Source of the DNA: a virus
Taxonomy: Duplodnaviria; Caudoviricetes
Length of the DNA: 57,725 bases
Strand: one strand, 5' to 3'
IMG/VR virus record: IMGVR_UViG_3300034064_000874
Coordinates: 1-57,725 of that record
The notes under the pieces were generated by a model, which worked only from the letters and a program-made list of their open reading frames with translations, ran no database searches and had not been told where the DNA came from. Each line of letters starts with the position of its first letter. Positions within the stretch are counted from its first letter, which is position 1. The position numbers were made by a program, and so were the translations under genes. Below are positions 1 through 57,725 of this stretch, one piece after another.

Positions 1-4
1 TGAA

Positions 5-286
5 ATGGCTGAGGAGCTGCCAGCTGAACAGTTCCTCAGTTACTTGGACCCGGAAGACGTAATGAAGCTGTTCACAACGGCGCTTGAGGACAGGTCGCCG
101 CAATGTTTGAAGCGGGAATTGATTGAGATGGCGCTTCACGTCAACGACAAGTGGGACGACGAGATCCGTCAGGAAAAAGACGACTACGCGGACTTCATGA
201 CAGACGCCCACGGAGTCGACCGCTTCGGTTCAGCCCAGGCCGGTCACTTGGCTTGGCATGCAGAGAAAGCAAGGAGGGCAGCATGA
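5..286 (+). CDS. Hypothetical phage protein
   Basis: 93-aa ORF whose stop overlaps the next ATG (ATGA). Confidence 0.6.
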   Translation: MAEELPAEQFLSYLDPEDVMKLFTTALEDRSPQCLKRELIEMALHVNDKWDDEIRQEKDDYADFMTDAHGVDRFGSAQAGHLAWHAEKARRAA

Positions 287-462
287 GCGCACAAGCAATA
301 ACCACCAACCTGGATAAAGCCGTTTTTGAGGCTCAGACATTTTTCTCAAAATACCTGGCTGATATTCAAACCATCATTGATCAGTACAAGCAAGAAACTG
401 ATCAAGCCACCATTGCCCGTATGGCGCATGAGATTAAGGCATTGAGAGAAAAGAATGGCTGA
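283..462 (+). CDS. Hypothetical protein (MSAQAITT..., 59 aa)
   Basis: AAGGAGG RBS before ATG 283; coupled to the upstream gene. Confidence 0.65.
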   Translation: MSAQAITTNLDKAVFEAQTFFSKYLADIQTIIDQYKQETDQATIARMAHEIKALREKNG

Positions 463-625
463 GATTTTTACGGCACTGGCAATCCTGGCTTTCGTGATTG
501 GTTTTTTTAACCTACTCGAAAGCTGGCACGACTTGGAGATACCCAATGAAGACGAAGAACAACCAAGCTCAGGACTTGATTCGCGAGATCGAGGAACTGA
601 TCTGGATCTGCAGGGAAAAGATTAA
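455..625 (+). CDS. Small protein with N-terminal hydrophobic helix (MAEIFTALAILAFVIGFF...)
   Basis: Read manually; 56 aa; overlaps the upstream stop. Confidence 0.45.
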   Translation: MAEIFTALAILAFVIGFFNLLESWHDLEIPNEDEEQPSSGLDSRDRGTDLDLQGKD

Positions 626-671
626 CCGAGAAATTGCCGCGAGGAAGAAAGCAAAACAATTGACCGTTTAG
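546..671 (+). CDS. Small basic protein (MKTKNNQAQDLIREIEELIWIC...)
   Basis: Read manually; GGAG RBS upstream; 41 aa. Confidence 0.45.
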   Translation: MKTKNNQAQDLIREIEELIWICREKINREIAARKKAKQLTV

Positions 672-783
672 TCCATGGGCCCAGCAGTGGGTGGCGAGTA
701 ACCCCTGAGCCCGAACAGTCAGCCGTAAAAGTCTTGCACTCCGCGGAATTGGTGGGTCGGGCAAACCTAATTTAACTACAGAG

Positions 784-1569
784 ATGATGAATATGAGCAC
801 TGCATTAACAACATTGACCAATCAACTTGCCGGAAAACTCAACATGGGTGACGGCAGTCAGCTGATTGACACCCTCAAAGCTACCGCATTCAAGGGCCAA
901 GTTTCTGACGCGCAAATGACCGCTTTGATGGTCGTGGCTAATCAATATGGACTGAACCCATGGACCAAGGAAATTTACGCTTTTCCGGATCGGAATAACG
1001 GGATTGTGCCGGTTGTGGGTGTCGACGGATGGTCTCGGATCATCAACGAGCAACCGCAATTTGACGGCATGGAGTTCCAGCAGGACGACGAATCCTGCAC
1101 TTGCATCATCTACCGCAAGGATCGCGGCCACCCAGTCAAGGTAACCGAATACATGGCGGAATGTCGTCGAGATGGACAAGGTCCGTGGAAATCACACCCG
1201 CGGCGGATGCTGCGCCACAAGGCACTTATCCAGTGCGCCCGCTTGGCATTCGGCTACACCGGCATTTATGACCAGGACGAGGCAGAGCGCATTGTCGATG
1301 CCGAGAAAAATGTCACGCCGGGACGCGCCTCAGCGACAGAGATTGCCGAAACCGCCCGCCAGACGAACCTAGAGGACTCACCAGAGCGAAAGAATCTGAT
1401 CCTGGACCTGGAGTCGGTCGCTCAGAGTGAAGGCATTGACGCTTACGAGAAAGCCTTCAGCGAACTGACTAAAGCACAAAGAAAAATGCTGGGCGCCGAA
1501 GAACACAGCCGGCTGAAGGCCATCGCGCAAAACCACAACGTCATCGAAGCGGAGGTCGCGTATGGCTGA
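784..1569 (+). CDS. bet: Bet/RecT single-strand annealing recombinase
   Basis: ANQYGLNPWTKEIYAFP, GIVPVVGVDGWSRIIN and W.SHP.RMLRHKALIQCARLAFG motifs of lambda Bet. Confidence 0.95.
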   Translation: MMNMSTALTTLTNQLAGKLNMGDGSQLIDTLKATAFKGQVSDAQMTALMVVANQYGLNPWTKEIYAFPDRNNGIVPVVGVDGWSRIINEQPQFDGMEFQQDDESCTCIIYRKDRGHPVKVTEYMAECRRDGQGPWKSHPRRMLRHKALIQCARLAFGYTGIYDQDEAERIVDAEKNVTPGRASATEIAETARQTNLEDSPERKNLILDLESVAQSEGIDAYEKAFSELTKAQRKMLGAEEHSRLKAIAQNHNVIEAEVAYG

Positions 1570-2203
1570 ACAAGGTTCACAGGAATGGCTGAAAGCGAGA
1601 GCCGGCAAATGGACTGGATCCAAGTTTGCCGACCTGTTTGCGGTCAGCAAGAAAGACGGCAAGCCGCTGAAGGCCTATGACGACCTGATCTGGAAAGTCG
1701 TGGTGGAGCGGATGACCGGAATGCCCGTGGAATCCGCCAGGGCCCCGGCGCTGCAATGGGGCAAGGACGTCGAGCCCTACGCCCGGGAAGCCTACGAGCT
1801 TGAGACCGGCAACCTGGTGGTCGAGACCGACTTCATCCTGCACCCGCAGCATCCCTTCGTCGGCGCATCACCGGATGGCTTGATTGGCGCCGACAAAGGC
1901 CTGGAGCTGAAGTGCCCGAAAGATCCTGCGATTCACCTTGCTAGGTTTATCACCGGCTTGCCCGCTGAGTACATCCCGCAGATCCAGGGCTGCATGTGGG
2001 TCACGGGCAGATCGTCATGGGACTTCGTGTCCTACGACCCACGCATGCCGGAATCGCATCGCTTGCTGCTGATCACCGTTGATCGCGATGACGACTACAT
2101 CCAGAAGCTGGAAGTTGCCGTTCTGGAAGCTGAGCAAAAAGCCCAGGCACTGTACGACCAACTCATCACTATTGATTACATCAACCATAAAGAGGCCGCT
2201 TAA
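1562..2203 (+). CDS. exo: YqaJ/lambda-exonuclease family protein
   Basis: QGSQEWLKAR, GASPDGL and ELKCP motifs; adjacent to Bet. Confidence 0.93.
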   Translation: MAEQGSQEWLKARAGKWTGSKFADLFAVSKKDGKPLKAYDDLIWKVVVERMTGMPVESARAPALQWGKDVEPYAREAYELETGNLVVETDFILHPQHPFVGASPDGLIGADKGLELKCPKDPAIHLARFITGLPAEYIPQIQGCMWVTGRSSWDFVSYDPRMPESHRLLLITVDRDDDYIQKLEVAVLEAEQKAQALYDQLITIDYINHKEAA

Positions 2204-2619
2204 TGAAGAGCTTAAATCGCTGGGCTGGTATTGGGAGACTGGGACAAGACCCAGAAACACGAACAACTCCAAACGGACAGATTGTTTGCAACATATCTAT
2301 TGCTTGTCAGGATGACTACAAAGATCAGTCCGGAAATAAGGTTGAGAGAACCGATTGGGTGAGCCTGGTTATTTGGGGGCAACAAGCCGAAACATTTTGT
2401 AAATATACCCGGAAAGGGTCGAATATTTATGCGGAAGGAAAACTGAGCACGAGAAAATTTCAGGACAAGAACGGCAATGATCAATACAGGACAGACATTG
2501 TAGTGAGTGGGTATCAGTTTCTCGACGGAAAATCCGATTCACGCCCAGCAAGCGCGGCACCATCACAGCCGACGCACAAAGCTGAAGAGCCTGCTTTCGA
2601 CGACGACATCCCCTTTTGA
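2203..2619 (+). CDS. ssb: Single-stranded DNA-binding protein
   Basis: GRLGQDPE OB-fold start and C-terminal FDDDIPF. Confidence 0.96.
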   Translation: MKSLNRWAGIGRLGQDPETRTTPNGQIVCNISIACQDDYKDQSGNKVERTDWVSLVIWGQQAETFCKYTRKGSNIYAEGKLSTRKFQDKNGNDQYRTDIVVSGYQFLDGKSDSRPASAAPSQPTHKAEEPAFDDDIPF

Positions 2620-2620
2620 T

Positions 2621-3061
2621 ATGGCCATTTTCAAAGGCTTTTTTCGCCGCGATGACGGCGCCCAGATACCACTATTCGAGGAACCTATGAACCAGATTGA
2701 TATGCACCTGACGCCACGCAGCATGTTGACCCACAACCAGATGATCAAGCTAGTGATCTGGCTGAAGGAAAACATCGAAGCAGTCCACGGGCTGCCCTAT
2801 AGAAAGATCGCTGAAATAGCCTCGGCCGGCGTCGGCTTCCCAGTCACCATCAGCAATTTGTACGGCGCAGAAAAGGCTGGCGAGATGGAGTTACCGATTG
2901 CCAGCCGGGTAAATCCTCCGTCCACAAAGACGCCCACCCGCGATGAGCGAATTGCGGATCTGGACGCTCGGGTAAAAGTGCTTGAAGAGCTGCTACTGAA
3001 CCACGTAGCCGGGCATCCGACAGGAATTCATTCAAGATTCGACGGCATGATCGCCGCCTGA
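2621..3061 (+). CDS. Hypothetical protein
   Basis: ATG directly after the ssb stop; 146 aa. Confidence 0.6.
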   Translation: MAIFKGFFRRDDGAQIPLFEEPMNQIDMHLTPRSMLTHNQMIKLVIWLKENIEAVHGLPYRKIAEIASAGVGFPVTISNLYGAEKAGEMELPIASRVNPPSTKTPTRDERIADLDARVKVLEELLLNHVAGHPTGIHSRFDGMIAA

Positions 3062-3072
3062 TATTAAAGGCA

Positions 3073-3456
3073 ATGAGCTTTGGTATGAGCGAGAAAAGTG
3101 ATGGCCCTGAAGTCACTTCAAAGGCTGAAGATCTTCTGCCGTGCCCATTCTGTGGAACCACAGAATTACTATCGGTTGAAGAAATCAGTCGAACCGACAG
3201 GGCCACATTCAATAAAAACGGAGTTCGTCGCAAACGCGCAGACATATCACATCGGGTTGTCTGCTACGAGTGTGGGGCTACGGGGCGTAGCAGCATATAT
3301 TTCCTAGAGCAAATAGAGCTTAGAGAGATAGATATTACTGACTCATTTGATACGGCAAAGCTCTATTGGAACACTCGAGCGCCAATCAGCAACCGAGTGT
3401 TTTCGCTGATAAATAAAATGATCGCTGACGCATTCAAGATTGTCGATGAGAGGTGA
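3073..3456 (+). CDS. Lar-like restriction alleviation zinc-finger protein
   Basis: LLPCPFCG...VVCYECGATG...WNTR pattern. Confidence 0.7.
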   Translation: MSFGMSEKSDGPEVTSKAEDLLPCPFCGTTELLSVEEISRTDRATFNKNGVRRKRADISHRVVCYECGATGRSSIYFLEQIELREIDITDSFDTAKLYWNTRAPISNRVFSLINKMIADAFKIVDER

Positions 3457-3504
3457 TGACACAAGGCCGCGTCAGGCTGTGCTAATAAGGAGAGCGACCA
3501 GGTA

Positions 3505-3993
3505 ATGAACGCGAAGAAGTTTGAAAGCACATACAACGGATTAACGTCAGTGGCCAAAAAAGTCTTTGACGCAACCCCGATTTCTGAGCCTTGGTCAATC
3601 AGCAACATTGTCACTGAGTTGGCGCGCAACGGATCTCATCAAGAACATCGCGTAGTGATGGGAGCCATGCGCGATTTGTGTGGGCGAAAGTTGGCTTATG
3701 AGGTGAGCGCTGGAATGTTCAGGCGCGTGAAAGTTGAGGGGAGGCCTACAAAACCATCGGAGATAAAAGTGGCAGAGCAAAGAACCAAAACAGCAGACGT
3801 AGTTTCAATCAAGCTGCCAGCAACCAAAAAAGGGCCAATGGAGCTTTTAGCCGAATTAGCCACAAAGGCACGACAGTTTGCAGAAGAACTCGATAACGCG
3901 GCGCTGGAGATTGATCAAGAGTTTCAGAACAGCGAAGCCAAGTCAGAAAAACTCAAGCAGCTACAGACACTGCTGAAAAACATCGCTGAATAA
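3505..3993 (+). CDS. Hypothetical protein (possible winged helix plus coiled coil)
   Basis: AAGGAG upstream; 162 aa. Confidence 0.7.
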   Translation: MNAKKFESTYNGLTSVAKKVFDATPISEPWSISNIVTELARNGSHQEHRVVMGAMRDLCGRKLAYEVSAGMFRRVKVEGRPTKPSEIKVAEQRTKTADVVSIKLPATKKGPMELLAELATKARQFAEELDNAALEIDQEFQNSEAKSEKLKQLQTLLKNIAE

Positions 3994-4004
3994 AATAGGT
4001 CAGT

Positions 4005-4274
4005 GTGATCAAGATTTTTGGACGGTGGTATATGGCAGAAAAACAAGAGCTGGTCACCTATGGCCAGAGATTCAATCGACTGACGGTCATTGGTGAAATT
4101 GATCGCTCTAATCCAAATGCGCCAAGGGTCGTCGTTAAGTGTGATTGCGGGGTAAAGAAGTCTGTCATCATCAATCAGATGAAAAACGGCAGAACAAAGA
4201 GCTGCGGATGCCTCAACAAGGAAAGGATCCGCGCAGTCAGCAATTTATCCTGGAATAGGAAACACAACCGATGA
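4005..4274 (+). CDS. Stand-alone Cys-rich domain like the N-terminus of phage HNH/AP2 endonucleases
   Basis: GQRFNRLTV...KCDCG...GRTKSCGC. Confidence 0.75.
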   Translation: MIKIFGRWYMAEKQELVTYGQRFNRLTVIGEIDRSNPNAPRVVVKCDCGVKKSVIINQMKNGRTKSCGCLNKERIRAVSNLSWNRKHNR

Positions 4275-5251
4275 TTGAAAAATTTATCCTGCATGGCGAC
4301 GCCACATACAACCTAGCGCCTTTTGCCTTCCCTTGGTCATTTGATATGGCTCAGAAGAGCATCGCAAACCACTGGACTCCACAGGAAATCGGCATGGGCC
4401 GCGACCGTGCCTGCTTTGAGCAGGAGTTAACCCAGGATGAACGCCATCTATTCACTTATGTGTTCGCCAGCTTAACCACAGCTGACTTTGCTGCAGCAGG
4501 AAATCTGGTTGAGCAGGTATTCAGCAAGCTGAAGGCCGCAGAACTCAGAATGTATGTCGGCCGACAGATTGCCGAAGAGACCATTCACTCGATGAGCTAT
4601 CAGCATATTCTCGAAGTGCTGAGCCTGGATCCTATTGACGTGTACACCTTGTATCGCAGGGTTCCAGAAATCAATGACTGGTTTGAATATTCGGCCAAGC
4701 AGAATTCATTTCAGCAGGGTGACGCCATCCTGCCGCTGATCTATTGGTATGGGCTGTATGAGGGCGTGTTCTTTATGTGCGCATTTGCAGCCATTTTGAG
4801 TCTCCAGCGCAGAAACTTGATGACCGGAACGGGTCAGCAAATTTCGTACATCATGCGTGATGAGGCCCTGCACACGGCATTCGGCATGAAACTGGTGAAT
4901 GAGATATTCAAGGAGACTGGAGGTCGTCCGACTCCAGAAACGGTCCACCAGTTATTTGCGCAGGCCATGGCCAAAATTGATGCCTGGACGGATCGCTGTA
5001 TACCCACCGTGCTTGGATATAACGCCGATCTTCATAAACAGCACTGCCGATACCTAGCAGACCGCAGGTTGCGCCAGCTTGGGTATGAGCCCATGTATCA
5101 CGTAGCAGAAGCGCTGCCGTGGCTGGACGAGCAAGTCAGCCTCAAGAAAGAAACCAATTTCTTTGAAGGCCGGGTCACCGAATATCAATCAGGAGTTGGG
5201 CTTGATTTTTCTGGCGCCGGCAGCCTGAACGAAATTACTAACTGGAAATAA
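4271..5251 (+). CDS. nrdB: Class I ribonucleotide reductase beta (R2) subunit
   Basis: NHWTPQEI; ligands D (TTAD), EETIH with radical Tyr (HSMSY), E (YEGVFF) and RDEALH; tail NFFEGRVTEYQ. Confidence 0.93.
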   Translation: MIEKFILHGDATYNLAPFAFPWSFDMAQKSIANHWTPQEIGMGRDRACFEQELTQDERHLFTYVFASLTTADFAAAGNLVEQVFSKLKAAELRMYVGRQIAEETIHSMSYQHILEVLSLDPIDVYTLYRRVPEINDWFEYSAKQNSFQQGDAILPLIYWYGLYEGVFFMCAFAAILSLQRRNLMTGTGQQISYIMRDEALHTAFGMKLVNEIFKETGGRPTPETVHQLFAQAMAKIDAWTDRCIPTVLGYNADLHKQHCRYLADRRLRQLGYEPMYHVAEALPWLDEQVSLKKETNFFEGRVTEYQSGVGLDFSGAGSLNEITNWK

Positions 5252-5511
5252 TGATGACCAACTTCGATGAACTGATCGGAAAAACCTACGGGAGATGGAC
5301 GGTGCTTGGCGGAGAGCGCAGGCAATCCACCCGCCCCAAGGCGGCCAGGCAGACCCTGTGCAAGTGCGAATGTGGCACCCGGCGCTGGGTCAGCGTCTCT
5401 GCCCTCAGGATCGGCAAGAGCACCAGCTGCGGCTGCAAGAGCAAAGAAGCTCACACCAAGATGCTGCAGCGCTATGCCCCGCTCCCCAGCTCATTCACGG
5501 AGGCCGCATGA
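5251..5511 (+). CDS. Second stand-alone Cys-rich HNH-N-terminus-like domain
   Basis: GKTYGRWTV...CKCECG...GKSTSCGC. Confidence 0.75.
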   Translation: MMTNFDELIGKTYGRWTVLGGERRQSTRPKAARQTLCKCECGTRRWVSVSALRIGKSTSCGCKSKEAHTKMLQRYAPLPSSFTEAA

Positions 5512-5690
5512 AAGTGGGTGAAGCATTTCCGGACGAAAACCTACGCGACGAGTTTGCCGCACTGGCATTAAAGGAGATCCTGCGGGCAGGGCTGCAAAAG
5601 CCATTGCTTTTCCTCGGCGATAAAACCGAGGTTGCCGAAGAAGCATACGGGTTTGCGGACGCGATGATGAAAGCGAGGCTGAAAAGATGA
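5508..5690 (+). CDS. Conserved small phage protein
   Basis: LRDEFAALA...AYGFADAMMKAR motif; GGAGG RBS. Confidence 0.7.
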   Translation: MKVGEAFPDENLRDEFAALALKEILRAGLQKPLLFLGDKTEVAEEAYGFADAMMKARLKR

Positions 5691-5896
5691 TTGACTGGTC
5701 AACCTTGGTCGCTAATTTCCAGAAAGCGCATATCGGAGTCGCTGATCTGGCCAATATAGCCGCCGTCACGCAGCGAGAGATCGCGGATCTGCTACACGGG
5801 AGAATCCTGGAGCCGTCATTTTCTTCTGGACTGAAGCTGCTCGACGCTCACCTTGACAGGTTTCCAGAGAAGCATCAGCAGCTGAAAGAGGAATAG
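5687..5896 (+). CDS. Cro-like HTH protein
   Basis: ADLANIAAVTQREIADLLHGRILEPSFSSGLKLL. Confidence 0.55.
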   Translation: MIDWSTLVANFQKAHIGVADLANIAAVTQREIADLLHGRILEPSFSSGLKLLDAHLDRFPEKHQQLKEE

Positions 5897-5898
5897 AC

Positions 5899-6054
5899 GT
5901 GGAATCAGTAATCGGAAAGTTATTGCCCTTTGTACAGTTTGCTTTCGGTGGTTACGTCGTAACAGTGGTGCTCGGCACCCTCTTCTTTGTGGCCGTCGCA
6001 GTATGGGTGGTCAAAGGGCTAAGGGATATCGACAAACCGTTTGACAAGTTTTGA
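5899..6054 (+). CDS. Small membrane protein (51 aa)
   Basis: Read manually: GTG start after GAGGA; MESVIGKLLPFVQFAFGGYVVTVVLGTLFFVAVAVWVVKGLRD... Confidence 0.65.
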   Translation: MESVIGKLLPFVQFAFGGYVVTVVLGTLFFVAVAVWVVKGLRDIDKPFDKF

Positions 6055-6059
6055 GTTAC

Positions 6060-6340
6060 GGGTGCGGGAACCATTCTGGTTATTTATCCAGGGGCTCATT
6101 AAAACGACCGCACCCACCCACTATGGCCGGAATTTATTAACTCAAGCCTGCGACACAGAGCCTGTTAGTGAAGTACATCCGGCCACCTTGCGCATCAGGC
6201 CGCTTGTGAAGTATCGCTGGAGCCTGACACCCGCCAGAGTGATATCTGGCACCCATTACGACGCGCATCAGGATCAGCCGGCTGTGGCCACAGTATAGGG
6301 TAACGGCTGTTAGCGGGATTACCGGCTCCCGCCCGCGTCA
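6060..6340 (+). ncRNA. Putative structured RNA: five tandem stem-loops
   Basis: Closing stems GGGTGCGG/CCGCACCC, TGGCCGGA/TCCGGCCA, TCAGGC/GCCTGA, GCCAGA/TCTGGC and GACGCG/CGCGTC in a non-coding gap. Confidence 0.5.
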
Positions 6341-6462
6341 CCCAATTAAGATAAAAACTTTTACCTTAACGAACTAATCGCACTGATTAGTGCAAGTACG
6401 AAATGCTTATGCCGAAGTTATCGTCATTAACAGAAGTCTATATAAATGAACAGGAGAGCGAA

Positions 6463-6672
6463 ATGAGATGCCCAATCTGCGGAAGCAAAGAATGCTGCGG
6501 CGGTGACGTTGCCCAGCAAGTCGAACGGCTGGAAAAGGAAAAGGCAGAACTGATCGAGAAGGCAGAAGCGGTGATTGAAGCGGCGGAAAGACACGGAAAT
6601 GTTGGATGCGCAGATCGCCAAATGGTGTGTCTGCAGGCAGCGGTTGAGCGAGCAAATGAGGTTGATCGATGA
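6463..6672 (+). CDS. Small zinc-finger/coiled-coil protein (MRCPICGSKECC...)
   Basis: CAGGAG RBS before ATG 6463. Confidence 0.65.
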   Translation: MRCPICGSKECCGGDVAQQVERLEKEKAELIEKAEAVIEAAERHGNVGCADRQMVCLQAAVERANEVDR

Positions 6673-6872
6673 CATTTGGAGAGTGGCTGGAGACAGAGCC
6701 AATGACAGGAAACACGAACGCCGAATACATCAGCGCGTGGTTAGGATGGATGGCTGGACAAAATGCGGAACGGGCGCGGATTAAGCAGATCATTGAGGAA
6801 GTCGGCAGGCAAGGCAATCACGATAAGTGGTTTGACTGTGCTGACGCTATCGCGGGGGGGATTGAGGAATGA
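6669..6872 (+). CDS. Hypothetical protein
   Basis: ATGA coupling; GAGG RBS. Confidence 0.6.
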   Translation: MTFGEWLETEPMTGNTNAEYISAWLGWMAGQNAERARIKQIIEEVGRQGNHDKWFDCADAIAGGIEE

Positions 6873-7042
6873 TCTGCTACCGCGACCAATGCTACTGCGC
6901 GTCTGACTGCACCAACCGCGAATGCGTCCGGTATCTATCCGACGAAGTAAAGGTTCGCGCCAACGAAGTCGGATTGCCGATTTCGACGGCGGATTTTAGT
7001 GGCGAGTGCAATTATTATCAGACGGAGAAAACCAATGGATGA
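6869..7042 (+). CDS. Cys-rich small protein (MICYRDQCYCASDCTNREC..., 57 aa)
   Basis: Read manually; ATGA coupling. Confidence 0.6.
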   Translation: MICYRDQCYCASDCTNRECVRYLSDEVKVRANEVGLPISTADFSGECNYYQTEKTNG

Positions 7043-7193
7043 ACTAGCGTTACTTCGCCTGAGAATCCAGGCGCTGGAAGAAGAAAACCGGCTGCTAAAA
7101 AAGACTCTGGTGGTCAAGGATGTCGAGCAGGAAGAATGCGAGTGCGGAACGCCTCACCGACTTTATGTGATGGGTCCGTTAAGTGAAGAATGA
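7035..7193 (+). CDS. Hypothetical protein (MDELALLRLRIQALEEEN...)
   Basis: GGAG RBS before ATG 7035. Confidence 0.55.
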   Translation: MDELALLRLRIQALEEENRLLKKTLVVKDVEQEECECGTPHRLYVMGPLSEE

Positions 7194-7422
7194 CATCCAC
7201 TTAAAAGTGTCTCAGCAGCTACTCAAAGTTTTTCTTGATGCCGACCTGCACTATCAGCTGAACGGCACGCCCCACCACATCTACTTGGATCGGCAATCGA
7301 AATGCTATCTCGGGCAGGCACGGAGAATAATCACTCAAGTCGCCGCACTTGGACCGAAAGCAAAGATTTGGATGGATCACTTCATTAAGGAAATGAGCGA
7401 TGACGCAGAAGTATGTCGCTGA
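7183..7422 (+). CDS. Hypothetical protein
   Basis: 79-aa ORF packed in the operon. Confidence 0.5.
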   Translation: MKNDIHLKVSQQLLKVFLDADLHYQLNGTPHHIYLDRQSKCYLGQARRIITQVAALGPKAKIWMDHFIKEMSDDAEVCR

Positions 7423-7630
7423 GCTGGGGCCAATTCCGCGCTTGATCGTGGACGAGAAGCCGCCATTGGCCAGCAAGGTTTGGTTGATCACCCGGTTCGG
7501 AAATGGGTTCGCCGGATGCTACGACAAGAACGACATAACTGTAGTGGCGTGGTCGCCATTGCCGAAGCTGACGCCAGAACAGAAGCAACGATTGGCAGAG
7601 ATGGACCATGGAACCCCTGCTCACTCCTAA
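7400..7630 (+). CDS. Hypothetical protein
   Basis: AAGGA RBS; C-terminal VAWSPLPK motif common in small phage proteins. Confidence 0.6.
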   Translation: MTQKYVAELGPIPRLIVDEKPPLASKVWLITRFGNGFAGCYDKNDITVVAWSPLPKLTPEQKQRLAEMDHGTPAHS

Positions 7631-7895
7631 GGAAGTCGCTGAGTTTCTGCGCGTGTCACCAGCGACTGTGCGTGACTTGGCGAAGCGCGGAGAAATCCCC
7701 AGCGTTCGCCTTGGGGCGCTGTTTCGCTTTTCACGACCGGCCCTAATGCGGTATTTTGACGAGGCCGGGCAAGGCCAGGAGACAAGCACATGTCAGACCA
7801 TGGCATCTATAAAAGGCCGGACTCCCGCTACTGGTGGGCGGCCTACGCCGACGCCAGCGGCAAAGCGACTCGCCGCTCTACTGGGGTCCGAATAG
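7608..7895 (+). CDS. xis: Excisionase (MerR-type HTH)
   Basis: LLTPKEVAEFLRVSPATVRDLAKRGEIPSVRLG; immediately upstream of and overlapping int. Confidence 0.8.
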   Translation: MEPLLTPKEVAEFLRVSPATVRDLAKRGEIPSVRLGALFRFSRPALMRYFDEAGQGQETSTCQTMASIKGRTPATGGRPTPTPAAKRLAALLGSE

Positions 7896-8899
7896 ACCTA
7901 GACCCTCGGGGGACCGAGGCACGACGGGTGCGGCACGAATTCCTGATGGAAGTCGCGCCGCTTGAAGATAAACCCGCAGACCAATGGCTCTGGGAAGAGT
8001 TGGCAGAAGCCTATATCCCTGAGCTGAAGAAAGGAATCCGGCCCAGCACGTTCAATCGTTACAAGGCGGGCATGCGCGTCATGGCGGCGCGATTTTCAGG
8101 TACGCCAGCACTGACCACGGGGCCACAGGTAAAAGCCTGGATTCGTGACCAGGTGAATGCCGGGTATGCCGCCTCAACGATCAACATCAAGATCGCCATT
8201 ATGCAGGGCATGTATTCCTGGGCGATTAAAGAGTTGGACTGGGATATTCAGAATCCGTGGGCAAGCCGAAGTTTGTCGACGGACAATGAGCGCAATCGAT
8301 ACCTTTCGCAGGATGAAGTCGATCGGCTCATGGAATCCGCAAAGGAATGCGCCACGGCCTACTATCTGGTCGACTATCTGACGCTGGCATTGAATACCGG
8401 ATTCCGGCCGCAGGAGTTACTGAAAATGACCTGGGATAGGGTCAACCTGGAAGAGGGTACTTTTGTCTTTGAGAAACCCAAGGCAAAGAATGTGGCCGCC
8501 GATCAGAAGAATGGACGCTATTCCGTAATTCCGATCAACGCCAATGCCCGTCGCGCACTGATATCCCGAATGGAAACTCAGAAGCAGAACGCGGCTGCCA
8601 GTCGCTGGGTATTCAGTAATCGGGCAGGACACCGATTAAAGGATGTGGGATTTGCCTTCAGAGAGGCCGTAAAAAGAGCGGGACTGGAGGACGTTCAGCA
8701 GAGGGATCTGCGAAGGACGTTTGCTTCTCGGCTGGTGCAGGCAGAGGTGCCCCTGCAGGCAGTGTCAGAATTGCTCCGACACGCCGACATCAGGATCACC
8801 GATCGCGTGTATGCACACCTGTCGACGGAGCATTTGAAAGCCGCTGCGGCAGTGCTGGACACACCGCCGAAGCTGAAGGTGGTTTCACGTTCTAAGTGA
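7790..8899 (+). CDS. int: Tyrosine integrase
   Basis: LALNTGFRPQEL, RDLRRTFAS and LLRHADIRITDRVY motifs; N-terminal arm-binding-like region. Confidence 0.93.
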   Translation: MSDHGIYKRPDSRYWWAAYADASGKATRRSTGVRIDLDPRGTEARRVRHEFLMEVAPLEDKPADQWLWEELAEAYIPELKKGIRPSTFNRYKAGMRVMAARFSGTPALTTGPQVKAWIRDQVNAGYAASTINIKIAIMQGMYSWAIKELDWDIQNPWASRSLSTDNERNRYLSQDEVDRLMESAKECATAYYLVDYLTLALNTGFRPQELLKMTWDRVNLEEGTFVFEKPKAKNVAADQKNGRYSVIPINANARRALISRMETQKQNAAASRWVFSNRAGHRLKDVGFAFREAVKRAGLEDVQQRDLRRTFASRLVQAEVPLQAVSELLRHADIRITDRVYAHLSTEHLKAAAAVLDTPPKLKVVSRSK

Positions 8900-9120
8900 C
8901 AACGTGAAAACGTGAAGCCAATCGTGATAAAAATGCTGGCTGCAGACCGCTCCAGCTATGGGATCACGTTCAAATGATGTATTTGAACGGGTTGTTTTTT
9001 AATTCAATACTTTAGGTGCCTTGCCCGGCATCTACTGGTGCTCTGGAAGCCGCGGAAATCAAGGGGTGGGTTTTTACCACTTCACGTTCGACTTCACGTT
9101 TTTCACGTTTATTTCACGTT
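8884..9120. repeat. attP-like region with TTCACGTT arm-type repeats
   Basis: TTCACGTT at 8884, 9081, 9093, 9102 and 9113; inverted copies at 8901 and 8909; central inverted repeat CGTTCAAAT-N5-ATTTGAACG (8967-8989); two IHF-like sites (ATTCAATACTTTA, AATCAAGGGGTGG). Confidence 0.75.
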
Positions 9121-9167
9121 TTTGGCGGCCTCTTTTTGCGTCCCGATATTCTAACCGGTATCAGGGC

Positions 9168-12100
9168 TTATCGGTTTACCTCCTTCACCCGATCATTCAG
9201 CACCTTCATCTGCGTCGCGATCTGACCATCCAGCGCCTTGATGGTCGCCTTGGGGGCATTCTGCGCGATGAGCTTGCGCTTCTTGGATCTCAGCTCAGAC
9301 ACGGCCCGCTCCATCTGATTACCGGCGGGCACCAGCGCGGCCAGCGGGTTTGAGCGCAGGAATCCAGCCACATCCTTGCCGTCCTTCGCCCGGCCTTTGA
9401 TCTCGCTCTCAAGCTCGTTGAGCCGGGTGAGATTGGCGTAGAAGCGATTCGATTCAGCCGACTGGCTTTTGACGTCACCGACGAACCGCCCTACCCCGAG
9501 CGGATACTTGTAGGGAGGGAGTTCCTCGCCGGTCATCCAGGCGGAAGCGGCCTGCTCGATCTTCATAACTTCCCTGCCCACGCCGCCCGTGGCCTGGCTG
9601 AACACGTAATCCAGCTGATCCGGCGTTGGGGAAAGCGCGCCCTGGGTATAGTCCGTGCCGCCCGTGATCCGGTTCAGTCCCCAGGCCAGTTGTTTCGACA
9701 GCCAGGACGCGGTGTCCTTGGTGCGAGTGAACCCTGGCGTGGGAGATGTTGAAGAGCGGTCCTTCTTGGCGATTTCCTTGCCGAATGAATCCCGGTTTTC
9801 TGACAATGCCACCAACGGATCCGCGAAAGTTGGAGCAATTGTCTGCACCGACCAGCCGGCCGATCCGATCGGGTTGAACGCATCGAAGAAGGATCCCAGC
9901 AAGCCGGCAATCTTCTTCCCGGCCCCATCCGGATTGATGGCGATCTCGGTCAGCACCCGCCCGGTATTGGGCAGCACATGAAAGCCCAGCGGCATGGGGA
10001 TGCTGACGTACTTGCCGTTCGGCATGGGGATGATGAAGTTGCGCTCGCGGAGGAATTCCGGTGGCTCGTCATCGTCATAGCCCGCCGCGGCCATGATGGC
10101 AGCCTGCACAACGCCCATGATCAGGCCGCCGGCGACAATCTTCTTCCCGGCCGGGCCTTTCACTGTTTCTGCGAGTCTGGCCGTGCCCTGAACCGCGGCA
10201 TTGAAGAACGCATACAGCGCTCCCGCCTGGCTGGCGATCTGGCCCTTGCGGTTGAAGTTGACGGTGAGCTCCTTGGCCATGACAGCCGCCTGCTCCTTGC
10301 TCATGCCGCTCTCGGTGCCGACCTTATAGGCCGACAGCCGCACGGCATTTTCCAGCGTCTCGTTGTAGTCGGATAGCCAGTCGAACAGGCCTCGGGTGAG
10401 TCGCTTGACCTTGCCGTCCTGGATGGCCTTGAGCTCCTTCTCCAGCGCCTTCATCCGATCATCCGCGGTGGCATACATATCCCGGTAACCGGTCTTGCCG
10501 CCGATGGACTGGAATTCTTCCCAGAGCTGCGACCATGCCGAGCCTTTCCTCGGCTTGCCCTTGCGGTCGGCCCGGAGATCGCCATAGATGCCCGCCATAG
10601 CCGGTGCGATCTTGGCTGCCACTTCCGTCTGCTTGCCGGCAATCGGTGTCGTGGAGAGGTTCAGCATCGCGCCTTGAGTATCGCGCAGCAGGTTGACGAC
10701 GCCGAAGATCGGGTTGTACTGGGTGTTGATGGAGCTGACGTAGCGCGTGATGTAACGGAACGCATTCAGCAGCCCGTGCATCTCTGGCGCATCCAGGTTC
10801 TTCAGCGACTGCGCCATCCGCACCGCCCGCTCGTTCTCGGTGGAGAAGAACAGGAATCGATCCTTGCCCTTGATCCGCACCGCCAACACGTTGTCGCGGT
10901 TTCTCAGTGCCGGATTGATCTTGTACTCGACCAGGCCGGTACGTGGATTGACGGAGGCCACAGTCGGCTCCTGGATGATTCCAGCCAGGTCTGACTCGAG
11001 CATGCCGTTATTGACCAGCTCCTGAGCGACCGAAGCCGGCTTCTTCACGGCATCCGGATTGACCGGATACCAGAACTCCGGATTCGGGTTCTGAATCGCC
11101 AGCCCATAGAGCGCCAGGCCGACCTTGTTTTTCTCGGCGCGTGTAATCGCTCGTTCACGCTGCATCATGACGTTGGCCAGGATATCGACCACGGCCTTGC
11201 CGGATCCAGTCCTGCGCTTGGAGGCGGGGCCCTTGGTGGAGAAGCCCTGCCCTGTGCCCATGCCGCGATTTAAGACATCTTCGCTCTCGCGCTGCAGCGG
11301 GACATAGTCAGCATAGGTCGCCTCCCAGGCGTCGATCGTGTCCTGGGTTTCCAGGCCGGAGTCCACCAGCAAGCGGCGAGTGCCGGCCGTGATGGCATCG
11401 ATCTGCGCAGCCATGGCCTCGAGGTCGGTGCGCTTCCCGGCGGGCAGATTGTTCAGGTAATCCTGAGCATCCTGGGTCAGTATCCCCGAGCCGCCGTCAG
11501 GGTAGGCTTCGTTGATGCGGGCGATCTGCTCATTGGCTTCCTTCGCATGGCGGTTGTGCAGGAATGTTTCCAGTTCGCCGATGGTGATGCCCCGGGTGGA
11601 CATGGCCCGCAGCAGCGGCTTGATCTCGTTCACCTTGAAATCATCCACGTCCTTCGCGGCCCGGCCGTGATAGAGGGTTTCCTTCAGGTAGGGATCCCAG
11701 GCATCAGACACCCGGCTGCCGAGCTTCTCGACGATCCGCTTGGTGTCGATGTGCTTGTCCTGCAGCAGGTAGACGTAGTTGTCCAGCTTGCTGTCGTCAG
11801 GCGTGGTCCAGGTGGCCAGCGCGGGCTGGTTGAGGACGTTGCGGCGGTTACTGAACAGCGGCATACCGTCCAGTGCTTTGTCCTGGAGAGCGGGCGTGAT
11901 ATCGAAGCCGGGTTGTGAGCTGTAGCGGCCTGATTCGGCTGCAGCGACTTGCTCGTCTGCCCAGGCTTGGGCTTGCTCGCGGGTGTCGAAGGTCTCGGCG
12001 CGTCTCGCCTCACCGGCGCCAACGCCGACCCGGAACCGGCCGCCGCTGGTCTCGTTGATCCGCACTACTAGGTCTTCCGGAGTGTCCGATAGGTCTTGCG

Positions 12101-15100
12101 CTGTGCTAATCGAGACCATCGACAGCCTCTGCCCGCCCAGCTTCTTCAGCACTTCATTGGCGGTCTGTGGAACGATCTGATCGTAGAATTTGCGCATGCC
12201 TTCGCCTCCGACTTTGAGGCCTTCGCCAGTAAAGCCGCCGGAATAAACGCCTCTGTCAATGCTTGACCGTATTTTGTCGCCAAGCTCCTTGCCTATGTAG
12301 TCGTCAACCTTGGTTGATGGCATGGTTTCATTGATGAGATAGTTGTTGTCAAACCCTTTGGCTTGCAGCAACACGTTATCCTTCTCTGTGTTTTCCCACG
12401 TTATGCCAGCAACCTGCTTGCTCAGGTCATACAAATCCGCATTCTGCTGCCCATTGGCAAAGGCGATCTTGTCGAAGCCGTTTTCACTTGCAAAGCGGAT
12501 GGCGCGCTTCAGTCCAAGCGACAGCCAGGACTTGGTGTCGGTGACGAAGGGGGCCTGTGGAATCGTGCCGTCAGTGCCGCCCAGGCCAGACTGATACAGC
12601 TCGATCAGTTGCTCATCTGACTGTCCGTAAGCCAAGTTGACTGAATAGCCACCTACCTGCTCGCCTGCCTCATTGCGTATGAAGACGGCGTCAGGGTCGG
12701 ATCGATCCACCGTAAATTGGCCGGATTTCTTGGTTGCGAATCCTCTTTTCTTCCCTTCCTGGCCCCAGTCCGATTGCAGCTCCTGGATAAACATCACCTT
12801 ATTGCCATCGGCATCGGTGCGCTCGTCGAAACGGAGGTGGGCTAGGACGTTCGGCTCGTTCCAGTGGGAGGATCGGTAGTTCTCTGCTTTCTTTTGCTCT
12901 CTTTCTGCCCGCGTGACTGCATTAGCGTCGTCGTCTTCCAGGTCAGAGAACCGACGGCCAAACATATCCTGCGCGATGTCGTTCAAATTACGAGGCTCTC
13001 GCTCTGGCAGCGTGATCAGCAGCTCCTGATAATTGGTGCCTCCAGGGATCGTGTAGCTGGCAAACTTTGGTGCAGCAGCGCCAACCTCTCCGCGCTCAGC
13101 CATCTCGTTTGCCAGTTCAGCAATACGGAAACGAGCTTGCGCTTGATCAGGCATACCATTCCGCTGGAAGCGCTGAGCGTCCTGCTCTGTTTCTCTTGCG
13201 ATCTCAAGCAGGCCATCAGTGGTGCTGGTGTCGCCGCCGTAATAGTCGACGTAGTCCTGCAGCTCTTTGGGTGGGGCCATCTTGCCGCCCTTCATCACCT
13301 CTTCCACGCGCACCCCGTTATCCGCCAGGTAGCTGGCAATATCGGCCTTGGTGAGCTTCTCTTTGGCATTGAGCGTCAGGTAATCCTCGATGCCGGTCCA
13401 AGCGATCTCGTCGTCCTTGATGCCCAGCTTGGCCTTATTACTGAACAGCCAGGCGCGCCACTGCGACCCGGGCATGGAGTTCATCTTGGATGACTCGAAG
13501 CCGCGAGCGAGCTGCGAGTAGAAGGTGGGATTTGGATTGCGCCGGTTGGAATAGAGGATTCCGTCCAGCGCGGGAGGGAGCTCGTTTAGTCCGACAGGAC
13601 CGCTGTCCCCTGCAGATTCAGCCAGTATTCCATCTCGGCCGCTTCCCCGCCTCTCGCCCGGCACTCGGCTGCCCGTCTCCCGTAGAAGGGATGCGAGGAG
13701 CGCCGCTCTTTTAAGCGTAGTGCGGCCCGGAGTCGACGGTCTTTCTCCTCCTGTGGGATTGGAGGTAGATTGTCCAAGTCTAGCCTTGGCCCCGGCCGAT
13801 AGATTTCTGAAGTCGTCATCTGTGAATACCTTCCCCGAGGAGATTTGTTCGAACTGCCTCGTCTTGAAATTGAATTGGATGTCATCTAGCCCTTCAACTC
13901 CAGCATACCCGGCCTCTCGATTTCCTTCAACGGCATTTCGATAGGATTTCTCGATCAATCGGTCCAGATTTCCGGCATCATCGCCCTCGATCCACTCGAT
14001 GTTTTGCAGTTCGTGCGGCTCCAGATGGCGCGTGGTTCCATACTTCAGTGCCGATGACAGCATCTGCTCGGTGCGACGAATCATGGCCTTCTTCGACAGC
14101 CCGTCAGGATCGCCTTTGAACACCAGCCCATTATTGTGAGCATAGGCGCCGATGATGCTATACAGCTCTGAGCCACGGCTCTTGCCAGACTCCAAGTTGG
14201 ATGCATCCACATAGAGCTTGTCGTCCGAGTCGGTTTTCACGAAAGCCGGGGATCCGTCTTCCATGATGATGGTCCAGTTGCGGCCATCGCGAGACGCCTT
14301 CACCTCGATATCCGGGTTAATGTCGTTGGCGATGTCCTGCATTGTCTTCGCATCTGACTTAGGCGACATGAACAACTGGTCAAACTTGGCCAGTTCGGTC
14401 AGCGTTTGCCTGGCACGGAGCTTGGTCGCCGTCGGGATGCGCCGGTTGCTGGCCGGGATGTCCACAGCAGCGCCTTTCTTCGCCCGGCTGGCCATCTCAT
14501 CCGGCCAGAACTTCTCGCTGGTGCCGGTGAATGAAGCCGCGTAGCGGTCGTAGAGGGATGGATTGATCGACTTGACGTACTCACCCCAGGCTTGCGGGGT
14601 TTTGCGCGACCAGTCCTTGCCCATGAGGCGAGCCAGGCGCTTGTTGGCGTTGGGCTCGGCGCGCTCACCGGGCTCAACCTGGGGACGGCCCTGGCCTTCA
14701 AATCGAACCGGGACTTTGTGATCGCCGATCAAAACCGCGGCACGTTGATTGCCGAAGTCAGCGACATAGCCATCGAAGCCGGCATCGATGACGGCGGATT
14801 CCATGTTGTTGTCGCGCTCTTCGGAATTGGCGCCCGTGATGTTCTCCGCAATGCTCAGCGGATCTGCATCAATATCGTAGAGATTCTTGAGCAGGACGGT
14901 GTGGGCATTGCCGCCGACACCCTGCTCAGGGGACACGCCTTGACCGGCGTTGATGTAGAAGTAGATTCGATTGGCGAGGCGCTGGTCAGCCGCGTTCTTG
15001 ACGCGCTCAGCCTCGGCACCGGTCGCCCCAGTGCCGTACTTGGATCCGTCTAGCTCTTTGCGTTCTGCGCTGGAGTAGTGGACGCCGACTGCGCGGACGC

Positions 15101-18100
15101 CGCCTCTTTTTGTTTGGCCATACCCCGGTCGGTCGCCCGCCGCAGAGCTGCTTCCAGCCCGTTCATTGCCGGGATCATTGGGTCGTCGGTTGCTGGCTGG
15201 GATGTCTGGTCCGACGGCTTCATCGAAGAGGCGGTCAGATTCGGCCTGTATGGCGTCAAAATCCCGCTTCCACCGAGGAATGTCTCGCCCGGCCTGGGAT
15301 CCCGCCGAGTCACTTTTGCCATATCGTGTGCCCTCTAAATAGCCTTCCAGCGTGTCAGGCTCGATCCAATCGGATCGGAACGTCGTGCTGGTGGTTTCAT
15401 ATTCAACATCAGATTCAATGCCACTGATAGCCGAATCTATGCCATCGTGAAAAGTCTGCTCGGCAACCTTCCCTTCAGAGAAGTTACCAAATACCAGAGA
15501 GCCGTCGCGGGTGGATACACCCTGCGCATCCGGATAACGCTGATTGATGACCCGGAAAAGATCAGCTTCTTCGGTGACCGAGAGCTTTTTACTCGGTATC
15601 ACCTTCACAAACTGGTTCTGGACGCCAGTCTGCTTGTCGTTCTCGTTGTAAGCGATCATAGCCTTCTGCTTCCACAGAAGACCCACGATTTTGGCAGCCT
15701 CTAGCTGCTGATCATAACTGACTGACTCGCCAAAGTGGATAGTGATGGACGGATTAACCAGTCCCTCAAATCCACCCATCGTGTACTCAAGGCGAAAGTC
15801 CGTGATGCCCAGCTTGTTGAGCACCTTTGGCAGCACGACATCACCGACCTTTCTGGTGACGCGCAGCTTGTCCTTGTAGGGGAGTCCGTCAAATTTAGCC
15901 GCCGCCCCCTGCGCACCCGCCTTTATGTAGTCCGGATTCGGCGCTAGTTCTGCGTTGACTCCGGAGTCTCGTCGGTTGCTGGCTGGGATGTCTGCTTGTC
16001 CAGCCCCGTTATCCTGTCGAACTCTTCCGCCGACACTATCATCTCCGGCGTCCAGCTTTCGTTGTCCGCCTCGAAATCCCGTTGCGGGTCCGATGGTTCC
16101 ACGGAAATCCCCTTTAGAAGCTCGGAGATTTCTTGCTGCGTTCGCGTAATCTGGGGCTTCATCTGGCTCATAATCTTCACCTTTATCTTCTTTGACCTTG
16201 GCGGCCTCGTACAGTCTCTTCTTTTCTGGATACCAGATCAATGCCTGGAAATCCGCCATAGTCAGCCGGTCGTGTACTTCCTGCAGGCGAGTCAGGGCAT
16301 CATTAAAGACGGCTCGGATGAACTTGCGCTGATTGACCCCTTTGGGCGCATCATTTAGGCCTTGCAGCTGGCGAACCAGGTTATTGCCTGCCTTGCGTAT
16401 TTCAGCACCCATATTGGTTCTGGCTTGCCCGCTGCGTGGCTCACCATAAATCTCAATGAACTGCTTAGGGTCGCGCTCACCAATTGGGTTCATGGCGTCG
16501 CGGTTTTCCGGTTTTTGACTGGCTCCGACAATCAGAGCGGCAGTACCGTCCAGGTCGCCTAACAGTAGCTTTCCGCCAATGATCTCTTGTAGGGAGCGAC
16601 GCTCTTGCGCGTCCAGCATACGAATGAGGGAATCCAGTGATTGGCGCTTTGCCTTAATAGCTGCTGGGTCGATGGTTACCAGGTCGCCAGTCCAGCGGTT
16701 CCATGTCCGCATGAACCAGCGATCCATGGTCAACTGCTCGTAGTGCCCGTAGAGGTTGGAGAAGAACCCGTTACCGATTTTTGGCCCCAAGATAATGGAA
16801 CCGTACACCATCTCGTCTTTTCCTTCGCCAGAAATGGTCTTGCCCGTTAACTGCTCGATCTCTCTGACTGGGCGCAGTGTGGTCATGAAGGACTGCAGCC
16901 TGTCATAACCCCACTTGTCCATGTACTCGTTGTAGGTCGCCAAGCCTTCATCGATCTTGGCTTTGGCCGGGCCTTCGCCGATATTCTCCGGCATGCGTCC
17001 GTGGACTCGCAGGTGCGCATACACCTTGTCGGCCAACTCAAAGTTACGGTCAACCTTCATGCCGTTGGAGGTGACAGCCAGCGCCCAGATAAACCCGAAT
17101 CTGGCCTGCGGATCATCGCGCAACTCAAGGTAGATCTCGCCCATGATATCCATGGCGACCGTGAGCTTTCCGTCGTACCAGCCGATGGCGCTGGAGTTCG
17201 TCTTGAGGGCTTCCTGAGCCTCTCGTATGGCAATGCCGACCAAGTAATCGTAGGTGGACTGATCCTTGGCCTTGAGGTCGACACCGGCGGCCTTCGCTAC
17301 CCTATTGATGCGGCGATCTAGCTCAACCCTCAAATCCCTGCCGGTTTTCCACTGGCGCGACTTGGCCAGATCCACTGCGGCATTGATGAAGTTGATTTCT
17401 TCCAGGGTGGCCGGGATGACCCGCTTATTGGTCGGCTCGCTGTCAAACCCCTTGGCGGCCAGGGTGTTTTTCTCAGCGCGGCGGTCTGCCTTTTCACGCT
17501 CCTTTTCGGCCTTTTGCCGCTCACGTTCTTGAGCTTTCTCTGCTTTCTCTTCTTCCGTCAGGCGTTTCTTGCTCTCCAGAATCTCCGGCCCGTCGAACTC
17601 AGGTTCAGTGCCGGTCTGCTGGGCGTTAGCGTACTGAGCGAGAGCCTCTGTGACGGCGTTACGGGCGCGCTGTAGATCCTTCTTGGCAATGGCGGCTTCG
17701 GCGTTGAATCCGGCGCCCTGGAGCTTCTGAATCAGCCCACTCATGAACCCATCCACGGCCCGCAGGAACTTGCCGCCGGAACCCGGGCGCTGCTTGTTCA
17801 TGGCCACGGCAACACGGAACAGGGCGGTGGGCTTGTGGATCACGTCCGACACAAAGTCGGAAACCCACTCTTCCTCATTGCGGCTGGGATCGGTGAGACC
17901 TGGATAGGCGCTGATCGTGTCGCCTTTCTTCGGAAGCTCCTGCTCGTAGTTGCGTTCACCCAGGTGCATGGACACGCCGATCGGGCTGTACACCTCGCGC
18001 AGCGCCGTCACCATGTCGGCATAGATCTTGGGTGCCCGACGACGCAGGCCATGGGTCAGCTCATGAGCGACGACCCGAGAGAAGGTATCTTGAGAATTCT

Positions 18101-21029
18101 TGTTGAGGAGGATTACATCGGGCCGGGATCCGATGATGGCGCCGTCTCGGTCGAGCTCGGTGGTTCCGTCTTCGTGCTCGATGTAGACGACACGGTGGCC
18201 GAATACCTGCGCAATAGACTCAGCAATTCGTCGTTGCACAAATCCGCGACGGGGCAGCGCGGTTGCGGTTTTGATCTTCTGGAGAAGTACGCCTCCACTA
18301 TCTCCAGCTCCTCCGGCGTTAAGGGTGTCAACTGCTGTGTTGTATTCGTCGATGACATCTTGGTCGTTCGCCTTCGTGTTGCTGGCCGCAATATCGGATT
18401 GTACGCCCTGGCTTGCAAGATACTGCTCCGGCGTAATCAGCGGCTGGCCCAGCTGCTTCTGCACGGCGTTCTGGCCGCGCAGCTCACTCTCCTGCTTGGC
18501 GGTCAGTTGAGTCGGCAAAGATTTGTTGCCAGCTGGCCTGGATACACCCTTGATCGTCCGTCTAACCGGAAGCGGCAGCTGATCCCAGTTCTGACTTTTG
18601 ATCTCCGGCATCTCGAGCTCTTCAGCCCAGACGGATTTACCGGCTTCGTCCAGGGTGTCCCAGTAGTCCTTGGTGTTCTGCTCGGGCTGACGCTCTAGTG
18701 CAGGCTCGCTGACAGGATTGTTGGCCGTTGATGCAGTGGTAGTTGCTCCGACATTTCCATCAGCTGATCCACCCTCAAGTCGATCTCGTCCATCAACAGT
18801 GCCAATTCCAGCTCCTCCTTCTGCTCCCTGAGCGAGAGCACTTCCTGCTGCAGTTCCTGGAGCAATTTCTCCAGTGCCTGCCGTGGGATCATTGGCATTG
18901 GGATTCTCCGTGGTGCCGGCGCTTACCTGCCCGCCGGCTGGCATAGGAATAGATCCGGGCGCTTGGCCCGGAAGGTTTAGCAGCCCTTCTTGCCCGGACG
19001 TCCCGGCATTGGCTTCTTGGTTTTGCCCTTCATTGGTGGTCTCCTGAGTGGCGGTGGTAGTTTCTCGATCAGCATTGAGCTGATCCAGGGCTTCAAACGC
19101 ATCCACGTCGGTCGGATGCTGGCTGATGACGGTCCCGGTGTTGGTATCAACAATCTGGAACTCGTTGTCAGAGACTTGCCGGATCTCCGGCGCGATATCG
19201 GTTACCTGCGGCCCTTGGGCGGCATCGACGGCTTGGGATTGCCCTTCTTGGATGGGGGCTTGGGTTGTTCCTGTTGGTTCTGCAGGCGCCGTACTTGCGC
19301 CAGCGGGATCTTGGGCATTGGTGTCTCCTGGAATGCCGGTGGATGAAATGGAGGTGTCTTCGGCTTGGTCTCGCTCAGCCGGCATCGTCGCGGCCGCAGC
19401 AAGACGCCGAGCCATGATGTCGCGGGCCTGCTTGGCGCGCTCAATTCCAGAGAGTCCTGGGTCGGTCTCGGTCTTCAGAATCTCCATGAACATGGGATTC
19501 TTGTTGTAGAGCGACTCGATCTTGTTTTCGGATGACCAGCGTTTGGCCGCCACATCAGCTGCCTTTCCAAGCAGCACCTGGCCGCCGGTTCCGACCAACG
19601 TGGCAACAGCCGTCTGTATCGCTGCAGACGGACGCTCGGCCATGAATTCCTTGGCGGTCTTGTCTGGGTTCAGCTCAACCCACTTATCGAGATCCTGCAG
19701 GAATGTGGCGGCTTGCTCGCCCAGCATTTCTGGAACCAGCTGCTTGGCAAAGGTTTTCCAGAGGGCGTCATTGGCCTTCAAGCTGCCCAGCAACTTGCCC
19801 ATCGGGATAGTCTCAGTGCCGACCTCGATAATGCCCTGGGTTGTCCCGTAGAGTGCAGCTCGCTCCGGGCTTTTGCCGGCATCACGCGCTTCTCCATAGG
19901 ACTGACCACCCGACATGACGCCCATCGGGGCCAGCGCCATCAGCGGATTGCCAGTGACAACAGCCGCCGGGATCGTCATCAGATTCTGGGTGATCGACTG
20001 CATACCGGAGTACACGCCAGATGCCAGATCGCTGTCGGCCTGTGGGGTGAGTCGCTCGGCAATCGTCTTTTGCCCCTGACGCGCCTTACTGTAGGTCTGC
20101 GCCAGTTGCTGGACCGGATCCTGCACACCAAAAGCGTTGAATACGGGTCCGGTCAGATATTTGTTTGTGGCTTCGGCGCCGGCTTGCAAAGTACCAAGGA
20201 CGCCTTCACTGCCCCGATAAACACCGGACAGCGCAGCGGATCCAAGGTTCTTGGCGGCCTGGCCCGGGTTGTTGACCACGCTTTTCGGGTCCATCACCTG
20301 GTTGTAGGCGAAGTCCTCCACCGCATTGCCGGCGTCGCTGATTAGGTTCTTGCCGCGCTGTAGCAGGGACGGCGGTTGTGCGGGAGGCTCGGCGGGCGCT
20401 GAGACAGCTTCCTGCTGGCTCGAAAATGGAACCTCTGCGGCATCTGCTTCGGTGAAGATCTTCATGCCGCCATCAGAAGGCGAGGCATCCGACGTAACAC
20501 CACCATTCCACGCCGCCAGAATCTGCCGAGCATTTCGCCGACGCGCTCCTAAAGCAGGGACTCCAGGACGCTCGAAACCAGACATGTCGCCTGGTTGCCC
20601 CATGAAATTGGTGGTCGCCTGATCAAGGCTGCCAGACCGCTTCAGCGTCTCGAAAGCCGGCCTCTCGCTGGTCAATAACTCCTGCTTGAGGAACTGAAAG
20701 TTGGCATCATCAGACGCTGGGTCGAGATTGTTCGCCTTAACAAACTCCTCAAACTGACGACGACGCGGACCTGTCCACTGGGCCCATCCAAATCCACCAC
20801 GACCACTGACAGGCTTGATCTCCTGCATCTGCTTGAATCCACCGGACTCATGCCACAGGTTGCCCATAACCCCGGCCGCTTGCTCTGGAGTCATCCGCAA
20901 ATCCGGATCATCGATCAGGCGCTGAACACCCGACAGGGCAATATCCATGCTCGAACGGCGCTCGGGCTTGGCATCAGCCAAAGAGGGACCGGCCGATACC
21001 TGATTACCGTCTTCGTCGAATGCCAACAT
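9168..21029 (-). CDS. Giant polyvalent internal virion/ejection protein (3953 aa): tail-lysozyme, zincin, HhH-like, ART-like, GNAT-like and LPD38-like domains
   Basis: AAGVMGNLWHESGG...GWAQWT lysozyme; HELTH; GPKIG...TMDRW...QALIW; HYS...YFY; G.RGSELY; C-terminal IPMPLG...FNPIG...SPTPDQLDY; last gene of the virion operon. Confidence 0.88.
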   Translation of the reverse strand: MLAFDEDGNQVSAGPSLADAKPERRSSMDIALSGVQRLIDDPDLRMTPEQAAGVMGNLWHESGGFKQMQEIKPVSGRGGFGWAQWTGPRRRQFEEFVKANNLDPASDDANFQFLKQELLTSERPAFETLKRSGSLDQATTNFMGQPGDMSGFERPGVPALGARRRNARQILAAWNGGVTSDASPSDGGMKIFTEADAAEVPFSSQQEAVSAPAEPPAQPPSLLQRGKNLISDAGNAVEDFAYNQVMDPKSVVNNPGQAAKNLGSAALSGVYRGSEGVLGTLQAGAEATNKYLTGPVFNAFGVQDPVQQLAQTYSKARQGQKTIAERLTPQADSDLASGVYSGMQSITQNLMTIPAAVVTGNPLMALAPMGVMSGGQSYGEARDAGKSPERAALYGTTQGIIEVGTETIPMGKLLGSLKANDALWKTFAKQLVPEMLGEQAATFLQDLDKWVELNPDKTAKEFMAERPSAAIQTAVATLVGTGGQVLLGKAADVAAKRWSSENKIESLYNKNPMFMEILKTETDPGLSGIERAKQARDIMARRLAAAATMPAERDQAEDTSISSTGIPGDTNAQDPAGASTAPAEPTGTTQAPIQEGQSQAVDAAQGPQVTDIAPEIRQVSDNEFQIVDTNTGTVISQHPTDVDAFEALDQLNADRETTTATQETTNEGQNQEANAGTSGQEGLLNLPGQAPGSIPMPAGGQVSAGTTENPNANDPTAGTGEIAPGTAAGSALAQGAEGGAGIGTVDGRDRLEGGSADGNVGATTTASTANNPVSEPALERQPEQNTKDYWDTLDEAGKSVWAEELEMPEIKSQNWDQLPLPVRRTIKGVSRPAGNKSLPTQLTAKQESELRGQNAVQKQLGQPLITPEQYLASQGVQSDIAASNTKANDQDVIDEYNTAVDTLNAGGAGDSGGVLLQKIKTATALPRRGFVQRRIAESIAQVFGHRVVYIEHEDGTTELDRDGAIIGSRPDVILLNKNSQDTFSRVVAHELTHGLRRRAPKIYADMVTALREVYSPIGVSMHLGERNYEQELPKKGDTISAYPGLTDPSRNEEEWVSDFVSDVIHKPTALFRVAVAMNKQRPGSGGKFLRAVDGFMSGLIQKLQGAGFNAEAAIAKKDLQRARNAVTEALAQYANAQQTGTEPEFDGPEILESKKRLTEEEKAEKAQERERQKAEKEREKADRRAEKNTLAAKGFDSEPTNKRVIPATLEEINFINAAVDLAKSRQWKTGRDLRVELDRRINRVAKAAGVDLKAKDQSTYDYLVGIAIREAQEALKTNSSAIGWYDGKLTVAMDIMGEIYLELRDDPQARFGFIWALAVTSNGMKVDRNFELADKVYAHLRVHGRMPENIGEGPAKAKIDEGLATYNEYMDKWGYDRLQSFMTTLRPVREIEQLTGKTISGEGKDEMVYGSIILGPKIGNGFFSNLYGHYEQLTMDRWFMRTWNRWTGDLVTIDPAAIKAKRQSLDSLIRMLDAQERRSLQEIIGGKLLLGDLDGTAALIVGASQKPENRDAMNPIGERDPKQFIEIYGEPRSGQARTNMGAEIRKAGNNLVRQLQGLNDAPKGVNQRKFIRAVFNDALTRLQEVHDRLTMADFQALIWYPEKKRLYEAAKVKEDKGEDYEPDEAPDYANAARNLRASKGDFRGTIGPATGFRGGQRKLDAGDDSVGGRVRQDNGAGQADIPASNRRDSGVNAELAPNPDYIKAGAQGAAAKFDGLPYKDKLRVTRKVGDVVLPKVLNKLGITDFRLEYTMGGFEGLVNPSITIHFGESVSYDQQLEAAKIVGLLWKQKAMIAYNENDKQTGVQNQFVKVIPSKKLSVTEEADLFRVINQRYPDAQGVSTRDGSLVFGNFSEGKVAEQTFHDGIDSAISGIESDVEYETTSTTFRSDWIEPDTLEGYLEGTRYGKSDSAGSQAGRDIPRWKRDFDAIQAESDRLFDEAVGPDIPASNRRPNDPGNERAGSSSAAGDRPGYGQTKRGGVRAVGVHYSSAERKELDGSKYGTGATGAEAERVKNAADQRLANRIYFYINAGQGVSPEQGVGGNAHTVLLKNLYDIDADPLSIAENITGANSEERDNNMESAVIDAGFDGYVADFGNQRAAVLIGDHKVPVRFEGQGRPQVEPGERAEPNANKRLARLMGKDWSRKTPQAWGEYVKSINPSLYDRYAASFTGTSEKFWPDEMASRAKKGAAVDIPASNRRIPTATKLRARQTLTELAKFDQLFMSPKSDAKTMQDIANDINPDIEVKASRDGRNWTIIMEDGSPAFVKTDSDDKLYVDASNLESGKSRGSELYSIIGAYAHNNGLVFKGDPDGLSKKAMIRRTEQMLSSALKYGTTRHLEPHELQNIEWIEGDDAGNLDRLIEKSYRNAVEGNREAGYAGVEGLDDIQFNFKTRQFEQISSGKVFTDDDFRNLSAGAKARLGQSTSNPTGGERPSTPGRTTLKRAALLASLLRETGSRVPGERRGSGRDGILAESAGDSGPVGLNELPPALDGILYSNRRNPNPTFYSQLARGFESSKMNSMPGSQWRAWLFSNKAKLGIKDDEIAWTGIEDYLTLNAKEKLTKADIASYLADNGVRVEEVMKGGKMAPPKELQDYVDYYGGDTSTTDGLLEIARETEQDAQRFQRNGMPDQAQARFRIAELANEMAERGEVGAAAPKFASYTIPGGTNYQELLITLPEREPRNLNDIAQDMFGRRFSDLEDDDANAVTRAEREQKKAENYRSSHWNEPNVLAHLRFDERTDADGNKVMFIQELQSDWGQEGKKRGFATKKSGQFTVDRSDPDAVFIRNEAGEQVGGYSVNLAYGQSDEQLIELYQSGLGGTDGTIPQAPFVTDTKSWLSLGLKRAIRFASENGFDKIAFANGQQNADLYDLSKQVAGITWENTEKDNVLLQAKGFDNNYLINETMPSTKVDDYIGKELGDKIRSSIDRGVYSGGFTGEGLKVGGEGMRKFYDQIVPQTANEVLKKLGGQRLSMVSISTAQDLSDTPEDLVVRINETSGGRFRVGVGAGEARRAETFDTREQAQAWADEQVAAAESGRYSSQPGFDITPALQDKALDGMPLFSNRRNVLNQPALATWTTPDDSKLDNYVYLLQDKHIDTKRIVEKLGSRVSDAWDPYLKETLYHGRAAKDVDDFKVNEIKPLLRAMSTRGITIGELETFLHNRHAKEANEQIARINEAYPDGGSGILTQDAQDYLNNLPAGKRTDLEAMAAQIDAITAGTRRLLVDSGLETQDTIDAWEATYADYVPLQRESEDVLNRGMGTGQGFSTKGPASKRRTGSGKAVVDILANVMMQRERAITRAEKNKVGLALYGLAIQNPNPEFWYPVNPDAVKKPASVAQELVNNGMLESDLAGIIQEPTVASVNPRTGLVEYKINPALRNRDNVLAVRIKGKDRFLFFSTENERAVRMAQSLKNLDAPEMHGLLNAFRYITRYVSSINTQYNPIFGVVNLLRDTQGAMLNLSTTPIAGKQTEVAAKIAPAMAGIYGDLRADRKGKPRKGSAWSQLWEEFQSIGGKTGYRDMYATADDRMKALEKELKAIQDGKVKRLTRGLFDWLSDYNETLENAVRLSAYKVGTESGMSKEQAAVMAKELTVNFNRKGQIASQAGALYAFFNAAVQGTARLAETVKGPAGKKIVAGGLIMGVVQAAIMAAAGYDDDEPPEFLRERNFIIPMPNGKYVSIPMPLGFHVLPNTGRVLTEIAINPDGAGKKIAGLLGSFFDAFNPIGSAGWSVQTIAPTFADPLVALSENRDSFGKEIAKKDRSSTSPTPGFTRTKDTASWLSKQLAWGLNRITGGTDYTQGALSPTPDQLDYVFSQATGGVGREVMKIEQAASAWMTGEELPPYKYPLGVGRFVGDVKSQSAESNRFYANLTRLNELESEIKGRAKDGKDVAGFLRSNPLAALVPAGNQMERAVSELRSKKRKLIAQNAPKATIKALDGQIATQMKVLNDRVKEVNR
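13586..13819 (-). CDS. Nested +1-frame ORF (77 aa, MTTSEIYRPGPRLDLDNLPPIPQEEKDRRLRAALRLK...)
   Basis: GGAAGGT about 8 nt before ATG; protein-like sequence over a G/R-rich linker of the host gene. Confidence 0.5.
   Translation of the reverse strand: MTTSEIYRPGPRLDLDNLPPIPQEEKDRRLRAALRLKERRSSHPFYGRRAAECRARGGEAAEMEYWLNLQGTAVLSD
15050..15322 (-). CDS. Nested +1-frame ORF (90 aa, MAKVTRRDPRPGETFLGG...)
   Basis: AGAGGG RBS about 8 nt before ATG. Confidence 0.55.
   Translation of the reverse strand: MAKVTRRDPRPGETFLGGSGILTPYRPNLTASSMKPSDQTSQPATDDPMIPAMNGLEAALRRATDRGMAKQKEAASAQSASTTPAQNAKS
15944..16171 (-). CDS. Nested +1-frame acidic ORF (75 aa, MSQMKPQITRTQQEISELLKG...)
   Basis: AAGGTG 6 nt before ATG; acidic, helical-looking sequence. 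Confidence 0.5.
   Translation of the reverse strand: MSQMKPQITRTQQEISELLKGISVEPSDPQRDFEADNESWTPEMIVSAEEFDRITGLDKQTSQPATDETPESTQN
18113..18358 (-). CDS. Nested +1-frame ORF (81 aa, MSSTNTTQQLTPLTPEELEIVEAYFSRR...)
   Basis: Protein-like N-terminal half; weak RBS (AAGG 12 nt upstream). Confidence 0.4.
   Translation of the reverse strand: MSSTNTTQQLTPLTPEELEIVEAYFSRRSKPQPRCPVADLCNDELLSLLRRYSATVSSTSSTKTEPPSSTETAPSSDPGPM
18695..18898 (-). CDS. Nested +1-frame acidic coiled-coil ORF (67 aa, MPMIPRQALEKLLQELQQE...)
   Basis: GGAG-N7-ATG; strong heptad pattern. Confidence 0.62.
   Translation of the reverse strand: MPMIPRQALEKLLQELQQEVLSLREQKEELELALLMDEIDLRVDQLMEMSEQLPLHQRPTILSASLH
18977..19033 (-). 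CDS. Nested +1-frame basic peptide MKGKTKKPMPGRPGKKGC
   Basis: CAGGAG-N7-ATG; TAA stop. Confidence 0.55.
   Translation of the reverse strand: MKGKTKKPMPGRPGKKGC
19202..19318 (-). CDS. Nested +1-frame basic peptide MPKIPLAQVRRLQNQQEQPKPPSKKGNPKPSMPPKGRR
   Basis: CAGGAG-N6-ATG. Confidence 0.55.
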   Translation of the reverse strand: MPKIPLAQVRRLQNQQEQPKPPSKKGNPKPSMPPKGRR

Positions 21030-22448
21030 TTATTTCACCTGCGAAAAAGCGACTTTGATGGGATTACCTTTCTCATCGAACGTATTGACGACCCAATAGG
21101 TGTGGCCGTCTTTGGCGGCGAACAGCTCCTGCTCGCCAGTGCTGGCCGCAAGCTCTGCCTTTTCCTGGGGTATGCCACCGACCGTCACCAGGCCTTGAAC
21201 AGTGCGGATATACTTCTGCCGCTGAGCAAGAAGCTCTTCCTTGCCTGCGCGGTACTTTTCTCCCAGAGGATCATTCGCCGGCGGCGTTTTGGGCTCATCC
21301 GGAATCGGGAAATACTGATTGGCGACGGACTCGGCGCGCTTGATATCGAACCCACCGCCGGATCCGCTGTTTTTGCTGACTGATCCAAGCCCCTTGCTGT
21401 CAGCCTCGGCCCAGTTCTTGTCCTGCTTGGATAGCTCCGTGTCGCTCTGGGCCATTTTGAGATTGAGCTCAGCCTGCTTGATCTGCCTTTCCAGTTCGCT
21501 CTTGCTGCCGTAATCGCCAATCTCGAGACGCTTCTGCAGAGCCTCCAACTGATTCTTGGCGGTCAAGGCGTTCTGATTGTTGATGTAGGCCTCATCACGG
21601 GCCGAAATAGGCTTCGGCGCCCCGTAGGCCAGCGACCTGGAGAATTCCTGCGCCTGCTGACGGATGGTGGGATTCCTGGACAGCATGCGGTTGAACTTGG
21701 CCAGGCCAGTCAGCTTCCGGGCGGCTTCTGATTCTGTCAGCGCCAGTAGCGGGTCGTCGGGGAGAGAGCTGGCAAACTGGGTCGCGGGGGCGTCGTACTC
21801 GGCAAACTCGCCTTTGGCATTGGCGCCCTTGACTCTGAGCATGGGGACGACCTTGCCGTTGACGCGATGGAACCCGACCGGCTCCTTCACAGCGACCCGG
21901 ATCTCTGCCCCGGTTTTCGGGTCACGACCCACATCGCCCAGGTTTCGATTGAAGACAGGCGTCAGCGCCGGCAACAATCGCTTGGCGACTTCTGGATCAT
22001 CAATGGGGATCTGGCCTGAGCGAACGCCTTTGGCCAGATTGTTGATGGTGTCGGCGTCATCTTCCATGTTGAGCATGGGCGCCATGCCGAAGTCCACCAG
22101 CTGCCGATAGTCGTCTTCGTTGATGGAGTCCTTCTTGAGGATGGCTTCGATGACGGGGAACTGAGCCTGCTTGTTGGCCTGCTCCATCGCCAGTCTTTCC
22201 TTGGCAATTTCTAGGCCGCCCTTTTCTTCGTTCATCCGCAACTGCCGTTCCTGGCGGTTGTTGTCCAGCTCCATGTTCTTGGCTTGCGCCTCGTACCAGC
22301 GGTCCTGGGTTTCCTGCCCTTTCCTCAGGCGCTCGGATTCGGCTCGCTGCAGGTCGCGGTTGACGGAGGAGTTGTAGAGGTCGTTTGCGTTCTGCAGGCC
22401 CTGGGTCAAGCCCTGGGTGAAGCCGCGCATTGCAAAGCCGTTGGCCAT
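21030..22448 (-). CDS. Putative internal virion/ejection protein
   Basis: MANGFAMRGFTQGLTQG N-terminus; Q/E-rich coiled coils; position; GGAG RBS. Confidence 0.75.
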   Translation of the reverse strand: MANGFAMRGFTQGLTQGLQNANDLYNSSVNRDLQRAESERLRKGQETQDRWYEAQAKNMELDNNRQERQLRMNEEKGGLEIAKERLAMEQANKQAQFPVIEAILKKDSINEDDYRQLVDFGMAPMLNMEDDADTINNLAKGVRSGQIPIDDPEVAKRLLPALTPVFNRNLGDVGRDPKTGAEIRVAVKEPVGFHRVNGKVVPMLRVKGANAKGEFAEYDAPATQFASSLPDDPLLALTESEAARKLTGLAKFNRMLSRNPTIRQQAQEFSRSLAYGAPKPISARDEAYINNQNALTAKNQLEALQKRLEIGDYGSKSELERQIKQAELNLKMAQSDTELSKQDKNWAEADSKGLGSVSKNSGSGGGFDIKRAESVANQYFPIPDEPKTPPANDPLGEKYRAGKEELLAQRQKYIRTVQGLVTVGGIPQEKAELAASTGEQELFAAKDGHTYWVVNTFDEKGNPIKVAFSQVK

Positions 22449-22527
22449 GTTGAATCTCCAATAATGCGGCGTTTGTACCGCAAGGGAATCGTGTTCGGTG
22501 AACTACGTTTTGCCTGATCGACAGGCG

Positions 22528-22551
22528 CAAAAAAGCCCGCGAGAAGCGGGC
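22528..22551 (-). terminator. Rho-independent terminator
   Basis: GCCCGC-TTCTC-GCGGGC followed by a T-run on the - strand. Confidence 0.7.
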
Positions 22552-22575
22552 CTGGTTCTGGTGGATCTGGGCCGG

Positions 22576-22761
22576 CTACTGGCCTAGCACATAGCCAAGA
22601 AATGTCCCCCACAAGAACGATGTAGAGGCGTCATCCTCCTCTGGTTCTGGGGTCGTAATGATCTTGAAATATTTATCTGGATTGGCTGCGCTTATCGCTG
22701 AGGTTGCTGTTGTACTTGTTGCTGCCATTGCTGCTGCCATTGCTATTTCAATGCCGAACAT
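22576..22761 (-). CDS. Small hypothetical protein (lower GC)
   Basis: GGAGGA RBS; 61 aa; hydrophobic C-terminus. Confidence 0.55.
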   Translation of the reverse strand: MFGIEIAMAAAMAATSTTATSAISAANPDKYFKIITTPEPEEDDASTSFLWGTFLGYVLGQ

Positions 22762-22777
22762 AAATTGATCCTCCGAG

Positions 22778-23482
22778 CTACATTAAAAGATCCATCATCG
22801 GGCGCTGCTCCCGTCCTGGGATACCCTTTGAGACCTTCGCCACGTCATCCGGATACTGCTGCTGAAGCTGGTAGACCTGGGCCAGTTGCTGGATCATCTG
22901 CTGCACTTCCGGCTGGGTCAGCTCACGCGGTTTTCCGCCTTGCGCTTCCGGCACCCGGGCCTCGGTCAGCATCGCCTCGTAGGGTTCTCTGGTCGGCTGA
23001 CCATCCTCGTCGGTCGGCTGCACCAGCAACTTGACCTGCATGGTGTTGCGCTCGGTGGGGATCAGATCGGCAATCGCCACATCACCTACCATCTCGCCAT
23101 CACCCAGCGGAGAGCCGATGGACTGGCCGATGATCGGCCTCAGCGCCAGGGTCAGCGCCTCCAGCGTCTGCGGATTGCGGAAGGCGGCCTGGCCTTTCGT
23201 CTGGAATTCCTGGCCAGCCTGCTGCAATACCTGCAGTGCAGGGCCAATGTTGGGGTTGGAGACCAGCCCCATCGCCGCTTCGGCGGCCATGTCTGCGCTG
23301 TCATCCATGTCGTCATCGCCGGCATAGCGATCCATCATGGCCTGCTCTGCCATTTGCCCAGCCATCGCCGGAGCTTGCCCGGCTATTGCTGGATCTTGTC
23401 CAGCTACCATGGTTTCCCGTGGACCCGGCTGGGGCGGCTGCTGGGGTTGTTGAGGTTGTACCGAGGCAAGTCCTGGCATCAT
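22778..23482 (-). CDS. Putative virion/ejection-associated protein
   Basis: Q/M/A-rich; C-terminal half resembles the core of the 472-aa neighbour. Confidence 0.7.
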   Translation of the reverse strand: MMPGLASVQPQQPQQPPQPGPRETMVAGQDPAIAGQAPAMAGQMAEQAMMDRYAGDDDMDDSADMAAEAAMGLVSNPNIGPALQVLQQAGQEFQTKGQAAFRNPQTLEALTLALRPIIGQSIGSPLGDGEMVGDVAIADLIPTERNTMQVKLLVQPTDEDGQPTREPYEAMLTEARVPEAQGGKPRELTQPEVQQMIQQLAQVYQLQQQYPDDVAKVSKGIPGREQRPMMDLLM

Positions 23483-23483
23483 G

Positions 23484-24032
23484 TCAGTTACCGATAAAAT
23501 TGGACGGGAAGCCACTCAGGAGGCTGTTGAAAGCGCTTTTGAATCCGTCGCTGGTGTCATTCCAGGTGGATATCAGGCGGGAGCGTGTGGGTGATTTCGC
23601 GAAAACGATCGGGCGGTCCTTGAGAATATCCGGCATGGCATTTTCATCAATGGCACCGCGAATCGTGGCAGAGCCCAGGCCGTTCCCGGCATAGTCATCC
23701 ACGCGCTGACCCATTGTGCGATTGTCTTTCTCGGCAATCACCGAGCTTTCGCCCAGCACCTTATTCGGCGACACGGCCTCTTTCGACACCTTCCCAATGG
23801 CCTGTTCGCCGCCGGGGGGATTGTCCATCGGCTTGCTCTTCTTGTATTCGGAATAGCCCGCCATGCCCAGCCCGGCGACATTGCCGACCAGAGAGCCGAT
23901 CGCCTCGTTCTTGGCCTCGGACTCCTTCATCCGGTTTTCGTACTCGGCCCAAATCTTTTTGTTCTCCAGCTCGCCCAGGCGATCCATGTTCTGGAGCCCC
24001 ATCATTCCGTAATTGAAGCCGACGTTATTCAT
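23484..24032 (-). CDS. Putative ejection protein
   Basis: AIGSLVGNVAGLGMAG glycine-rich hydrophobic helix; position. Confidence 0.65.
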   Translation of the reverse strand: MNNVGFNYGMMGLQNMDRLGELENKKIWAEYENRMKESEAKNEAIGSLVGNVAGLGMAGYSEYKKSKPMDNPPGGEQAIGKVSKEAVSPNKVLGESSVIAEKDNRTMGQRVDDYAGNGLGSATIRGAIDENAMPDILKDRPIVFAKSPTRSRLISTWNDTSDGFKSAFNSLLSGFPSNFIGN

Positions 24033-24478
24033 ATTCCGGCAAACCTCATCTCGCGTTGCGCATTGGCCAGCCCGAGCCGGGCCTGGTTCTTGACGCCGAC
24101 CTTGGTGGACGCATCCGTCAGCGCCTGCTGTTGATCAAACGCCGTTTGCGAAGCAGGGTCCATATTGACGCCCATGCGACCCAGAGAGCGAGCCTGCATC
24201 CCCGGCGCCAGGTTAGGGCCATCCAGTGCCTGATCAACCTGCTTCAGGCCGGCCAGCATCAGCCCGCCCCGGGCAAATTCAGCCTGCCGGTTGGCGAAGC
24301 CTCGCTGCTTCTGCAGTGCCTGGTCGAACAGCTTCTCCGAAGCCATATAGCGGGAGAACGCCGCATTCGCCATCGGCGTGCTCTCGGCAATCATCTGCTG
24401 GCCAATTTCAAAATTGCCTTGCTGCAAAGGACTGAGTCCTTTAGGAGGTGCAGCGCCACCGCCTCCGCCCATGCCCAC
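24029..24478 (-). CDS. Putative ejection protein
   Basis: MGMGGGGG start; A/Q-rich; GGAGG RBS. Confidence 0.65.
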   Translation of the reverse strand: MGMGGGGGAAPPKGLSPLQQGNFEIGQQMIAESTPMANAAFSRYMASEKLFDQALQKQRGFANRQAEFARGGLMLAGLKQVDQALDGPNLAPGMQARSLGRMGVNMDPASQTAFDQQQALTDASTKVGVKNQARLGLANAQREMRFAGI

Positions 24479-24487
24479 GATGACCTC

Positions 24488-25252
24488 CTATTTATTCATC
24501 TGGCCGTACATGCCCATACCAAGACCCATCATGGACCCGCCGATCTGCCCTGCAGCCGCATTAGCGGCGACGTTGTTCTGCACCTGAGCATTGATTCGGG
24601 CCGCCTGATTGGACGCCGCATTCTGCCCACCACCGGTCACCAAATTAAGACCCGTCCCCAGCCGTTCCTGGTAGTCACCAAACCGGGACAGGGTCTGGTC
24701 GCGGTAATTGCCAACCCGCTGAACCTGCTTGCCCAGCACCTGACCCATCTGCCCGCGTCGCCGGCCGTATTCACTGAGATAGCCCAGCCGGCCTTGCGCA
24801 TTGGCGCCCCGGGTCGTGGCGCGCATACCAAGAGTGAGTCCACCCATGCGACTCACGAAGGCGCCGGATCCAGGTCCGCCCGATTGGGCAGCTGTCTGCA
24901 TAACGCCCTGCGCCTCCTCCGGATAACCTTGCCAGGCCTGATTGACGTCGCGATCACCGGCGCCTTGGTAGTTGGCGTCCGCATTCAAGCCGCTCAGCTC
25001 CTGCTCCAATTCGTCAGTGCGCTGATTGGTCTGCTTCAGGTCAGTCAGATCGTCCTTCAGCCGCCGGTTGACCACGGGATCCAGCTGCTGCTGCCAGAAT
25101 CGGCCCTGCTCATAAGCCTGGCGATTGACCTCAGAGGCTTTGATTTCCTCCGGAGTTGGACCCCAGTTGTCTACCTCGCCACTAAATGCGCCTGCGGCCC
25201 CGGCGGCGGATATACCGACACCGATAGCTGATACTACGGCTCCGAATGGCAT
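24488..25252 (-). CDS. Putative ejection/pilot protein
   Basis: G/A-rich hydrophobic termini; AAGGAG RBS. Confidence 0.7.
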   Translation of the reverse strand: MPFGAVVSAIGVGISAAGAAGAFSGEVDNWGPTPEEIKASEVNRQAYEQGRFWQQQLDPVVNRRLKDDLTDLKQTNQRTDELEQELSGLNADANYQGAGDRDVNQAWQGYPEEAQGVMQTAAQSGGPGSGAFVSRMGGLTLGMRATTRGANAQGRLGYLSEYGRRRGQMGQVLGKQVQRVGNYRDQTLSRFGDYQERLGTGLNLVTGGGQNAASNQAARINAQVQNNVAANAAAGQIGGSMMGLGMGMYGQMNK

Positions 25253-25812
25253 AACAATCTCCTTTCCGTCTTCATGCAGACCACCAATGAAATTCGGTCC
25301 ACCGGGGAGTTATTTGTCACCCAATGGCGCTTGCGGTTGTTGAACCAGACACACTCGCCCGGCTTGGCGGAATAGCTGCCTTCCTCAAAATGAATCGCCT
25401 GATCAGGATGGCCCTCCAGAGTCACCATCACCTTGCAGTTGTAATGGCAGGCATTGAAGCCGCCGTCGATATGCGGATCCACTCGGCCGCCCGGTGGTAC
25501 CCGGGTAATCAGGACACCGCCCAGGCGCTCACCTCGGACCCAGTGCATCAGCTCGAAACAGATATCCTTCACCGCCGACAGGCAATCCGCTTCGGGATAC
25601 CAGACCGCTTCGTGTGGCTCAAGGCAGAAATCTTCCCAGCTGCCATTGAATTCGCCCCGGTCCCGGTAGCGCACCCAGATATCTGACACACCCTGGTGCG
25701 GACCATAGGCATTGGCTCGCTCGGTGTAACGGTCCCAAAGATCCGGATGCTGCTTCAGCTGCAACAGAGCCGGCAGCACATTGATCGACCCGAGAGGGAG
25801 AAAACTATTCAT
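25234..25812 (-). CDS. Aspartyl/asparaginyl beta-hydroxylase-like 2OG-Fe(II) oxygenase
   Basis: PGGRVDPHID (HxD); GECVWFNNRKRHWVTN..DRISL. Confidence 0.85.
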   Translation of the reverse strand: MNSFLPLGSINVLPALLQLKQHPDLWDRYTERANAYGPHQGVSDIWVRYRDRGEFNGSWEDFCLEPHEAVWYPEADCLSAVKDICFELMHWVRGERLGGVLITRVPPGGRVDPHIDGGFNACHYNCKVMVTLEGHPDQAIHFEEGSYSAKPGECVWFNNRKRHWVTNNSPVDRISLVVCMKTERRLLCHSEP

Positions 25813-26311
25813 CCTGCATCTCCAGGTAATCTATGTAAGCCTCCTGGGCCTCCTTGATCGCCAGCGCATTCTGGATGTTCAGACCTCTGAGCAGCGAATA
25901 GCGAGCGGCATCAAACGGCATCGGCAACAACCACTCGGCAGCCGGCCGGAAACGCTCGACATGAAATAAATCATGGAAGGTGATGTGGTAACCGCCGATC
26001 TCGTCCAGCTTCCACTTGTGCTCGTCCTGCATGGCAGGCAGACCCAGCTTCGCCAGTGAGAAATTCACGTCACCCAACTCTCGGTGGACGATCATCTTCT
26101 TCGCCGGGTGCCGATTGAGCTCGTCAGCATTCATCAGAGTGAGCTGCGTATCGGCAATCCCGAACAGGCCCGCGCCTTTCATGGCGTCCAGCTCAGCCAG
26201 AGATCTCTGCCACAGCGGCTCATGCCAGCAAATACTGCGCTCGGTAGTAAACCAGTTGGCCAGCCAGGCCGTGCCGGAGCGAGGTAACCCGACAATCATG
26301 AAGTCGATCAC
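25805..26311 (-). CDS. Short sulfotransferase-like P-loop protein
   Basis: IVGLPRSGTAWL...HEP PAPS-binding-loop motif. Confidence 0.7.
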   Translation of the reverse strand: MIDFMIVGLPRSGTAWLANWFTTERSICWHEPLWQRSLAELDAMKGAGLFGIADTQLTLMNADELNRHPAKKMIVHRELGDVNFSLAKLGLPAMQDEHKWKLDEIGGYHITFHDLFHVERFRPAAEWLLPMPFDAARYSLLRGLNIQNALAIKEAQEAYIDYLEMQDE

Positions 26312-26694
26312 AGGCGCCTCTCGAAAACAGAGGCCACAATGTCCCAGCCTGGGACTTTCTCAAATCCGGCCCGGTTGCTCCACATCACGATCCGATCAAA
26401 TCCATGCTCGATCGCGATCTCGTCGACCTGATCCTGGAACGTGGCGATGTTGTCCTGACCGCGGGCATAGGCAACCCACAGGAACATCTCCGGCTTCCCG
26501 GTGATGAGGTTGCTCTGCTGCTGCACGACGATGAAACCGGGCTCGCCGGTATAGATGAACGCCCTGCCTGCCACGCAGGCGGCGTAGACGTCCTCAGGGC
26601 GCCACTGGGCGTTGATCTTGCGCCGGGTATGCTCGAGTCCAGAGCGGACCTCGTCCCAGCATTCACGGATATCTTGGAGGATTAGTTGGCTCAT
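26308..26694 (-). CDS. GNAT-like virion-module protein
   Basis: GFIVV...MFLWVAY...GFDRIVMWSNRAGF pattern; usual position before ejection genes. Confidence 0.5.
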   Translation of the reverse strand: MSQLILQDIRECWDEVRSGLEHTRRKINAQWRPEDVYAACVAGRAFIYTGEPGFIVVQQQSNLITGKPEMFLWVAYARGQDNIATFQDQVDEIAIEHGFDRIVMWSNRAGFEKVPGWDIVASVFERRL

Positions 26695-26731
26695 GCGCCC
26701 ATCTTCCATGATGGGGAGAGACCGTCCAGAA

Positions 26732-26917
26732 CTACGTTTGACCGGGCCGTGGATACTTATCCTTCACCGCCTGACAGGCGTCAATCCATTCGCCCAAGCC
26801 TTCGGGGATCTCCGGCATCGCGGCAAAGTATTTCATCAGCGCGTCCAGCTGGTCGCCCAGGGGCGGGTACTCCTCCCGGCGGGCTTCTCTATAGTCGCGT
26901 GTGTGGACAATTCTCAT
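26732..26917 (-). CDS. Small tail-fiber-associated protein
   Basis: YREARREEYPPLGDQLDAL...VKDKYP. Confidence 0.7.
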   Translation of the reverse strand: MRIVHTRDYREARREEYPPLGDQLDALMKYFAAMPEIPEGLGEWIDACQAVKDKYPRPGQT

Positions 26918-27294
26918 GGGATGACCACCTCATCGTTCCAGTCCAGAAAAGGGAAGCACTCCACGCGTAGCGAGTAGGTGCCGGGCAATGGAAATTCCAG
27001 CTCCACCGTGCCTTCGGCATCGTAACTAACCCCGTTAATGGTGAGCTTGCTGCCGGCAGGCACATCTAACAGGGTAAGGCTTGTGCGGCTAACGGGGGAA
27101 GTGGGGCGTTCGGTCACTTCGCCAGCCAGAACATAATGCTCGTACTGACTGAATAGAAAATCAGTATTCGGCACAATGACCGTGGACAATCCATACCCTT
27201 CCAGCGTCTCGCGTTGTGCGCCTTCGATCAGACCGAGAACCTGGCTTTTGATCTCGCCAGAATTTTGATCGTAGCCAACCAGAACACTGATCAT
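26914..27294 (-). CDS. Tail-associated hypothetical protein
   Basis: ATGA coupling after the fiber gene; PGTYSLRVECFPFLDW. Confidence 0.7.
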   Translation of the reverse strand: MISVLVGYDQNSGEIKSQVLGLIEGAQRETLEGYGLSTVIVPNTDFLFSQYEHYVLAGEVTERPTSPVSRTSLTLLDVPAGSKLTINGVSYDAEGTVELEFPLPGTYSLRVECFPFLDWNDEVVIP

Positions 27295-30200
27295 CCGAGC
27301 ACCTCCGAGATAGTCAGCCGTACATCAGACATGGACCCAGACTCATTCGCCAAGAAAGCATAACTCGCCGTGATGGTAATGCTGCTGATGGATGTCGCTG
27401 TCGGCGTCGACGGAATGGCGATCGTTCCAGAGTAGGCTCGGGCGCTCATATCCGCTCCGTTTTTGTACCAGAAGTCGCCCCCGTAGGTGGCGCCATTCGA
27501 AAACGTGAGGTCCATTTTTATCCTGGTTGCCCGCGTTGACGTCTCCATATCCAGATTGAACAACAGCATCCTGCTCTGCCCTGACTGGCCCAAAAAAGTA
27601 AACGGCAAACCAAAGTTGCTCCAGGTGACCGAACCGCTGCCCGACAGATTGCCGGATGTAGGTTTCCGGGCAGTATCCTGAAAGGTCAGTACCTTGATGA
27701 TTGAGTTATTGCCGATGTTCTTCCCACTCCGCACAATGACGGTGTTGAACTCGGCATTGCCCACAGTATCGATGCACCACCCCTGGGTGCCTGTGCCCGC
27801 CGTGGGCTGGCCTGTTGTGCCGTTGATCGTGCCATTCCAGTTGGTGCTGCGAGCCGATCCGGCGACGGCGGACCCATAGAAGAAAGCATTGCCATCGCCT
27901 GAGATTCGGAAACCTTGGGGCGGGATTCCAGCGCCCGGATTCCCTAAGGTAAAAGTGGACGACCGGATAACGCCGCCTGACCCCGCCAGAGTAATCACGG
28001 CCGAAGTGATCGACCCTGCCCCCAACTTGTCCGCCACAATGCCGCCGTCAACAAATAACCCGCCACTCAGCGAGTTCTGAGCGGTCTGCCATGCAGAGCC
28101 ATTCCAGCGCCGACTTTCTACTGGCCCCGCTCCGCTATTGAATGTCAGGGTCAGCAAATCAAAGATGACCGGGACACCGTTGGGTACAAAAACATTGGCG
28201 GTCGCGTCACTGGGCCAAGAGCTGTTCGCCACCGTGCCGGAATAGATACCCGAACCCCGAGAGCCCGAGGCACCTTTCTTGTTTTTCGACAGCGAGAACC
28301 GCTTGGTCAGCGACGAAAACCCGGTGCGCGTAGCGACAAAGTCAACGTAGCCGACATCCTGGCTCATAGCCGTCACCGTCGCCGTGCGGCTGGTCGTCCC
28401 CTCGGATACCGTCACATTGCTCCGCGTCTGGCTCACCGACCAGGAGGCAGACTCGTCTGTGATGCCCCGGTAAATAGTCAGCGTGGAACTCGCCCCCGCG
28501 TAAACCCCGTTGTTGCCGTCCTGATCCGTCGGAACCGAGTGCGACTCATTGCTCAATACCGCCGTAATTGCGTCAGACCCCTCGGCCAGTTCCACCAAGG
28601 TCAGCGTGTCCGTCACCCCATCACACTCCACCGAAATCACAGCGGTCGGATTGCTGGTGTACCAATACCCTACGCCGCTGCTGGCAGTGCCTGAGTTCTG
28701 GTTGATGAAGACGCGAATCGTGGTGTTCTGCGGCGTGTTCCAGGCGCCAACGGCCGTAGGCGTCAGCGAGCCGGTGCCTTGTGCATACTTCCAGGTGTGC
28801 GTGGCAGTCATGCCACTCTTGACCAGCGTCACGTCGATGTAGCTACCTTCGTAGGTGCCATCCTTGAATTTCTTGCGCACCAGCGACGTGGCGTAGAGGG
28901 AAAGCCCGGACCCGCTCTGGCCCTGTTTTGCCTTCGCCACCGTAAAGATCCGGTCCAGGGGATCCGCGCCCGACTTTGACGCCCGCACCGTGATGGTCGC
29001 CATATCGGCGGTCATGGACGGACTGCCATCCGCGAAACCTACCGTGTTACCGGATACATCCGGCGCTCCGCTCAGGCCGGTAAAACTGGCGGCAGAAATG
29101 GCCCAGCTCTCCGAGGTCGTCACGTCCGTCGCGCCTCGATAAACCTTGGCGATCGTCGACGCACCGGCATAAGAACTGACCACCCCAGCGGCATCGGCCG
29201 GCACCAAATGCGCCTCGTTCGACAAATACAGCCATAGCGAGTCCGACCCGTCCTGCACCTTGGCTAGCGTCACGTAATCCTCGTAAACCACACTGTCGAC
29301 CGTCGTCGAGGCTTTGAACGTCACCGTCGCCGTCGTCATCTGCGCCGGGTCAATCGTCTTCTGAACGCCCGTACCGAGCGCTGCGCCGTAAGTGCCGGAA
29401 GTCACCGACCACGTCACCGTGCCACTGATGTTCTGCAACACCGCATTCAGTGTGATCGTGCTCGGCGTGATCGCCGTACTCGGCGGCTTGGCAATCGTAA
29501 ACAGCTCCGCGCTGGCCGACACAATCAGCCGCCTGAACGAACTGAACGCAATCTTGCCCGCCTGAATGATCGGATTGCCATACTCGTCGTACAGCGCAAA
29601 CGACCCGCCGTAGAGCGCCAGATTGGATGCCTTGTCCAGCTTCCAGCCATTGAACGGGAACGTGTTGGGTCCACCGGATGCCGCCCAGCTATAGGACTTC
29701 AGGTCGCCGTAGATCTCAGCATCGCCGACAAACGCCTTCTGGATATTCGCCGTCTTCATGTAGACGCCGGGTTCGATCGTCAGGGTCTTGCCACTACCGT
29801 CCGGCGCGTTGATCGTTTGTTGCGTGCTGTAGACGATGAACGGAATGTTGGTGGTGTTAGCGTCGGTCCAGGTCCAGGTGCCCCCGGCGGCTTTACAGGC
29901 GGCTGCCGTCGTATGCCCTGCAATCGAGCAAGTGCCGGTGCGCAGCAGGGCCGGGTTACCCACGGCGAAACGATCCGCCCGGACAAAGAAGTCCGACACC
30001 TCGCCGTTATTGTAGAGTCCGAAACCTGAAACCAGCCCATTCACGTCGGTCTTGACCATGTACTGGGCCTTGATGCCGTCGATGACGGTGGCCTGGGTCT
30101 GGATGGTCGCCGTGTTGCCCGCGACCGAGCTTTGTAACGTCGTGATCTGTGTCGCCATCGCGGAATCGGCGGTGGCCCTGGCCGTGGCTTCGTTCTGGAT

Positions 30201-31757
30201 CGCCGCCGTGTTGGCCGCGATGCGGGTGTCGTCCGTCAGTTCCCAGGTTGTGCCGTTATAGCGGTAAGCCTTGTTGTTGTCGTCAGAGTCGAACCAGATG
30301 TCACCCGCTGTCATGCCCGAGGTGGGAGCAGTCGTCTGACGGTAAGTCCGGTTCTTGGCGCCCGCCGTCGCGGAGACCGTATTGATCTGCGTCGCGAGGG
30401 ACGAGTCGGCGCTGGCTCGGGCATTGGCCTCCGTGGTGACCGCCGCGTCGCTGTAGGTCTTGGCGCTGTTCAGGTTGGCCGTGTCCGCTGCCTGATAGGA
30501 CGCCACGATGCCGGTGAGCTGGGATGCCATTGCACCATCCACTTCCGCCTTGGTGTAGCGGTTGTTGATGTACCCGGCTTGGGTCGTGATATTGCCCTCG
30601 GCCGTCGTAACGCGAGCCGCCAGGGTTTCCCGTGCCGAAACTTCTGCCGAGAGCCCAGTATTCAGAATGGAGATCTGGTTACTGTGCGCGGCGACCGCGT
30701 CACCGATCGAGGTATAGTTGCCGATCAACTGCCAATAGGTTGTGTTGGTTGGCAGATTGCCCGTCGTCGTTTGCAAGGCCCGGTAGATCGACCCGTTGTA
30801 CTTGACGATATCGTCTGTCTGATAAGTCGTGCCCGCGTTGTAGTCAGGCGCCCCCAGCACTTCGTCGATCTGCCCCTGCAACAGGCTGACCTGCGTCTGG
30901 ACCTCAATGTCCAGGTCGTCCAGTCGAGTGCCCAGGTCGTTCCACAGCGGGGTGGCCGCAATCTCATCTTCCAGGGACAGCGCCGTTCCCATCACCCCGG
31001 CCGTGGTGTTCGGGAAATAATCGCTGAACAGGTTCTCAGCATCCCGCACTCGTACCCAGAAATACCAAGTCGGCTGATTGACCGGCGGGGTGTAGACGAA
31101 CATCGAGCCATTACTCTCGCCCAGCTTGGTCGCCGTCGCCCGGTCGTTGCTCTGACTGCCCCAGATTTCGATGGTGTCAAGGTCGCCCACGTAGGGAATC
31201 GTCCACTTGAGGACGATGTAACCAATCCCGCTCAGAGCCACCAGCGTCGTCACAGACGGGGGCGGGCCGTCCCACATCGAACCGATCTCGACGGTGAGCG
31301 CGTTACTCGTCGCCGACAGATTCCTTGGGTCGCCGGAGTATTCCGCGACAAAGGTGTACGTGCCCTTGGACAGCTGGTCCGTCACGGTGGCCATCGACCC
31401 GGATAGCGTCACCGGATCCAGCGTCATCAGGCTACCGTCCTGGCGAAACTGCACCGTCCCAGTCGGCTGGTCCCCGGTGACCGTCGCCGTCAGCGTAAAG
31501 TCCTCCTCGGACAGCGGCTTGATCGGTGAGATCGTCAGAACGACCGTTGACTGGTTGGGGGGCGTACCCGGATCAGGGCCACCGCCGCCACCGCCACCGC
31601 CACCGCCACCGCCACCGCCACCGCCTCCAGAAGACGACTTGGTCTGCGCCAGTCGGGTCACTTGTTCGGACACACCGCCCACAGCGGCTCGCAGCTCGCG
31701 CAAGAAGTTGGCGAGGTTGCTATCCTTAATGCCGGGAGGGACTTGCCGTATCGCCAT
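27291..31757 (-). CDS. Large tail fiber/host-specificity protein (Ig-like, FN3-like, CBM-like, coiled coil, DUF1983-like)
   Basis: LTATV...PTGTVQF...YSGD; WYFWVRVRD; YQTDDIVKYNG; QYMVKTDVNGLVSGFGL...FFVRADRFAV. Confidence 0.85.
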   Translation of the reverse strand: MAIRQVPPGIKDSNLANFLRELRAAVGGVSEQVTRLAQTKSSSGGGGGGGGGGGGGGGGGPDPGTPPNQSTVVLTISPIKPLSEEDFTLTATVTGDQPTGTVQFRQDGSLMTLDPVTLSGSMATVTDQLSKGTYTFVAEYSGDPRNLSATSNALTVEIGSMWDGPPPSVTTLVALSGIGYIVLKWTIPYVGDLDTIEIWGSQSNDRATATKLGESNGSMFVYTPPVNQPTWYFWVRVRDAENLFSDYFPNTTAGVMGTALSLEDEIAATPLWNDLGTRLDDLDIEVQTQVSLLQGQIDEVLGAPDYNAGTTYQTDDIVKYNGSIYRALQTTTGNLPTNTTYWQLIGNYTSIGDAVAAHSNQISILNTGLSAEVSARETLAARVTTAEGNITTQAGYINNRYTKAEVDGAMASQLTGIVASYQAADTANLNSAKTYSDAAVTTEANARASADSSLATQINTVSATAGAKNRTYRQTTAPTSGMTAGDIWFDSDDNNKAYRYNGTTWELTDDTRIAANTAAIQNEATARATADSAMATQITTLQSSVAGNTATIQTQATVIDGIKAQYMVKTDVNGLVSGFGLYNNGEVSDFFVRADRFAVGNPALLRTGTCSIAGHTTAAACKAAGGTWTWTDANTTNIPFIVYSTQQTINAPDGSGKTLTIEPGVYMKTANIQKAFVGDAEIYGDLKSYSWAASGGPNTFPFNGWKLDKASNLALYGGSFALYDEYGNPIIQAGKIAFSSFRRLIVSASAELFTIAKPPSTAITPSTITLNAVLQNISGTVTWSVTSGTYGAALGTGVQKTIDPAQMTTATVTFKASTTVDSVVYEDYVTLAKVQDGSDSLWLYLSNEAHLVPADAAGVVSSYAGASTIAKVYRGATDVTTSESWAISAASFTGLSGAPDVSGNTVGFADGSPSMTADMATITVRASKSGADPLDRIFTVAKAKQGQSGSGLSLYATSLVRKKFKDGTYEGSYIDVTLVKSGMTATHTWKYAQGTGSLTPTAVGAWNTPQNTTIRVFINQNSGTASSGVGYWYTSNPTAVISVECDGVTDTLTLVELAEGSDAITAVLSNESHSVPTDQDGNNGVYAGASSTLTIYRGITDESASWSVSQTRSNVTVSEGTTSRTATVTAMSQDVGYVDFVATRTGFSSLTKRFSLSKNKKGASGSRGSGIYSGTVANSSWPSDATANVFVPNGVPVIFDLLTLTFNSGAGPVESRRWNGSAWQTAQNSLSGGLFVDGGIVADKLGAGSITSAVITLAGSGGVIRSSTFTLGNPGAGIPPQGFRISGDGNAFFYGSAVAGSARSTNWNGTINGTTGQPTAGTGTQGWCIDTVGNAEFNTVIVRSGKNIGNNSIIKVLTFQDTARKPTSGNLSGSGSVTWSNFGLPFTFLGQSGQSRMLLFNLDMETSTRATRIKMDLTFSNGATYGGDFWYKNGADMSARAYSGTIAIPSTPTATSISSITITASYAFLANESGSMSDVRLTISEVLG
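31578..31628 (-). repeat. (GGCGGT)n microsatellite encoding Gly17
   Basis: Tandem gccacc units seen directly. Confidence 0.95.
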
Positions 31758-34141
31758 CAGGGAGCCTCTTTCAATTCATCCATTACACGGCCCAGCATCA
31801 CTGTTCCTACAGGAATACTTCCCTCCAACGTCACCTTGAACGCCGTGAACCGCCCCGGTGCCACATAGGGCAAGCGGAACGGTCGATTACCAAGGATCGC
31901 ATTGGGCGAAGACGCCGTCGAAATCTCGTAGATCAGCACCGACTGGTTGTTGTCGAAGCCATGCAGCCGGAACGTCAGGCTGCGCCCGGTCAGGTCAACC
32001 GTCGTCGTGAAGATCTGCGCCACCCCCATGATCTCGGGAATGGGGAGCTGAAACCATTTTGAGTGCCAGGTATACGGCTTGAACGTCGCCGTGTTCTGGT
32101 TCCATTCCCGGATCTGCCCGTCCGTGCCCCACATCAGCAGCTTGTCTTCCAGCAGGTCATTGGCAAACGCCACCGCGTCGAGCGTCAGATCGGTAAAGCT
32201 CTGCGTTTGCGGGTCATAGATAAAGCCCTTGCGGGTGCCACCGGACTCATAGCTGGCGATATACCGCCCCTCGACCTGGGCCGCGATCAGGCTGCTCGGG
32301 TTATAAGCCTGCCACTGCTCCCGCGTCATGATCGTCTTGGTCAGGATCTCGACATTAGCCCCGGCGATCGCCACCAGACCGTCAGGTGAGGCATACATGG
32401 CGAACTCACCCATATCGACAATGGAGCGGCGAGCGACACAGCCCTGCGGGTACTCCAGCTTCTGCATCGACCAGGTTTCTGGATTGTCGCCAATCAAAAT
32501 GGAGGGCATCCCCTTGGTCACGACCACCAAACCGGCCGAAGTCGGCACCAGACCCACCACGTCATAATCCGTCGCCACCTGATTGGCCACTGGCCAGGCG
32601 TAGGGGGCATAAGGCACCGAGCCAAAGATCGTCCGTCCCCGATAACCGGCCACGACGCCGTTGGGGCAGTTCACAATCCCGCGTAGTCCATTGATCGGGG
32701 CTGACCAGCCGGTGGTGGAAAGAGGCTCCGCCAGCTCAGTGTCAGGCTTGGTGTCGACGTATTCATTCGCCCGGTTCGCCCAGGGGATATCGACGACGAA
32801 GCGCCAGTTACCGAGCTCATCTGTTCGATAAAGGCGGATTTTGGTGGGCGTGTCATACTGCGCAACCGGAGTAGCCGCATTGGCCGACTCAACCGGCAGT
32901 GACCCCGCTGCAAACGTCACTTTGCTCTTGGGGGCTACCTCAAAAGTTTCGGTCGGGTTACTCGGCTCGCTCTCATCGCCAAAGCTGTTGACGAAGGTCA
33001 CCAGATACGCCCTGGTCCGTACCGTCTCAGCGGTATCGGCGTTGCTCCAGGCGGCGGTTACCTTGGTTTGGTCATAAGTAACCGTCGCGGTCATTTCATA
33101 TAGGTTGCTGGGTGTACTGGCCGTCACCGAGGGCAACATGTCATTCGGGAATGTGTTGTCTGCCGCGGCCAGCAAAGCGACTTTTTTCTTGGTCTCAAAC
33201 ACTTCGTTAGTGTCGGAGTCGTTGGTGCGTTCCAGCGTGACCCAGGTGCTGCCGTCGAAATACTGCAACTTGAATGTGTTAAAGGTGGCTTCCGCGACCT
33301 TAAACACTCGGGCTAGATTGGTATTGGTCTGCGTACCGCTCGGATTCAGGTTGGTGAGCGGCAGCTGCTGGGTGGTCGTGGTCTTGTGGGAAAAGAACAC
33401 CAGGTCATCATCATTGAACCCGTGGCTCGTCAATCTAAGCTCAAACACCTTTGAGTTTTTGACGCGCAGCAGCGTAACGTCTTTCCAGCTGCGCACGTCG
33501 TTTGACAGATAAAGCCGCGTCTCCGTTGCTGACCCACTCCCCTCCGGCACAGCGCTACTGAGCTTGTAGGCCTTCCCTGCCACATACCCAGGGGCGTCGA
33601 TCAGAAGCTTGTCCCCGGACTCAAGCGCTGCCAGGTCAGCATCCGTCTTTGGTATCACAAACCAGACCGGGGAAGCCGTCGAGATGACGCTGCGGGTCAT
33701 TAGGCCAGACTGCACATCAAAGGTCGGCTTCTTCAGCGTCCCCGGCTTCGGCACCCCCAGGCGCTTGGCGGCCAAACTAGACAACACCGACACCCCAGCA
33801 GTCACTGTGCTCACCGCCATAGCGGGGGCATCGACATCGTTGTCCGTGTAGAACAGGCGGCTGTCGTTGCTATTGTCAGAGAAGAACACCGGGCTGCGGG
33901 CAAAGCTCTTGTCACCGCCCGCCGTTACCAGCTTGCTCTGGTCGTACAGGAACAGGGAATTAGCCACCGGCGCCGGGGTGTACGTCCCGTCAAATGCCCC
34001 TGACTGCTTGTCCCCGTAATAAGGCCTCAGATCGCCCGATCTAAAATCAGCATCAATCGAGATCTGGGCCTGATGATCCTCAAGCCGCTGCGGCGCGACG
34101 ATGCGGACGACGCCTGAAAATCCAGGTATTGTGAGGCGCAT
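31757..34141 (-). CDS. Podovirus tail nozzle/stabilization (tubular B-like) protein
   Basis: TRAYLVTFVNSFGDESEPS, PYAPYAWP and YASPDGLV motifs; position. Confidence 0.75.
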   Translation of the reverse strand: MRLTIPGFSGVVRIVAPQRLEDHQAQISIDADFRSGDLRPYYGDKQSGAFDGTYTPAPVANSLFLYDQSKLVTAGGDKSFARSPVFFSDNSNDSRLFYTDNDVDAPAMAVSTVTAGVSVLSSLAAKRLGVPKPGTLKKPTFDVQSGLMTRSVISTASPVWFVIPKTDADLAALESGDKLLIDAPGYVAGKAYKLSSAVPEGSGSATETRLYLSNDVRSWKDVTLLRVKNSKVFELRLTSHGFNDDDLVFFSHKTTTTQQLPLTNLNPSGTQTNTNLARVFKVAEATFNTFKLQYFDGSTWVTLERTNDSDTNEVFETKKKVALLAAADNTFPNDMLPSVTASTPSNLYEMTATVTYDQTKVTAAWSNADTAETVRTRAYLVTFVNSFGDESEPSNPTETFEVAPKSKVTFAAGSLPVESANAATPVAQYDTPTKIRLYRTDELGNWRFVVDIPWANRANEYVDTKPDTELAEPLSTTGWSAPINGLRGIVNCPNGVVAGYRGRTIFGSVPYAPYAWPVANQVATDYDVVGLVPTSAGLVVVTKGMPSILIGDNPETWSMQKLEYPQGCVARRSIVDMGEFAMYASPDGLVAIAGANVEILTKTIMTREQWQAYNPSSLIAAQVEGRYIASYESGGTRKGFIYDPQTQSFTDLTLDAVAFANDLLEDKLLMWGTDGQIREWNQNTATFKPYTWHSKWFQLPIPEIMGVAQIFTTTVDLTGRSLTFRLHGFDNNQSVLIYEISTASSPNAILGNRPFRLPYVAPGRFTAFKVTLEGSIPVGTVMLGRVMDELKEAP

Positions 34142-34247
34142 GCTAAAATACCCTCGCGTAGATAGGCTTAGCGGCTGAACGCGGGAACTCAATCACCCCG
34201 TTTCTACGCGCTCTCCAGTGATTGTTCACCAAGATTGAGGTGATGAG

Positions 34248-34889
34248 ATGCCCCGCGTTCTCCCCGACCTTGCCGGTCAGCGATTTGGAAAACTTACAGT
34301 TTTGTCTTTTTCCCATAGCGGGAAATACGGTCGGTATTGGAACTGTCTGTGTGACTGCGGAGAACAGTCGCAGGTAGCCACGCATTCTCTTAGAAACGGA
34401 AACTCTAAGTCCTGTGGGTGCGGGAAAATACCAACCAAGCACGGCGTCACTAAGAGAGGACAAAAACCGCCGCTCACCTACAGGATCTGGATGGGTATGC
34501 GGGATAGATGCCTCTGCAAATCCAAGGCCGAATACCACCGGTACGGTGGTCGCGGCATCAAAATATGTGATCGGTGGAACGATTACTCGGCATTCCTTGA
34601 AGACATGGGCGAGTGCCCGACCGGTAAGTCTCTGGATAGGATCGACAACGATGGCGACTACTCCCCGGAAAACTGCCGCTGGGCTGATAGAGAGACTCAG
34701 CATAACAATACGCGCCGAAACGTCTTTTTTACTCATGACGGCATCACCCTAAGTCGCGCACAGTGGGAAAGACGCCTAGACTTTCCGGTCGACGTGATTC
34801 GGATGCGCATGCGCCTTGGGTGGTCTTTTGATAAATCAATAACCACGCCATACTCGCCACGCGCCGACAAGAAAATCCGGGGACAGTGA
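34248..34889 (+). CDS. Free-standing HNH homing endonuclease
   Basis: GQRFGKLTV..CLCDCG..SCGC; W.GMRDRC; YGGRGIKICDRW; SLDRIDNDGDYSPENCRWA. Confidence 0.92.
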   Translation: MPRVLPDLAGQRFGKLTVLSFSHSGKYGRYWNCLCDCGEQSQVATHSLRNGNSKSCGCGKIPTKHGVTKRGQKPPLTYRIWMGMRDRCLCKSKAEYHRYGGRGIKICDRWNDYSAFLEDMGECPTGKSLDRIDNDGDYSPENCRWADRETQHNNTRRNVFFTHDGITLSRAQWERRLDFPVDVIRMRMRLGWSFDKSITTPYSPRADKKIRGQ

Positions 34890-34898
34890 TTCTTGCCA

Positions 34899-35234
34899 TC
34901 AGATAACCGGCGTCTCAGCGGCGGAGGCGTTGTCGCGAGCTTCCGCCCGGTTGATGTAATCACTGAACAAAGCCAGATGGACTAGAGCAATCGGCACGGT
35001 CTCCCCAGTAAGCTCAAGCGTATCTGGGTCGCGCAGAGCGATAGTGCCTAATAGATCGATTGGTCCTGTCAGATCGCCAACATATTGTTTGATGGCAGGA
35101 GAACCATTGACGGCTACCACCTTTTCTTCCGAATAGTTGATTGTCGGCGGCAAACCGTGCGGGTTGTCGATGACAATCCTGAAGGTGCGTTGCCACGATG
35201 AGCCAGAGACGGTGGACTCGTTGTAATCAGCCAT
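34899..35234 (-). CDS. Tail-fiber-associated hypothetical protein
   Basis: Follows the fiber gene; 111 aa. Confidence 0.7.
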   Translation of the reverse strand: MADYNESTVSGSSWQRTFRIVIDNPHGLPPTINYSEEKVVAVNGSPAIKQYVGDLTGPIDLLGTIALRDPDTLELTGETVPIALVHLALFSDYINRAEARDNASAAETPVI

Positions 35235-35238
35235 TGGT

Positions 35239-36606
35239 TTAACCTATTACCCAAGAGGTGCCGTTACTGACGACAGGGACCGCATTGGCCCCACCACCAA
35301 CGGCGGTTGCAAGAAAAGTCGTGGAGTTTGCATCCGTCACAAAAGCCCTGGCTCCTGCCCCTGCGGTTGAAGCAGATGGGAGAGTAGCGACGGTGTAGCT
35401 GCCGCTTTTGACGATGGTTGTCGCCTTGATGCCACCCGTGACTTGCAGTCGATTGCCGCTGCCGTCATCTGCGGTAGCCCCAATGACAGTGACGTCAGTG
35501 GTTCTCCCAAGAACTACTGTGTTGGCAGAGGATACCTTGGCAAGATAGCCAATCGCAGTAGCTGCATTGTAATTAGTGGATGTGGCAAAACCTGATTGAT
35601 GCCCAATAAATGTACAGTTGTTTGCGCTTACGCATGCGTTGGCGGTAACATCAGTAACACCTGCCTGATAGCCTATGCCTGTGTTATTAGCGCCAGTTGA
35701 ATTTCTACTTAATGCCTCTCGACCTATCCCGACGTTTAAGCTAGACAACGTGTAATACAATGCTGTCGGGCCGACTGCCGTATTCGATGACCCATTTACA
35801 ACATTAGCAAGAGCATCGCCCCCAATCGCAAGGTTTTGGCTACCGGAGTAGCAATTTTTTAATGCGCTAGCCCCGATTGCTACGTTTGAAAACCCAGAAT
35901 AGGAACTCTGACCAGCAAATTTTCCCTCAAAATAATTCGAAGTAGCAGCTGTCGTTCTTCTAGCTTCGCTGGTTACCGCATTGCTATTGTCGTAATCTAT
36001 TTCGCAAGCGGTTATTGGTGTTACTTTTTTTACAGTAACCGCGTCAATCGTGATAGTGCCAGTGCTTGTGGCGTCGAAGGGAGTAAACTTTAGAGCCAGC
36101 GAACCACTTGCAGAAGCAGTAATGGTTGCAACAACCGTGTTTGTTGTCGTGTTGCTGTAACGAATTGAAGAGCCAAAACCTGCAGCTCCAATAAAAACAA
36201 ACAGCCCTACGTTATCAGCAACAGAGTGTCTTTGCGTCCATGAAACTTGATAAGTTGCCCCGGTCTCTATTCCAGAAAGGGTCTGCGTTAAATCTCCTTC
36301 AGTTGCCCCATCAAGCGTAAGAACGACATTGTTTGTACCGTAGGCCCAGTTAGTGCCAAGCGTCCATCCTGTCGCTGATCCGGTAAATGTACCGTTAGTG
36401 ACTAATTCAGCGCCAAGAGAGGCCGCATTAGACGTGGCCTTTACCGCATATCCTTCCAGGGTTTTATTGGTCAGAGTTTGGGTGTCGGTCAGGGTGACGG
36501 CGGTCGAAGCCTCCTGCTTATCGTTATTCAGGTTGGTGAAGTTGGCATCGACCTCCGCGTTGGTCAGCGGACTGCCCTTATCGGAGCGAGTGACAATAGT
36601 CGCCAT
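35239..36606 (-). CDS. Tail fiber/receptor-binding protein
   Basis: TRSDKGSPLTNAEVDANF anchor; NxAxGxxAL repeats; C-terminal YTVATLP...SNGTSW. Confidence 0.8.
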   Translation of the reverse strand: MATIVTRSDKGSPLTNAEVDANFTNLNNDKQEASTAVTLTDTQTLTNKTLEGYAVKATSNAASLGAELVTNGTFTGSATGWTLGTNWAYGTNNVVLTLDGATEGDLTQTLSGIETGATYQVSWTQRHSVADNVGLFVFIGAAGFGSSIRYSNTTTNTVVATITASASGSLALKFTPFDATSTGTITIDAVTVKKVTPITACEIDYDNSNAVTSEARRTTAATSNYFEGKFAGQSSYSGFSNVAIGASALKNCYSGSQNLAIGGDALANVVNGSSNTAVGPTALYYTLSSLNVGIGREALSRNSTGANNTGIGYQAGVTDVTANACVSANNCTFIGHQSGFATSTNYNAATAIGYLAKVSSANTVVLGRTTDVTVIGATADDGSGNRLQVTGGIKATTIVKSGSYTVATLPSASTAGAGARAFVTDANSTTFLATAVGGGANAVPVVSNGTSWVIG

Positions 36607-36628
36607 AGCCGATGCCTCTTTCTAGTCC

Positions 36629-37087
36629 TTAAACGGCGGACAGGGTCAGGGTCCAGGTAATGGCCAAGGTGTCGTCAGACTGTTTGTTGACGACCGGGAA
36701 CACCGTGCGGCAGAGCATGTCGCCGCCTGTCAGCGCGTTAAAGATCCCGGCCTCGGTCACCGCACCCGTCGCATCGCCGGCTTCAAACGAAGACACATAG
36801 ACGATCTTCTCGTTATTAGTGCCGCTGATTGTGGTGCTGTCCAGAGCTTCGCGCACCCCAAGAATGCTCACCAGATCCGTCTGTCCCGCTGCGGCGGCCG
36901 TGGTGCTGGAACCCAAAGCCATGTGGGACATGACGCCTTTGGTGACACCCGCCATGCGGCTGATGACGAAAGCCAGGCCGCTGTTGACGACAAGATTCTT
37001 GATCTCGCGGGTGTCTTTTACGTTACCGTCCTTGTCCCGCAAGACCATCTCGACCTGCCCGACCATCTGCAATTTATCGTTGATCAT
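36629..37087 (-). CDS. Virion structural protein
   Basis: KNLVVNSG...TGAVTEAGIFNA...TWT motif family. Confidence 0.75.
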   Translation of the reverse strand: MINDKLQMVGQVEMVLRDKDGNVKDTREIKNLVVNSGLAFVISRMAGVTKGVMSHMALGSSTTAAAAGQTDLVSILGVREALDSTTISGTNNEKIVYVSSFEAGDATGAVTEAGIFNALTGGDMLCRTVFPVVNKQSDDTLAITWTLTLSAV

Positions 37088-37099
37088 GGAAATATCCTC

Positions 37100-38206
37100 T
37101 TAAAAAGTTCTGGAAGCGCCGACGTAGTCTTCCGCGAAATAACTGAAGTCGCAGTAACCTTGACTCCGCAAAGACCCCGTGTCGGTGAGCGTGGCCTGTT
37201 CCGTGCGCGTTTTGCCAAACGTCCGTGCGGCAGTGTCGGAGACCTGCGCCGTATCGGCTGCTGGTCGCTCAAGACCCCACTGATGCGCGTCCCCAAAAGA
37301 AGAGAGGTCCGACAGTGGTTTCTCGGCGCCCCGCGCCATGCTTTCAGTAAAGGCAAATGCGTCCGTCAGGGCTTTGCCCATCGCCCGACGAGTAAAGTCG
37401 TTTAGAAGTGCAGGGTCTGCAAAGCTACGAACAAACTGCGCCATCCGGTAGAAGTCATCAGAGAAGGCGGACTGATCTGTTCGCGTCTTGACGAAGGTCA
37501 CCTCCTGGTCATCTTGCAGCGAGGCAGCGCCATCGAGGTCGTCCGTAGCGGTTATCACATCGAACAGGCTTTTCTCCATCAGGCGGTGCGTCTGCTCCAG
37601 AAAGCCGACAGCATCCGTCAGGTTCTTACCTAACTGAGCGGTGGCTACGCTTACCATCCGTAGCGCGTCTGCGGCAGGGCGGTGTAAGTTCAGGGCGGGC
37701 GTGTCTGTCACCTCCCAGGCGTCGCCCAACGGACGAGCCATTTGATAGCGATGGGCATCCAGCAGCGAGGCGGTGTCCGTCAGCACTTTGGCAAACGTCC
37801 GTTGCTCGGTATCCAGCCATGCAGCCGCCTCTGTCAGGGACTTTGCGGCGTCCATGTAAAGCCGATCGGTGACTTGGGCATTATCGCTACGCCCTTTGCT
37901 CAAGTGCCGGGACACTTGGCTTAACAGTGCCAGAGCTTCGCGCAGGGGTTTTTGTAGCTGAACGCGAGCCGTGTCGGTCACGCCGAAAACGTCGAACAAG
38001 TCCAGAATCTTCAGGAATCGCCCGACCACCGCTTGTACGGCGAGGACGCTGGCTCGAACAGACATGGTCAGCTTCGGCGCGGAAACCATAGCGGCGATGA
38101 CGCTGGCTCGAACAGACATGGTCATCGCCGGCGCGGAAACCATAGCGGCAAACTGACGGGCCGAAGCCGTCAGTTGGATAACCCGCGTGGTCAGCGTCGA
38201 CTTCAT
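37100..38206 (-). CDS. Repetitive virion structural protein
   Basis: About 18-aa K.L.D....D repeats; C-terminal YFAEDYVG. Confidence 0.7.
   Translation of the reverse strand: MKSTLTTRVIQLTASARQFAAMVSAPAMTMSVRASVIAAMVSAPKLTMSVRASVLAVQAVVGRFLKILDLFDVFGVTDTARVQLQKPLREALALLSQVSRHLSKGRSDNAQVTDRLYMDAAKSLTEAAAWLDTEQRTFAKVLTDTASLLDAHRYQMARPLGDAWEVTDTPALNLHRPAADALRMVSVATAQLGKNLTDAVGFLEQTHRLMEKSLFDVITATDDLDGAASLQDDQEVTFVKTRTDQSAFSDDFYRMAQFVRSFADPALLNDFTRRAMGKALTDAFAFTESMARGAEKPLSDLSSFGDAHQWGLERPAADTAQVSDTAARTFGKTRTEQATLTDTGSLRSQGYCDFSYFAEDYVGASRTF
38045..38149. repeat. 54-bp tandem duplication
   Basis: gacgctggctcgaacagacatggtca...ggcgcggaaaccatagcggc occurs twice. Confidence 0.9.
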
Positions 38207-38541
38207 CAGCCGAAGTCCTCCCGGACGCTGAACTTCAATACCTCATATACGGTTTGCCGAACCCCGTCGGCGAATACGACCTCGACCTCACCCTCATAAG
38301 ACCCCGCCGGTAGATCCAGATTTCCGGTGGCCCAGGTAAATATGACTTCGCCCAAAGGGGCGGTATCCGCGCTCAGGAGCCCAGTACGAGTGACGAGAAT
38401 CGTAGCCTCGCCCGTAGCACGGAGCCGCAAGGTCAGCGTGGCGCCCAGCAGGTCAACGGGCGCCCCAGTGTCCTGGTCCGTCAGCGTCAGCTTGAGCTGC
38501 GGTCCGGTGTCGCCTTGTACCAGTTTGATTTTCTCGGCCAC
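38206..38541 (-). CDS. BppU-N-like Ig-fold structural protein
   Basis: VQGDTGP...PVDLLGAT...GSYEGEVEV. Confidence 0.7.
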   Translation of the reverse strand: MAEKIKLVQGDTGPQLKLTLTDQDTGAPVDLLGATLTLRLRATGEATILVTRTGLLSADTAPLGEVIFTWATGNLDLPAGSYEGEVEVVFADGVRQTVYEVLKFSVREDFG

Positions 38542-38544
38542 GGG

Positions 38545-39240
38545 TTAGCCCTGAGCCCGAGTCGGGACGCCGCCGATGCCGCCACCGCGGGGATTGTTCG
38601 CCGCCCCGCCGATGTTGTTGGCGTTGGCGCTGTTAGCGATGTCCTGCTGGCGACCGATGCCGAGGGCATTGGCAAACTGCGTGTAATGCGCCAGAGCGCG
38701 ATTGGCGTTGCCCGCATATTCGGAGTCCTTACTGAAGGCCCGGTAGCAGACGTAGTCCACCATCGCCCCGCCGTAGAGCTCTTCGTAGGCGGTCAGGGTA
38801 GAGGACGTGGTGTAGTCGGTCGGGGCCTTCTGATAGATCAGTTCGACACTCGCGGCTGACGTGGCCGGCGGATATACCCAGAAAGTGCTGGGGTTACGCT
38901 CATCGACCATGAAGTGTTTGATCGTCGCGCTGCCGGTCATCTGATGCCAGCCGGGATTTTGTTGATCCAAAAACCCGCGCTGGGTCACCGTGATCGCCGC
39001 GCCGCTGGTATTGCGGGGAATATCCATCAAGCGCAGCCCGTCCGCTGGCAGGGACTGCTTGGCCCCCGTCGTTAGCGCCTTGGTCGCCATATCGGAGTAG
39101 ATATCCGGCCGCACCACCGCCAGTTCGCGCCGCGCATCGTTCAGCCAGTTAAGGATCTCGGTCTCCGGCCAGCGGACGTTGGTCAAGTCCTGGATGATCA
39201 TGCTTGCACGATCAAGGATGTTTTTTGCGGTCAGTGCCAT
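38545..39240 (-). CDS. Head-tail adaptor protein
   Basis: RWPETEILNWLNDARREL...YRAFSKD. Confidence 0.75.
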   Translation of the reverse strand: MALTAKNILDRASMIIQDLTNVRWPETEILNWLNDARRELAVVRPDIYSDMATKALTTGAKQSLPADGLRLMDIPRNTSGAAITVTQRGFLDQQNPGWHQMTGSATIKHFMVDERNPSTFWVYPPATSAASVELIYQKAPTDYTTSSTLTAYEELYGGAMVDYVCYRAFSKDSEYAGNANRALAHYTQFANALGIGRQQDIANSANANNIGGAANNPRGGGIGGVPTRAQG

Positions 39241-39246
39241 GTTAGG

Positions 39247-39280
39247 TTCCTGCTACGGGAAAATGCCGTCATCACGACGG
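39247..39280 (-). promoter_or_regulatory. GUGA-loop hairpin plus TCCCGTAGCAGGAA RBS hairpin
   Basis: Same two elements lie before the capsid gene (42082-42116). Confidence 0.65.
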
Positions 39281-39281
39281 G

Positions 39282-39896
39282 TTAAAAATCGTTGGCAACT
39301 CTCAGTGGTTTTTGAGTGCCGTCCTTGTCAGCGATGATCGAATGAGTGCCGACCAGCCGCTCAAACTCCTGCTTGTAGAACACCGCCTGATTGGGATCCG
39401 ACCAGGGTCGATTCGGCACCTTCATCAAGCGCCAGAGGGCATTCGCTTCGATGGCGTCCCAGTACAGGTCGTAGAGCATCCTCGGGATCGATGTAGCGTT
39501 CCTGAGTGGCGCCAGGATGAGGGTCAGCGTCAGTACGCCCTGGGCGCTGGCTGCAGGCGCCAGAGATAGCGTTTCCGGATTGGCACGATAGAAACCAAAG
39601 GGCCGGTCGTAATCAAGATCCTGCGACTCCTGACGGGTCACCGGATTCAGCAAATCACCATCCCAGCGGACGTTGTCGATATAGATGATCGAGCCATCGT
39701 CTTCAGGCGTCAGCGCGATATGCTGGGTGCCGGCACTGACGGTGCGTCGCTGCTGATTCGACCAGGCCCGCGTCCGCTCGCAGAACTCGATCGCCGCCCA
39801 GAGAATCCCCTGAGAAGCGATCGGGATCGGGCAGTCCAGCATCATCGGCCCGACAAGGGACTCCAGGGTGATGCTGTCTTCTGCGGAGTAGGCCAT
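39282..39896 (-). CDS. Tail tubular A-like/adaptor protein
   Basis: AAIEFCERTRAW...PNRPWSDP. Confidence 0.7.
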   Translation of the reverse strand: MAYSAEDSITLESLVGPMMLDCPIPIASQGILWAAIEFCERTRAWSNQQRRTVSAGTQHIALTPEDDGSIIYIDNVRWDGDLLNPVTRQESQDLDYDRPFGFYRANPETLSLAPAASAQGVLTLTLILAPLRNATSIPRMLYDLYWDAIEANALWRLMKVPNRPWSDPNQAVFYKQEFERLVGTHSIIADKDGTQKPLRVANDF

Positions 39897-40261
39897 TAGC
39901 GACGTCTACCGATCTGTGAGGTGATGTACTGACGGATCTTGGATTCCGACCAGCGCTTGTCGACCTGCTCGCCAAACTCACGCTGGCAATAGGTCTGCAG
40001 CTGCGCCTTGTCCATCACGTTGAGATCCACCAAAGGCGGGTCCAGCGGCGGCTCTTCCACCGTTTCTTCTGGCATTTCAACAGGTTCAGCCGTGTTTGAG
40101 CGACCTACGATTTGCCAGACATGACCATTGCTTTCGACGGCCGATCTGCCTGCCTCAGGCACCTCCTGCACATCACCCGGTTCAGTCCAGATGACAAGGG
40201 TTTTGCCGCACAAAAGGCGCTTTCCGGTCGGGCTCTCGCCGATGTATTTGACTTTCAGCAT
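39896..40261 (-). CDS. Hypothetical head-region protein
   Basis: 121 aa; C-terminal Rho-N-like helices. Confidence 0.65.
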   Translation of the reverse strand: MLKVKYIGESPTGKRLLCGKTLVIWTEPGDVQEVPEAGRSAVESNGHVWQIVGRSNTAEPVEMPEETVEEPPLDPPLVDLNVMDKAQLQTYCQREFGEQVDKRWSESKIRQYITSQIGRRR

Positions 40262-40312
40262 GGAAGTCTCACGAAAATTAAGAGGCCCGAGCGAACCCGG
40301 GCCAGGCAGCCC

Positions 40313-40729
40313 TTATTTCGGGCCGAGCAATTTGCCATTGATCTGCACGGTCACCGCGCCAGACGCGCCGGTATTGATCGTGCCGAAAACAGCCTGCAGG
40401 AAGCTGTCCTTCTCAACCTTCACCGGCGTGGCCAGCAGATAGGTGATGCCGGTTGCAGCCGCCGTGCCAGCGGCATAGTCGTCCAGGAAAGCCGCTGCCG
40501 TACCGGAAGATCCGTCAACCGGAGCAAAGCCCAGGTCCAAAGGAGCCGCGGTGCCCAGATCAGCGTTCTGGATGGTGATGCTGCGGATCTCGGTGCCGGC
40601 CGGAATGACCAGGAAGTTCCACAGGTCTCCGGTCGCAGGCGTCGCCGTGATGCTGGCCTGGTCGGAGTAGGCATAGCTGCGCTCGGACACAGGGGCCCGG
40701 GTCAGCGTGGATGCAGTTACAGTTGCCAT
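40313..40729 (-). CDS. Putative capsid decoration/cement protein
   Basis: Beta-rich, IPAGT motif; directly after the capsid gene. Confidence 0.65.
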   Translation of the reverse strand: MATVTASTLTRAPVSERSYAYSDQASITATPATGDLWNFLVIPAGTEIRSITIQNADLGTAAPLDLGFAPVDGSSGTAAAFLDDYAAGTAAATGITYLLATPVKVEKDSFLQAVFGTINTGASGAVTVQINGKLLGPK

Positions 40730-40755
40730 AAAGGTTTCCTCAAATCAGATAAGGA

Positions 40756-40778
40756 AAAGCCCCATTGCTGGGGCTTCT
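40756..40778 (-). terminator. Terminator-like hairpin after capsid gene
   Basis: AAGCCCCAGCAATGGGGCTTTT. Confidence 0.6.
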
Positions 40779-40782
40779 CGGA

Positions 40783-42075
40783 TTACAGTGCGACGATGGA
40801 ATCGACAACAGCGACACCGTAGTCGGTCGGCTCAGAAGAGCCATCCGCGTTGGTGAAGTTGAAGCGCAGCTTGGACATGCCGAACATGGCGTCGCCCGCA
40901 ACCTCAAGGCCGCGATCGAAGTCATATTTCCGTTCCATCCAGTTAAAGACGCCGCCATTGCCGTTGTTGCGGCCATAGCACATCGCCAGGGCCTGGCCAC
41001 CGGTCAGGATGGCGCGCTCAACCGCGTGGCTGGACCCAATAGCGGCCACAGCCTGATCACTTTCGGTCGCGGTCAGCCTGTTGGCTGCAGTCACGATCTT
41101 GGTGGTCTCGCCGGCCAGGAAGCGCACGGTAAAGCGCGGGGTCTTCTTGACCAAAATGCCGTTCCACAAACCCGGCTCACCGCTGAACAGCGGGTGCTTG
41201 GAGCCGTAGCTCTTGCGGACCCATGCGTTCTGCAGGAAGGTTCTCCACAGGTTGCTGGCGCCACCTTCGGTCTGCATGTGGTGCCACTGACGCGGCGTGA
41301 CCCACAGGATCGCCTTGATCGGCTCGTCCGATGCGGCAGGGTCATCCGCCACCTTGACGTTCGGCATCGGGAATTCCTGATCCTCCAGCAGCAGCGACAG
41401 GGTGTCGATGTGAGCCAGGGTCAGGAAGTCGGTGTTGGCGATGCTGTTGAGGCCGATACCACCTTGGGCAATGCCGCCAGAGGCATCCGAGGTGACGAAG
41501 TGACGGTTGTAGGTGGGAGCCTTCACCGTATTCATCAGGATGTCGCTGAAGTCAGCGTCAGAAGCGGTCGGAACGATCCAGTCACGGCCGGTCAGAGAGC
41601 CGCGAGCGCCGGCCAGGTGGACAATGCTCAGCTGGTCATAAAGACGCGGGAAGTAACCTTCCAGCTGCGCCATCGCCACCCCACGCAGGTTATGCACGGT
41701 GCGCTGATTGGCCATCTTCTTGCCGGCATCCACCGCCTTGGTCAGGAGATCGATGCGGATGTCCATGGAGGAACTGGTGAGCTTCTCGCCGGTTCCTTCC
41801 GCAGAGCGGTCACCCACCAGGGGCTTGCCGTTGATGGTGTCGAACAAGTCAACAGAGACGGTGTCGCCGTTGGTCTTGGAGAGGTCGGTCACGCGCACAA
41901 TCGGCATGGTCGGGCTGGTTTGGCCCTTCAGCTTGCCTTCGGCGGATCCCTGGTTGGGGGCGTCGCCGGTCAGTGTCTTGGTGAACGACGGAGCCTGAAT
42001 AATCCGCGCAAAGAGCGCGGCGCCATAAATCTTGCGGGCTAAAGCTGAGCCCACAGGTACGGTCGTCTGTGCCAT
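40783..42075 (-). CDS. Major capsid protein, N4-gp56/DUF4043 type
   Basis: PIVRVTDLSK..GD.VSVDL, QRTVHNLR, HLAGARG and HPLFSGE.GLWNGILV motifs. Confidence 0.92.
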   Translation of the reverse strand: MAQTTVPVGSALARKIYGAALFARIIQAPSFTKTLTGDAPNQGSAEGKLKGQTSPTMPIVRVTDLSKTNGDTVSVDLFDTINGKPLVGDRSAEGTGEKLTSSSMDIRIDLLTKAVDAGKKMANQRTVHNLRGVAMAQLEGYFPRLYDQLSIVHLAGARGSLTGRDWIVPTASDADFSDILMNTVKAPTYNRHFVTSDASGGIAQGGIGLNSIANTDFLTLAHIDTLSLLLEDQEFPMPNVKVADDPAASDEPIKAILWVTPRQWHHMQTEGGASNLWRTFLQNAWVRKSYGSKHPLFSGEPGLWNGILVKKTPRFTVRFLAGETTKIVTAANRLTATESDQAVAAIGSSHAVERAILTGGQALAMCYGRNNGNGGVFNWMERKYDFDRGLEVAGDAMFGMSKLRFNFTNADGSSEPTDYGVAVVDSIVAL

Positions 42076-42081
42076 ATAAGT

Positions 42082-42172
42082 TTCCTGCTACGGGAGCGTG
42101 GGCGTCATCACGACGCGCACAAAAAAACCGCCTCTCGGCGGTTCGGTTAAAGGTCGGCGTGTCTCACGACAT
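42082..42172 (-). promoter_or_regulatory. Capsid leader: GUGA hairpin, terminator (42121-42143), GUGA hairpin, RBS hairpin
   Basis: Inverted repeats read directly. Confidence 0.65.
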
Positions 42173-42177
42173 GGCCA

Positions 42178-43149
42178 TTACGCAAATCGGGCGAACCAGT
42201 CTTCCTGCTGCTGCGGAGTCATCCGCTGCAACATCGCCTGAATGTCGACCGTGCTGGCCGAGTTCAGGTTGATTCCGTCCGACTCAGGGCTACTGCCCCC
42301 GCGAATATCGGAGAGCGTGTTGATCGGGAGCTCCTCCTTCTCAACCGGCTTCGTCTTCTTCACGGGAGCGGGCTTCTCAACGACATACTGGCTCGGTACT
42401 GAGACCGGCCCGAAGTCCTCTTCCAGTCGCTCGACCACTTTCTGGAACCGCTCGGCGATCGGCTTGTTGGCCCAGGCCGGTCGGTTCTGCAGTTCCTGGT
42501 CGATGGCGACAGCGGCTTCCCACATCTGCGGATTACCATCCTCTGAACGGAGGTAGCGCAGGGTCGGGTTAGCATCGATAGCGGCGTGGATCTCTTCCAT
42601 CACCACCTGTTGCTTCGCTTGCTGCTCGCGCTCCCACTGAGATGCCATCGCCTCAATCCGGGCATCTCTGGCCTGCATTTCCTGGCGGAGCCGATCGATC
42701 TCCGCTCGGGCTGCCCGATTAGCGCGGGCAATCTCAGGAAACTCAGATTCCAGTGCCTGGATATCCGGGTCGTTGGGGTCATACGTGGGAATGTCAGTCG
42801 GGGTCGCGATCCCCGTCTGCTGTGCTTGCTTCAGCGCTTCAATCTCTCGCTGCAGCTCAGCCGCTTGTTCAGCCGCTGCTCGCCTTGCTTCCCGCTCCTG
42901 CTTCAGGACTTGGTACGGGATCTGGTGCTTGCCATCGGCCGACAGGATCGGCGCTTCTTCCTCTGCCTGTGTCTCGGTGGACGATGCCGAGATCTCTTCT
43001 TTTTCGTCCGCTTCCGGCGCCTCCTCAGTCACTTCGTCGTTGATGTCGCTGGTGTCACCACCAAGCTGCGCAATCAACGCTTCCATGTCTTCAGGAAGTT
43101 TGTCCGGGTCCAGGGTCGCGAGGTTGACGCCTAGGTCTTCGTCTTGCAT
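42178..43149 (-). CDS. Scaffolding protein
   Basis: Acidic coiled coil; DGKHQIPYQVL; upstream of capsid. Confidence 0.85.
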   Translation of the reverse strand: MQDEDLGVNLATLDPDKLPEDMEALIAQLGGDTSDINDEVTEEAPEADEKEEISASSTETQAEEEAPILSADGKHQIPYQVLKQEREARRAAAEQAAELQREIEALKQAQQTGIATPTDIPTYDPNDPDIQALESEFPEIARANRAARAEIDRLRQEMQARDARIEAMASQWEREQQAKQQVVMEEIHAAIDANPTLRYLRSEDGNPQMWEAAVAIDQELQNRPAWANKPIAERFQKVVERLEEDFGPVSVPSQYVVEKPAPVKKTKPVEKEELPINTLSDIRGGSSPESDGINLNSASTVDIQAMLQRMTPQQQEDWFARFA

Positions 43150-43200
43150 GTCGTCGTCTACCGTTTATCGCAGCGGTCGCGTGTTAAGGAGCTAGTGCTC

Positions 43201-43272
43201 CGCGCCGTCATCACGACGGTGCGTGTCGCCTCACGGCGAGAATCGGGCACAAAAAAACCCGCGCTTGGCGGG
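43201..43272 (-). promoter_or_regulatory. Scaffold leader: terminator (43251-43272) followed by two GUGA-loop hairpins
   Basis: CCCGCCAAGCGCGGG-T7; TCGCCGTGAGGCGA; CGCACCGTCGTGATGACGGCGCG. Confidence 0.65.
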
Positions 43273-43294
43273 CCTGATTGGCGTGGGTGTTGGG

Positions 43295-44134
43295 TTACGG
43301 GTTGCTGGCCATCATCGATGGTAGCTGCGCCATGTACTGATTGGCGGCCTTGCGCTTGGTCGGCCAGGATTTACGCGCACCACCCACGACGGGCAGCACG
43401 TCTCTCAGGCCAAAATCACGGCGATTGCCCAGCTTCCCGGGCTGGTTATAGAAGGCAATGGCTGAGCGAGCCGCCCACACTGGATCCTGGGAAACCAGAT
43501 CGGGGTTATTGGCAATCGTGCCGCCGGTCCTGTAATAGTCGTCGACGTTCTCGTAGGCCTGGCGTCCAGTCAGATGCACCATGCCGCGGCCTCGGTACTT
43601 GTAGCCGTCTCCAGGCTGCGTGTTGCCCAGGTCAGGACGATCGCCATACAGGGCGTTGTACTGGCCCTCCTCATCCATGCCGGCAATTGACTTCGCCTGC
43701 TTGATGACGGATGGCTTCTTGCCGCCGAATAGCTTGGCAATCCGTTTGGGGTTGGTATATCGACCATGTTCGGCCATGCCGGAGAGCGGGAAACCGCCGG
43801 TTTCGCCATGTGCCACACCCATCATCGCGGCAATCGCCCGGTCGGAATAACCCGCCTGGCGCAGTTCCTTGATGTAGGTCTGCTTGTAGTCGTCGGAGGT
43901 GTAGTTGCGAGCCTGAGCCATCGGCGCTGCCTGAGTTGGCTGCGCGGCAGCCTGAGCGGGCTGAGTCGGACGTCCGAAATACTCGCGCATGTCCTTGGTG
44001 GCCAGGCGCATCGGCATCATGTCGCCGGTTTCCGTGTTCCGGAGCAGGTAATCACGGTTATTCGCCTCGACAATCTGCCGGGCTTCTTCCGGCGTGGGCA
44101 ATCCTTGTCGACGGGTATTCTGTAAGCCAGCCAT
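43295..44134 (-). CDS. Glycoside hydrolase family 19 protein with N-terminal extension
   Basis: HGETGGF; LGNTQPGDGYKYRGRGMVHLTGR. Confidence 0.85.
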   Translation of the reverse strand: MAGLQNTRRQGLPTPEEARQIVEANNRDYLLRNTETGDMMPMRLATKDMREYFGRPTQPAQAAAQPTQAAPMAQARNYTSDDYKQTYIKELRQAGYSDRAIAAMMGVAHGETGGFPLSGMAEHGRYTNPKRIAKLFGGKKPSVIKQAKSIAGMDEEGQYNALYGDRPDLGNTQPGDGYKYRGRGMVHLTGRQAYENVDDYYRTGGTIANNPDLVSQDPVWAARSAIAFYNQPGKLGNRRDFGLRDVLPVVGGARKSWPTKRKAANQYMAQLPSMMASNP

Positions 44135-46260
44135 TACATCGCCTCCAGTTCGCTCTCGAGCATCGCCTTGCGGTTGTTGATGTTCGCGCCCTCCATGTCG
44201 ATCATCCTGCGCTCGGCATCCAGCCCGCTCATCTCGATATCCACCGCCGTTCTCGCGGTCTCAGTCTGGATCTTCTCGATCTCGGCCATGGTTTTCTGAT
44301 TCTGGATCTCGGCCTGCTGCGCCTTGATCTCGTGATCCTGGGCCTTCAATTCGAGCTCAGCCTGCTTCGCCTGGGCAGCCATCATCTGTGGCGCCTGCTG
44401 AAGCTGCTGGATCGCCTGCTCAGCCTGCTGCAGCTGCTGCATCATCTGCTGCTTCTCGGGATCCATCTCTTCTTCACCGGTCTGCAGCCCCAGCATCTGA
44501 CGCATCTGGTCGGCCAGCTCCTGCCGGTTGGGCAGTTCGGAGAGTTCCACGAATGCTGGCGCCATGATCGCCTGAGCTTCGGGCGGCATTGCCTGGATCA
44601 CCTGGGTGAGCATGGTCATCTGCTGGGCGCGATAGGACGGAGTAGAAGGAACATCCTCGAGCGCCACCTTCACCTGGCTGCGGCTGACGTCGTTCATGAC
44701 CTCAAGCGCCCCGGTTTCTGGGTTCTGTACTGGCACATTCAATTGAATGACGCGCTTGCGCTTGCCTTCGCCCACCACAATCTGAGTCTGCTCGCGCATG
44801 TCCTCGCGAATCATGTCGACCAGCATCTCGCCCACCATGCGGCGTGAATAACGGTAGTTGTCGGAGAGTTCGGCCAGGGTCGTGGTGCCCTGCTCGACCA
44901 AGGAATTGATCGCCAGGCCTGAAGTCGCCTTGGAATCACTGCCCATCAGGGCGTTATGAATGCCGGAGACATTCTGGATGCCGGCCTCGGCGTCCTTCAT
45001 GATCTCGTACTGCTGATTCGACAGCGCCAGGTCCGACTCCAGCATGAAGCTGTTGGCGTTGCGGCGCTGTGGGTTCAGCACGATGATCGAATCCGGCCTC
45101 GCCACCTCATCAGCCACATCCCGGAACGAGTTCACCCGGGTATCCAGGGCATCCGAGTCGGCGATAATCCGCTTGGATGACAGGAGATTCATCAACTTGC
45201 GGCGGCGGGCGTTGATCTCATCCTGGGGCGAGATCATATTGCGGATCAGCCCGTAGGGAACGCCCGTCAAGTCCTCCTTGAAGCCCCAGAAGGGCACATA
45301 GGGCGGTCTCTTGGTTTTGGCTCTGCCATCATAAAGGCGATGCGGGCCCGCCCAGATGGCAAGCCTCTGCTGCGAGAACACGGCTTTTTGCGGCTGAACC
45401 AAGCCCATCGACACGGCGGCCAGGTGAGTTTCGTTCTTTGGGTCGAACTCAACCACCCGATCCTGGATCTTCAGCACATCCGCCCGAATCGGCGCCTTGT
45501 ACCAGACCTCAAACAGACAAACCCGCTGGCGATCCGCGTTCTGCCACTCAAAATCCGCCATACCGGATCCGCGCTGCTGGTCGAAAGCATTGGCCAGCTC
45601 AGGATCTTCCGAAACAATCTCCAGCCAATTCCCGTCCCAGCGTCCGCGGGAAGCGTCCAGCACTTTCTTGTGCCGGGGAAAGTACAGGGCGACCACGTCG
45701 TAATCGAACCAGCGCTTGCGGATGGTGTAACGCCCATCTGAGAGGTCAGGCTCCTTCGCCAGCCAGTCCCAGTACATCTCGCGCCGATGGACGTTCTGAA
45801 CGCGGTAACGATATTTGAATGGGTCACTTTCTCTGCTCACCTCCACCCAGCCCACACCGGCCTTCACCTGGCCGGCATACGCATCCGAGCAAGCCCGGTC
45901 AGCCCGGGTCTCGCGCTCCACCTCATGCAGGCGCTGGCTCAGAGCCTCGGCAACGTCTTGGAACTCCTGGCTATCAGCAATCACACGCCAATCCGAGCGG
46001 GTCTTCGCCTCCAGGCCCAGCACCAGATCGATATTCGGCTTGATCAGGTTCGTGATCAGCGGTGCCATGCCCTTTTCTTCCAGGGCCGCGAGGGTTTCGG
46101 CATCCAGCTGATTGCCGTCGTAATAGTCGGCGGCCCTGTCGGCCTCCTTGCGCCAATCCGGCTGATCGCGAATATCTTCGACGATCCGCTGATACTGGTC
46201 GTAGCTCAAACCCTTGTTTGACGTGATTGAATCGAAGCGCTGCTCCATCAGATTCTCCAA
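44134..46260 (-). CDS. Portal protein (P22-like)
   Basis: YYDGNQL, PYVPFWG, PYGLIRNMISPQDEIN and SGLAI motifs; Q-rich barrel tail. Confidence 0.92.
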   Translation of the reverse strand: MENLMEQRFDSITSNKGLSYDQYQRIVEDIRDQPDWRKEADRAADYYDGNQLDAETLAALEEKGMAPLITNLIKPNIDLVLGLEAKTRSDWRVIADSQEFQDVAEALSQRLHEVERETRADRACSDAYAGQVKAGVGWVEVSRESDPFKYRYRVQNVHRREMYWDWLAKEPDLSDGRYTIRKRWFDYDVVALYFPRHKKVLDASRGRWDGNWLEIVSEDPELANAFDQQRGSGMADFEWQNADRQRVCLFEVWYKAPIRADVLKIQDRVVEFDPKNETHLAAVSMGLVQPQKAVFSQQRLAIWAGPHRLYDGRAKTKRPPYVPFWGFKEDLTGVPYGLIRNMISPQDEINARRRKLMNLLSSKRIIADSDALDTRVNSFRDVADEVARPDSIIVLNPQRRNANSFMLESDLALSNQQYEIMKDAEAGIQNVSGIHNALMGSDSKATSGLAINSLVEQGTTTLAELSDNYRYSRRMVGEMLVDMIREDMREQTQIVVGEGKRKRVIQLNVPVQNPETGALEVMNDVSRSQVKVALEDVPSTPSYRAQQMTMLTQVIQAMPPEAQAIMAPAFVELSELPNRQELADQMRQMLGLQTGEEEMDPEKQQMMQQLQQAEQAIQQLQQAPQMMAAQAKQAELELKAQDHEIKAQQAEIQNQKTMAEIEKIQTETARTAVDIEMSGLDAERRMIDMEGANINNRKAMLESELEAM

Positions 46261-47762
46261 TTGCCTCGTCGGCTGCGGTCAACCGGGTTTTGTTGCATGT
46301 CTCTGGATGGCAGGGCGAAGGTCAAGGCGAGCGCGTCGGCTCTATCAGGGCTCTTGAGTCCGCGCTTCTTCATCTGTTCTTTCGGCTCGAGTTTCATCCG
46401 CCTGGATGAGTCATAGGTGTATTGCGGGCCGGTGAGATCCGCCATCAATCGATTGTCATCAGGTAGTGCGGCCGGCTTGTCTTCCAGCCACTCCTTCATC
46501 TCGCCCCACATCTCGTCGCGGCGAATGCTGTAAAGCTCGGTCTGAACGGCTCGCTCACCGAAGTGAATGCGGTTAACGGGATAGCCGAGCTCGATCAATC
46601 GATCAGCCACGCCACTTCCCACGCCAGTACAGTCGACATTGATCATGTCAGGGCCGACCCGATCAGCGGATCGAGCCACCAGACCCACAGTTTCCATGGT
46701 GCCCTTGCCATGCCAGGATTGAATCTCATGGACAACACGGCCTTGTCGAACGCAGAGCGCGGTGGAATCAGCGCCGTATTCAGCGGGATCCACTCCGAAA
46801 ATGATTGCGCCACTGGCCTCAGTCTTCTCTTTGCCGTCGGCGATCGCCCGGGTAACCAGGTCCATCGAGATCAGCGGATCACCTTCCACTCGCTTAAACG
46901 CCAGGCTGGCAGTCGCCGGGTATTCCTGGTCAAAAAGCGTCCGGTCGCCGCGGAAGTCAGTGATCAGCTTCTGCTGTCGCCAATAAGCCTGAGCGGTGGT
47001 TAACCCAAAAGCCTGGGCATATTCCGCATCCTCACCTTCAGGCGCCCACCCATCCGGCGGCTCCTTCGTGTATTCGCTCTGCCACATCCAAGGCACGAAC
47101 ACCGGGATATAGTCAGAAGATCCATCCTCGGCGTCCTGCCACATCCCGTGAAACAGATTGCCGACACCATTGGCGGTCGATTCGAGAATGATCTCGGTGC
47201 CTGGCGCATCAGGGACAATCTGACCAATCCCTGCCATGTGATCCTCAGCATTCGGCCAGAAGGCCACCTCGGATCCATGGAAGAACTGCGCCGTCGCGGA
47301 TCGTCCTGTCCCGGATGATCCTGCTGTCGCGACCGAGAATTCGCTCTGCATGTGATCAAATACCAGCTGGCTGCCCGAGTTCGCCCGGGTGCTCGGCTTG
47401 ATCCAATCCGGGCAAAGGTCGTGATATCGGCGCGTCATGCCGAATAAGTTGCTGGTCGCCTCGGCTAAGTGCGTCAGGATGTAAGCTCGCTTGCCTTGAT
47501 TCAGGCTGGTGAGCCAATAAAAGCGTCCCTCGGTGTAAGTCGACATGCCCTGCTGACGACCCTTCAGGACCACGGCACGGACTTTCCCGGTATCAATCTT
47601 CTGCTGCTGGATCTGCTGATGCAGGTACTGCTGCGCCTGGTTCAGCTGAAACGGGATGATCTCGCCATCTTTGGCCCGGATATTCAGGGCAACCGGCGCG
47701 TATCGTGAAAAATCAGTGGTGAGGACTTTGAGCTTTTTCTTGGATTCGTCACTGAGCAGCAT
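46248..47762 (-). CDS. terL: Terminase large subunit
   Basis: LKGRQQGMST, HGSEVAFW, ILESTANG, GVDPA and SPDRADALAL motifs. Confidence 0.95.
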   Translation of the reverse strand: MLLSDESKKKLKVLTTDFSRYAPVALNIRAKDGEIIPFQLNQAQQYLHQQIQQQKIDTGKVRAVVLKGRQQGMSTYTEGRFYWLTSLNQGKRAYILTHLAEATSNLFGMTRRYHDLCPDWIKPSTRANSGSQLVFDHMQSEFSVATAGSSGTGRSATAQFFHGSEVAFWPNAEDHMAGIGQIVPDAPGTEIILESTANGVGNLFHGMWQDAEDGSSDYIPVFVPWMWQSEYTKEPPDGWAPEGEDAEYAQAFGLTTAQAYWRQQKLITDFRGDRTLFDQEYPATASLAFKRVEGDPLISMDLVTRAIADGKEKTEASGAIIFGVDPAEYGADSTALCVRQGRVVHEIQSWHGKGTMETVGLVARSADRVGPDMINVDCTGVGSGVADRLIELGYPVNRIHFGERAVQTELYSIRRDEMWGEMKEWLEDKPAALPDDNRLMADLTGPQYTYDSSRRMKLEPKEQMKKRGLKSPDRADALALTFALPSRDMQQNPVDRSRRGNWRI

Positions 47763-48037
47763 CAGAGATCAATCTGTTTCAGCGCGTCTTCAATTGAGAC
47801 GCTCATTTTGGTGGTATTCTCGGTGCGCTGCAGCTTGGGAATGTGATACTCAACGACCGACTGGAACAGCTTGAATGCCTCGGCGGGGTTTTCCTCCGCC
47901 ACACGATCCAACCATCCTTCCAGTCGATGCGCATTGTTATCGACGAACAGCGCAATCGCTTCTCTTGCCTGGCTCGTTGTCTTGTTGGTGACGCCAGGTT
48001 GGCGTCCGCCTGTCTTTGGCTTTCCTTTTCCTGCCAT
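47762..48037 (-). CDS. Terminase small subunit
   Basis: KTGGRQPGVTNK; EYHIPKLQR; directly upstream of terL. Confidence 0.7.
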   Translation of the reverse strand: MAGKGKPKTGGRQPGVTNKTTSQAREAIALFVDNNAHRLEGWLDRVAEENPAEAFKLFQSVVEYHIPKLQRTENTTKMSVSIEDALKQIDL

Positions 48038-48066
48038 TTTTCTATCTCGCTCTGTTACAGAGCCTG

Positions 48067-48279
48067 TTAATTCCCCTTCGTCGCATTCATCCTGGTCAAC
48101 ATCAGATCGATGTCGCGCAGGGATTTCTGAATATCCTTGTACTGCTCATCGTGCTTATCCAGATGACCTTTGAATCCATCCTCTAGCTGATTGAGTCGAT
48201 ACTCATGTTGCTGGACCATGCTCCAGACGAGGAAGGCAGCTCCCGCGAGCGTCAATCCGATCTTGATCCAGTCACTCAT
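48067..48279 (-). CDS. Membrane-anchored coiled-coil protein (lysis region)
   Basis: N-terminal TM followed by a coiled coil. Confidence 0.6.
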   Translation of the reverse strand: MSDWIKIGLTLAGAAFLVWSMVQQHEYRLNQLEDGFKGHLDKHDEQYKDIQKSLRDIDLMLTRMNATKGN

Positions 48280-48402
48280 AGTCTTTGCTCTCCACCAGTC
48301 GACAATCAATCCCAGCCATGACGCCGAGCTGGGTGAGGGAAGTAATGCGGCCATCAGCGTCCTCGAATAACGGGGTTGGTTTCATTTCGCAGGCACATCC
48401 TG

Positions 48403-48687
48403 TTAACGCAGCAAGGTACGCGCCCGCACATAGCCCCTGAGCAAAGTGTCCCCACAATCGTTGGCGGTCACTTTGTCCCCCTGAATATCCAACAAGCAGT
48501 CGGTGCCAACCGGCGGCATGACTAGCTTTGGGCAAGATTGAGCGGGCTTTTGGCTGAGAGAAATGTCCACGACCTTGTCCACATTCGTCTGCGCGCAGCC
48601 TTGAGCCAAAAAAATCACAAAGAGGGAGACCATGCCGAAAGCCAGCACCATCACCTCTTCCAGCATTTCCTGGTAGGGATCCTTCAC
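48403..48687 (-). CDS. Lipoprotein, possible spanin
   Basis: Hydrophobic stretch ending in lipobox-like FLAQGC; downstream of endolysin. Confidence 0.55.
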   Translation of the reverse strand: MKDPYQEMLEEVMVLAFGMVSLFVIFLAQGCAQTNVDKVVDISLSQKPAQSCPKLVMPPVGTDCLLDIQGDKVTANDCGDTLLRGYVRARTLLR

Positions 48688-48782
48688 GACACCGCCCAGA
48701 ACAGCAGGCCAGCCAGGCTCATGGCGATGACGGTCACGATGAACACGCCGATCATTACCTGGCTCAGGAATTCGTCTCTCAT
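48684..48782 (-). CDS. 32-aa single-TM peptide
   Basis: Read manually; coupled to the endolysin stop and the next start. Confidence 0.5.
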   Translation of the reverse strand: MRDEFLSQVMIGVFIVTVIAMSLAGLLFWAVS

Positions 48783-49333
48783 CAGATTGCCTTCAGGAAC
48801 TGCGACCAGAGCTTTTTCCGGTCAGCCATACCGTTGGTGCCGCCGTTAATCAGCTTGGTAATGCGGGTGAATTCCTGACGGTCTGCCAACTCATTGGCGC
48901 CGATCATGTCCCAGTAATCTGCCGCACTGAGCGCCGCCCATCTGGGGAGCGTCAGCTTGTCAGGCTCAGCCTCAAAATCGGGCACGCCCAGCTTGGGGAA
49001 GCGGGCACGGAGGCGCTGCGTCACCCGACGGTGGTTATAACGGCCAGTCGTCTGAATCAATCCATGGCCCCGGAAGCGGGATCCGTCGCCCTTGTAGATA
49101 TTCCCCAGGTCTTTGCGGCCTTCATAGCGCCTCTGAGCGAATGTCGGGCCCCAGATTTCTGAGGTGTACTTGAGTCGGCCAGATTCATGGCCCACCTGAG
49201 CCAGAAAGATGCTCATGCGGTTGCGGTTGTTGATGCCGTACAGCTGCATGGCCTCGTTTACGTGAGGCAACCACCAGTCGGCGCGCTCTCGGGTAATCCC
49301 CATTCCGCGCTGCAGCTGGTCGGCCTTGATCAC
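48782..49333 (-). CDS. Endolysin, GH19 family
   Basis: FLAQVGHESG, DLGN...DGSRFRGHGLIQTTGR and INGGTNG motifs; GTG start. Confidence 0.92.
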   Translation of the reverse strand: MIKADQLQRGMGITRERADWWLPHVNEAMQLYGINNRNRMSIFLAQVGHESGRLKYTSEIWGPTFAQRRYEGRKDLGNIYKGDGSRFRGHGLIQTTGRYNHRRVTQRLRARFPKLGVPDFEAEPDKLTLPRWAALSAADYWDMIGANELADRQEFTRITKLINGGTNGMADRKKLWSQFLKAI

Positions 49334-49584
49334 TCTCGCCCCTCTTTCAGAACGTCTTGGATGTCGTCCTTGCCCAGCGTGTTGAGCTCCTGAGCGATGT
49401 CGGGCTGGGTATTGCCGCGGATCAGGAAGAAGACGACGATCAACAGGGTCCACAGGGTCGGCAGCAGCCACTTGCGGGTGTCTTCGTCAAAGTCCTTGCT
49501 GAACTCCATCGCAGCCAGCAGCAAAGCAACGATATTAGTGCCGGAGTAGGTGCTGAGCCCGTACTTTTTGATCAGGTTGCCCAT
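49330..49584 (-). CDS. Putative holin
   Basis: Two hydrophobic helices, charged C-terminus; upstream of endolysin. Confidence 0.6.
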   Translation of the reverse strand: MGNLIKKYGLSTYSGTNIVALLLAAMEFSKDFDEDTRKWLLPTLWTLLIVVFFLIRGNTQPDIAQELNTLGKDDIQDVLKEGRE

Positions 49585-49820
49585 TACCTTTTCCTCACCA
49601 CGATCGCCAGCGCCAACTCAATCGCCAGATTGAAGGCGCGAGTACCGAACAGCGCTCCGGACGATTTCAACTCAGCCCACACCGCCTCCTTCTTGCCGTC
49701 CCCATTCAGGTCCACGCGACCATCGAAGCGCGACACCAAGGCCAGCACTTGCCGGAAGAACGCCTTTCCCACCAGCCAGTCGGCCAGCTTGTTCACCAGA
49801 GCAATGATCAGAGCGTCCAT
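49584..49820 (-). CDS. Lysis-region hypothetical protein
   Basis: GDGKKEAV...NLAIELA. Confidence 0.6.
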   Translation of the reverse strand: MDALIIALVNKLADWLVGKAFFRQVLALVSRFDGRVDLNGDGKKEAVWAELKSSGALFGTRAFNLAIELALAIVVRKR

Positions 49821-49834
49821 AAGGCACCAGGCAT

Positions 49835-49858
49835 AAAAAAGCCCGGACTAAGCCGGGC
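49835..49858 (-). terminator. Rho-independent terminator before the lysis genes
   Basis: GCCCGG-CTTAGT-CCGGGC-TTTTTT. Confidence 0.8.
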
Positions 49859-49870
49859 AGTGGGGTATAA

Positions 49871-49928
49871 GCGAGGAGAACGAGCGGAACTATCGAAAGT
49901 TAGCCCCTTTGTACAGCATCCTCCTCAC
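49871..49928 (-). ncRNA. Putative structured RNA element
   Basis: 12-bp stem GUGAGGAGGAUG/CGUUCUCCUCGC with inner stem GGGGCUA/UAGUUCC. Confidence 0.4.
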
Positions 49929-49946
49929 TTAGTGGTCTCCTACGAT

Positions 49947-50276
49947 TTACTCGTTTTCATCCTCGAATGGCCGTGGCGCATTGATGTCCACCGGTTCATA
50001 TCCATCCTCATCCTGGATCTTGTAGCTGGGCAGATCAAAATTCTGCGGCCCCATGATCCCCTTATGCGGCACGTACTCGTCCCCTTCCCTTTTGTACGTC
50101 GTTCCGATCGGGTTGATGATGCCCATTGGTCCAGGAATCGTCTGGTAGATCGTGTCTCCCTCAATCTTGATGCCGGGCTGGGTGATGTCGATCGTGTTGG
50201 TGCCTGGGTGCGTCGGCAGGATCAGCGTTTTGGCCTGGGCCGAGCTGACGACCAGCAATAAAATCAGAGCTCTCAT
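49947..50276 (-). CDS. Secreted hypothetical protein
   Basis: Signal peptide MRALILLLVVSSAQA. Confidence 0.7.
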   Translation of the reverse strand: MRALILLLVVSSAQAKTLILPTHPGTNTIDITQPGIKIEGDTIYQTIPGPMGIINPIGTTYKREGDEYVPHKGIMGPQNFDLPSYKIQDEDGYEPVDINAPRPFEDENE

Positions 50277-50632
50277 GATGGTTCTCCTGTAATGGCGGCC
50301 GCGATGATGTCACTGATGAGCTTCGCTGACTCAGGCGGCAACGACGTCTGCCATACCACCCGATGCTGGTCCGGCTTCGAGGATCCGCTGAAGGTCCGGG
50401 TGAACTGGATGTCGATCTGATCGTGTCGCCCAGGACGGACTCTCAGGTAAAGCCGTGTCGACCGATCATGGATATCGATCACCTCATGGACCAAAACCGC
50501 CTCTTCGGTTTCTTGCTGGATCCTTTTCTGTCGATTGGCATTCGCTCGGCACAGGTCAGAGCAGTATCGAGCGTCGTATCTCACGGCTGAGAAAGTCTGG
50601 CCGCAGGTTTCGCATTGAATTTCATGTGGCAT
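50273..50632 (-). CDS. Zinc-finger protein
   Basis: CETCG...ARYCSDLCR. Confidence 0.7.
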   Translation of the reverse strand: MPHEIQCETCGQTFSAVRYDARYCSDLCRANANRQKRIQQETEEAVLVHEVIDIHDRSTRLYLRVRPGRHDQIDIQFTRTFSGSSKPDQHRVVWQTSLPPESAKLISDIIAAAITGEPS

Positions 50633-50634
50633 GG

Positions 50635-50817
50635 TTAACCCCCTATGCTGAAGTTTCTGGTTTTGTCGTATTCGACCAGGGATTTCACCTGATCCTGGTA
50701 GATCTCAGCCCCCAGTGAATCCCACCGGTCAGAGGCCAGATATTTTTCTTCGGCCGTCAGATAGCTCTCTTGGCGATACTGGCCGGCCCGGTCGATGATG
50801 TAGATCGTGTGGTTCAT
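50635..50817 (-). CDS. Hypothetical protein
   Basis: GGAG RBS; ATGA coupling. Confidence 0.6.
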   Translation of the reverse strand: MNHTIYIIDRAGQYRQESYLTAEEKYLASDRWDSLGAEIYQDQVKSLVEYDKTRNFSIGG

Positions 50818-51044
50818 TCTTCTTCTCCAATGGTTTTTGCGAAGGCCTCGCCTTTCGTCATGGCCTCGACAATGCTGTTGCCGTGAATGACGGTGTGCCC
50901 TTTGATCACGCAGGCATACCAGCTTGGCGGCGTCTGCTTAAACACAAACAAATCAAGGCCATTCACGCGCTTGGTGTGGACCGGGGCGCCGGTATTGAAT
51001 CCAGCATTCCCCTCCACCCGTCTCCAGCCAGGTATCCAAGTCAT
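50814..51044 (-). CDS. Hypothetical protein
   Basis: GAGGG RBS; ATGA coupling. Confidence 0.6.
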   Translation of the reverse strand: MTWIPGWRRVEGNAGFNTGAPVHTKRVNGLDLFVFKQTPPSWYACVIKGHTVIHGNSIVEAMTKGEAFAKTIGEEE

Positions 51045-51214
51045 GCTGCCCTCTCGTAATTCGGTGGTTTTGGTTCAGGCTGCCGGCCGCGCCAGTCGCA
51101 GAGCGAGCAGCACCAGTTCTGACTGACCGCCTCCCAGATGTCGGCTCTCTGCCCGCATGTCGGGCACCAGCCTGGCTGGGTGTTGGGTGTATCGATGTCG
51201 TCATAGGAGCCCAT
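51041..51214 (-). CDS. Small zinc-ribbon protein (MGSYDD...WCPTCG...WCCSLCDW, 57 aa)
   Basis: Read manually; GGAGG RBS; coupled at both ends. Confidence 0.65.
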   Translation of the reverse strand: MGSYDDIDTPNTQPGWCPTCGQRADIWEAVSQNWCCSLCDWRGRQPEPKPPNYERAA

Positions 51215-51399
51215 CAGTCACCTCCAGCCGGTCGGCAAAGCCCATGCTCAATGAGAGCGGTCGCCGTGCGGCCGAACCAGCCCTGCAGCTGCCAGCACAA
51301 GCCGGTGTCGATCAGCTGCTGCCAGGCCTCATAAATCTGGTCCTCGGACTCTGGTGCGATCCAGCCTTCCGCGATACCAACTGCGTCGAATGTTTGCAT
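51214..51399 (-). CDS. Conserved small phage protein
   Basis: AWQQLIDTGLCWQLQGWFGRTA..LI..G; CAGGAG RBS. Confidence 0.75.
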   Translation of the reverse strand: MQTFDAVGIAEGWIAPESEDQIYEAWQQLIDTGLCWQLQGWFGRTATALIEHGLCRPAGGD

Positions 51400-51404
51400 T
51401 GTTG

Positions 51405-51457
51405 TCTCCTGTTTTTGGGCGTAAGGAAGCGCCGTGGGTGGATGGCCGTCCTTGGCC
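51405..51457 (-). repeat. Leader repeat copy 3: GGA-loop hairpin plus CUUCCUUA-loop hairpin plus SD
   Basis: GGCCAAGGACGGCC...GGCG-CTTCCTTA-CGCC-CAAAAACAGGAGA. Confidence 0.85.
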
Positions 51458-51464
51458 AGGTTTG

Positions 51465-52271
51465 TCAGTGAACCAGGTCGACCAGGGCCTCAGTAAGAGT
51501 CCACAGCGACTTGTTCAACCGAACATTTTCCGAAACCGAATTGACGGCCCGGGTGGTGGTGCGACCGCCATTGCTGTTGCGACCGCGCAGACCGCCCTTG
51601 ATCAGGTTCTCCTGAACCCGGTTGTAGATCGTCCAGGCGTCATTCGAGCGATCAGCAAACCGGCGCAGGCTCAGCAGTTGATCCGCCTTGATCGGCGCCT
51701 CTTCATCCCAGCGCAGTTGCAGAGCCGCGTTGGCATAGGACTGCTGCTGGTACTCGGTCAGCTGCACCGAGCGGAAATCATCCACCCGGCCCTGAATCAG
51801 CTCGCTGTTCTCGATCACCCGGTAAGCACCCTCGATCACGTCGTCCACCACGTTGCCGCTGTGGCGGGTGCGGATCGTTTCGAAGGTGGAATCAGCCACG
51901 ATCAGCCCGTTGGAGCAGACCAGGCGGAACACGCCGGCGGAGAGCTGGTAGCTGCTGGTCCCATCATGGGAGTTCAGCAACACGATCTCAGGCGCCAGCT
52001 CCTTGCCGAAGCCGTCATCGCGACGGAACCGGACAACGTGGCGGGTGTAACCGAAGTTCTCCGCCTTCCGGCTGCGAGCCTCACCGGCATAGACCGGCAG
52101 GAAGCCCTCGTTGCGTAACGCCTCAACAGCGTCGATGGTGGGGATGAAGGTGTAGCGGTGGCTACGGCCTGGGGCGGCGGTCTCAGCGAATACGCTAGGC
52201 GCCAGACGTTGGATCTCGTAGTTTTCGAGCGGACGGCCCTGACCACGGATGGAATTGATGACTGCGTTCAT
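51465..52271 (-). CDS. DUF932/DUF945 family protein
   Basis: APSVFA, RS.RYTFIPT, EIVLLNSHDGTSSYQL.AGVFRLVCSNGL and NRVQENLIKGG motifs. Confidence 0.9.
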   Translation of the reverse strand: MNAVINSIRGQGRPLENYEIQRLAPSVFAETAAPGRSHRYTFIPTIDAVEALRNEGFLPVYAGEARSRKAENFGYTRHVVRFRRDDGFGKELAPEIVLLNSHDGTSSYQLSAGVFRLVCSNGLIVADSTFETIRTRHSGNVVDDVIEGAYRVIENSELIQGRVDDFRSVQLTEYQQQSYANAALQLRWDEEAPIKADQLLSLRRFADRSNDAWTIYNRVQENLIKGGLRGRNSNGGRTTTRAVNSVSENVRLNKSLWTLTEALVDLVH

Positions 52272-52276
52272 TGATG

Positions 52277-52333
52277 TCTCCTGTTTTAAGCCGTAAGGAA
52301 GCGGCGGGTTGGTAAAAGCGGCCGTCCGTGGCC
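52277..52333 (-). repeat. Leader repeat copy 2
   Basis: GGCCACGGACGGCC...GCCG-CTTCCTTA-CGGC-TTAAAACAGGAGA. Confidence 0.85.
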
Positions 52334-52342
52334 TTGGTTTAC

Positions 52343-52615
52343 TTATGCAGTAATACCGAACTCGGCGAAGAACTCGGCGCCGGGGTATCCATCTGCAATG
52401 ACTGACTCCAGAGTTCCGAGGGTGTGACGTATGAATTCGTCAGAAGGTGTTCCGAACGCATCACATGATGCGAGAACACCCAGTTCTATGCATGTTTCGC
52501 CTGCGTTATTTAACGCACTTGCCCAAGTGTTCCAGATATCCCGGTCGATTTCGTAGCCGACAATGCCTGAAATGCGGCTGAAGGTTTCCCTGGCGGAGTT
52601 GTTTGTGTAGCTCAT
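52343..52615 (-). CDS. Acidic hypothetical protein
   Basis: CAGGAG RBS; first gene after the promoter. Confidence 0.75.
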   Translation of the reverse strand: MSYTNNSARETFSRISGIVGYEIDRDIWNTWASALNNAGETCIELGVLASCDAFGTPSDEFIRHTLGTLESVIADGYPGAEFFAEFGITA

Positions 52616-52622
52616 TTTTTTA

Positions 52623-52652
52623 TCTCCTGTTTTTGCCCGTAAGGAAGCGGGT
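52623..52652 (-). repeat. Leader repeat copy 1
   Basis: ACCCG-CTTCCTTA-CGGGC-AAAAACAGGAGA. Confidence 0.85.
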
Positions 52653-52687
52653 GGCTGTCTCGAGCCCTGTGCTCTCGACTGGTGATC

Positions 52688-52715
52688 AGTCTAAAGCATT
52701 ATCCGAAGCTGTCAA
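52688..52715 (-). promoter_or_regulatory. Sigma70-type promoter
   Basis: TTGACA-N16-TAGACT with AT-rich upstream sequence. Confidence 0.75.
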
Positions 52716-52741
52716 TACTTTTCCGTAAATTATTTGAAGCA

Positions 52742-53095
52742 TCAGCGCATGCTCAACCAGGCCTCGACCAACCACCGTTCCGCCCGATCAATGGCTGGCC
52801 CTCTGATTTCCTCCTGGCCCACGTAGCGCTTGTAGAGCAGTCGGTGATAGCGATGCCCTGCCCGGCAGTTTTCGCGCATCAGCGCCAGCAGGCGGCCGAT
52901 CTCCTGGACATCCGCCGGGATCCAGATCCCCGGTGGCAGAGGCCGTCCGCCATCCGTCCGCCGGGACTCCCCGATACGCCCCAACAGGCTGCGCTGGCTC
53001 TTCGCCGAATACAGCCCGTTCGCCTCCCACTCAGCCCAGTGCATGAGCATGTCGCGGATGATCTCCAGCGGCGTGACTTTCTTTTTCAGAGCCAT
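52742..53095 (-). CDS. Possible Q-like late antiterminator
   Basis: IRDMLMHWAEW N-terminal motif; last gene of the nin-like region, before the promoter and lysis genes. Confidence 0.45.
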   Translation of the reverse strand: MALKKKVTPLEIIRDMLMHWAEWEANGLYSAKSQRSLLGRIGESRRTDGGRPLPPGIWIPADVQEIGRLLALMRENCRAGHRYHRLLYKRYVGQEEIRGPAIDRAERWLVEAWLSMR

Positions 53096-53141
53096 AGGAA
53101 CAGCAAGATGCAGGCCAAGGGAATCAGCATCAGCAGGTCGC

Positions 53142-53411
53142 TCATGGGTTCTCCCCTTCCAACTGCTTGACGACCAATTGTGCGTAACCCGCCGCATCAG
53201 ACCATGAGTCCACGTAGGCAGGATCCCCGTTCAGGATTCTGGCCAGCTTGTGTCCAATCATCTCCATCGCCTCGCGCTGGCTGTCGGTCATGTACTGCCA
53301 GCTCGGAGACGCCACCATGATCCGCTTGAATCGCTGGGAAATATCCGCATGACCATTGAACGTCCCATACCGCTCGCCGCGCTCTTTCAGGATTTCGTTG
53401 ATGTCAGTCAT
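53142..53411 (-). CDS. DUF6378-like protein
   Basis: ERGERYG.F...HKLARILNGD...DSWSDAAGYA. Confidence 0.75.
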   Translation of the reverse strand: MTDINEILKERGERYGTFNGHADISQRFKRIMVASPSWQYMTDSQREAMEMIGHKLARILNGDPAYVDSWSDAAGYAQLVVKQLEGENP

Positions 53412-53875
53412 ACGCCCAACGTCTCCTCGACAATCTCTTGGATTGGCGGCACAAAGAAATTCGGGCCTTTCATGACCTTCCCTGCCTCGTTCTTGATCGC
53501 TTTTCCATGCTCATCAAGTTTGGAGAAATTGCTCATGGCTACGGCCAAATGAATCTTTGCCATATTTACACCGCGCTTCCTCCCAACGCCTTCCAAAGTC
53601 CAGCTGACGTCACCAAGGCCATCCAATTGCTCGACTAATGCTTTCTTTTCTTTCTCTTTGTTTCCGGCCAAACGAGCGCTCACCCCATCATCCCAAGCCA
53701 GCATGAATTCCTCGATTTCCTCAAAGAAATATTTGCGGTACTTGTCTGCCAGCTCAAAATCATCCCTACCTTCTTCGGCGTGGTGACCTACAGCCTCAAA
53801 CCACTTATCTCTGACCTTCTGGCAAATCAACAACGCACAGTAGAACTCTGCCCAATCTTCTTCACTCATCATCAA
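53408..53875 (-). CDS. MazG-like/all-alpha NTP pyrophosphohydrolase
   Basis: EEIEE...DGLGD...SNFSK...GKVMKGPNF. Confidence 0.8.
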   Translation of the reverse strand: MMMSEEDWAEFYCALLICQKVRDKWFEAVGHHAEEGRDDFELADKYRKYFFEEIEEFMLAWDDGVSARLAGNKEKEKKALVEQLDGLGDVSWTLEGVGRKRGVNMAKIHLAVAMSNFSKLDEHGKAIKNEAGKVMKGPNFFVPPIQEIVEETLGV

Positions 53876-54167
53876 CCCACCTCATTCTCGGTTTCGAAAG
53901 GCCTAGTCGGTGCGCCCTGGCATGGACCGCACCCTCTGTCCTGCCCTGCAAATAACGCAGGCAGGTTTTCGCGCTGCGCTGATACAGCCAGCGGATAATC
54001 AAATCTTCCCGATGGCCCCATTCCAGCCGGCCACCCAGGCCCAGCTTGTAGGCCCGGCGATAAACCTCCTCCGGCTCCACGTCGATCAGCCTGGCGATTC
54101 GCTTGGCTGTCAGATCGTTGTAGTGATCGCGCAGGAACTGGTCCTTCTCATCGGTCCACTCGGTCAC
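53862..54167 (-). CDS. Tandem Myb/SANT-like HTH protein
   Basis: WTDEKDQFLRDHY...RAYKLGL repeated twice. Confidence 0.65.
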   Translation of the reverse strand: MTEWTDEKDQFLRDHYNDLTAKRIARLIDVEPEEVYRRAYKLGLGGRLEWGHREDLIIRWLYQRSAKTCLRYLQGRTEGAVHARAHRLGLSKPRMRWVDDE

Positions 54168-54475
54168 AGCACCGACTCCAGCAGACGCAGTGCGTAGCCT
54201 GTCTTGATCATGCTCGAGGTGACCCTGAATACCCGCCACCCAAGCACCGCCGCCTCGTTCAATTTTTCGCAATCAGCCTGATATCCAGTGCCCTTGGTGT
54301 GCCGACCACCGGTCCAGATCCCGCCATCCACTTCCAGTGCGATCATTTGATCAGGCCAAGCAAAATCGAACCTCCACATCCTTGGCTTAGCGAAATACAT
54401 TTCTCGGATAGGCTCTGGCAGGCTCGCTAGGCGAATCTGCTTTTCCATTTCGGCCTCGAGTGGGCTCGTTCTCAT
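54164..54475 (-). CDS. PD-(D/E)xK endonuclease (DUF559/Vsr-like)
   Basis: WRFDFAWP..ALEVDGG.W..GRH...GWRVFR. Confidence 0.8.
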   Translation of the reverse strand: MRTSPLEAEMEKQIRLASLPEPIREMYFAKPRMWRFDFAWPDQMIALEVDGGIWTGGRHTKGTGYQADCEKLNEAAVLGWRVFRVTSSMIKTGYALRLLESVL

Positions 54476-54741
54476 GCCTTCACCAACCCATTGCGAAACC
54501 AGTAATCCACCGTCTTCACGTAAGCCCGATTCCACATCGCTCTCCGCTCTTCCCGGGTCATGCTCTTGCCGTTATCCAGCTCGTAATGGCACTCACAACA
54601 GAGGTAAGCGACCTGCCAATCCGGATTCTTCATGCCCATCCCCTTGGATTCATTCCGGTGGGCCGCGACGACAGTGCCGTCCTGCCTCCCGCACTCCATG
54701 CAGGGCAAGTCCCTGGCGGCCTTGAGCAGTTTCTTGCTCAT
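54472..54741 (-). CDS. DUF1364-like HNH/zinc protein
   Basis: CMECG..TVVAAH..GMGMK..LCCECH. Confidence 0.75.
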   Translation of the reverse strand: MSKKLLKAARDLPCMECGRQDGTVVAAHRNESKGMGMKNPDWQVAYLCCECHYELDNGKSMTREERRAMWNRAYVKTVDYWFRNGLVKA

Positions 54742-55202
54742 GTAAAACTCATCAGCTGATTCACCACGTTCTCCACTTCATCCTTGTCCTTGTAATTCGC
54801 CTGGCGCAGGATTCGGTCCCAGAGCACGTTCAGCACGGACTGGTAAACGCGGTTAAAGTCATCCTCGTCGCAGCTCGCAAAACTGATGCTTTTCGGCCTC
54901 AGCTTGACGTTGCCATTGATGTCGAACACCGCGTCGCAATGCCCGGCCAGGATCAGCGCGTCGCCGCGGAATCGCTCAAAGTTCTTCTGTAGCGGCTGCC
55001 CCTTGTACTGTTTCTCTTCCGGCTCCCAGTGATCAAAACCAAGGGTCAGCAGGGCAAAGAATTTCTTGTGAAACGGCAGATTCCTTGGCCTCTTCACGTC
55101 GACCCAGACGCCATGTCCGGGCTTGATCTTCCCCACGATCTCGCGAGCCGCGTCGTCACCCGGGACCAGCGTATTGCCGCCCTTCACCATCAAGCACTTC
55201 AC
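54738..55202 (-). CDS. DUF1367 family protein
   Basis: PRNLPFHKKFFALL; PKSISFA. Confidence 0.8.
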   Translation of the reverse strand: MKCLMVKGGNTLVPGDDAAREIVGKIKPGHGVWVDVKRPRNLPFHKKFFALLTLGFDHWEPEEKQYKGQPLQKNFERFRGDALILAGHCDAVFDINGNVKLRPKSISFASCDEDDFNRVYQSVLNVLWDRILRQANYKDKDEVENVVNQLMSFT

Positions 55203-55381
55203 TGATTCCGCTCCTTCCGCTGATCCCGGATCATTACCATCGCCTGGTAGCGGGCCGTGGTTTCGGCCATCCCCTCGGATACCAAGATGGCCACCCGCTC
55301 ACAAAAGGCGTCCTGCTCGTTCTCATCGGCATACCCGAAGTGGTCGCGCAGCCAGTCCAGATCTCTTTCCCAGGCTTCCAT
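55199..55381 (-). CDS. Hypothetical protein
   Basis: FCERVAI motif; coupled to neighbours. Confidence 0.55.
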   Translation of the reverse strand: MEAWERDLDWLRDHFGYADENEQDAFCERVAILVSEGMAETTARYQAMVMIRDQRKERNQ

Positions 55382-55623
55382 CAGCACCCAATCGCGTCGA
55401 TCAGGTCGCTCAGCTCATCCGCCTCGGCCTTTGCGTTCTCCGCTTTTTCCTTTTTCAGGGCCGTGACCAGCTTCTTCAGTACCGGCTTCGAGATACCGGT
55501 TTCCTCAGCAACCGCATCCACGGCAGCGTTGTATGTCAGCGTCGCGTCGTCTTTCTCCTGCCAGCGAGCCTCGAGCAGCGGCAGGTTGTTTCTGAGTCGA
55601 GTGATGTCGATTGCGTTATCCAT
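55381..55623 (-). CDS. Small helical protein, possibly GapR/DsbA-like DNA-binding
   Basis: VAEETGISKPVLKKLV; GAGGA RBS. Confidence 0.55.
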   Translation of the reverse strand: MDNAIDITRLRNNLPLLEARWQEKDDATLTYNAAVDAVAEETGISKPVLKKLVTALKKEKAENAKAEADELSDLIDAIGC

Positions 55624-55831
55624 GCGTGTCCTCGTTAAGTGATTCGGCGATGTCATTCGCCAGCTTGGTTTTGCCCGCCTTGCGCAGCTTGGCGAGCCAG
55701 AAATCGCGGGTGGTCAGGCCGTCTTCCTTGTCGGGGATATTCGGCAGGCCCCTGAAGAACCGCAGCCAGCAGCAGAGCGACTGGCTGAAGTGATAGATGT
55801 CGCGGGTTTGGCAGGATGGGCATTCGGTCAC
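55616..55831 (-). CDS. Hypothetical Cys-containing protein
   Basis: CPSC...CC; coupled to neighbours. Confidence 0.55.
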   Translation of the reverse strand: MTECPSCQTRDIYHFSQSLCCWLRFFRGLPNIPDKEDGLTTRDFWLAKLRKAGKTKLANDIAESLNEDTHG

Positions 55832-55989
55832 CGGTAGCGCTGGGTATCCAGGATCACCTCGTCATCCTTGATCACCTTCACCTCGGCAGGCCGACCGAAC
55901 AGGCGAGAGATCTCGGTGATCATCTCTGCATGCTCGGGCAGCTCCTCCTGCACTCGCTTCCAGTCCTCAGCCTTCTGGCTCACTCCCAT
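55828..55989 (-). CDS. Hypothetical protein
   Basis: Coupled to the helicase stop. Confidence 0.5.
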   Translation of the reverse strand: MGVSQKAEDWKRVQEELPEHAEMITEISRLFGRPAEVKVIKDDEVILDTQRYR

Positions 55990-57725
55990 CTCAGGTACTC
56001 CCGCGGGCGGCCGTTGTGAGCGCTGACAAACTGATGCGAGGGTGAATGCCACCAGAGGCTGATGCGAGGCTCGTCATCGCCGTTACGCTGCTTCTCGCAC
56101 CGGCAGATAGCGTCGGGCTGCTTTTCGACCTCAGCCAGGTCCAGATCGGAGAGATTGCCCTTCCGGATCTTGTCTTCCTTGACCCGGTTCCTCCACCAGA
56201 TCAGGACGTTGTCAGCCAGGTCGGTGATGGCGCCGGATCCCTTCACGTCGAACTTGCCGCCAGGCTTGGCGTCGTCCTCGCCCTTCTTCATGTGGGCCAC
56301 GAGAATGACGTGGACGTCATGCTGCTTGGCGAAATCAGTCAGCTCGTCGGTGAACTCGCGTTGACGGTTGTAATCGTCGAGATCGATGTTCAGCTTCGAG
56401 AGGTTGTCGATGACGAACAGCGTGATGCCGTACCGACGGCGGGCGTAGGCAAAAACCTCCAGCAGCAGGTCTGTCTTGGCTGTGGTGGCCACGTCGAACA
56501 CCCACAGGGATCCTGATAGCCACTTCATGGCGGTCCCGATAAACTGATCGGTGGGCGTGATGACGGCGCAGGCTTGACGCACCAGGCGGGCAATCCACTT
56601 GTGCGGCTTGAACTCCATCGAGGCCACGCAGGCTTTCTCACCCTGACTGATGGCGTCGATCGTGAACTGACCGGCCGCCTCGGACTTTCCGTGGCCATTC
56701 ACGCCGGCAATGATCGTCACCTCACCCGGGCGGAACCGGAAGGTTTTCGCCTTATCCCAGGGCATCGCGAAACCCATCTGGTCTTCGCTGGGGTTGAAGG
56801 CCGCCAGAACGTCATCCAGGTAGTCGCCGGCATTGCGCAACTCGGAGGGGTCCATCGACTTGGACCGGGTCAGGCAGACAGTCATGTCCTGGGTAGAGAC
56901 CCCGGACAGCAGGCAGTCATTGGCATCCTTGTGCGGCAGCTCCACCACCCGGCAGCGATGGCGCCCGAGTCGATCGACGATCTCGCCGACCGCCTTCTTG
57001 CCGGCGTCGTCCATGTCCATCGAGATCAGGATGTCGTCGAATCGCTCGAGGTTTTCAAGCTCATGCTCGATCCAGTCCTGCTTGGCCCCATTACCTCCGC
57101 CGAACGGGACCGACAGCGCCGATACCCCGTACTCGCGCCAGGCCATGGCGTCGAACTCGCCTTCGCAAATCACGACCGCCCTTGCCGCATCAGGCACAGC
57201 CTGCCAGCCGAACAGGCAGGGCCGGAGGTTGGATTCGGAGAGGCGGAATTTCTTGTCCTGCAGCGAGCGGAACTTGACCATCGTCAGGTCGCCCGCAGGG
57301 CTGTAGGACGGGAACACGATCGCATTCCGATGCTGGCCCACTCGAAACGCCGTGATCGTGGCAGGCGACAGCAGACGCTCCTGGGTCATGTAGATCCAGG
57401 CCTCGGACGTCTCCGCCTGATCAGGCTCGACGGGCTTGGGCTTGGCATACTCCCGGGGCGGGGTCGCGAATCTCGGCTCCTTGTCGACGACGCCGAGGTA
57501 GTCTTTCGCTGCCTGGATGGCGCCCGGCACGGTCATGCCGTTCACCTCGCGCCAGAGGTCGATCAGGTCGCCCGACTGACCAGTGGCGAAGTCACACCAG
57601 CGGCCGGCCTTGTCGCCGGTCATGTGGACCCCAAGGCTGTCGCCAGACTCACCGCCGACGGACCCGCACTTCCACTCTCGGCCTACACGTTTGCCATTCG
57701 GCAGCAGGAGCTTGACGACCGACTC
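55980..57725 (-). CDS. Bifunctional TOPRIM primase / SF4 helicase (T7 gp4/Twinkle-like), 5' end truncated by the window
   Basis: ICEGEFDA, MDMDDAG, Walker A GVNGHGKS, Walker B FVIDNL and VKGSGAITD; frame open to the window edge. Confidence 0.93.
   Translation of the reverse strand, partial: ESVVKLLLPNGKRVGREWKCGSVGGESGDSLGVHMTGDKAGRWCDFATGQSGDLIDLWREVNGMTVPGAIQAAKDYLGVVDKEPRFATPPREYAKPKPVEPDQAETSEAWIYMTQERLLSPATITAFRVGQHRNAIVFPSYSPAGDLTMVKFRSLQDKKFRLSESNLRPCLFGWQAVPDAARAVVICEGEFDAMAWREYGVSALSVPFGGGNGAKQDWIEHELENLERFDDILISMDMDDAGKKAVGEIVDRLGRHRCRVVELPHKDANDCLLSGVSTQDMTVCLTRSKSMDPSELRNAGDYLDDVLAAFNPSEDQMGFAMPWDKAKTFRFRPGEVTIIAGVNGHGKSEAAGQFTIDAISQGEKACVASMEFKPHKWIARLVRQACAVITPTDQFIGTAMKWLSGSLWVFDVATTAKTDLLLEVFAYARRRYGITLFVIDNLSKLNIDLDDYNRQREFTDELTDFAKQHDVHVILVAHMKKGEDDAKPGGKFDVKGSGAITDLADNVLIWWRNRVKEDKIRKGNLSDLDLAEVEKQPDAICRCEKQRNGDDEPRISLWWHSPSHQFVSAHNGRPREYLRWE

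Follow-up and report, generated by a model that had tools for sequence, protein, structure and literature searches.

Genomic context and domain organization of a giant phage protein

The stretch of viral DNA analyzed here (the window, 57,725 nucleotides) carries on its minus strand a giant open reading frame (ORF) that sits in the structural module of a 933W/Bcep22-like podovirus. Genes for the portal, the major head protein, the large terminase, an internal virion protein and tail proteins lie upstream of it on the same strand. Judged by its sequence, the product is a phage large polyvalent protein of the LPD38 type, a multi-domain chain in which Pfam lysozyme, LPD37 and LPD38 domains are combined with a zincin signature and at least three further confidently folded modules. 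The protein contains no cysteine, and its family is nearly Cys-free (none in 212 of 267 proteins). The ORF and its modules are as follows:

9168-21029, minus strand: giant ORF, 3953 aa, 430 kDa, polyvalent protein, open throughout
aa 1-878, minus strand: N-terminal module with lysozyme, hydrophobic segments and a low-complexity region
20517-20894, minus strand: phage tail lysozyme domain, aa 46-171 (Pfam PF18013, E 1.7e-21)
17586-18371, minus strand: gluzincin-like metallopeptidase module, aa 887-1148 (HELTH and ExxSD)
15993-17561, minus strand: module S2, aa 1157-1679, with a charged helical start, function unassigned
15207-15968, minus strand: module S3, aa 1688-1941, a tandem ferredoxin-like domain (AF2 pLDDT about 90)
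14463-15182, minus strand: module S4, aa 1950-2189 (AF2 pLDDT above 90)
13563-14438, minus strand: module S5, aa 2198-2489, holding Pfam LPD37 (PF18853) at aa 2209-2451 (E 1.7e-53)
11862-13538, minus strand: module S6, aa 2498-3056, QSDW-containing domain, function unassigned
9171-11840, minus strand: conserved C-terminal module, aa 3064-3953, with a hydrophobic helix and LPD38 at aa 3653-3844

The gene had no megablast match among phage records. At the protein level, homologues of the C-terminal module numbered 1770 at E ≤ 1e-10, with 341 phage records, and the identity of this module to every phage record was below 60%. In a set of 1.84 billion representative proteins, the central region (aa 1600-2560) had 1686 relatives at E ≤ 0.001. 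A related-locus search with this region as a single protein returned no relatives, whereas the same search with alignment A2 returned 19 loci.

When the segments were searched separately against Pfam, NCBIfam and PDB sequences, only lysozyme, LPD37 and LPD38 were matched. A preliminary description, made from the DNA letters, had placed a tail lysozyme at the N-terminus and an LPD38-like domain at the C-terminus, and both identities hold, the latter through a match to PF18857 of E 5.6e-38 (131 bits, cut-off 27); the C-terminal module also matches phrog_14770 (E 9e-194). Within the N-terminal module, stretches of low hydrophobicity occur at aa 560-731. The segment formerly called GNAT-like is instead Pfam LPD37, and the HhH-glycosylase-like label of S2 found no counterpart in Pfam, NCBIfam or PDB sequences; for this segment (aa 1157-1683) a language-model atlas gave a DUF7178-like lead with a score of 0.94-0.96. 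For S4, labeled ART-like, the atlas scores aa 1950-2193 at 0.92 to ART-PolyVal clusters, which is a lead only, and neither NCBIfam nor PDB sequences gave a match, nor did PF18760 (ART-PolyVal), even at E ≤ 5. S4 has a conserved core, RIYFY..GxGxxPExGVG..H..NxYD, with invariant columns in alignment A2, and the module is possibly a distant ART-PolyVal relative. The QSDW sequence of S6 occurs 81 times in 76 family proteins, and the module matched nothing in Pfam or PDB.

Fold comparison added little. In VIA, S3 resembled CusA porter subdomains (Z 9.3) and a phage SAM lyase (Z 9.2), which are generic fold matches. With a 961-aa AF2 model of aa 1600-2560, the best Foldseek match had E 0.04 and the VIA matches were confined to S3; poor matches of this kind do not make the folds new.

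Junction motifs and module boundaries

A recurring xxxSNRR motif separates the modules. All seven copies, as well as the HELTH sequence, were found where the preliminary description had located them:

18372-18395, minus strand: DIAASNTK, degenerate, aa 879-886, directly N-terminal of the zincin module
17562-17585, minus strand: EILESKKR, degenerate, aa 1149-1156, directly C-terminal of the zincin module
15969-15992, minus strand: DIPASNRR no. 1, aa 1680-1687
15183-15206, minus strand: DIPASNRR no. 2, aa 1942-1949
14439-14462, minus strand: DIPASNRR no. 3, aa 2190-2197
13539-13562, minus strand: GILYSNRR, aa 2490-2497, with ALDG just before
11841-11861, minus strand: PLFSNRR, aa 3057-3063, with ALDGM just before

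From the composition of this protein, 0.048 occurrences of SNRR and 8e-7 of DIPASNRR would be expected, against five and three observed, respectively, and among all six-frame ORFs of at least 100 aa in the window SNRR is exclusive to the giant ORF. These counts confirm xxxSNRR as a real, non-random motif. The two degenerate copies (SNTK core at 18372-18383, SKKR core at 17562-17573) are closer to the consensus in relatives: the site preceding the same zincin module reads DLAASNR or LQPAASNR, and the site after it, with which EILESKKR aligns, reads GPLKFSNR or GKVRFSNR.

The position of the motifs relative to domains was addressed through homology breakpoints and through structure models. In BLAST comparisons with 265 relatives, 398 of 811 internal HSP endpoints fell within 15 aa of the five SNRR motifs, zones that make up 4.8% of the protein length. 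Against domain-shuffled relatives, HSPs start or stop at aa 1143, 1949, 2197, 2483-2493 and 3051-3063. Endpoints accumulate at DIPASNRR no. 1 (44 in aa 1680-1699), at GILYSNRR (58 in aa 2480-2499) and at PLFSNRR (166 in aa 3040-3079), where the homologous junction is visible in relatives, and at DIPASNRR no. 3 the HSPs from P0003, P0005 and P0009 stop at aa 2197-2200. Pfam models likewise stop just before motifs, as LPD37 (aa 2209-2451) does between the motifs at 2190 and 2490; in P0009 the motifs near 2683 and 2853 bracket an ART-PolyVal match (2708-2846).

The AF2 model of aa 1600-2560 contains four low-pLDDT stretches longer than 20 aa, with one motif in each, and the domains between them are confident. 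DIPASNRR no. 1 is found at the end of the stretch aa 1624-1684, DIPASNRR no. 2 opens the stretch aa 1942-1964, and DIPASNRR no. 3 and GILYSNRR lie within the stretches aa 2187-2207 and aa 2420-2504, respectively. The model of the zincin module becomes disordered from aa 1146, close to the beginning of EILESKKR at aa 1149. Breakpoints and predicted linkers agree with the earlier claim that the motif falls between domains, and the four motifs modeled were all in flexible linkers and none inside a folded domain. As far as homology and modeling indicate, the motifs sit in flexible linkers at module boundaries.

Selection on the motif at the protein level

Homology breakpoints that coincide with motifs are also what would be seen if the motif were mainly a DNA-level recombination joint for the swapping of modules between phages, with no need at the protein level. 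This explanation could draw on the 26 nt that are identical between DIPASNRR no. 1 and no. 2, and on RecT, which is encoded in the genome of a relative. The codons speak against it: the Ser codons of the five SNRR copies (AGC, AGC, AGC, TCC and AGT) represent both families, and Arg is encoded in three ways (CGA, CGG and CGC). Identity ends at those 26 nt, the longest DNA shared among the repeats; the third DIPASNRR copy is 81% identical over the same stretch, and DIAASNTK belongs to DNA repeat family D2. Because shared DNA is limited to this length and the sequences flanking the repeats differ, the repeats are not leftovers of large duplications. Moreover, the motif is kept as amino acids where the C-terminal modules of relatives are only 50-60% identical, and shuffling may well be a by-product of conserved linkers. 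A recombination joint is considered highly improbable as the main explanation.

Among 53 unique sites from relatives the core is fixed and the flanks are variable, with enrichment of D at -4 (31/53) and of R at +3 (29/53), neither of which was required by the search pattern. The pattern is that of a short linear motif whose amino acids are under selection.

The zincin module

The HELTH sequence corresponds to aa 989-993 (18051-18065) and the glutamate of ExxSD to E1054 (17868-17870). Residues H989, E990, H993 and E1054 are invariant in 51 of 51 aligned modules, and D1058 is present in 49 of 51. In the AF2 model (pLDDT 77) a three-strand sheet is followed by the HExxH helix and by a helix with the Glu, a topology compatible with a zincin fold; E1054 lies on model helix 162-177. 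The ExxSD sequence is presumably the counterpart of the thermolysin-type NExxSD, and from the motif E1054 would be the third zinc ligand. The HELTH segment, named as a zincin in the preliminary description, carries a complete and conserved gluzincin signature, and the predicted protease is plausibly active.

Assignment to a curated family was less successful. Peptidase_M78 of Pfam was reached only at E 0.05 (13.8 bits, cut-off 22), the segment matched neither NCBIfam nor PDB sequences, and tblastn against phage records gave no match. The model had no significant structural match: in Foldseek the best was PprI/IrrE (E 0.23) and further zincins appeared at weak scores, and in VIA the best matches (Z 6.4) were unrelated helical proteins. 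A complex prediction of the zincin (alignment A4) plus zinc with a 42-aa linker peptide (aa 1926-1967), run without controls, gave 0.01 and 0.10 against a mark of 0.32, an outcome that counts neither way. The module is flanked by motifs on both sides, in relatives as well as here.

Motif dialects among relatives

Family-wide, modules end in a tail of the form phi-x-[FYA]-S followed by basic residues (e.g., DIRFSR, PLFSRRR). A census with a family-wide regular expression gave 69 matches against 1-6 in 20 shuffles, an illustration only, since the same data had been used to build the expression. What follows the invariant Ser varies between lineages. The form phi-x-[FYA]-S-N-[RK] was found in 14 of 14 proteins with this zincin clade, at 1-6 sites each, and in 5 of 253 proteins without it, one of which is a 5'-truncated fragment. 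Equivalent tails can be compared within and outside the zincin clade: N[RK] follows the ART-type tail in 12 of 13 cases within and 1 of 62 outside, and the QSDW-domain tail in 7 of 7 within versus 2 of 46 outside. In the tree of the C-terminal module, P0008 and P0010 stand beside P0009 and P0011 at branch lengths of at most 0.013; the former two have a different zincin and no SN sites, and the latter two have this zincin and 6 and 4 SN sites. P0149 is an exception, with three SN-type sites and a zincin that does not match this clade. SNRR was sought in the more distant relatives MetMV and Dartukuta and was absent from both, which carry related forms such as DVSFQR, KFQRQ and DIRFSRS.

These comparisons suggest that the residues after the invariant Ser (N-R/K) track one gluzincin clade and not the C-terminal module, and the association is strong. 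Block inheritance of the entire variable region, with no functional coupling, could also account for the link.

The core of the motif behaves differently. HExxH is absent in 23 of 120 homologues, several of which still have DIRYSRQ before the C-terminal module, and zincin-less relatives keep a single tail motif. Because zincin-less relatives retain DIRYSRQ, the motif core is independent of a zincin in the same protein. A zincin homologue was sought in 26.5 kb of a 69.9-kb contig around a zincin-less gene, with none found (best E 0.49). Relatives that start or stop at the motif were sought as natural split forms: four C-terminal tails had the core pattern, versus about nine expected by chance, and the N-terminal matches appeared unrelated, so that this comparison carries no information on cleavage.

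A proposed model for polyprotein processing and its alternatives

According to the model proposed here, the LPD38-type polyvalent protein would travel inside the virion and probably enter the host by ejection. A lysozyme module at the N-terminal end and the conserved module at the C-terminal end would enclose a variable cargo consisting of the zincin and five other modules, so that the chain is read as about eight modules with a motif at every boundary. The motif would have two layers, a family-wide tail (phi-x-[F/Y/A]-S) and lineage-specific residues after the Ser (here N-R-R), and the zincin itself appears bracketed by two weaker copies. The gluzincin of the same chain (aa 887-1148) would recognize each motif and cut there, a proposal to which we assign not quite even chances. 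Cutting in the capsid or after ejection would yield pieces of about 886, 270, 531, 262, 248, 300, 566 and 890 aa. We infer that the motif is cut at all and that the cutter is the zincin in the same protein, and likewise the position of the scissile bond and the timing of cutting. One idea, since set aside, is that a cut after F/Y/A might give the pieces C-terminal ends similar to the SSB tail.

The pattern of the motif favors candidate cleavage sites for a zincin, which lends partial support to the preliminary description, where the motif was read as a processing site, perhaps for the internal zincin. Cleavage by the protein's own enzyme is weakened in that the zincin might act on host targets or on the cell wall instead, as the phi24B authors propose for gp47. 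The accessible portions of the phi24B and JC1 virion reports make no mention of fragments of the giant protein.

A distinctly improbable alternative is that the motif is cut by another protease, which could come from the host, be a separate phage protein or reside in the C-terminal module, with the zincin serving as an effector or cell-wall enzyme. The tail motif that zincin-less relatives keep before the C-terminal module is compatible with such a cutter, and so is a glycine-rich loop of the C-terminal module with a motif-like x-[AFS]-S-[KR]-R, which occurs in every row among the 57 listed of 120 aligned, in relatives with and without HExxH. The phi24B authors, in the part of their report available, assign their own metallopeptidase domain to peptidoglycan degradation. 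However, no prohead protease was recognized among the 20 neighboring ORFs scanned in the window, and the post-Ser residues follow the zincin clade rather than the C-terminal module, which makes a host enzyme or a C-terminal-module activity hard to accept as the cutter.

The motif may also be uncut and act as a per-module docking or handling signal, for instance in capsid packing, in threading of the unfolded chain through the tail or in host-factor binding. It does behave as a short linear motif in disordered linkers, its core is retained in zincin-less proteins, and the near-absence of Cys fits unfolded transit. Nevertheless, such a signal has no known partner, a switch of dialect with the zincin clade would be unexpected while the C-terminal module is nearly identical, and the presence of the motif on both sides of the zincin is as expected for self-release. 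A docking role is considered unlikely, and cleavage by the resident gluzincin is the reading judged most probable.

Implications

Few phage proteins are as large or as poorly understood as the polyvalent proteins, which are believed to bring in anti-defence and takeover enzymes together with the DNA; the question of whether they work as one chain or as released pieces has stood since 2017. A candidate cleavage motif with seven copies, family variants and a link to one protease clade makes the processing question directly testable. The motif also supplies objective module borders, usable to annotate unassigned domains in thousands of such proteins.

It is conceivable, if on balance doubtful, that polyvalent proteins in general are true polyproteins with a readable protease-and-site code. 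In that event phi-x-[FYA]-S would close every module, and what follows the Ser (N-R-R here, R-R-R or R-Q elsewhere) would be dictated by the zincin clade. The full set of mature effectors that are injected would be predictable from sequence alone, and modules would be exchanged between phages only with linkers retuned to the resident protease.

Comparison with known systems

Of the known systems, the nearest to this protein are the polyvalent proteins of phages and plasmids with MPTase/zincin domains described by Iyer et al. (2017; PMC5512222), with which it shares unrelated domains in one chain, a place in the virion gene module, and LPD37, LPD38 and lysozyme domains. In the portions consulted, that work proposed that a zincin processes polyvalent proteins into functional units, and its main text names no cleavage site or linker motif. 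The present protein differs from the set covered there in its defined junction motif, with a dialect tied to one zincin clade, and its zincin matched no Pfam model at threshold. In the literature searched, no phage paper on SNRR and nothing relevant on cleavage sites of polyvalent proteins was found. Zincin processing as an idea was already published (PMC5512222), and what appears new is the site motif together with its association with a zincin clade.

Among the giant virion proteins of 933W/phi24B-like and Bcep22-like podoviruses, the phi24B protein gp47 (2811 aa) and the JC1 protein gp69 (4515 aa, "DarB-like") have a homologous C-terminal LPD38 module and are likewise encoded at the end of the structural module; they differ in the cargo of the middle, with methylase/helicase in the Bcep22 type and LPD5/LPD1 in phi24B. 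According to the accessible portions of the reports, both proteins were detected in virions by mass spectrometry, gp47 was proposed as an ejection protein and the phi24B capsid protein was described as uncleaved; these portions mention neither a linker motif nor processing.

Among more distant systems, the MARTX toxins, secreted by bacteria, contain a built-in cysteine protease that is activated by inositol hexakisphosphate and cuts after Leu; the effectors are set free in the target cell by cleavage of the interdomain linkers. A huge multi-effector chain with a built-in protease is common to both, as a functional analogy only, whereas the protein described here belongs to a phage virion, bears a metalloprotease signature and has another, longer motif. 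In prohead-protease systems, head-packed proteins destined for ejection are also cut at a short recurring motif: the T4 protease gp21 cuts at L/I-x-E, and gp245 of SPN3US is reportedly responsible for the maturation of internal head proteins. In those systems, however, a separate protease acts in trans and the motif is different. Finally, in polymorphic toxins a short junction motif, e.g., VENN in CdiA, borders the constant part and the swappable modules, and there too a short motif coincides with recombination breakpoints; those toxins have one junction before a single C-terminal toxin, while here seven junctions occur in series together with a protease in the same chain.

Giant Protein and Its Genomic Setting

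On the minus strand, positions 9168-21029 form an open reading frame of 3953 codons, and genes for the large terminase, portal, major head protein, internal virion protein and tail proteins lie upstream on the same strand. Pfam recognises the phage tail lysozyme and LPD38 that the preliminary description had named, as well as LPD37 in the segment it had called GNAT-like, a label that is therefore replaced.

aa 46-171: phage tail lysozyme
aa 2209-2451: LPD37
aa 3653-3844: LPD38
7790-8899, plus strand: integrase gene (match to phrog_1, E 1.6e-57), lying a short way beyond the giant gene's 3' end

PHROGs matches are confined to the final 880 residues, and the families matched consist of functionally uncharacterised giant proteins. 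The C-terminal 890 residues have matches among the giant proteins of 341 phage records, including Stx-converting, Vibrio, Ralstonia and Burkholderia phages, every one at less than 60% identity. Mass spectrometry of purified virions is described as detecting two homologues, gp69 of JC1 (PMC9144972) and gp47 of phi24B, the latter proposed by its authors to be an ejection protein (preprint 10.64898/2026.04.10.717836). On account of the Pfam domains, the upstream structural genes and the homologues detected in virions, the giant protein is assigned as a virion-module polyvalent protein of LPD38 type; the phage is a 933W/Bcep22-like podovirus and, given the integrase gene beside the giant gene, probably temperate.

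Cysteine is absent from the giant protein, from 212 of the 267 family proteins and from 200 of the 234 with at least 2000 residues; other large structural proteins of the window carry 1-4. Its absence fits unfolded travel or periplasmic passage. Two other genes of the window are listed here.

21030-22448, minus strand: 472-aa gene abutting the start of the giant gene, cysteine-free, without a match in the PHROG search; phage JC1 has a 510-aa virion protein in the equivalent position
43295-44134, minus strand: gene for a 279-aa protein, located between those for the portal and the head protein; its PHROG matches are carbohydrate-binding/endolysin-like, neither protease nor scaffold

In the C-terminal module the nearest named phages, at 44% identity, are MK170447.1 and MW749009.1, whose records give them as a Methanosarcina virus and a Bacillus phage; the remaining family infects proteobacteria, an outer-membrane lytic protein is annotated in the "Bacillus" record, and both host assignments may be wrong.

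A Motif at Module Borders

Seven linker motifs (DIAASNTK, EILESKKR, three copies of DIPASNRR, GILYSNRR and PLFSNRR) and HELTH were all recovered in the translated frame where the preliminary description had placed them. Composition predicts 0.048 occurrences of SNRR and 8e-7 of DIPASNRR, where five and three are seen, and SNRR is absent from every other ORF of at least 100 aa in the window.

15183-15208 and 15969-15994: exact 26-nt direct repeat underlying two DIPASNRR copies

The third copy has 81% identity, with its differences at synonymous positions. Leftovers of a large duplication were ruled out as a source of the copies, since identity ends at 26 nt (81% in the third) and the flanks are unrelated. 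Serine codons in the five SNRR copies are AGC, AGC, AGC, TCC and AGT and arginine codons CGA, CGG and CGC; with such mixed codons, the motif is conserved at the protein level.

A C-terminal-module search yielded 119 full-length relatives of highly varied domain content. BLAST against the 14 closest breaks at the motifs (aa 1143, 1949, 2197-2200, 2482-2493 and 3051-3063), in agreement with the earlier claim that they fall between domains. In a wider set of 265 relatives (all 267 proteins minus the query and a 93% identical neighbour), 479 HSPs left 811 endpoints after exclusion of those due to protein termini: zones reaching 15 aa to either side of the five SNRR motifs take up 4.8% of the length and hold 398 of these endpoints, and the zones around all seven motifs take up 6.7% and hold 420. 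One further, motif-free cluster at aa 2100-2119 looks like a sub-domain border within module S4. Pfam models likewise end a few residues before motifs, in the giant protein and in relatives.

An AlphaFold2 model of aa 1600-2560 was built from a 29-row alignment, whose rows came from the query, 12 complete short proteins and parts of 16 of 19 related loci; its mean pLDDT was 70.5, with about 23% of residues below 50. Only four runs of more than 20 residues fall below 50 (aa 1624-1684, 1942-1964, 2187-2207 and 2420-2504), each holding one motif (chance of four out of four, at that 23%, about 0.003), and confident domains separate them. In the zincin model disorder begins at aa 1146, immediately ahead of EILESKKR. 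Modelling covered four SNRR motifs and EILESKKR. The four SNRR motifs lie in low-pLDDT linkers; a position inside folded domains is what the preliminary description had named as refuting it. What is certain is that the motif belongs to the linkers between modules and is under selection. That it marks a recombination joint, a reading to which the endpoints are also relevant, is improbable, and could possibly hold alongside another function.

Among the intervening modules, the QSDW domain is supported. The "ART-like" label has an atlas lead as its sole support; "HhH-glycosylase-like" found none, the atlas lead for that segment being DUF7178. The "unknown" module S3 is modelled as a tandem ferredoxin-like domain. 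Module S4 (14463-15182, minus strand, aa 1950-2189) has a highly conserved core (RIYFY, GxGxxPExGVG, H, NxYD, GxDG) and a model pLDDT above 90, and no Pfam family matches it; S3 and S4 often move as a single unit.

Family-Wide Forms and the Zincin

Just ahead of the C-terminal module, phi-x-[FYAQ]-[SQ]-(N)-x-[RK] (phi, hydrophobic) is recognisable in 70 of 120 relatives (DIRYSRQ, DIRFSRRR, PLFSRRR). The remaining 50 fall outside the patterns used, many resembling decayed forms (DITRSRRR, DINASVGQ). Distant MetMV and Dartukuta proteins carry DVSFQR, KFQRQ and DIRFSRS. The lead-in differs by module type and the ending phi-x-phi-S is shared.

ART-PolyVal module tail: QIKSAxGNxGxFDxxxxDIR[FY]S
QSDW domain tail: QPGFxITPxxxxKxxxGxPLFS
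LPD37 module tail: ILYS

Homologues of the zincin segment, aa 887-1148, occur in 50 of 266 other family proteins. H989, E990, H993 and the downstream E1054 are invariant in 51/51 aligned modules and D1058 is kept in 49/51, which bears out the zincin label. By its residue pattern, HExxH plus ExxSD, the module is gluzincin-type, comparable to thermolysin. Its AlphaFold2 model (pLDDT 77) runs from three strands to the HExxH helix and a helix with E1054. Searches against Pfam (M78, E 0.05), Foldseek (top match PprI/IrrE, E 0.23) and VIA (top Z 6.4, unrelated proteins) gave no placement. Relatives have canonical motifs on either side of the zincin; here these positions hold two degenerate sites, DIAASNTK and EILESKKR.

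The form of the motif goes with the type of zincin. The 14 proteins with zincins nearest to this one (BLAST E <1e-40), taken as its clade, all contain phi-x-[FYA]-S-N-[RK] (SN sites; 1-6 each, 57 in total), against 5 of 253 outside. Of these five, one is a close relative's fragment truncated at the 5' end; another, P0149, combines three SN sites with a different zincin.

Module tails followed by N[RK], inside and outside the zincin clade
ART-type tail: inside 12/13, outside 1/62
QSDW-type tail: inside 7/7, outside 2/46
Strict ART tail: inside 5/6, outside 0/44

A quick maximum-likelihood tree was computed for the C-terminal modules of the first 40 of 120 relatives. In it, P0008 and P0010 (another zincin, no SN sites) stand at branch lengths of at most 0.013 beside P0009 and P0011, which have the giant protein's zincin type and 6 and 4 SN sites; P0012-14 versus P0031/37/40 form a second contrast.

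Putative Function and Comparison With Earlier Proposals

The likeliest function of the motif is that of a proteolytic processing site, which we consider probable. The protein's own zincin would be the likeliest protease, at somewhat under even chances: HExxH is absent in 23 of 120 relatives, several of which retain DIRYSRQ; one of them has no zincin homologue in 26.5 kb around the gene (69.9-kb contig); and block inheritance of the variable region may give the same association. Cleavage by a different protease is unlikely. A loop resembling the junction motif also bears on the question.

11211-11231, minus strand: aa 3267-3273, glycine-rich loop GQGFSTKGPASKRRTGSG inside the conserved C-terminal module

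Its core, x-[AFS]-S-[KR]-R, is present in all 57 rows printed of the 120 aligned relatives, with and without HExxH, and the loop may represent one more site, the eighth, or point to another factor that reads the motif. A non-proteolytic handling or docking signal is a rather unlikely alternative, somewhat ahead of a different protease.

For the putative processing site, neither a defined motif nor a link between motif and zincin clade was found in the main text of PMC5512222 or in literature searches. Processing of polyvalent proteins by zincins was proposed in that text in 2017; relative to the literature found, the site motif and its association with one zincin clade appear to be new.

Follow-up and report, generated by a model that had tools for sequence, protein, structure and literature searches.

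A linker in a giant phage polyvalent protein gene probably carries a cassette of nested genes in its +1 frame

Introduction

Can one gene of a tailed phage hide further genes in a second reading frame of the same strand? The question is raised by a 57,725-nucleotide stretch of viral DNA (Duplodnaviria; Caudoviricetes; IMG/VR record IMGVR_UViG_3300034064_000874), which we call the window. Within a giant minus-strand ORF at 9168..21029, an initial annotation had singled out seven +1 ATGs, at 19318, 19033, 18898, 18358, 16171, 15322 and 13819, and read them as a hidden layer of separately translated small proteins. All seven ATGs are where it placed them and in the +1 frame; they open peptides of 38, 18, 67, 81, 75, 90 and 77 aa, each lying wholly inside the giant gene in a different frame of the same strand. 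The six Shine-Dalgarno (SD)-like strings that it quoted (CAGGAG, CAGGAG, GGAG, AAGGTG, AGAGGG and GGAAGGT) are likewise found 6-8 nt upstream of their starts. Here we refer to the first three ORFs as ORF1, ORF2 and ORF3 and to the others by their ATG positions. Substitutions among homologs, together with conserved starts, SD motifs and stops, argue for a separately initiated coding layer at ORF1, ORF2 and ORF3, and the idea is not supported for 18358, 16171, 15322 and 13819.

Results

The host gene encodes a 3953-aa phage large polyvalent protein, as judged from the ORF list, its translation and Pfam, which places Phage_lysozyme2 at residues 46-171 (E 1.7e-21), LPD37 at 2209-2451 (E 1.7e-53) and LPD38 at 3653-3844 (E 5.6e-38). 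It is giant, multidomain and furnished with LPD-type domains, and its LPD37, LPD38 and lysozyme domains are of the class described for large polyvalent proteins of phages and conjugative elements (Iyer et al. 2017, PMC5512222). Unlike the host gene here, those proteins are not described as having a second reading frame in their linkers in the available part of that paper, where "overlapping" has 0 occurrences and "nested" has 2, both for a hairpin fold. As to the metallopeptidase (MPTase) domain for self-processing, an HExxH motif lies near host residue 989, with no Pfam peptidase family at E 0.01. Homologous giant proteins range from 2211 to 5724 aa and have shuffled modules, and module exchange within the giant gene occurs at repeated linker motifs (contig joints; SNRR repeats).

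Homologous DNA was obtained from three other sources (L001, L081 and L085), making four DNAs with the window, in two clades (window with L081, and L001 with L085). Beyond these, a 1963-aa host segment found no relatives among viral contigs, P0023 and P0024 as queries against viral contigs added no new contig, blastn of a 6-kb region against phage records gave just 8 weak, partial matches, and tblastn with host residues ~1561-2011 gave distant matches only (27-49%).

The case for nested genes centers on ORF3 (18695..18898, minus strand), which encodes an acidic protein of 67 aa. Its ATG, stop and SD-like motif are retained in all four DNAs, the motif being GGAG in the window (18906..18909, 7 nt upstream of the ATG) and in L081, and AAGGG in L001. 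Across the six pairs of the four DNAs, which are not independent because they form two clades, dN/dS (NG86) over ORF3 is 0.19-0.35 in the +1 frame and 1.21-3.55 in the host frame, which here behaves like an off-frame. Between the window and L001, 21 changes are silent in +1 only and 6 in the host frame only, versus 11 and 108 in a control domain (Fisher p 2e-12); the corresponding counts for L081 are 13 and 2, versus 13 and 52 (p 2e-6). Among all possible single changes in ORF3, the two silent classes number 134 and 164. Variable columns are distributed 30/24/12 by host codon position, and the ATG and stop are kept despite codon-family switches for Leu and Arg (TTG to CTG, AGG to CGG). The same pattern is seen in population variants from contigs of four runs in four studies: among the 40 differences listed (632 more exist), all six within ORF3 change the host residue, five of them being silent in +1 and one replacing Met with Val, and 26 of the 34 outside ORF3 fall at host third positions.

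Frame-wise conservation identifies the same region. Wherever blocks of the giant gene could be aligned, the host frame is the best conserved, the exception being host residues 554-778 in L001, with +1 ahead in 4 of 25 blocks. In block 711-778, identity to L001 is 0.75 for nucleotides and, for amino acids, 0.47 in frame 0, 0.70 in +1 and 0.45 in +2; of the six frames, 0 and +1 alone are open. Identity to L085 at the nucleotide level is 0.35-0.49 in the flanking host domain, 0.78 in the ORF1 start region and 0.70 in ORF3. In homologs available as protein only, MAFFT-based alignment indicates that ORF3 is encodable at 65/68 codons in P0002, 67/68 in P0003 and 62/67 in P0006; P0002 and P0003 can also encode the start and stop, and the stop of P0006 is unaligned. 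P0005 (25/57 over ORF3, 34% identical there) was left out of this evidence. The conservation and silent-site checks suggested by the initial annotation favor the +1 frame at ORF3, and, judging from these substitution patterns, that frame is under purifying selection.

AlphaFold2 predicts ORF3 to be one helix spanning residues 6-51 (pLDDT 86.4). The helix is amphipathic, with Leu at 9, 16, 23 and 30 in heptad spacing, and is followed by a conserved, proline-containing C-terminal tail. The expectation that the +1 frame would read as ordinary helical protein was thus borne out for this ORF only, the other peptides being low-complexity strings rich in P, K, R, S and T. A homodimer prediction for ORF3 scored 0.05, a value that we count neither for nor against dimerization. 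Related proteins were called independently in metagenome protein sets, 11 in all (32-69 aa, in three subfamilies); the ORF3 family itself comprises 66-69-aa proteins from freshwater and other metagenomes, and its divergent subfamilies retain the Leu heptads at 33-40% identity. The called proteins sit on short contigs (507-3831 nt), and gene callers may have picked them merely for their better +1 codon usage, which likewise led to calls at ORF 16171, an unsupported one.

No long protein carrying ORF3 in frame was found among 1.84 billion representatives, the sole long match (1303 aa, E 6.7e-4) being judged a chance one; the grouping of P0027 (382 aa) with P0022 is a clustering artefact, P0027 being protease-like and unrelated. 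An ORF3-family HMM run against six-frame ORFs of 84 loci plus the window recovered only the window and two already known contigs, one of which appears as three loci. A tblastn search with the nested peptide, as the initial annotation had proposed, returned no match to ORF3 at E up to 1 in 50,697 phage records. Pfam and PHROGs gave nothing below E 0.03 for six nested peptides, and the ESM Atlas gave no match at 0.9 or above.

Upstream of ORF3 lie ORF1 (19202..19318, minus strand), a basic, Pro/Lys-rich peptide of 38 aa that is a probable nested gene, and ORF2 (18977..19033, minus strand), a very basic peptide of 18 aa that is a possible nested gene or leader peptide. Each has a GGAG, at 19325..19328 (6 nt upstream of the ORF1 ATG, with motif and spacing as at real gene starts of this phage) and at 19041..19044 (7 nt upstream of the ORF2 ATG). 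Taken together, ORF1-ORF3 have their own start signals in all four DNAs, each ATG being preceded at 6-8 nt by GGAG or AAGGG, as at real phage starts. Retention in 4/4 DNAs extends to the ATG and CCAGGAG of ORF1 and to the ATG, CAGGAG and TAA of ORF2, and in L001 the ORF2 TAA abuts the ORF3 ATG.

It could be argued that ORF3 alone is a gene and that ORF1 and ORF2 are by-products, mirroring host motifs or nucleotide conservation near ORF3. Only the N-terminal 13 aa of ORF1 are conserved, its C-terminal two thirds being variable and its body swapped both in L081 and in contigs from runs X5 and X8 (joint 19225 to 19311); ORF2 is just 16-18 aa long and overlies a host-frame motif conserved in 6/6 aligned proteins. 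The codon-usage log-odds of both are small (+5.7 and +1.3), and with 105 +1 stops in 3953 codons, it is not unusual for +1 to stay open over 45 codons. Against this reading, the properly spaced GGAG and ATG of both ORFs are retained throughout the four DNAs, and where L081 has replaced the host sequence under ORF1, its +1 frame is still open and basic with the same start and end. Substitutions point the same way: in the first 13 codons of ORF1, all 5 differences between the window and L001 are silent in +1 and non-silent in the host frame, as are 3/3 ORF1 differences between L001 and L085, and of the 5 ORF2 differences between L001 and L085, 4 are silent in just the +1 frame, 1 alters both proteins and 0 are silent in just the host frame. 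Over both ORFs, 13 differences are informative; 12 of these change the host residue and leave the +1 residue as it was, with 0 the other way, a bias resting on 3-5 substitutions per comparison. On balance we consider it unlikely that ORF3 stands alone.

A broader reading is that of the initial annotation, in which all seven ORFs are separately translated and giant-gene linkers in general hold a second coding layer. In its favor, when 117 +1 ATG contexts are ranked by structure, each of the seven start regions falls in the less structured third, and codon usage, scored as log-odds of +1 over frame 0 after training on 26 other ORFs of the window, prefers +1 in six of seven: ORF3 (+16.7), 16171 (+14.4), 13819 (+7.0) and 15322 (+4.1), besides ORF1 and ORF2. 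The claim of an atypical host frame beneath a gene-like +1 frame stands to that extent and fails for 18358 (-11.6); three further long +1 ORFs score -20 to -44. That the seven share a frame is trivial, with 118 ATGs in +1 versus 3 in +2, because xAT|Gxx codon pairs are common.

The codon-shuffling null model that the initial annotation had called for does not place the seven ORFs as a set above chance. In 1000 synonymous shuffles, 7.9 +/- 1.9 +1 ORFs of at least 60 aa were expected and 7 are observed, the longest being 99 aa versus 164 +/- 39 in the null. Strict SD+ATG combinations in +1 number 12 versus 9.0 +/- 2.7 (null fraction reaching it 0.18), and loose ones 27 versus 19.3 +/- 3.7 (0.027). 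A core SD is nevertheless scarce, preceding only 12 of 117 +1 ATGs, and the three neighboring starts of ORF1-ORF3 are among these, a point in favor of the cassette.

Individually, too, the remaining four look like chance +1 ORFs by sequence comparison. ORF 18358 (18113..18358, minus strand, 81 aa) lies inside the HExxH domain without a core SD, and in L081 the host frame there is identical at 82/83 positions, versus 5 changes in +1. ORF 16171 (15944..16171, minus strand, 75 aa) has gene-like codon usage and lacks conservation in its closest homologs: P0002, the nearest homologous protein, is compatible with it at 13/36 informative sites versus a background of 0.49 and has three linker indels, and the values are 15/27 in P0003, 13/50 in P0008 and 24/68 in P0016. 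For ORF 15322 (15050..15322, minus strand, 90 aa), the 3' half in L082 shows 13 changes silent in the host only, 13 in +1 only and 13 non-silent in both, and compatibility is near background (P0003 26/46, P0004 23/44). ORF 13819 (13586..13819, minus strand, 77 aa, or 99 aa from an ATG at 13885) has 2 +1 stops in the L082 span, which is not alignable there (host identity 12/34); its compatibility in P0002 (12/19) and P0014 (41/62, against a background of 0.47), the latter a point in favor of all seven, is weak and falls in a degenerate G/R/A/L-rich stretch. The rejection of 16171, 15322 and 13819 rests mainly on such protein-level compatibility, a weak test that lacks the power to show a frame to be open and gives inflated values where Arg, Leu, Ser and Gly abound; none of the 40 population differences listed falls in these three.

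Two called proteins, from contigs of <1 kb, do look like 16171 and 15322 as read in +1 (70-76% identity), but off-frames show this same identity at ~85% nucleotide identity. Gene-like codon usage among the four rejected ORFs is explained by the Gly/Arg/Asp/Ser-rich composition of the host linkers. We therefore regard a general second coding layer as very improbable.

The stretch that carries ORF1-ORF3 is a low-complexity linker (18678..19349, minus strand; host residues ~561-784) that is open and in phase in all homologs. Its length is 219 codons in the window, 306 in L081 and 185 in L001, each a multiple of three, and its indels fall between the ORFs, with none within ORF2 or ORF3. Stops in frames 0/+1/+2 number 0/4/9 in the window, 0/4/13 in L081 and 0/3/11 in L001. 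Because the host frame stays open and in phase throughout, the linker appears dual-coding on sequence grounds. A scan of 18500-19700 for promoters and terminators found 0 sites.

One could instead suppose that the linker is not truly dual-coding, either because these are separate genes with an accidentally open frame 0 or because the giant protein frameshifts into +1. Frame 0 under ORF3 indeed lacks amino-acid constraint, with conservation no better than that of +2 in block 711-778, and when ORF3 is back-translated with the codon preferences of the phage, the host frame is open by chance in 926 of 5000 trials (18.5%), a share small enough to count also as evidence that the frame is maintained. 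Set against this are the complete lack of frame-0 stops in a linker of 185-306 codons in three DNAs, versus 9-13 in +2, length differences that are all multiples of three, and a motif between ORF1 and ORF2 that is conserved in frame 0 (block 636-652, 0.41 vs 0.19). For a frameshift detour, entry into +1 would be needed beyond a stop that in L001 directly adjoins the ATG, and exit ahead of a conserved stop; nor was a long protein with ORF3 in frame found among the representatives searched. Both versions seem highly unlikely to us. Least credible is the proposal that none of the ORFs is a gene and that linker conservation is nucleotide-level, reflecting RNA structure or a recombination site for module exchange: exchange at linker motifs and the better conservation of the L085 cassette than of its flanks fit it, but changes concentrate at third positions of one frame, +1 dN/dS is low, start and stop outlast the codon-family switches, and divergent subfamilies keep their heptads.

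Discussion

We propose that host residues ~561-784 are probably dual-coding, with a +1 cassette of ORF1, ORF2 and ORF3, and that the other four ORFs arose by chance. In this scheme the giant gene would encode a virion-type polyvalent protein, one disordered linker of which doubles as a three-gene cassette in a frame set one base downstream. Because each ORF has a GGAG 6-7 nt before its ATG, as ordinary phage genes do, internal initiation on the long mRNA is the most likely mode of expression, and ORF1-ORF3 would be translated independently from the giant gene's own message. ORF3 would form the core of the cassette, acting as an oligomer or docking on a partner. The host frame across the cassette would serve as a flexible tether whose amino acids drift, provided only that it is kept open and in phase. 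Our best guess is that the cassette provides a helper made in the producing cell beside the giant protein, for its assembly, packaging or neutralization.

A close known parallel is Rz/Rz1 of phage lambda, in which Rz1 is embedded in the +1 frame of Rz with its own SD and ATG, both being made from one mRNA. As here, the larger phage gene contains the whole of the small one, on the same strand and in +1. The resemblance does not extend to the products: Rz1, an o-spanin, is a lipoprotein with a signal peptide and lipobox Cys, whereas ORF3 lacks Cys and a hydrophobic leader, and ORF1 and ORF2 are also without such a leader. The settings differ as well, Rz being a lysis gene with one nested ORF and the host here a virion polyvalent protein gene with three in a row.

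In overprinted viral gene pairs, one of the two products is usually disordered. Overprinted genes are described, in the portions of the literature available to us, for phiX174-type phages (B in A, K in A/C, E in D) and for eukaryotic viruses (PMC8227390, PMC3494269, PMC6195259). As in phiX174-type overprinting, one frame here is constrained and the other is low-complexity or disordered, with an apparent dN/dS >1 in the less constrained frame. Unlike the cases described there, it is the small nested frame that is constrained and typical of the genome, as the log-odds of ORF3 indicate, and the disordered product is a tether in a 3953-aa protein of a ~58-kb tailed phage rather than part of a size-limited virus. 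On this comparative evidence the cassette would be a newly recognized case of same-strand nested genes, and the idea of a hidden gene layer is partly supported.

Our analysis has consequences for gene annotation. Gene callers forbid long same-strand overlaps, and for this reason nested genes in large phage genomes are almost unrecorded. Comparative sequence data alone can part three real candidates from four look-alikes within one gene. A note of caution is that gene-like codon usage in Gly/Arg/Asp-rich linkers is insufficient to call a nested gene. Because replacing the ATG by ACG does not alter the host protein (AAT to AAC), nested translation and function would be separable from the host protein.

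A far-reaching extension, which we hold to be improbable, is that the polycationic ORF1 and ORF2 and the acidic zipper of ORF3, made in the infected cell and sharing their mRNA with the injected giant protein, might act on that protein as a packaging chaperone, neutralizer or release timer. Polyvalent linkers would then form a second coding layer, the cassette would move between giant genes with unrelated flanks, and younger +1 ORFs restricted to one lineage, like 16171, might be the same process caught early. More immediately, the cassette suggests that the disordered tether of a virion-delivered giant protein can hide a conserved family of small proteins.

Results

The giant minus-strand ORF at 9168-21029 (3953 aa) contains Pfam domains Phage_lysozyme2 (residues 46-171), LPD37 (2209-2451) and LPD38 (3653-3844), and because of this combination we assign it to the phage large polyvalent proteins, in the sense of Iyer et al. 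2017 (PMC5512222). Nearby genes have PHROG matches to an internal virion protein (31757-34192), tail-fibre proteins, an integrase (7790-8899) and a lone RNR small subunit (4271-5251), and the window is therefore from a temperate tailed phage, with the giant gene as the last gene of the virion module. An xxxSNRR motif repeats at domain boundaries of the giant protein, at 15945-15968, 15159-15182, 14415-14438, 13536-13547 and 11838-11849 (residues 1684, 1946, 2194, 2494 and 3060); three copies read DIPASNRR, and the first two have a long identical nucleotide stretch in common. Joints spanning these motifs occur in contigs of other sequencing runs (X5, 13548 to 14439; X8, 13550 to 14438; X9, 15191 to 15973), which suggests loss or exchange of modules at the linkers; alternatively, the HExxH domain could process the protein at this motif.

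The initial annotation proposed a hidden layer of seven genes nested in the +1 frame of the giant gene. All seven ATGs (19318, 19033, 18898, 18358, 16171, 15322 and 13819) are present in that frame, opening peptides of 38, 18, 67, 81, 75, 90 and 77 aa, and the Shine-Dalgarno-like (SD) strings quoted for them occur as claimed. Their common frame is uninformative, since xAT|Gxx codon pairs produce 118 ATGs in +1 versus 3 in +2. Nor are the seven unusual as a set when compared with 1000 synonymous shuffles of the giant gene: +1 ORFs of at least 60 aa number 7 (7.9 +/- 1.9 in shuffles), the longest reaches 99 aa (164 +/- 39 aa), and strict SD plus ATG combinations number 12 (9.0 +/- 2.7). In the same shuffles, +1 ATGs are in excess (118 vs 102 +/- 6; 0.003), +1 stops are depleted (105 vs 122), and a single open run in +2 is unusually long, at 197 codons (125 +/- 26 in shuffles; 0.017). 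The contention that the +1 frame is more gene-like than the host frame was borne out in six of the seven by codon-usage log-odds trained on the 26 other ORFs of the window; the same score strongly rejects +1 in three other long +1 ORFs. Twelve of 117 +1 ATGs follow a core SD, three of them being the starts of ORF1 (19202-19318), ORF2 (18977-19033) and ORF3 (18695-18898), whose GGAG-ATG arrangement resembles the real gene starts of this phage.

Homologous DNA was available from IMG/VR (L001; host residues 22-778 and 2482-3358), two JGI metagenome sequences (L081, residues 1 to about 1448; L082, 1949-2197 and 2449-3869) and a contig of a lake MAG (L085; the linker and parts of both gene ends). 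In gapless blocks the host frame is best conserved, with +1 similar to +2, everywhere except residues 554-778, where +1 is best conserved in 4 of 25 L001 blocks and the antisense frames are interrupted by stops. Block 711-778 has a nucleotide identity of 0.75 to L001; when translated, it is 0.70 identical in +1, against 0.47 in frame 0 and 0.45 in +2. In L085, nucleotide identity is 0.35-0.49 in the flanking host domain, 0.78 in the ORF1 start region and 0.70 in ORF3.

Substitutions in ORF3 predominantly spare the nested frame. Changes silent only in +1 versus only in the host frame number 21 and 6 against L001 and 13 and 2 against L081, compared with 11 and 108, and 13 and 52, in control domains (Fisher p = 2e-12 and 2e-6), and the possible single changes in ORF3 are roughly even (134 vs 164). 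Across the six pairs of four DNAs, dN/dS (NG86) is 0.19-0.35 in +1, as expected of purifying selection on a nested gene, and 1.2-3.6 in the host frame; ORF3 thus bears the classic overlap signature, with the nested frame as the constrained one. Among the variants listed from contigs of four sequencing runs, which belong to four studies (632 further differences lie outside these), all six in ORF3 alter the host residue and five are silent in +1, as switches between Leu or Arg codon families or at the third base of an Ala codon; outside ORF3, 26 of 34 fall at host third positions.

The ATG, stop and SD-like motif of ORF3 are conserved in all four DNAs, large indels fall 5' or 3' of it rather than inside, and in L001 the ORF2 stop directly adjoins its ATG. 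Profile and word searches (1.84 billion representatives and 5.8 billion proteins) returned 11 called proteins, 32-69 aa long, and no credible long protein with the ORF3 sequence in frame. The 11 form three subfamilies, and the Leu heptads and a tail with Pro persist among them at identities as low as 33%. One ORF3 homolog (P0022, 56 aa) shares a 90% cluster with a 382-aa protease-like protein (P0027), evidently a database clustering artefact. Giant-protein homologs represented by protein alone could encode ORF3 at 65/68 (P0002), 67/68 (P0003) and 62/67 (P0006) codons, a measure of compatibility.

ORF1 and ORF2 likewise retain ATG, GGAG and stop in 4/4 DNAs. Differences silent in +1 only account for 5/5 informative ones in ORF1 between the window and L001, 3/3 in ORF1 between L001 and L085, and 4/5 in ORF2 between L001 and L085, the fifth being non-silent in both frames; these few changes include no case that is silent in the host frame alone. 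Towards its C-terminus ORF1 is variable, and this part is replaced in L081. In the population, both ends of ORF1 are constant and its middle varies: its body is swapped in X5 and X8 contigs (joint 19225 to 19311, affecting 19226-19310), and 3-nt insertions lie just 3' of its stop, at 19198-19200. From these patterns, ORF1 and ORF2 are probable, not certain, nested genes.

The remaining four candidates did not hold up. ORF 18358 lies within the HExxH domain, where L081 is identical at 82/83 host residues and has five changes in +1. ORF 16171 has the second-best codon score of the seven; in P0002, the closest homolog of the giant protein (81% overall), three indels interrupt this stretch and just 13/36 informative sites are compatible. 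For ORF 15322, the 3' half in L082 gives 13 changes silent in the host frame only, 13 in +1 only and 13 in neither, and compatibility in P0003 and P0004 is at background. At ORF 13819, L082 is non-homologous with two +1 stops, and P0014 is compatible at 41/62, mildly above background, in a degenerate stretch. P0037 and P0038, called on contigs of less than 1 kb, are fusions whose N-terminus matches that of the 15322 peptide and whose body matches the 16171 peptide (70-76% identity), so that two host modules are adjacent in those phages and +1 is open for 114-126 aa; this identity is that of an off-frame at about 85% nucleotide identity, and these protein records are not decisive for or against either ORF. 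Of the proposed hidden layer, then, substitution patterns uphold ORF3 and, as probable, ORF1 and ORF2.

Discussion

It might be asked whether the host frame over the cassette is itself an artefact. This was ruled out by the absence of host-frame stops (3-4 in +1, 9-13 in +2) and the constant phase of linkers of 219, 306 and 185 codons in the window, L081 and L001; moreover, back-translating ORF3 with phage codon usage leaves that frame open in no more than 926 of 5000 trials. Because the host frame is kept open and in phase, and frame 0 conserves a short motif that lies between ORF1 and ORF2, the linker is dual-coding, and the host product over the cassette is predicted to be an unconstrained tether. 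ORF3 uses codons in the manner typical of the genome, which suggests that its frame came first and that the tether was overprinted later. Extra linker inserts in homologs bear further +1 ORFs: a very basic one of 66 aa with GGAGGGAG ahead of its ATG (L081:5792-5992), and a basic one of 62 aa beginning two codons past the ORF3 stop (L085:8208-8399). Their common stretch, just 48 nt at 85% identity, is too short for a selection test.

Nested genes such as Rz1 in Rz and B in A of phiX174 are well known, and the cassette resembles them as a kind. Unlike the spanin Rz1, the cassette ORFs have no lipobox and are therefore not spanins. What is new here is the three-ORF cassette and its small-protein family in a polyvalent-protein linker; no report of nested ORFs in such a linker was found in the part of the literature searched, and the accessible portion of PMC5512222 does not mention overlapping frames.

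We found no promoter-like site within 18500-19700; the simplest route to ORF1-3 would be internal initiation on late mRNA. No family or Atlas lead to a function of the nested peptides was found. AlphaFold2 predicts ORF3 as a single helix (residues 6-51, pLDDT 86), and an isolated amphipathic helix of 46 residues with a conserved tail suggests, at the level of a model, oligomerisation or partner docking. Our guess, made with low confidence, is that ORF3 may assist the giant protein inside the cell that produces it.

Follow-up and report, generated by a model that had tools for sequence, protein, structure and literature searches.

In phage lambda, the Rz and Rz1 spanin genes overlap such that the smaller gene lies wholly inside the larger, on the same strand and in the +1 frame, and their products are partners. 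Overprinted genes are also well known in small viruses, including gene E within gene D of phiX174 and gene L of MS2. Small genes linked to effectors occur in polymorphic toxin-immunity cassettes, in which the immunity gene is separate from and downstream of the toxin rather than inside the toxin domain, and in the type II toxin-antitoxin pairs with GNAT toxins, TacT/TacA and AtaT/AtaR. Large polyvalent proteins have been proposed, in the main text of Iyer et al. (2017; PMC5512222), to be delivered on invasion and then processed into units. LPD37 is not among the potentially enzymatic LPDs listed in the main text of that paper, where the term does not occur. Our search of the literature found no paper naming LPD37 or a gene nested in LPD37; the supplements to PMC5512222, which lay outside the scope of this search, may say more.

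The window analysed here is a 57,725-nucleotide stretch of a Caudoviricetes virus (IMG/VR record IMGVR_UViG_3300034064_000874), and the phage record is rated 98% complete. The final gene of its late structural operon encodes a 3953-aa protein; upstream of it, that strand also carries the terminase, portal, major head, internal virion and tail genes. Pfam searches identified Phage_lysozyme2 (aa 46-171), LPD37 (aa 2209-2451) and LPD38 (aa 3653-3844) in this giant protein, and its C-terminal 870 aa matched PHROG 14770. A megablast search with the giant gene matched none of the phage records. The LPD37 match covered profile positions 2-242 of 243 with an E value of 1.7e-53 and a score of 182.1 bits against a gathering cut-off of 27, and this score together with the giant multi-domain phage protein context identifies the domain as a member of the family. 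At E<=1e-3, LPD37 was matched by 865 representative proteins (clusters at 50% identity), and LPD37 homologs sit in proteins of 2000-6000 aa. A scan of viral contigs with a single LPD37 domain protein found nothing.

The original prediction described a domain between two SNRR linkers that contained the sequences KSRGSELY, GDPDGLS and RRTEQMLSSAL, and all three were found within the LPD37 module (Table 1). SNRR occurs five times in the 3953-aa protein (aa 1684, 1946, 2194, 2494 and 3060), compared with a mean of 0.046 and a maximum of 2 in 5000 residue shuffles. At the N-terminal boundary the motif reads SNTR in an 81%-identical relative, P0001. At the C-terminal boundary the Tyr-Ser pair belongs to a pattern that the whole family conserves, I-[LF]-Y-S-[RKN], with pairwise identities of 0.85 at Tyr296 and 0.58 at Ser297 among ~128 homologs.

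Table 1. Coordinates of the giant gene, the LPD37 module, and the nested gene with its candidate start signals (positions in the window)
Feature	Position	Strand	Basis or relation
Giant gene, 3953-aa large polyvalent virion protein	9168..21029	minus	ORF, Pfam and PHROG
SNRR motif (DIPASNRR), N-terminal boundary of module	14439..14450	minus	Sequence
LPD37 module, aa 2198-2497	13539..14438	minus	Span between 3rd and 4th SNRR
Pfam LPD37 match proper	13677-14405	minus	PF18853
SNRR motif (GILYSNRR), C-terminal boundary of module	13539..13550	minus	Sequence
Nested overlapping gene, 77 aa plus stop	13586..13819	minus	+1 frame of giant gene
Nested gene, longer form from alternative start, 99 aa	13885..13586	minus	Stop-to-stop ATG ORF
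Shine-Dalgarno-like GGGGAAGG	13829..13836	minus	9 nt upstream of ATG 13819
Shine-Dalgarno-like GAAGGG	13890..13895	minus	4 nt upstream of ATG 13885
Conserved core of nested protein, residues 35-71	13607..13717	minus	Alignment A2, 121 nested ORFs

The 77-aa nested ORF that had been predicted within this module is present at 13819-13586, on the same strand as the giant gene and in its +1 frame. It had been described as starting at the end of the domain; its start is instead at domain residue 207 of 300, in the last quarter, and its stop codon lies 35 nt ahead of the SNRR codons. Within the window alone, the nested ORF is unexceptional. The giant gene contains nine alternative-frame ATG ORFs of at least 77 aa, or 31 if GTG and TTG starts are counted, and synonymous resampling at this locus gave a probability of 0.137 that no +1 stop would occur. 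These figures would favour a frame left open by chance in GC-rich DNA, or a constraint at the nucleic-acid level such as RNA structure, with no protein made.

Homologous domains that lacked the ORF would have counted against the original prediction, and on this point it survived. An open +1 stretch of at least 77 codons was present at the same place in 140 of 143 unique homologous loci, and the nested gene was wholly inside the LPD37 coding sequence at every locus examined. Across 43 lineages less than 50% identical to each other, the region contained a single +1 stop where 75.9 were expected, with no +1 stop in 42 of the 43, and control regions matched expectation. A further set of bacterial-genome loci (n=43), collected in a separate retrieval, likewise contained one +1 stop, compared with 55.5 expected, and 42 of these 43 had none. 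When 132 distinct homologs were compared along the domain, +1 stops occurred at 0.00-0.04 per 100 codons over residues 200-279 and at 1.2-8.1 per 100 codons elsewhere. Synonymous resampling of residues 198-282 gave 213.0 expected stops against 31 observed, with control regions at 354 observed against 382.6 expected and 437 against 479.1. As in overprinted gene pairs, the +1 frame is open beyond what the main-frame protein and its codon usage predict. The overlap is conserved among lineages with only ~30% identity in the host domain, and judged from these alignments the openness of the +1 frame across the family is far beyond chance. The frame is open in all loci across a GC range of 0.41-0.67, which argues against a fortuitous frame in GC-rich DNA.

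Constraint was also visible at the level of individual codons, with main-frame synonymous sites fixed, often as rare codons, in the way that spells a conserved +1 peptide. At residue 250 (Thr, Ser or Ala) the codon was NCC in 117 of 130 sequences, against a background of 0.35 computed, as for the other positions, from the same genes, and this encodes Pro in the +1 frame. Arg244 was encoded by AGA or CGA in 115/126 (background 0.11), giving +1 Glu, and Leu/Val252 by NTA in 95/110 (background 0.10), giving +1 Tyr. Leu272 was NTG in 114/121 and the next base was G in 123/126, which together give +1 Trp; the residue after Leu272 varies between Ala, Gly, Asp and Glu despite this near-fixed first base. 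In 16 independent close pairs, the non-synonymous share in the +1 frame was 0.62 in the conserved block compared with 0.84 in controls, and the +2 frame share stayed at 0.89. As expected of an overprinted pair, this pattern points to purifying selection on the +1 amino acids. This comparative evidence shows dual coding in the 3' quarter of the segment that encodes LPD37, with purifying selection acting on both frames. A signal specific to the +1 amino acids Pro, Trp, Tyr and Glu, reached by way of rare main-frame codons, is not what an RNA-level constraint would give, and where similarity is found in a foreign context it ends at the +1 stop codon. A chance frame is further opposed by the lack of a comparable effect in the +2 frame. 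We give almost no credence to an explanation in which no protein is made, and consider it almost certain, from these patterns of conservation, that the nested ORF is a real translated overlapping gene.

Alignment of 121 nested ORFs (A2) defined a core consensus of RL.E.LS..PFYA..A...G..YW..L..S, in which Pro44 and Trp66 of the nested protein are nearly invariant. Per-column identity in the +1 frame equals or exceeds that of the main frame at residues 241-280, and the main-frame stretch beneath the conserved C-terminal half of the nested protein is poorly conserved. Two relatives that are 7-8% diverged showed no difference in 13516-13732 among the 40 differences listed. The nested protein is hydrophilic (GRAVY -0.93), and pI within the family ranges from 5.0 to 9.8. 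A nested-family HMM matched 207 of 214 source sequences, duplicates included. When the 121 nested proteins were compared with Pfam and PHROGs, no family was hit by two or more of them, and no antitoxin Pfam family was matched. The A2 profile searched against PDB sequences gave a best E value of 0.4 or worse, and the ESM Atlas provided no usable match for two family members and a low-confidence model for one. A word-indexed database search, of limited sensitivity, returned 13 matches of 52-109 aa and one longer match; one subgroup of the short matches (L162) was confirmed as nested, and database relatives of 77-79 aa begin at the homologous Met. The nested ORFs of the closest relatives, P0001 (92%) and P0002 (71%), are known from database proteins rather than from DNA. 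Viral contigs scanned with the single protein P0159 yielded nothing. In cultured Erwinia phages only the giant CDS is annotated, and the nested ORF is left unannotated. Pavtokvirus phages are among the cultured phages in which the module is present.

The LPD37 module and its nested ORF are not confined to giant proteins. Stand-alone LPD37 genes of ~300 aa accounted for 7 of the 143 loci and all seven retained the nested ORF; their neighbours were a resolvase and transposase, a caspase-like peptidase, or glyQ. The earlier suggestion of an exchangeable cassette fits this occurrence both in giant proteins and as a stand-alone gene. The nested ORF also persists with truncated LPD37 at two loci (L138 and L133). 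One further protein, P0164, has a complete FGase domain and, after it, a copy of the nested protein that is 80% identical and has the same stop, and a 1992-nt contig matches the window at 13588-13776 only, with both flanks unlike the window. Searches of viral contigs and genome contigs with P0164 found nothing, and the word-indexed database search, with its limited sensitivity, found no unfused free-standing copy of the nested protein. Since the small protein is found with truncated LPD37 or fused to FGase, it can act without intact LPD37 in cis. The LPD37-free copies fit orphan immunity and an LPD37-independent function equally well.

Translation of the giant late mRNA in frame 0 covers the last two LPD37 helices and the disordered tail, and in frame +1 the same bases encode a separate hydrophilic protein of ~77-99 aa. 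Initiation of this small protein would be independent and internal, with no frameshifting, at one of two ATGs (13819 or 13885) that are each preceded by a Shine-Dalgarno-like sequence. The first of these corresponds to Met23 of the 99-aa form, and the second comes directly after a +1-frame stop, TAG. Shine-Dalgarno-like runs of at least 4 nt were found before 32% of 121 nested starts compared with 12% of 4646 control +1 ATGs, and the start zone contained 264 +1 ATGs across the family compared with 174.8 expected. The position of the start codon is not itself conserved, the nearest ATGs being spread across domain residues 186-211, and in Pavtok the 90-codon open +1 stretch lacks an ATG. Pavtok would suit a mechanism of frameshifting or slippage, in which the +1 frame provides an alternative C-terminus that ends the giant protein early and joins the LPD37 core to the small domain, and P0164, with the same small domain at the C-terminus of an enzyme, offers a parallel. 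Against such a mechanism, homopolymer runs of at least 7 occurred in 0/131 loci and runs of at least 6 in 5/131, compared with 9 in the control; X_XXY_YYZ heptamers occurred in 20 compared with 31 in the control, with no conserved slippery site; and neither a frame-0 stop nor any other known stimulator of +1 frameshifting was present. The enrichment of ATG and Shine-Dalgarno-like motifs also speaks against it, and we regard frameshifting as very improbable. Independent internal initiation of the small protein is supported by these sequence features. None of the sequencing runs recorded as RNA contains this stretch. For two that do contain it, X5 and X7, an RNA origin is a guess.

An AlphaFold2 model of LPD37 based on a 20-sequence alignment (A1) had a pLDDT of 85.2 and a pTM of 0.85; prediction from the single sequence gave a pLDDT of 40.1 and was unusable. 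The model includes confident helices at residues 207-222 and 239-254 followed by a disordered tail, with pLDDT under 50 at residues 258-281, and the nested ORF overlaps both of these helices and the tail. The GNAT core fold is a mixed sheet with a beta4-alpha3-beta5-alpha4 unit, and its acetyl-CoA pyrophosphate-binding loop, Q/R-x-x-G-x-G/A, lies before helix alpha3. The module had been called GNAT-like in the original prediction, which proved to be a label and not something observed in the sequence. No GNAT Pfam family was detected at E<=0.1 in the whole 3953-aa protein, and LPD37 did not qualify as a GNAT by sequence profile; the A1 profile gave 0 matches to PDB sequences at E<=10. Foldseek comparison of the model with the PDB gave nothing at E<=0.001, and the sole match in BFVD was another LPD-containing phage protein. 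With VIA-align the top score was to HAT1 (Z 6.1, rmsd 3.8, 122 aligned), and GNA1 scored Z 5.8 (rmsd 4.8, 102 aligned), both below the noise level of the tool at ~7-8 and tied with metallo-beta-lactamases (Z 5.8-6.1) and KA1 domains. Of 50 weak structural neighbours of LPD37, approximately half were GNAT acetyltransferases. Invariant residues of the domain include Asp110, Arg121, Arg122 and His142. A conserved Gly85...Gly89 loop precedes helix 89-102, with a spacing that differs from that of the canonical GNAT loop. On the basis of this model, membership of LPD37 in the GNAT superfamily is unproven.

The small protein would be made in the producer cell beside the virion-packaged polyvalent protein, and we propose that it is a cognate binding partner of LPD37, most likely regulating or neutralising it in the manner of an antidote. 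We favour this reading because the small gene is co-transcribed with LPD37 and the two are always inherited together. Overlap forces the small gene to co-occur with LPD37, and so co-occurrence says nothing about function. We estimate a probability of about 0.45 that the nested protein is an LPD37 partner of any kind; that it is specifically an inhibitor or immunity protein is doubtful. It is quite possible, though short of probable, that the gene is real and was overprinted on a tolerant part of LPD37, namely its last helix and disordered linker, with an unrelated function of its own as, for example, an anti-defence, host-takeover or assembly factor, and that its place of origin is the sole reason why it stays embedded. 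Consistent with such an origin, the main frame is modelled as disordered and is poorly conserved beneath the conserved C-terminal half of the small protein, and the protein is kept with truncated LPD37 and, without LPD37, as an FGase fusion. Overprinted accessory genes of viruses usually show this pattern, according to a review (PMC8227390). A function unrelated to LPD37 fits less well with the retention of the ORF in every LPD37 architecture sampled, and with the lack of an unfused free-standing copy among the results of the word-indexed search.

The partner explanation includes, as a subset, the strict toxin-immunity arrangement of the original prediction, in which LPD37 would act as a GNAT-like toxin, with the nested protein serving as an immunity protein or antitoxin that guards the producer during assembly. 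Near-universal linkage is consistent with this arrangement, as are the stand-alone two-gene units in mobile or conflict contexts (resolvase and transposase, caspase-like peptidase), the copies without intact LPD37, which would suit orphan immunity genes, and the share of GNAT acetyltransferases among the weak structural neighbours. It is opposed by the lack of any GNAT Pfam family at E<=0.1, by fold scores that reach at most Z 6.1 and tie with metallo-beta-lactamases, and by the location of the small gene inside the toxin domain, compared with the separate downstream gene of polymorphic toxins. Toxin-immunity pairs have a separate, adjacent cognate gene, whereas here the small gene was inside LPD37 at every locus. 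We judge the strict toxin-immunity arrangement unlikely, and it is rather unlikely that the phage delivers LPD37 along with its genome as an enzymatic effector to which the +1 protein is a dedicated antidote. If the antidote reading were true, encoding the antidote inside the codons of the effector would keep both inseparable by recombination, and the genes with truncated LPD37 and the FGase fusion would represent orphan immunity. The amidohydrolase of the FGase fusion might then also reverse the modification made by LPD37, and orphan copies would make a resident prophage or host resistant to the LPD37 that superinfecting relatives inject. Such an effector-immunity pair would be the first with overlapping frames in virion-delivered polyvalent proteins.

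In almost all of the sampled phages, prophages and mobile elements with LPD37, the domain carries a second gene that annotation pipelines have missed, and three cultured phages are among them. The nested gene represents a small-protein family that is new to the biology of polyvalent proteins delivered by virions, and it provides a first functional handle on LPD37. For large dsDNA phages, where genome compression is not an obvious driver, it is also an unusually clean and ancient case of same-strand dual coding.

Like the large polyvalent proteins of PMC5512222, the protein in the window is giant and multi-domain; in this virion protein a clear LPD37 member occurs together with LPD38 and lysozyme domains. 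Like toxin-immunity cassettes and the GNAT toxin-antitoxin pairs, the LPD37 unit links a modular candidate effector to a gene of ~80-100 aa, is mobile between architectures, and has copies that exist without the effector. It differs in that its small gene is embedded, whereas theirs is adjacent. Like Rz1, the nested gene is wholly internal, shares the strand of its host gene and uses the +1 frame. Unlike the spanins, the nested protein is hydrophilic and its host gene encodes a virion effector domain rather than a lysis function, and the partnership established for Rz and Rz1 is one that we infer for LPD37 and the nested protein. As with gene E within gene D of phiX174, and L of MS2, an existing gene also encodes a second protein in the +1 frame, and synonymous freedom is reduced where the two overlap; the LPD37 overlap, in contrast, is found in bacterial mobile elements and in dsDNA phages of large size, where there is no genome-size pressure.

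An ORF in the +1 frame of the giant gene lay on the same strand as that gene and inside the segment coding for LPD37 (Pfam PF18853; domain residues are numbered 1-300 over aa 2198-2497 of the giant protein). The original prediction had it starting at the end of the domain, but its actual start is at residue 207 of 300, inside the domain. Judged from the window alone, this nested ORF is not beyond chance: nine alternative-frame ATG ORFs of at least 77 aa occur in the giant gene, and the +1 frame was left open in 13.7% of synonymous-codon resamplings of the window locus. Antisense frame 0 of the giant gene, in register with it, contained 49 stops in 3953 codons and ORFs of at most 287 aa (17835-18698); GC-rich codon structure may be the simple cause of so few stops. 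What weight the nested ORF carries comes solely from comparative data.

Features of the phage record and of two homologous LPD37 loci (L064, L161)
Feature	Position	Strand	Remark
Integrase	7790-8899
3953-aa ORF (giant gene)	9168..21029	minus	last gene of late operon
Phage tail lysozyme domain	aa 46-171 of 3953-aa ORF		Pfam
LPD37	aa 2209-2451 of 3953-aa ORF		Pfam, E 1.7e-53
LPD38	aa 3653-3844 of 3953-aa ORF		Pfam
Nested ORF, long form	13885..13586	minus	+1 frame of giant gene; 99 aa
Nested ORF, short form from Met23	13819..13586	minus	+1 frame; 77 aa
SNRR motif	11841-11852	minus
SNRR motif	13539-13550	minus
SNRR motif	14439-14450	minus
SNRR motif	15183-15194	minus
SNRR motif	15969-15980	minus
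Tandem duplicates / second copies	L064 ~3141-4116 and 5256-5939
Tandem duplicate	L161 ~3108-4028

A HMMER search of 1.84 billion representatives identified 865 proteins with LPD37, mostly of 2000-6000 aa. Viral and metagenome contigs were scanned with main-frame motifs from domain residues ~100-145, outside the nested region, which yielded 160 loci (143 unique, 132 distinct domain sequences) with 28-41% identity to the query and GC of 0.41-0.70. Over domain residues 200-279 (~9,400 codons), +1 stop density was 0.00-0.04 per 100 codons, against 1.2-8.1 in the rest of LPD37, and the +2 and antisense frames showed no comparable dip there. When synonymous codons were resampled, preserving each protein and the codon usage of each gene, 213.0 +1 stops were expected over residues 198-282 and 31 were observed; two control regions of equal length gave 354 against 382.6 expected and 437 against 479.1. 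Co-occurrence across phages had been proposed as a check, and the nested ORF was indeed conserved with LPD37: among 43 independent lineages (pairwise identity below 50%, measured outside the nested region) there was one +1 stop where 75.9 were expected, and 42 were stop-free. A scan of bacterial genomes (45 loci, mostly Pseudomonadota) gave one stop against 55.5 expected, with zero stops in 42/43, a replication that is not fully independent because some lineages are common to both sets.

Codon choice in the main frame followed the +1 product. Compared with ~170,000 codons from the same genes with LPD37 left out, residue 250 (Thr/Ser/Ala in 52/37/35) used NCC in 117/130 (background 0.35), giving +1 Pro; Arg244 used the rare codons AGA/CGA in 115/126 (0.11), giving +1 Glu; and Leu/Val252 used NTA in 95/110 (0.10), giving +1 Tyr. 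Leu272 was NTG in 114/121 and was followed by a G-initial codon in 123/126, giving +1 Trp, while the residue encoded by that codon varied between Ala, Gly, Asp and Glu. Column identity over residues 241-280 was at least as high in the +1 frame as in the main frame, and about half of it in the rest of the domain. In 16 independent close pairs, the +1 non-synonymous share of differences was 0.62 in the conserved block and 0.84 in controls, the +2 frame stayed at 0.89, and differences per site were 0.095 against 0.134. As judged from these patterns, constraint acts on the +1-frame amino acids, with the consensus RL.E.LS..PFYA..A...G..YW..L..S preceded by a variable N-terminal part. That the +1 frame holds no gene, which would agree with the resampling of the window locus, is scarcely credible beside these counts. 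Two relatives from public runs, ~7-8% diverged, had 38 listed differences within 13516-13965, every one in 13733-13965, where ~16% of sites differ; none of those listed fell in 13516-13732. On the differences listed, a hypervariable stretch therefore adjoins an invariant dual-coding stretch.

The start zone contained 264 +1 ATGs (174.8 expected), and SD-like runs preceded 32% of 121 chosen nested starts but 12% of 4646 control ATGs; SD-like purine runs precede both candidate starts in the window. A +1 stretch translated as a trans-frame C-terminus of the giant protein would also account for an open frame, but no conserved slippery heptamer or homopolymer was found across the loci, and we consider this very unlikely. 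Together these observations favour internal initiation over frameshifting as the way in which the nested protein would be made. Its start position varies across the family, and in Erwinia phage Pavtok the open +1 stretch has no ATG, so non-ATG starts or other mechanisms are possible. In Pavtok and two further cultured relatives, the Erwinia phages PEp14 and Stean, the giant CDS is the sole annotation there, and each has a 90-codon open +1 stretch bearing the nested motif. The 121 nested proteins matched no Pfam or PHROG family, and their profile had no match at a meaningful E-value among PDB sequences. Against 5.8 billion clustered proteins it found 13 short hypothetical proteins, five of them 74-88% identical to the window's nested protein and one subgroup also nested. 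Full-text searching, which took in the main text of PMC5512222, yielded no paper naming LPD37 or a gene nested there. One nested-ORF subgroup is 140-160 aa long with two YW-containing units.

The module also occurs in other settings. The 319-aa database protein P0164 has a complete N-formylglutamate amidohydrolase (FGase) domain (residues 8-220, E 3.3e-39) and a last ~77 residues 80% identical to the window's nested protein, with the same stop; the window's phage has no FGase. A 1992-nt contig (record 19 of public run X8) matches the window only at 13588-13776, a range covered by the nested ORF as far as its stop codon, and neither flank resembles the window. Similarity in this foreign context thus follows the +1 ORF rather than the LPD37 frame. 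By hand translation its 30-letter upstream overhang resembles the P0164 linker, and this contig is probably a second instance, from another run, of the FGase fusion. Seven of the 143 loci carried a stand-alone LPD37 gene of ~300 aa with the nested ORF, neighbored by resolvase and transposase, a caspase-like peptidase, or glyQ. The one in L101 immediately follows a caspase-like Peptidase_C14 gene (20-733, 785-1675), and another, in L086, has a serine resolvase on one side and a DDE transposase on the other (812-1474, 3827-5119). In some phages the nested-ORF region is duplicated in tandem just past the LPD37 gene end, the duplicate being in a shifted frame; in L064 there is also another LPD37 copy, which has a nested ORF of its own.

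Both overlapping frames are under selection, are inherited as one unit and are located on the late transcript. We propose that the nested protein would be the cognate partner of LPD37, possibly its antidote; we put partnership at slightly under even odds (about 0.45), and specific inhibition of LPD37 is doubtful. Linkage alone is no evidence of partnership, because the overlap forces co-occurrence, and an overprinted accessory protein unrelated to LPD37 is a somewhat less likely alternative. The small gene persists where LPD37 is truncated and also fused to FGase, which would suit orphan immunity and an independent function alike. Of the toxin-immunity cassette originally predicted, conservation of the ORF with the domain and behaviour of the pair as a cassette held; the GNAT, toxin and immunity labels are hypotheses. 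The AlphaFold2 model of LPD37 (20-sequence alignment) was confident (pLDDT 85.2, pTM 0.85); in it a four-stranded sheet precedes a helix-strand-helix unit, and residues 258-281 are disordered. Foldseek found no match to it in the PDB at E<=0.001. VIA-align returned many GNAT acetyltransferases, of which HAT1 scored best (Z 6.1, 122 residues aligned at rmsd 3.8); metallo-beta-lactamases and KA1 domains scored equally well, and every one of these hits lay below the stated noise level of the tool. No GNAT Pfam family matched the 3953-aa protein. A GNAT-like fold is thus a reasonable lead from modelling, not established.

The phage record, 57,725 bases with a completeness rating of 98%, carries a minus-strand late operon encoding terminase, portal, major head protein, internal virion protein and tail protein. 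SNRR occurs five times in the giant protein (0.046 expected from residue shuffles), as DIPASNRR three times, GILYSNRR and MPLFSNRR, splitting it into modules of ~245-890 aa. The interval from the third to the fourth (aa 2198-2497, window 13539-14438) coincides with the LPD37 match and contains the motifs previously quoted for a domain between two SNRR linkers. In distant homologs the LPD37 C-terminal end reads I-[LF]-Y-S-[RKN], and FS[RK]-type motifs stand before the domain. Across 150 homologous proteins there were 460 occurrences of [FYW]S[RKN], where residue shuffles gave 243; 35/129 had one within 90 aa after LPD37 (10% expected) and 45/132 had one within the 65 aa preceding it (8% expected). 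Such motifs, SNRR included, may be processing sites. As Iyer et al. 2017 (PMC5512222) use the term, the 3953-aa product counts as a large polyvalent protein; it is proposed there that these proteins enter with the invading DNA and are then cleaved into functional units. One HExxH motif, HELTH (aa 989-993; window 18051-18065 on the minus strand), occurs where Pfam matches nothing at E<=0.1, and this region could be a candidate metallopeptidase of the kind proposed for polyvalent-protein self-processing.

Follow-up and report, generated by a model that had tools for sequence, protein, structure and literature searches.

Three short open reading frames inside a giant gene

The window, the whole 57,725-nt stretch of caudoviral DNA that was analysed (IMG/VR record IMGVR_UViG_3300034064_000874), encodes on its minus strand a giant polyvalent virion protein, and within one linker of that gene lie three short open reading frames, o1, o2 and o3. 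All three are read in the +1 frame of the giant gene (offsets 1711, 1996 and 2131; each mod 3 = 1). Their start regions on the minus strand are caggagacaccaATG, with the ATG at 19318-19316, caggagaccaccaATG, with the ATG at 19033-19031, and cggagaatcccaATG, with the ATG at 18898-18896.

9168-21029, minus strand: host gene for a giant polyvalent virion protein of 3953 aa (open reading frame listing and Pfam)
19370-19376, minus strand: 5' edge of the cassette, a mosaic junction some 55 nt before the o1 ATG, where the contigs of two runs diverge
19325-19330, minus strand: Shine-Dalgarno motif of o1, CAGGAG, 6 nt before the ATG, kept in 4/4 DNA sequences
19202-19318, minus strand: o1, putative embedded +1-frame gene, 38 aa (MPKIPLAQ...KGRR), pI 12.0, 9 Pro
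19050-19199, minus strand: segment between o1 and o2 used in the giant frame only (codon log-odds and AlphaFold)
19041-19046, minus strand: Shine-Dalgarno motif of o2, CAGGAG, 7 nt before the ATG, kept in 4/4 DNA sequences
18977-19033, minus strand: o2, putative embedded +1-frame gene, 18 aa (MKGKTKKPMPGRPGKKGC), pI 10.7
18906-18909, minus strand: Shine-Dalgarno core of o3, GGAG, 7 nt before the ATG, seen in the window sequence
18695-18898, minus strand: o3, putative embedded +1-frame gene, 67 aa (MPMIPRQALE...SASLH), pI 4.6

The preliminary description had proposed nested peptides of 38, 18 and 67 aa at this place, and their ATGs, Shine-Dalgarno motifs and products are verified in the sequence. 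Both o1 and o2 encode basic peptides that are unstructured and rich in Lys and Pro. AlphaFold models o3 as one long helix (residues 6-51, 46 residues; pLDDT 86.8) with leucine heptads, and as modelled it is most likely an acidic amphipathic helix that pairs as a coiled coil. No family match was found for the nested products, including in an Atlas search.

In the giant protein, Pfam recognizes Phage_lysozyme2 (aa 46-171), LPD37 (2209-2451) and LPD38 (3653-3844), and residues 249-471 are similar to Bbp10 of Bordetella phage BPP-1 and to the 'lysis protein' of Rauchvirus. The linker had been called disordered, a view that is supported: AlphaFold, working from an alignment only four sequences deep, gives pLDDT 33-41 for the giant-frame residues overlapping o1 and o3, and 76-88 for a small folded beta-beta-beta-alpha domain between o1 and o2, at about residues 611-660. 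The segment encoding this domain also has main-frame codon usage (log-odds +0.52, vs -0.37 in the +1 frame). The giant frame is open across all three small frames and is predicted, over o1 and o3, to be a disordered and nearly unconstrained chain, with selection carried by the nested frame.

Conservation and selection in the nested frame

Four DNA sequences were compared, the window and three independent relatives (L002, L007 and L009); a further sequence, P0021, may come from the same phage as L002. All four contain o1, o2 and o3 with the ATG at the homologous place, and their flanks are unalignable or replaced. The o1 peptide keeps its ends, MPK[ILV]P at the N-terminus and MPPKGRR at the C-terminus, with lengths of 37 aa in L002 and L009, 45 aa in L007 and 47 aa in a called variant (P0022); the L009 protein is identical, its three nucleotide differences all falling at the third nested codon position. 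The o2 peptide is identical in L007 and 16 aa long in L002 (MKGKTKKPVRPGKKGC) and L009 (MKGKAKKPVRPGKKGC), and the five nucleotide differences between the last two are all nonsynonymous in the giant frame, whereas four of the five are synonymous in the nested frame. At 67 aa, o3 is of constant length across the four sequences. When 1.84 billion proteins were searched with a profile, four matches to it emerged, of which three are small (56-69 aa); a word-index search returned 11. Among 16 aligned sequences of the o3 family, Leu16, 23, 30, 46, Glu48, Pro54, Leu62 and the C-terminal His67 are invariant, and the most distant relatives are still 33-40% identical, with conservative substitutions. 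One divergent subfamily of 69 aa (36-40% identity) can be placed in the +1 frame of the giant proteins P0019 (67/70 positions) and P0020 (68/70), while its next-best placements match at 27-29/70.

Selection was compared between the nested frame and the giant frame of identical nucleotides by the Nei-Gojobori method; standard dN/dS is biased in overlapping genes, and the contrast between frames deserves more trust than the values as such. The nested frame gives 0.19-0.35 for o3, 0.05-0.10 for o2 and 0.12-0.55 for o1, all pairs thus lying within 0.05-0.35 except one of the six o1 pairs (window-L007), and the giant frame gives 1.2-4.5 over the bases of the nested frames and 2.2-4.5 over those of o1. 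The middle part of o1 appears loosely constrained, because the exceptional pair combines a dN/dS of 0.55 with only 40% identity. Differences between the window and L002 fall at nested codon positions 1, 2 and 3 in the proportions 32/13/48 (chi-square p = 5e-5), and the third position of the giant frame accounts for 13/93 differences within the nested frames vs 101/119 in the flanking N-terminal domain (Fisher p = 1e-26). A sliding scan of the window against L007 finds the frame flip at codons 571-600 and 721-780 only. Inside o3, the 11 variant sites listed in four runs are distributed as six at nested position 3, four at position 1 and one at position 2.

Could open frames of this kind arise by chance? 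Off-frame stops occur once per 24-37 codons, so that a 67-codon open +1 frame is not rare in itself and the decisive evidence is comparative. Chance frames in a GC-rich, low-complexity linker, with starts made similar by Thr-Asn-Ala or Asn-Asp-Pro codon repeats in the giant frame, would fit this scarcity of stops and the origin of the ATGs in AAT-G codons (Asn followed by G/A/E); other linkers of the giant gene are also +1-favouring in composition, without comparative support. Such a reading is nonetheless very improbable, contradicted as it is by the frame-specific signature of selection in every pairwise comparison, by the distant o3 relatives, by shuffling and by composition. The whole 11.8-kb gene holds five off-frame frames of at least 15 aa that begin with GGAG and ATG, three of them in the 690-nt linker, and synonymous-codon shuffles that keep the giant protein yield three or more such frames in just 0.6% of 1000 trials (P = 0.006). 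Inside o1-o3, base composition at the three codon positions (GC1/2/3) and codon log-odds fit this phage's genes in the +1 frame (+0.10 to +0.22, vs -0.03 to -0.13 in the main frame); the flip in GC3 and codon usage is limited to the three frames, and their flanks fit the main frame. This composition suggests that the small genes came first and that the linker is read through them.

Equally hard to credit is a constraint on the nucleic acid itself (a signal for recombination or packaging, or an RNA structure) or an antisense gene. Mosaic junctions do coincide with borders of the reading frames, and an in-register antisense frame of 67 aa is open at 18743-18946; against this, the periodicity of differences tracks the nested sense frame (position 3 > 1 > 2). 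Over the o3 span, two antisense frames, one of them the in-register frame, carry two to three stops, the in-register frame doing so in every sequence, and the third has a dN/dS of 1.65-5.2; of the six frames, the nested one alone is free of stops and also shows purifying selection. A search of Rfam found no family at threshold, the best match reaching 18.1 bits where the gathering score is 49.5.

A cassette at one junction of the giant protein

The three frames travel together. The cassette always lies between an N-terminal cell-wall hydrolase module (Phage_lysozyme2 or SLT) and a variable array of effectors, and the effector sets downstream differ (LPD37/LPD38, ddrB-ParB, RadC). Its borders are sharp: at both ends of o3, 18695 and 18902, contigs break off, and the N-terminal module of L009 differs as far as the point at which the sequences begin to match (PEDTTISSTG). 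Every member with a readable context sits at this one junction: four DNA loci and five threaded giant proteins, one of them possibly a duplicate of L002.

Why keep three small genes here? The cassette travels as a unit and always at the junction between hydrolase and effector array, and for this reason we consider that the products may act on the giant protein or together with it: they might preserve its competence for assembly, assist its loading into the head or accompany it. The basic peptides may have the acidic helix as their partner. The preliminary description suggested that DNA condensation or a place among the core proteins might be the task of the basic peptides, and that the coiled coil might chaperone the giant protein. 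A function tied to the handling of the giant protein is the leading but tentative proposal, somewhat doubtful as it stands: the long leucine-heptad helix of o3 and the constant junction fit such a role and do not show it.

Alternatively, o1-o3 could be real genes with no relation to the giant protein, a cassette hitch-hiking in a tolerant, disordered linker, for instance a host-takeover or counter-defence set made up of an acidic, DNA-mimic-like helix and basic peptides. Among small acidic proteins of phages, mimics and inhibitors are common. The sharp mosaic borders and the combination with different N- and C-terminal modules would suit such a set, and polyvalent proteins are described as arrays of conflict effectors (PMC5512222). 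We regard this as unlikely, given that the readable contexts all share a single giant-protein junction and never lie elsewhere; a free mover would be expected at intergenic sites too, and no intergenic copy was found in GenBank phages or IMG/VR.

Start signals and expression

Across the four DNA sequences the ATG is retained at 12/12 starts, despite a giant-frame change of Asn to Asp at o1 of L002 and o2 of L009, and CAGGAG or GGAG lies 6-8 nt upstream at ten of the twelve. At the o3 start L007 has CAGGAG with equal spacing, L002 has a TAAATG junction in which the o2 stop adjoins the o3 ATG, an arrangement typical of coupled genes, and L009 has GGAA only and thus no good Shine-Dalgarno motif. 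CAGGAG also precedes genuine genes elsewhere in the window (52271 and 7790). The near-identical initiation regions and small-operon-like behaviour first proposed for these frames are strongly supported by conservation, by retention of starts and Shine-Dalgarno motifs and by selection in the nested frame.

Taken at the level of sequence, o1-o3 are in all probability real embedded genes with independent initiation, housed in the linker of a giant polyvalent virion protein. No sigma-70-like promoter was found between 18300 and 19900, so expression would depend on the transcript of the giant gene, presumably its late mRNA. Ribosomes would start independently at each internal (C)AGGAG or GGAG with its ATG, and for one relative at least, the start of o3 would be coupled to the o2 stop.

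Might the nested frame be entered from the giant frame instead? Shine-Dalgarno-like elements are known stimulators of frameshifting, and CAGGAG could act as one, as in prfB or dnaX, in a programmed +1 (or -2) shift whose products would be truncated N-terminal proteins with alternative tails rather than free peptides. In each of the four sequences no stop interrupts the nested frame over at least the 26 codons that precede the o1 ATG, and the stretch between the stops of o1 and o2 is likewise open. Such a mechanism is improbable: each ATG persists even where the giant-frame residue differs, in every sequence a stop in the nested frame precedes the o3 ATG by 0 to 9 codons, abutting it in L002, and the window sequence has no visible slippery site or stop-codon shift site. 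Independent initiation is the better reading of these motifs, whose 6-8 nt spacing to the ATG is also found where the window's own genes are initiated.

Three small genes in the linker of a giant virion gene

The giant gene is a single ORF of 3953 aa and encloses three small ORFs, o1, o2 and o3, whose ATGs all lie in its +1 frame. The preliminary description had named the products as two K/P-rich basic peptides and an acidic 67-aa peptide with a coiled-coil pattern; the isoelectric points bear this out, and leucine heptads fall on a predicted helix of o3.

Features of the giant gene and of the stretch of linker that carries the small ORFs (the cassette)
9168-21029, minus strand: giant gene, polyvalent virion protein of 3953 aa
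giant aa 46-171, minus strand: Phage_lysozyme2 domain (Pfam, above cut-off)
giant aa 2209-2451, minus strand: LPD37 domain (Pfam, above cut-off)
giant aa 3653-3844, minus strand: LPD38 domain (Pfam, above cut-off)
19202-19318, minus strand: o1, 38 aa, pI 12.0
19050-19199, minus strand: folded mini-domain in the giant frame, between o1 and o2
18977-19033, minus strand: o2, 18 aa, pI 10.7
18695-18898, minus strand: o3, 67 aa, pI 4.6

The presence of Phage_lysozyme2, LPD37 and LPD38 in one ORF makes the giant protein a phage-type 'large polyvalent protein', a very long chain with several unrelated domains, LPD domains among them; the giant proteins of relatives carry ddrB-ParB, RadC and SLT domains. 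The 57.7-kb record, rated 98% complete, also encodes an integrase, portal, major head protein, terminase and a homologue of an internal virion protein. Residues 249-471 of the giant protein are similar to Bbp10 of Bordetella phage BPP-1 and to a 'lysis protein' of Caulobacter Rauchvirus, both encoded in the virion/ejection-protein gene block of their phages. Pfam searches at E up to 0.01 gave no peptidase in the giant protein. Its translation contains a zinc-peptidase-like HELTH motif around aa 960 and a (D)IPASNRR or SNRR motif repeated at several domain borders (aa about 1670, 1945, 2140, 2490 and 2920), and these may be the processing peptidase and the processing sites expected of polyvalent proteins.

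Could the small frames be accidents of composition? Off-frame stops are so sparse in this phage (one per 24-37 codons) that open nested frames alone might be due to chance, and each nested ATG consists of a giant-frame Asn codon and the next G, so that the near-identical initiation regions, found exactly as the preliminary description had them, are also repeats of giant-frame Thr/Pro-Asn-Ala/Glu. The whole 11.8-kb gene holds five off-frame ORFs of at least 15 aa that begin with GGAG and ATG; three of the five lie inside this 690-nt linker, a count reached in 0.6% of 1000 synonymous-codon shuffles. The same start signal precedes real genes of the phage, as in aacaggagacatcaATG (52271) and ccaggagacaagcacATG (7790).

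Three independent DNA relatives extend the comparison: L002, an IMG/VR contig with 94% protein identity to the window in the N-terminal module of the giant protein and 84% in the head protein; L007, a metagenome contig with about 91% nucleotide identity; and L009, a contig of a Methylococcaceae metagenome-assembled genome, in which the N-terminal module is SLT and not Phage_lysozyme2. Conservation, the lack of which the preliminary description had listed among its grounds for refutation, is present: o1, o2 and o3 occur in the +1 frame of all four DNA sequences, and their ATGs stand at homologous places. The lengths in the window, L007, L002 and L009 respectively are 38, 45, 37 and 37 aa for o1 and 18, 18, 16 and 16 aa for o2, and o3 is 67 aa throughout; a 47-aa variant of o1 is already a called protein on another contig. 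CAGGAG or GGAG stands 6-8 nt before 10 of the 12 ATGs, the exceptions being the o3 genes of L002, which is coupled to the o2 stop (TAAATG), and of L009, which has GGAA only. The ATG is retained even where the giant-frame Asn has changed to Asp (o1 of L002, o2 of L009). Insertions and deletions that separate the relatives all have lengths divisible by three.

Ribosomal frameshifting offers another way into the nested frame, but stops lie in that frame 0-9 codons before the o3 ATG in all four sequences and ATG is kept at all 12 starts, which together make this route unlikely. A programmed-frameshift product of the lambda G/GT or T7 10A/10B type was rejected, less firmly for o1 taken by itself, the evidence from stops concerning o3. 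Independent initiation of o1-o3 is, judging from their sequences, probable. Ribosomes would initiate internally at each ATG on the late mRNA of the giant gene, with no promoter-like site nearby; a scan of 18300-19900 for promoters and terminators returned no site of either kind, and Rfam gave a single sub-threshold hit.

Selection and composition in the two frames

The differences among relatives point to the nested frame as the one under selection, and on this pattern o1-o3 are very probably real coding genes. Between the window and L002, differences at nested codon positions 1, 2 and 3 number 32, 13 and 48 (p = 5e-5). Giant-frame third positions account for 13 of 93 differences in the nested genes; in the neighbouring N-terminal domain the figure is 101 of 119 (Fisher p = 1e-26). 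The nested frames are thus conserved, with their starts, and under purifying selection, and synonymous change in the host frame is suppressed over them, as expected of functional overlapping genes.

dN/dS (Nei-Gojobori) of the small genes in the two frames; standard dN/dS is biased in overlapping genes, and the argument draws on how the two frames compare rather than on absolute values
Gene; nested frame; same bases in giant frame
o1; 0.12-0.55; 2.2-4.5
o2; 0.05-0.10; zero synonymous changes
o3; 0.19-0.35; 1.2-3.7

The o1 genes of L009 and L002 differ at three positions, all three synonymous in the nested frame and replacements in the giant frame. A sliding scan of the window against L007 found the reversal between frames only at giant codons 571-600 and 721-780, with the normal pattern from codon 781 on. 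Six frames run over o3, and that of o3 is the only one to combine an open reading with purifying selection; the antisense frames contain stops or have dN/dS above 1.6. An antisense ORF in register with o3 (18743-18946, plus strand, 67 aa) was accordingly rejected, as its frame has two or three stops over the o3 span in all four sequences. This ORF appears to be a by-product of the Leu/Glu/Gln codons of o3.

Which text is the older? Inside o1-o3 the +1 frame has GC1/2/3 normal for the phage and codon log-odds of +0.10 to +0.22, and the giant frame scores -0.03 to -0.13. The signs are reversed in the segment that separates o1 from o2 and in the flanking sequence on either side, where log-odds are +0.24 to +0.52 for the giant frame and below zero for the +1 frame. 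On the customary argument from codon usage, which suggests this but does not prove it, the small genes look native and the linker would be a read-through of them. The giant frame stays open over 123 overlapped codons, for which the chance is about 0.8% at one stop per 25.8 codons, the rate in the -1 frame of real genes.

The arrangement recurs beyond the four DNA sequences. An o3 profile run against 1.84 billion representatives returned four matches, three of them proteins of 56-69 aa, and a word-index search returned 11, all from short metagenome contigs. Across 16 aligned o3 sequences Leu16, Leu23, Leu30, Leu46, Glu48, Pro54, Leu62 and the C-terminal His67 are invariant. A subfamily of 69 aa is just 36-40% identical to the o3 of the window, and the database protein P0003 is a relative at 33%. 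For this subfamily, represented by proteins with no DNA, we asked if some codon choice can place the peptide in the +1 frame of a giant protein. Of 70 positions, 67 are compatible when P0014 is threaded into giant protein P0019 and 68 when P0012 is threaded into giant protein P0020, against 27-29 at the runner-up placements; window-type and L002-type peptides likewise fit giant proteins P0017, P0018 and P0021. These fits place the embedded arrangement in five further giant proteins besides the four DNA loci (P0021 possibly belonging to the same phage as L002), and it holds down to about 36-40% protein identity. P0004 (1303 aa, E = 6.7e-4, five matching stretches) was set aside as coiled-coil noise, and P0006 (382 aa, in the cluster of P0001), an unrelated protease-like sequence, was disregarded.

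Other collections yielded little. Among GenBank phages nothing related to 18000-20000 turned up at the DNA level, and tblastn with o3 gave no match at E up to 1; IMG/VR, queried with the N-terminal module, o3, P0003 and another database protein, P0002, returned the L002 contig only or nothing; and a first scan of a genome collection with the N-terminal module gave no match. In L009 the giant gene and its upstream neighbour of 484 aa (38% identical to the product of 21030-22448) share one 49.9-kb contig in a methanotroph bin. This may be a host clue or a binning artefact; the window's head protein has no match in that genome.

An exchangeable cassette and its predicted products

The cassette has sharp edges. 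Its 5' edge lies about 55 nt upstream of the o1 ATG, at giant-frame PEDT(S/T)ISSTG, and its 3' edge is the o3 stop. Upstream stand Phage_lysozyme2 and a conserved module (window, L002, L007) or SLT and another module (L009, P0019); downstream stands one domain in the window and L007, and a ddrB-like ParB domain in L002, L009 and P0018. P0018 joins a window-type cassette to an L002-type downstream part precisely at the o3 stop. Contigs of four sequencing runs from four studies end at 18695, 18902 and 19370-19376, which are cassette or o3 borders, the parts of the stretch that the contigs leave uncovered carrying no information. The 1.1-kb stretch is present, at least partly, in 24 runs of 15 studies, three runs holding at least half of the sampled words, and one of the 24 may be where the window itself comes from; the runs are labelled as lake, freshwater, aquatic, groundwater, wastewater, aquaculture, soil and salt-marsh metagenomes.

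A possible fourth embedded +1 ORF, Arg-rich and homologous between the two relatives that have it, lies ahead of o3 in L007 (4538-4738, plus strand, 66 aa) and past o3 in L009 (6208-6396, plus strand, 62 aa); neither the window nor L002 has it. The L007 copy has captured the window-type GGAG and ATG of o3. Its selection signal is weak (nested dN/dS 0.55; differences by codon position 30/25/30). By composition the +1 frame also looks better than the main frame in three more linkers of the giant gene, all rich in Gly, Arg and Ser: about 15930-16200, 15030-15270 and 13520-13790 on the minus strand, or giant codons about 1611-1700, 1921-2000 and 2416-2505. Their +1 ORFs of 75, 57 and 77 aa have no clear Shine-Dalgarno (SD) sequence, and threading the linkers against relatives gave no indication that the nested frame is kept better than the main frame.

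AlphaFold, given 16 sequences, predicts o3 as a single helix over residues 6-51 (mean pLDDT 86.8, above 90 over most of the helix) with a floppy tail. The heptad leucines (Leu13 and Leu34 being nearly as constant as the invariant Leu16, Leu23 and Leu30) point to a coiled coil in this model. The preliminary description had called the surrounding linker disordered, which the structure prediction supports: in a model built on four sequences the giant-frame chain is predicted to be disordered where it overlaps o1 and o3 (pLDDT 33-41), and the mini-domain between o1 and o2 to be folded (pLDDT 76-88). This mini-domain appears as three strands and one helix, 'NEFQIVDTNTGTVISQHPTDVDAFEALDQL'; L002 and L009 have counterparts that have diverged strongly from it, and a second copy occurs in P0019. 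PHROGs, Pfam and NCBIfam gave nothing above cut-off for o1, o3, P0002, P0003 or the fourth ORF, the weak coiled-coil matches all falling far under the gathering scores, and the ESM Atlas gave no usable match (best score 0.81 for o3, none for o1).

What might such peptides do? That they act as helpers of the giant protein, or travel with it, is a reading we hold as a minority possibility. A hitch-hiking counter-defence cassette, in which o1-o3 would serve against host immunity, is on our estimate rather unlikely. For a helper role we put forward a tentative and somewhat doubtful history, in which the small genes came first and the linker is an overprint on them. A cell-wall-hydrolase ejection protein would have become fused to an effector array by read-through of a three-gene operon in another frame, the operon remaining functional after the overprint. 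The acidic zipper helix of o3, together with the Lys/Pro-rich basic peptides, would be a set of helpers devoted to the giant polyvalent protein, either loading it or accompanying it, and the cassette would now be swapped among different giant proteins as a linker bearing its own genes.

Whatever their role, within this one disordered linker selection acts more strongly on the hidden frame than it does on the annotated frame. The cassette provides three new predicted small proteins with precise start codons that can be silenced without altering the giant protein, which makes the handling, packaging and delivery of giant effector proteins directly testable.

Relation to known embedded genes and polyvalent proteins

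Genes embedded out of frame are textbook matter in tiny viruses and spanin pairs. In lambda Rz/Rz1 and T7 18.5/18.7 a small +1-frame gene with its own SD and ATG lies wholly within a larger one, and one product is proline-rich. Like the Rz1 spanin genes, for which embedding within another gene is described (PMC5295617), o1-o3 are small +1-frame genes inside a larger phage gene, each with its own SD and ATG. Unlike the Rz1 type, they have no signal peptide, lipobox or membrane segment, and instead of a single gene there are three consecutive ones, perhaps four in two relatives. The Lys/Pro-rich o1 and o2 contain neither a hydrophobic stretch nor a lipobox and are therefore not spanins; an Rz1-type o-spanin was rejected, since none of o1-o3 has a hydrophobic N-terminus and the sole Cys is the last residue of o2. 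Nor is the host gene an i-spanin, with an N-terminal membrane anchor and periplasmic coiled coil; it encodes a 3953-aa polyvalent protein.

In overprinted genes of small viruses (phiX174 A/A*/B/K and D/E, and RNA-virus accessory genes), both frames are described as used, one of them encoding a disordered or loosely constrained chain and one suppressing synonymous change in the other (PMC8227390, PMC6195259, PMC7017920). The cassette resembles them in being read in two frames with a disordered, loosely constrained giant-frame chain, and is a clean natural example of how disordered segments tolerate, or stem from, a second reading frame. It differs in that coding space is not scarce in a 57.7-kb tailed phage, and in that the overlap is limited to a single linker in a single giant gene and moves between giant proteins as a mosaic cassette.

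Phage P1 requires small helpers, Hdf, DarA and DdrA, for loading its large polyvalent-type Dar/Ddr antirestriction proteins into the head. A link to this system is the ddrB-like ParB domain that directly follows the cassette in L002 and L009. The P1 helpers are separate genes, whereas o1-o3 are embedded, and there is zero sequence similarity; the likeness to packaging helpers that we propose is an analogy of role only. DdrB itself is described as processed and packaged into the head (PMC5512222). With LPD37, LPD38 and a lysozyme domain, the giant protein resembles the polyvalent proteins of phages and conjugative elements (Iyer, Burroughs, Anand, de Souza and Aravind 2017, PMC5512222). The main text of that founding paper contains neither the word 'overlapping' nor linker-embedded genes, and the cassette would be a layer added to polyvalent proteins as that text presents them.

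A full-text literature search returned no account of embedded genes for either polyvalent proteins or giant virion proteins. To our knowledge, gene callers miss out-of-frame embedded genes within large tailed-phage genes; since giant polyvalent proteins can hide more genes in their linkers, every frame of such linkers should be searched. Embedding itself is known; what appears to be new, on the sequence comparisons presented here, is a conserved three-gene out-of-frame cassette in the linker of a giant phage protein, encoding new families of small proteins.
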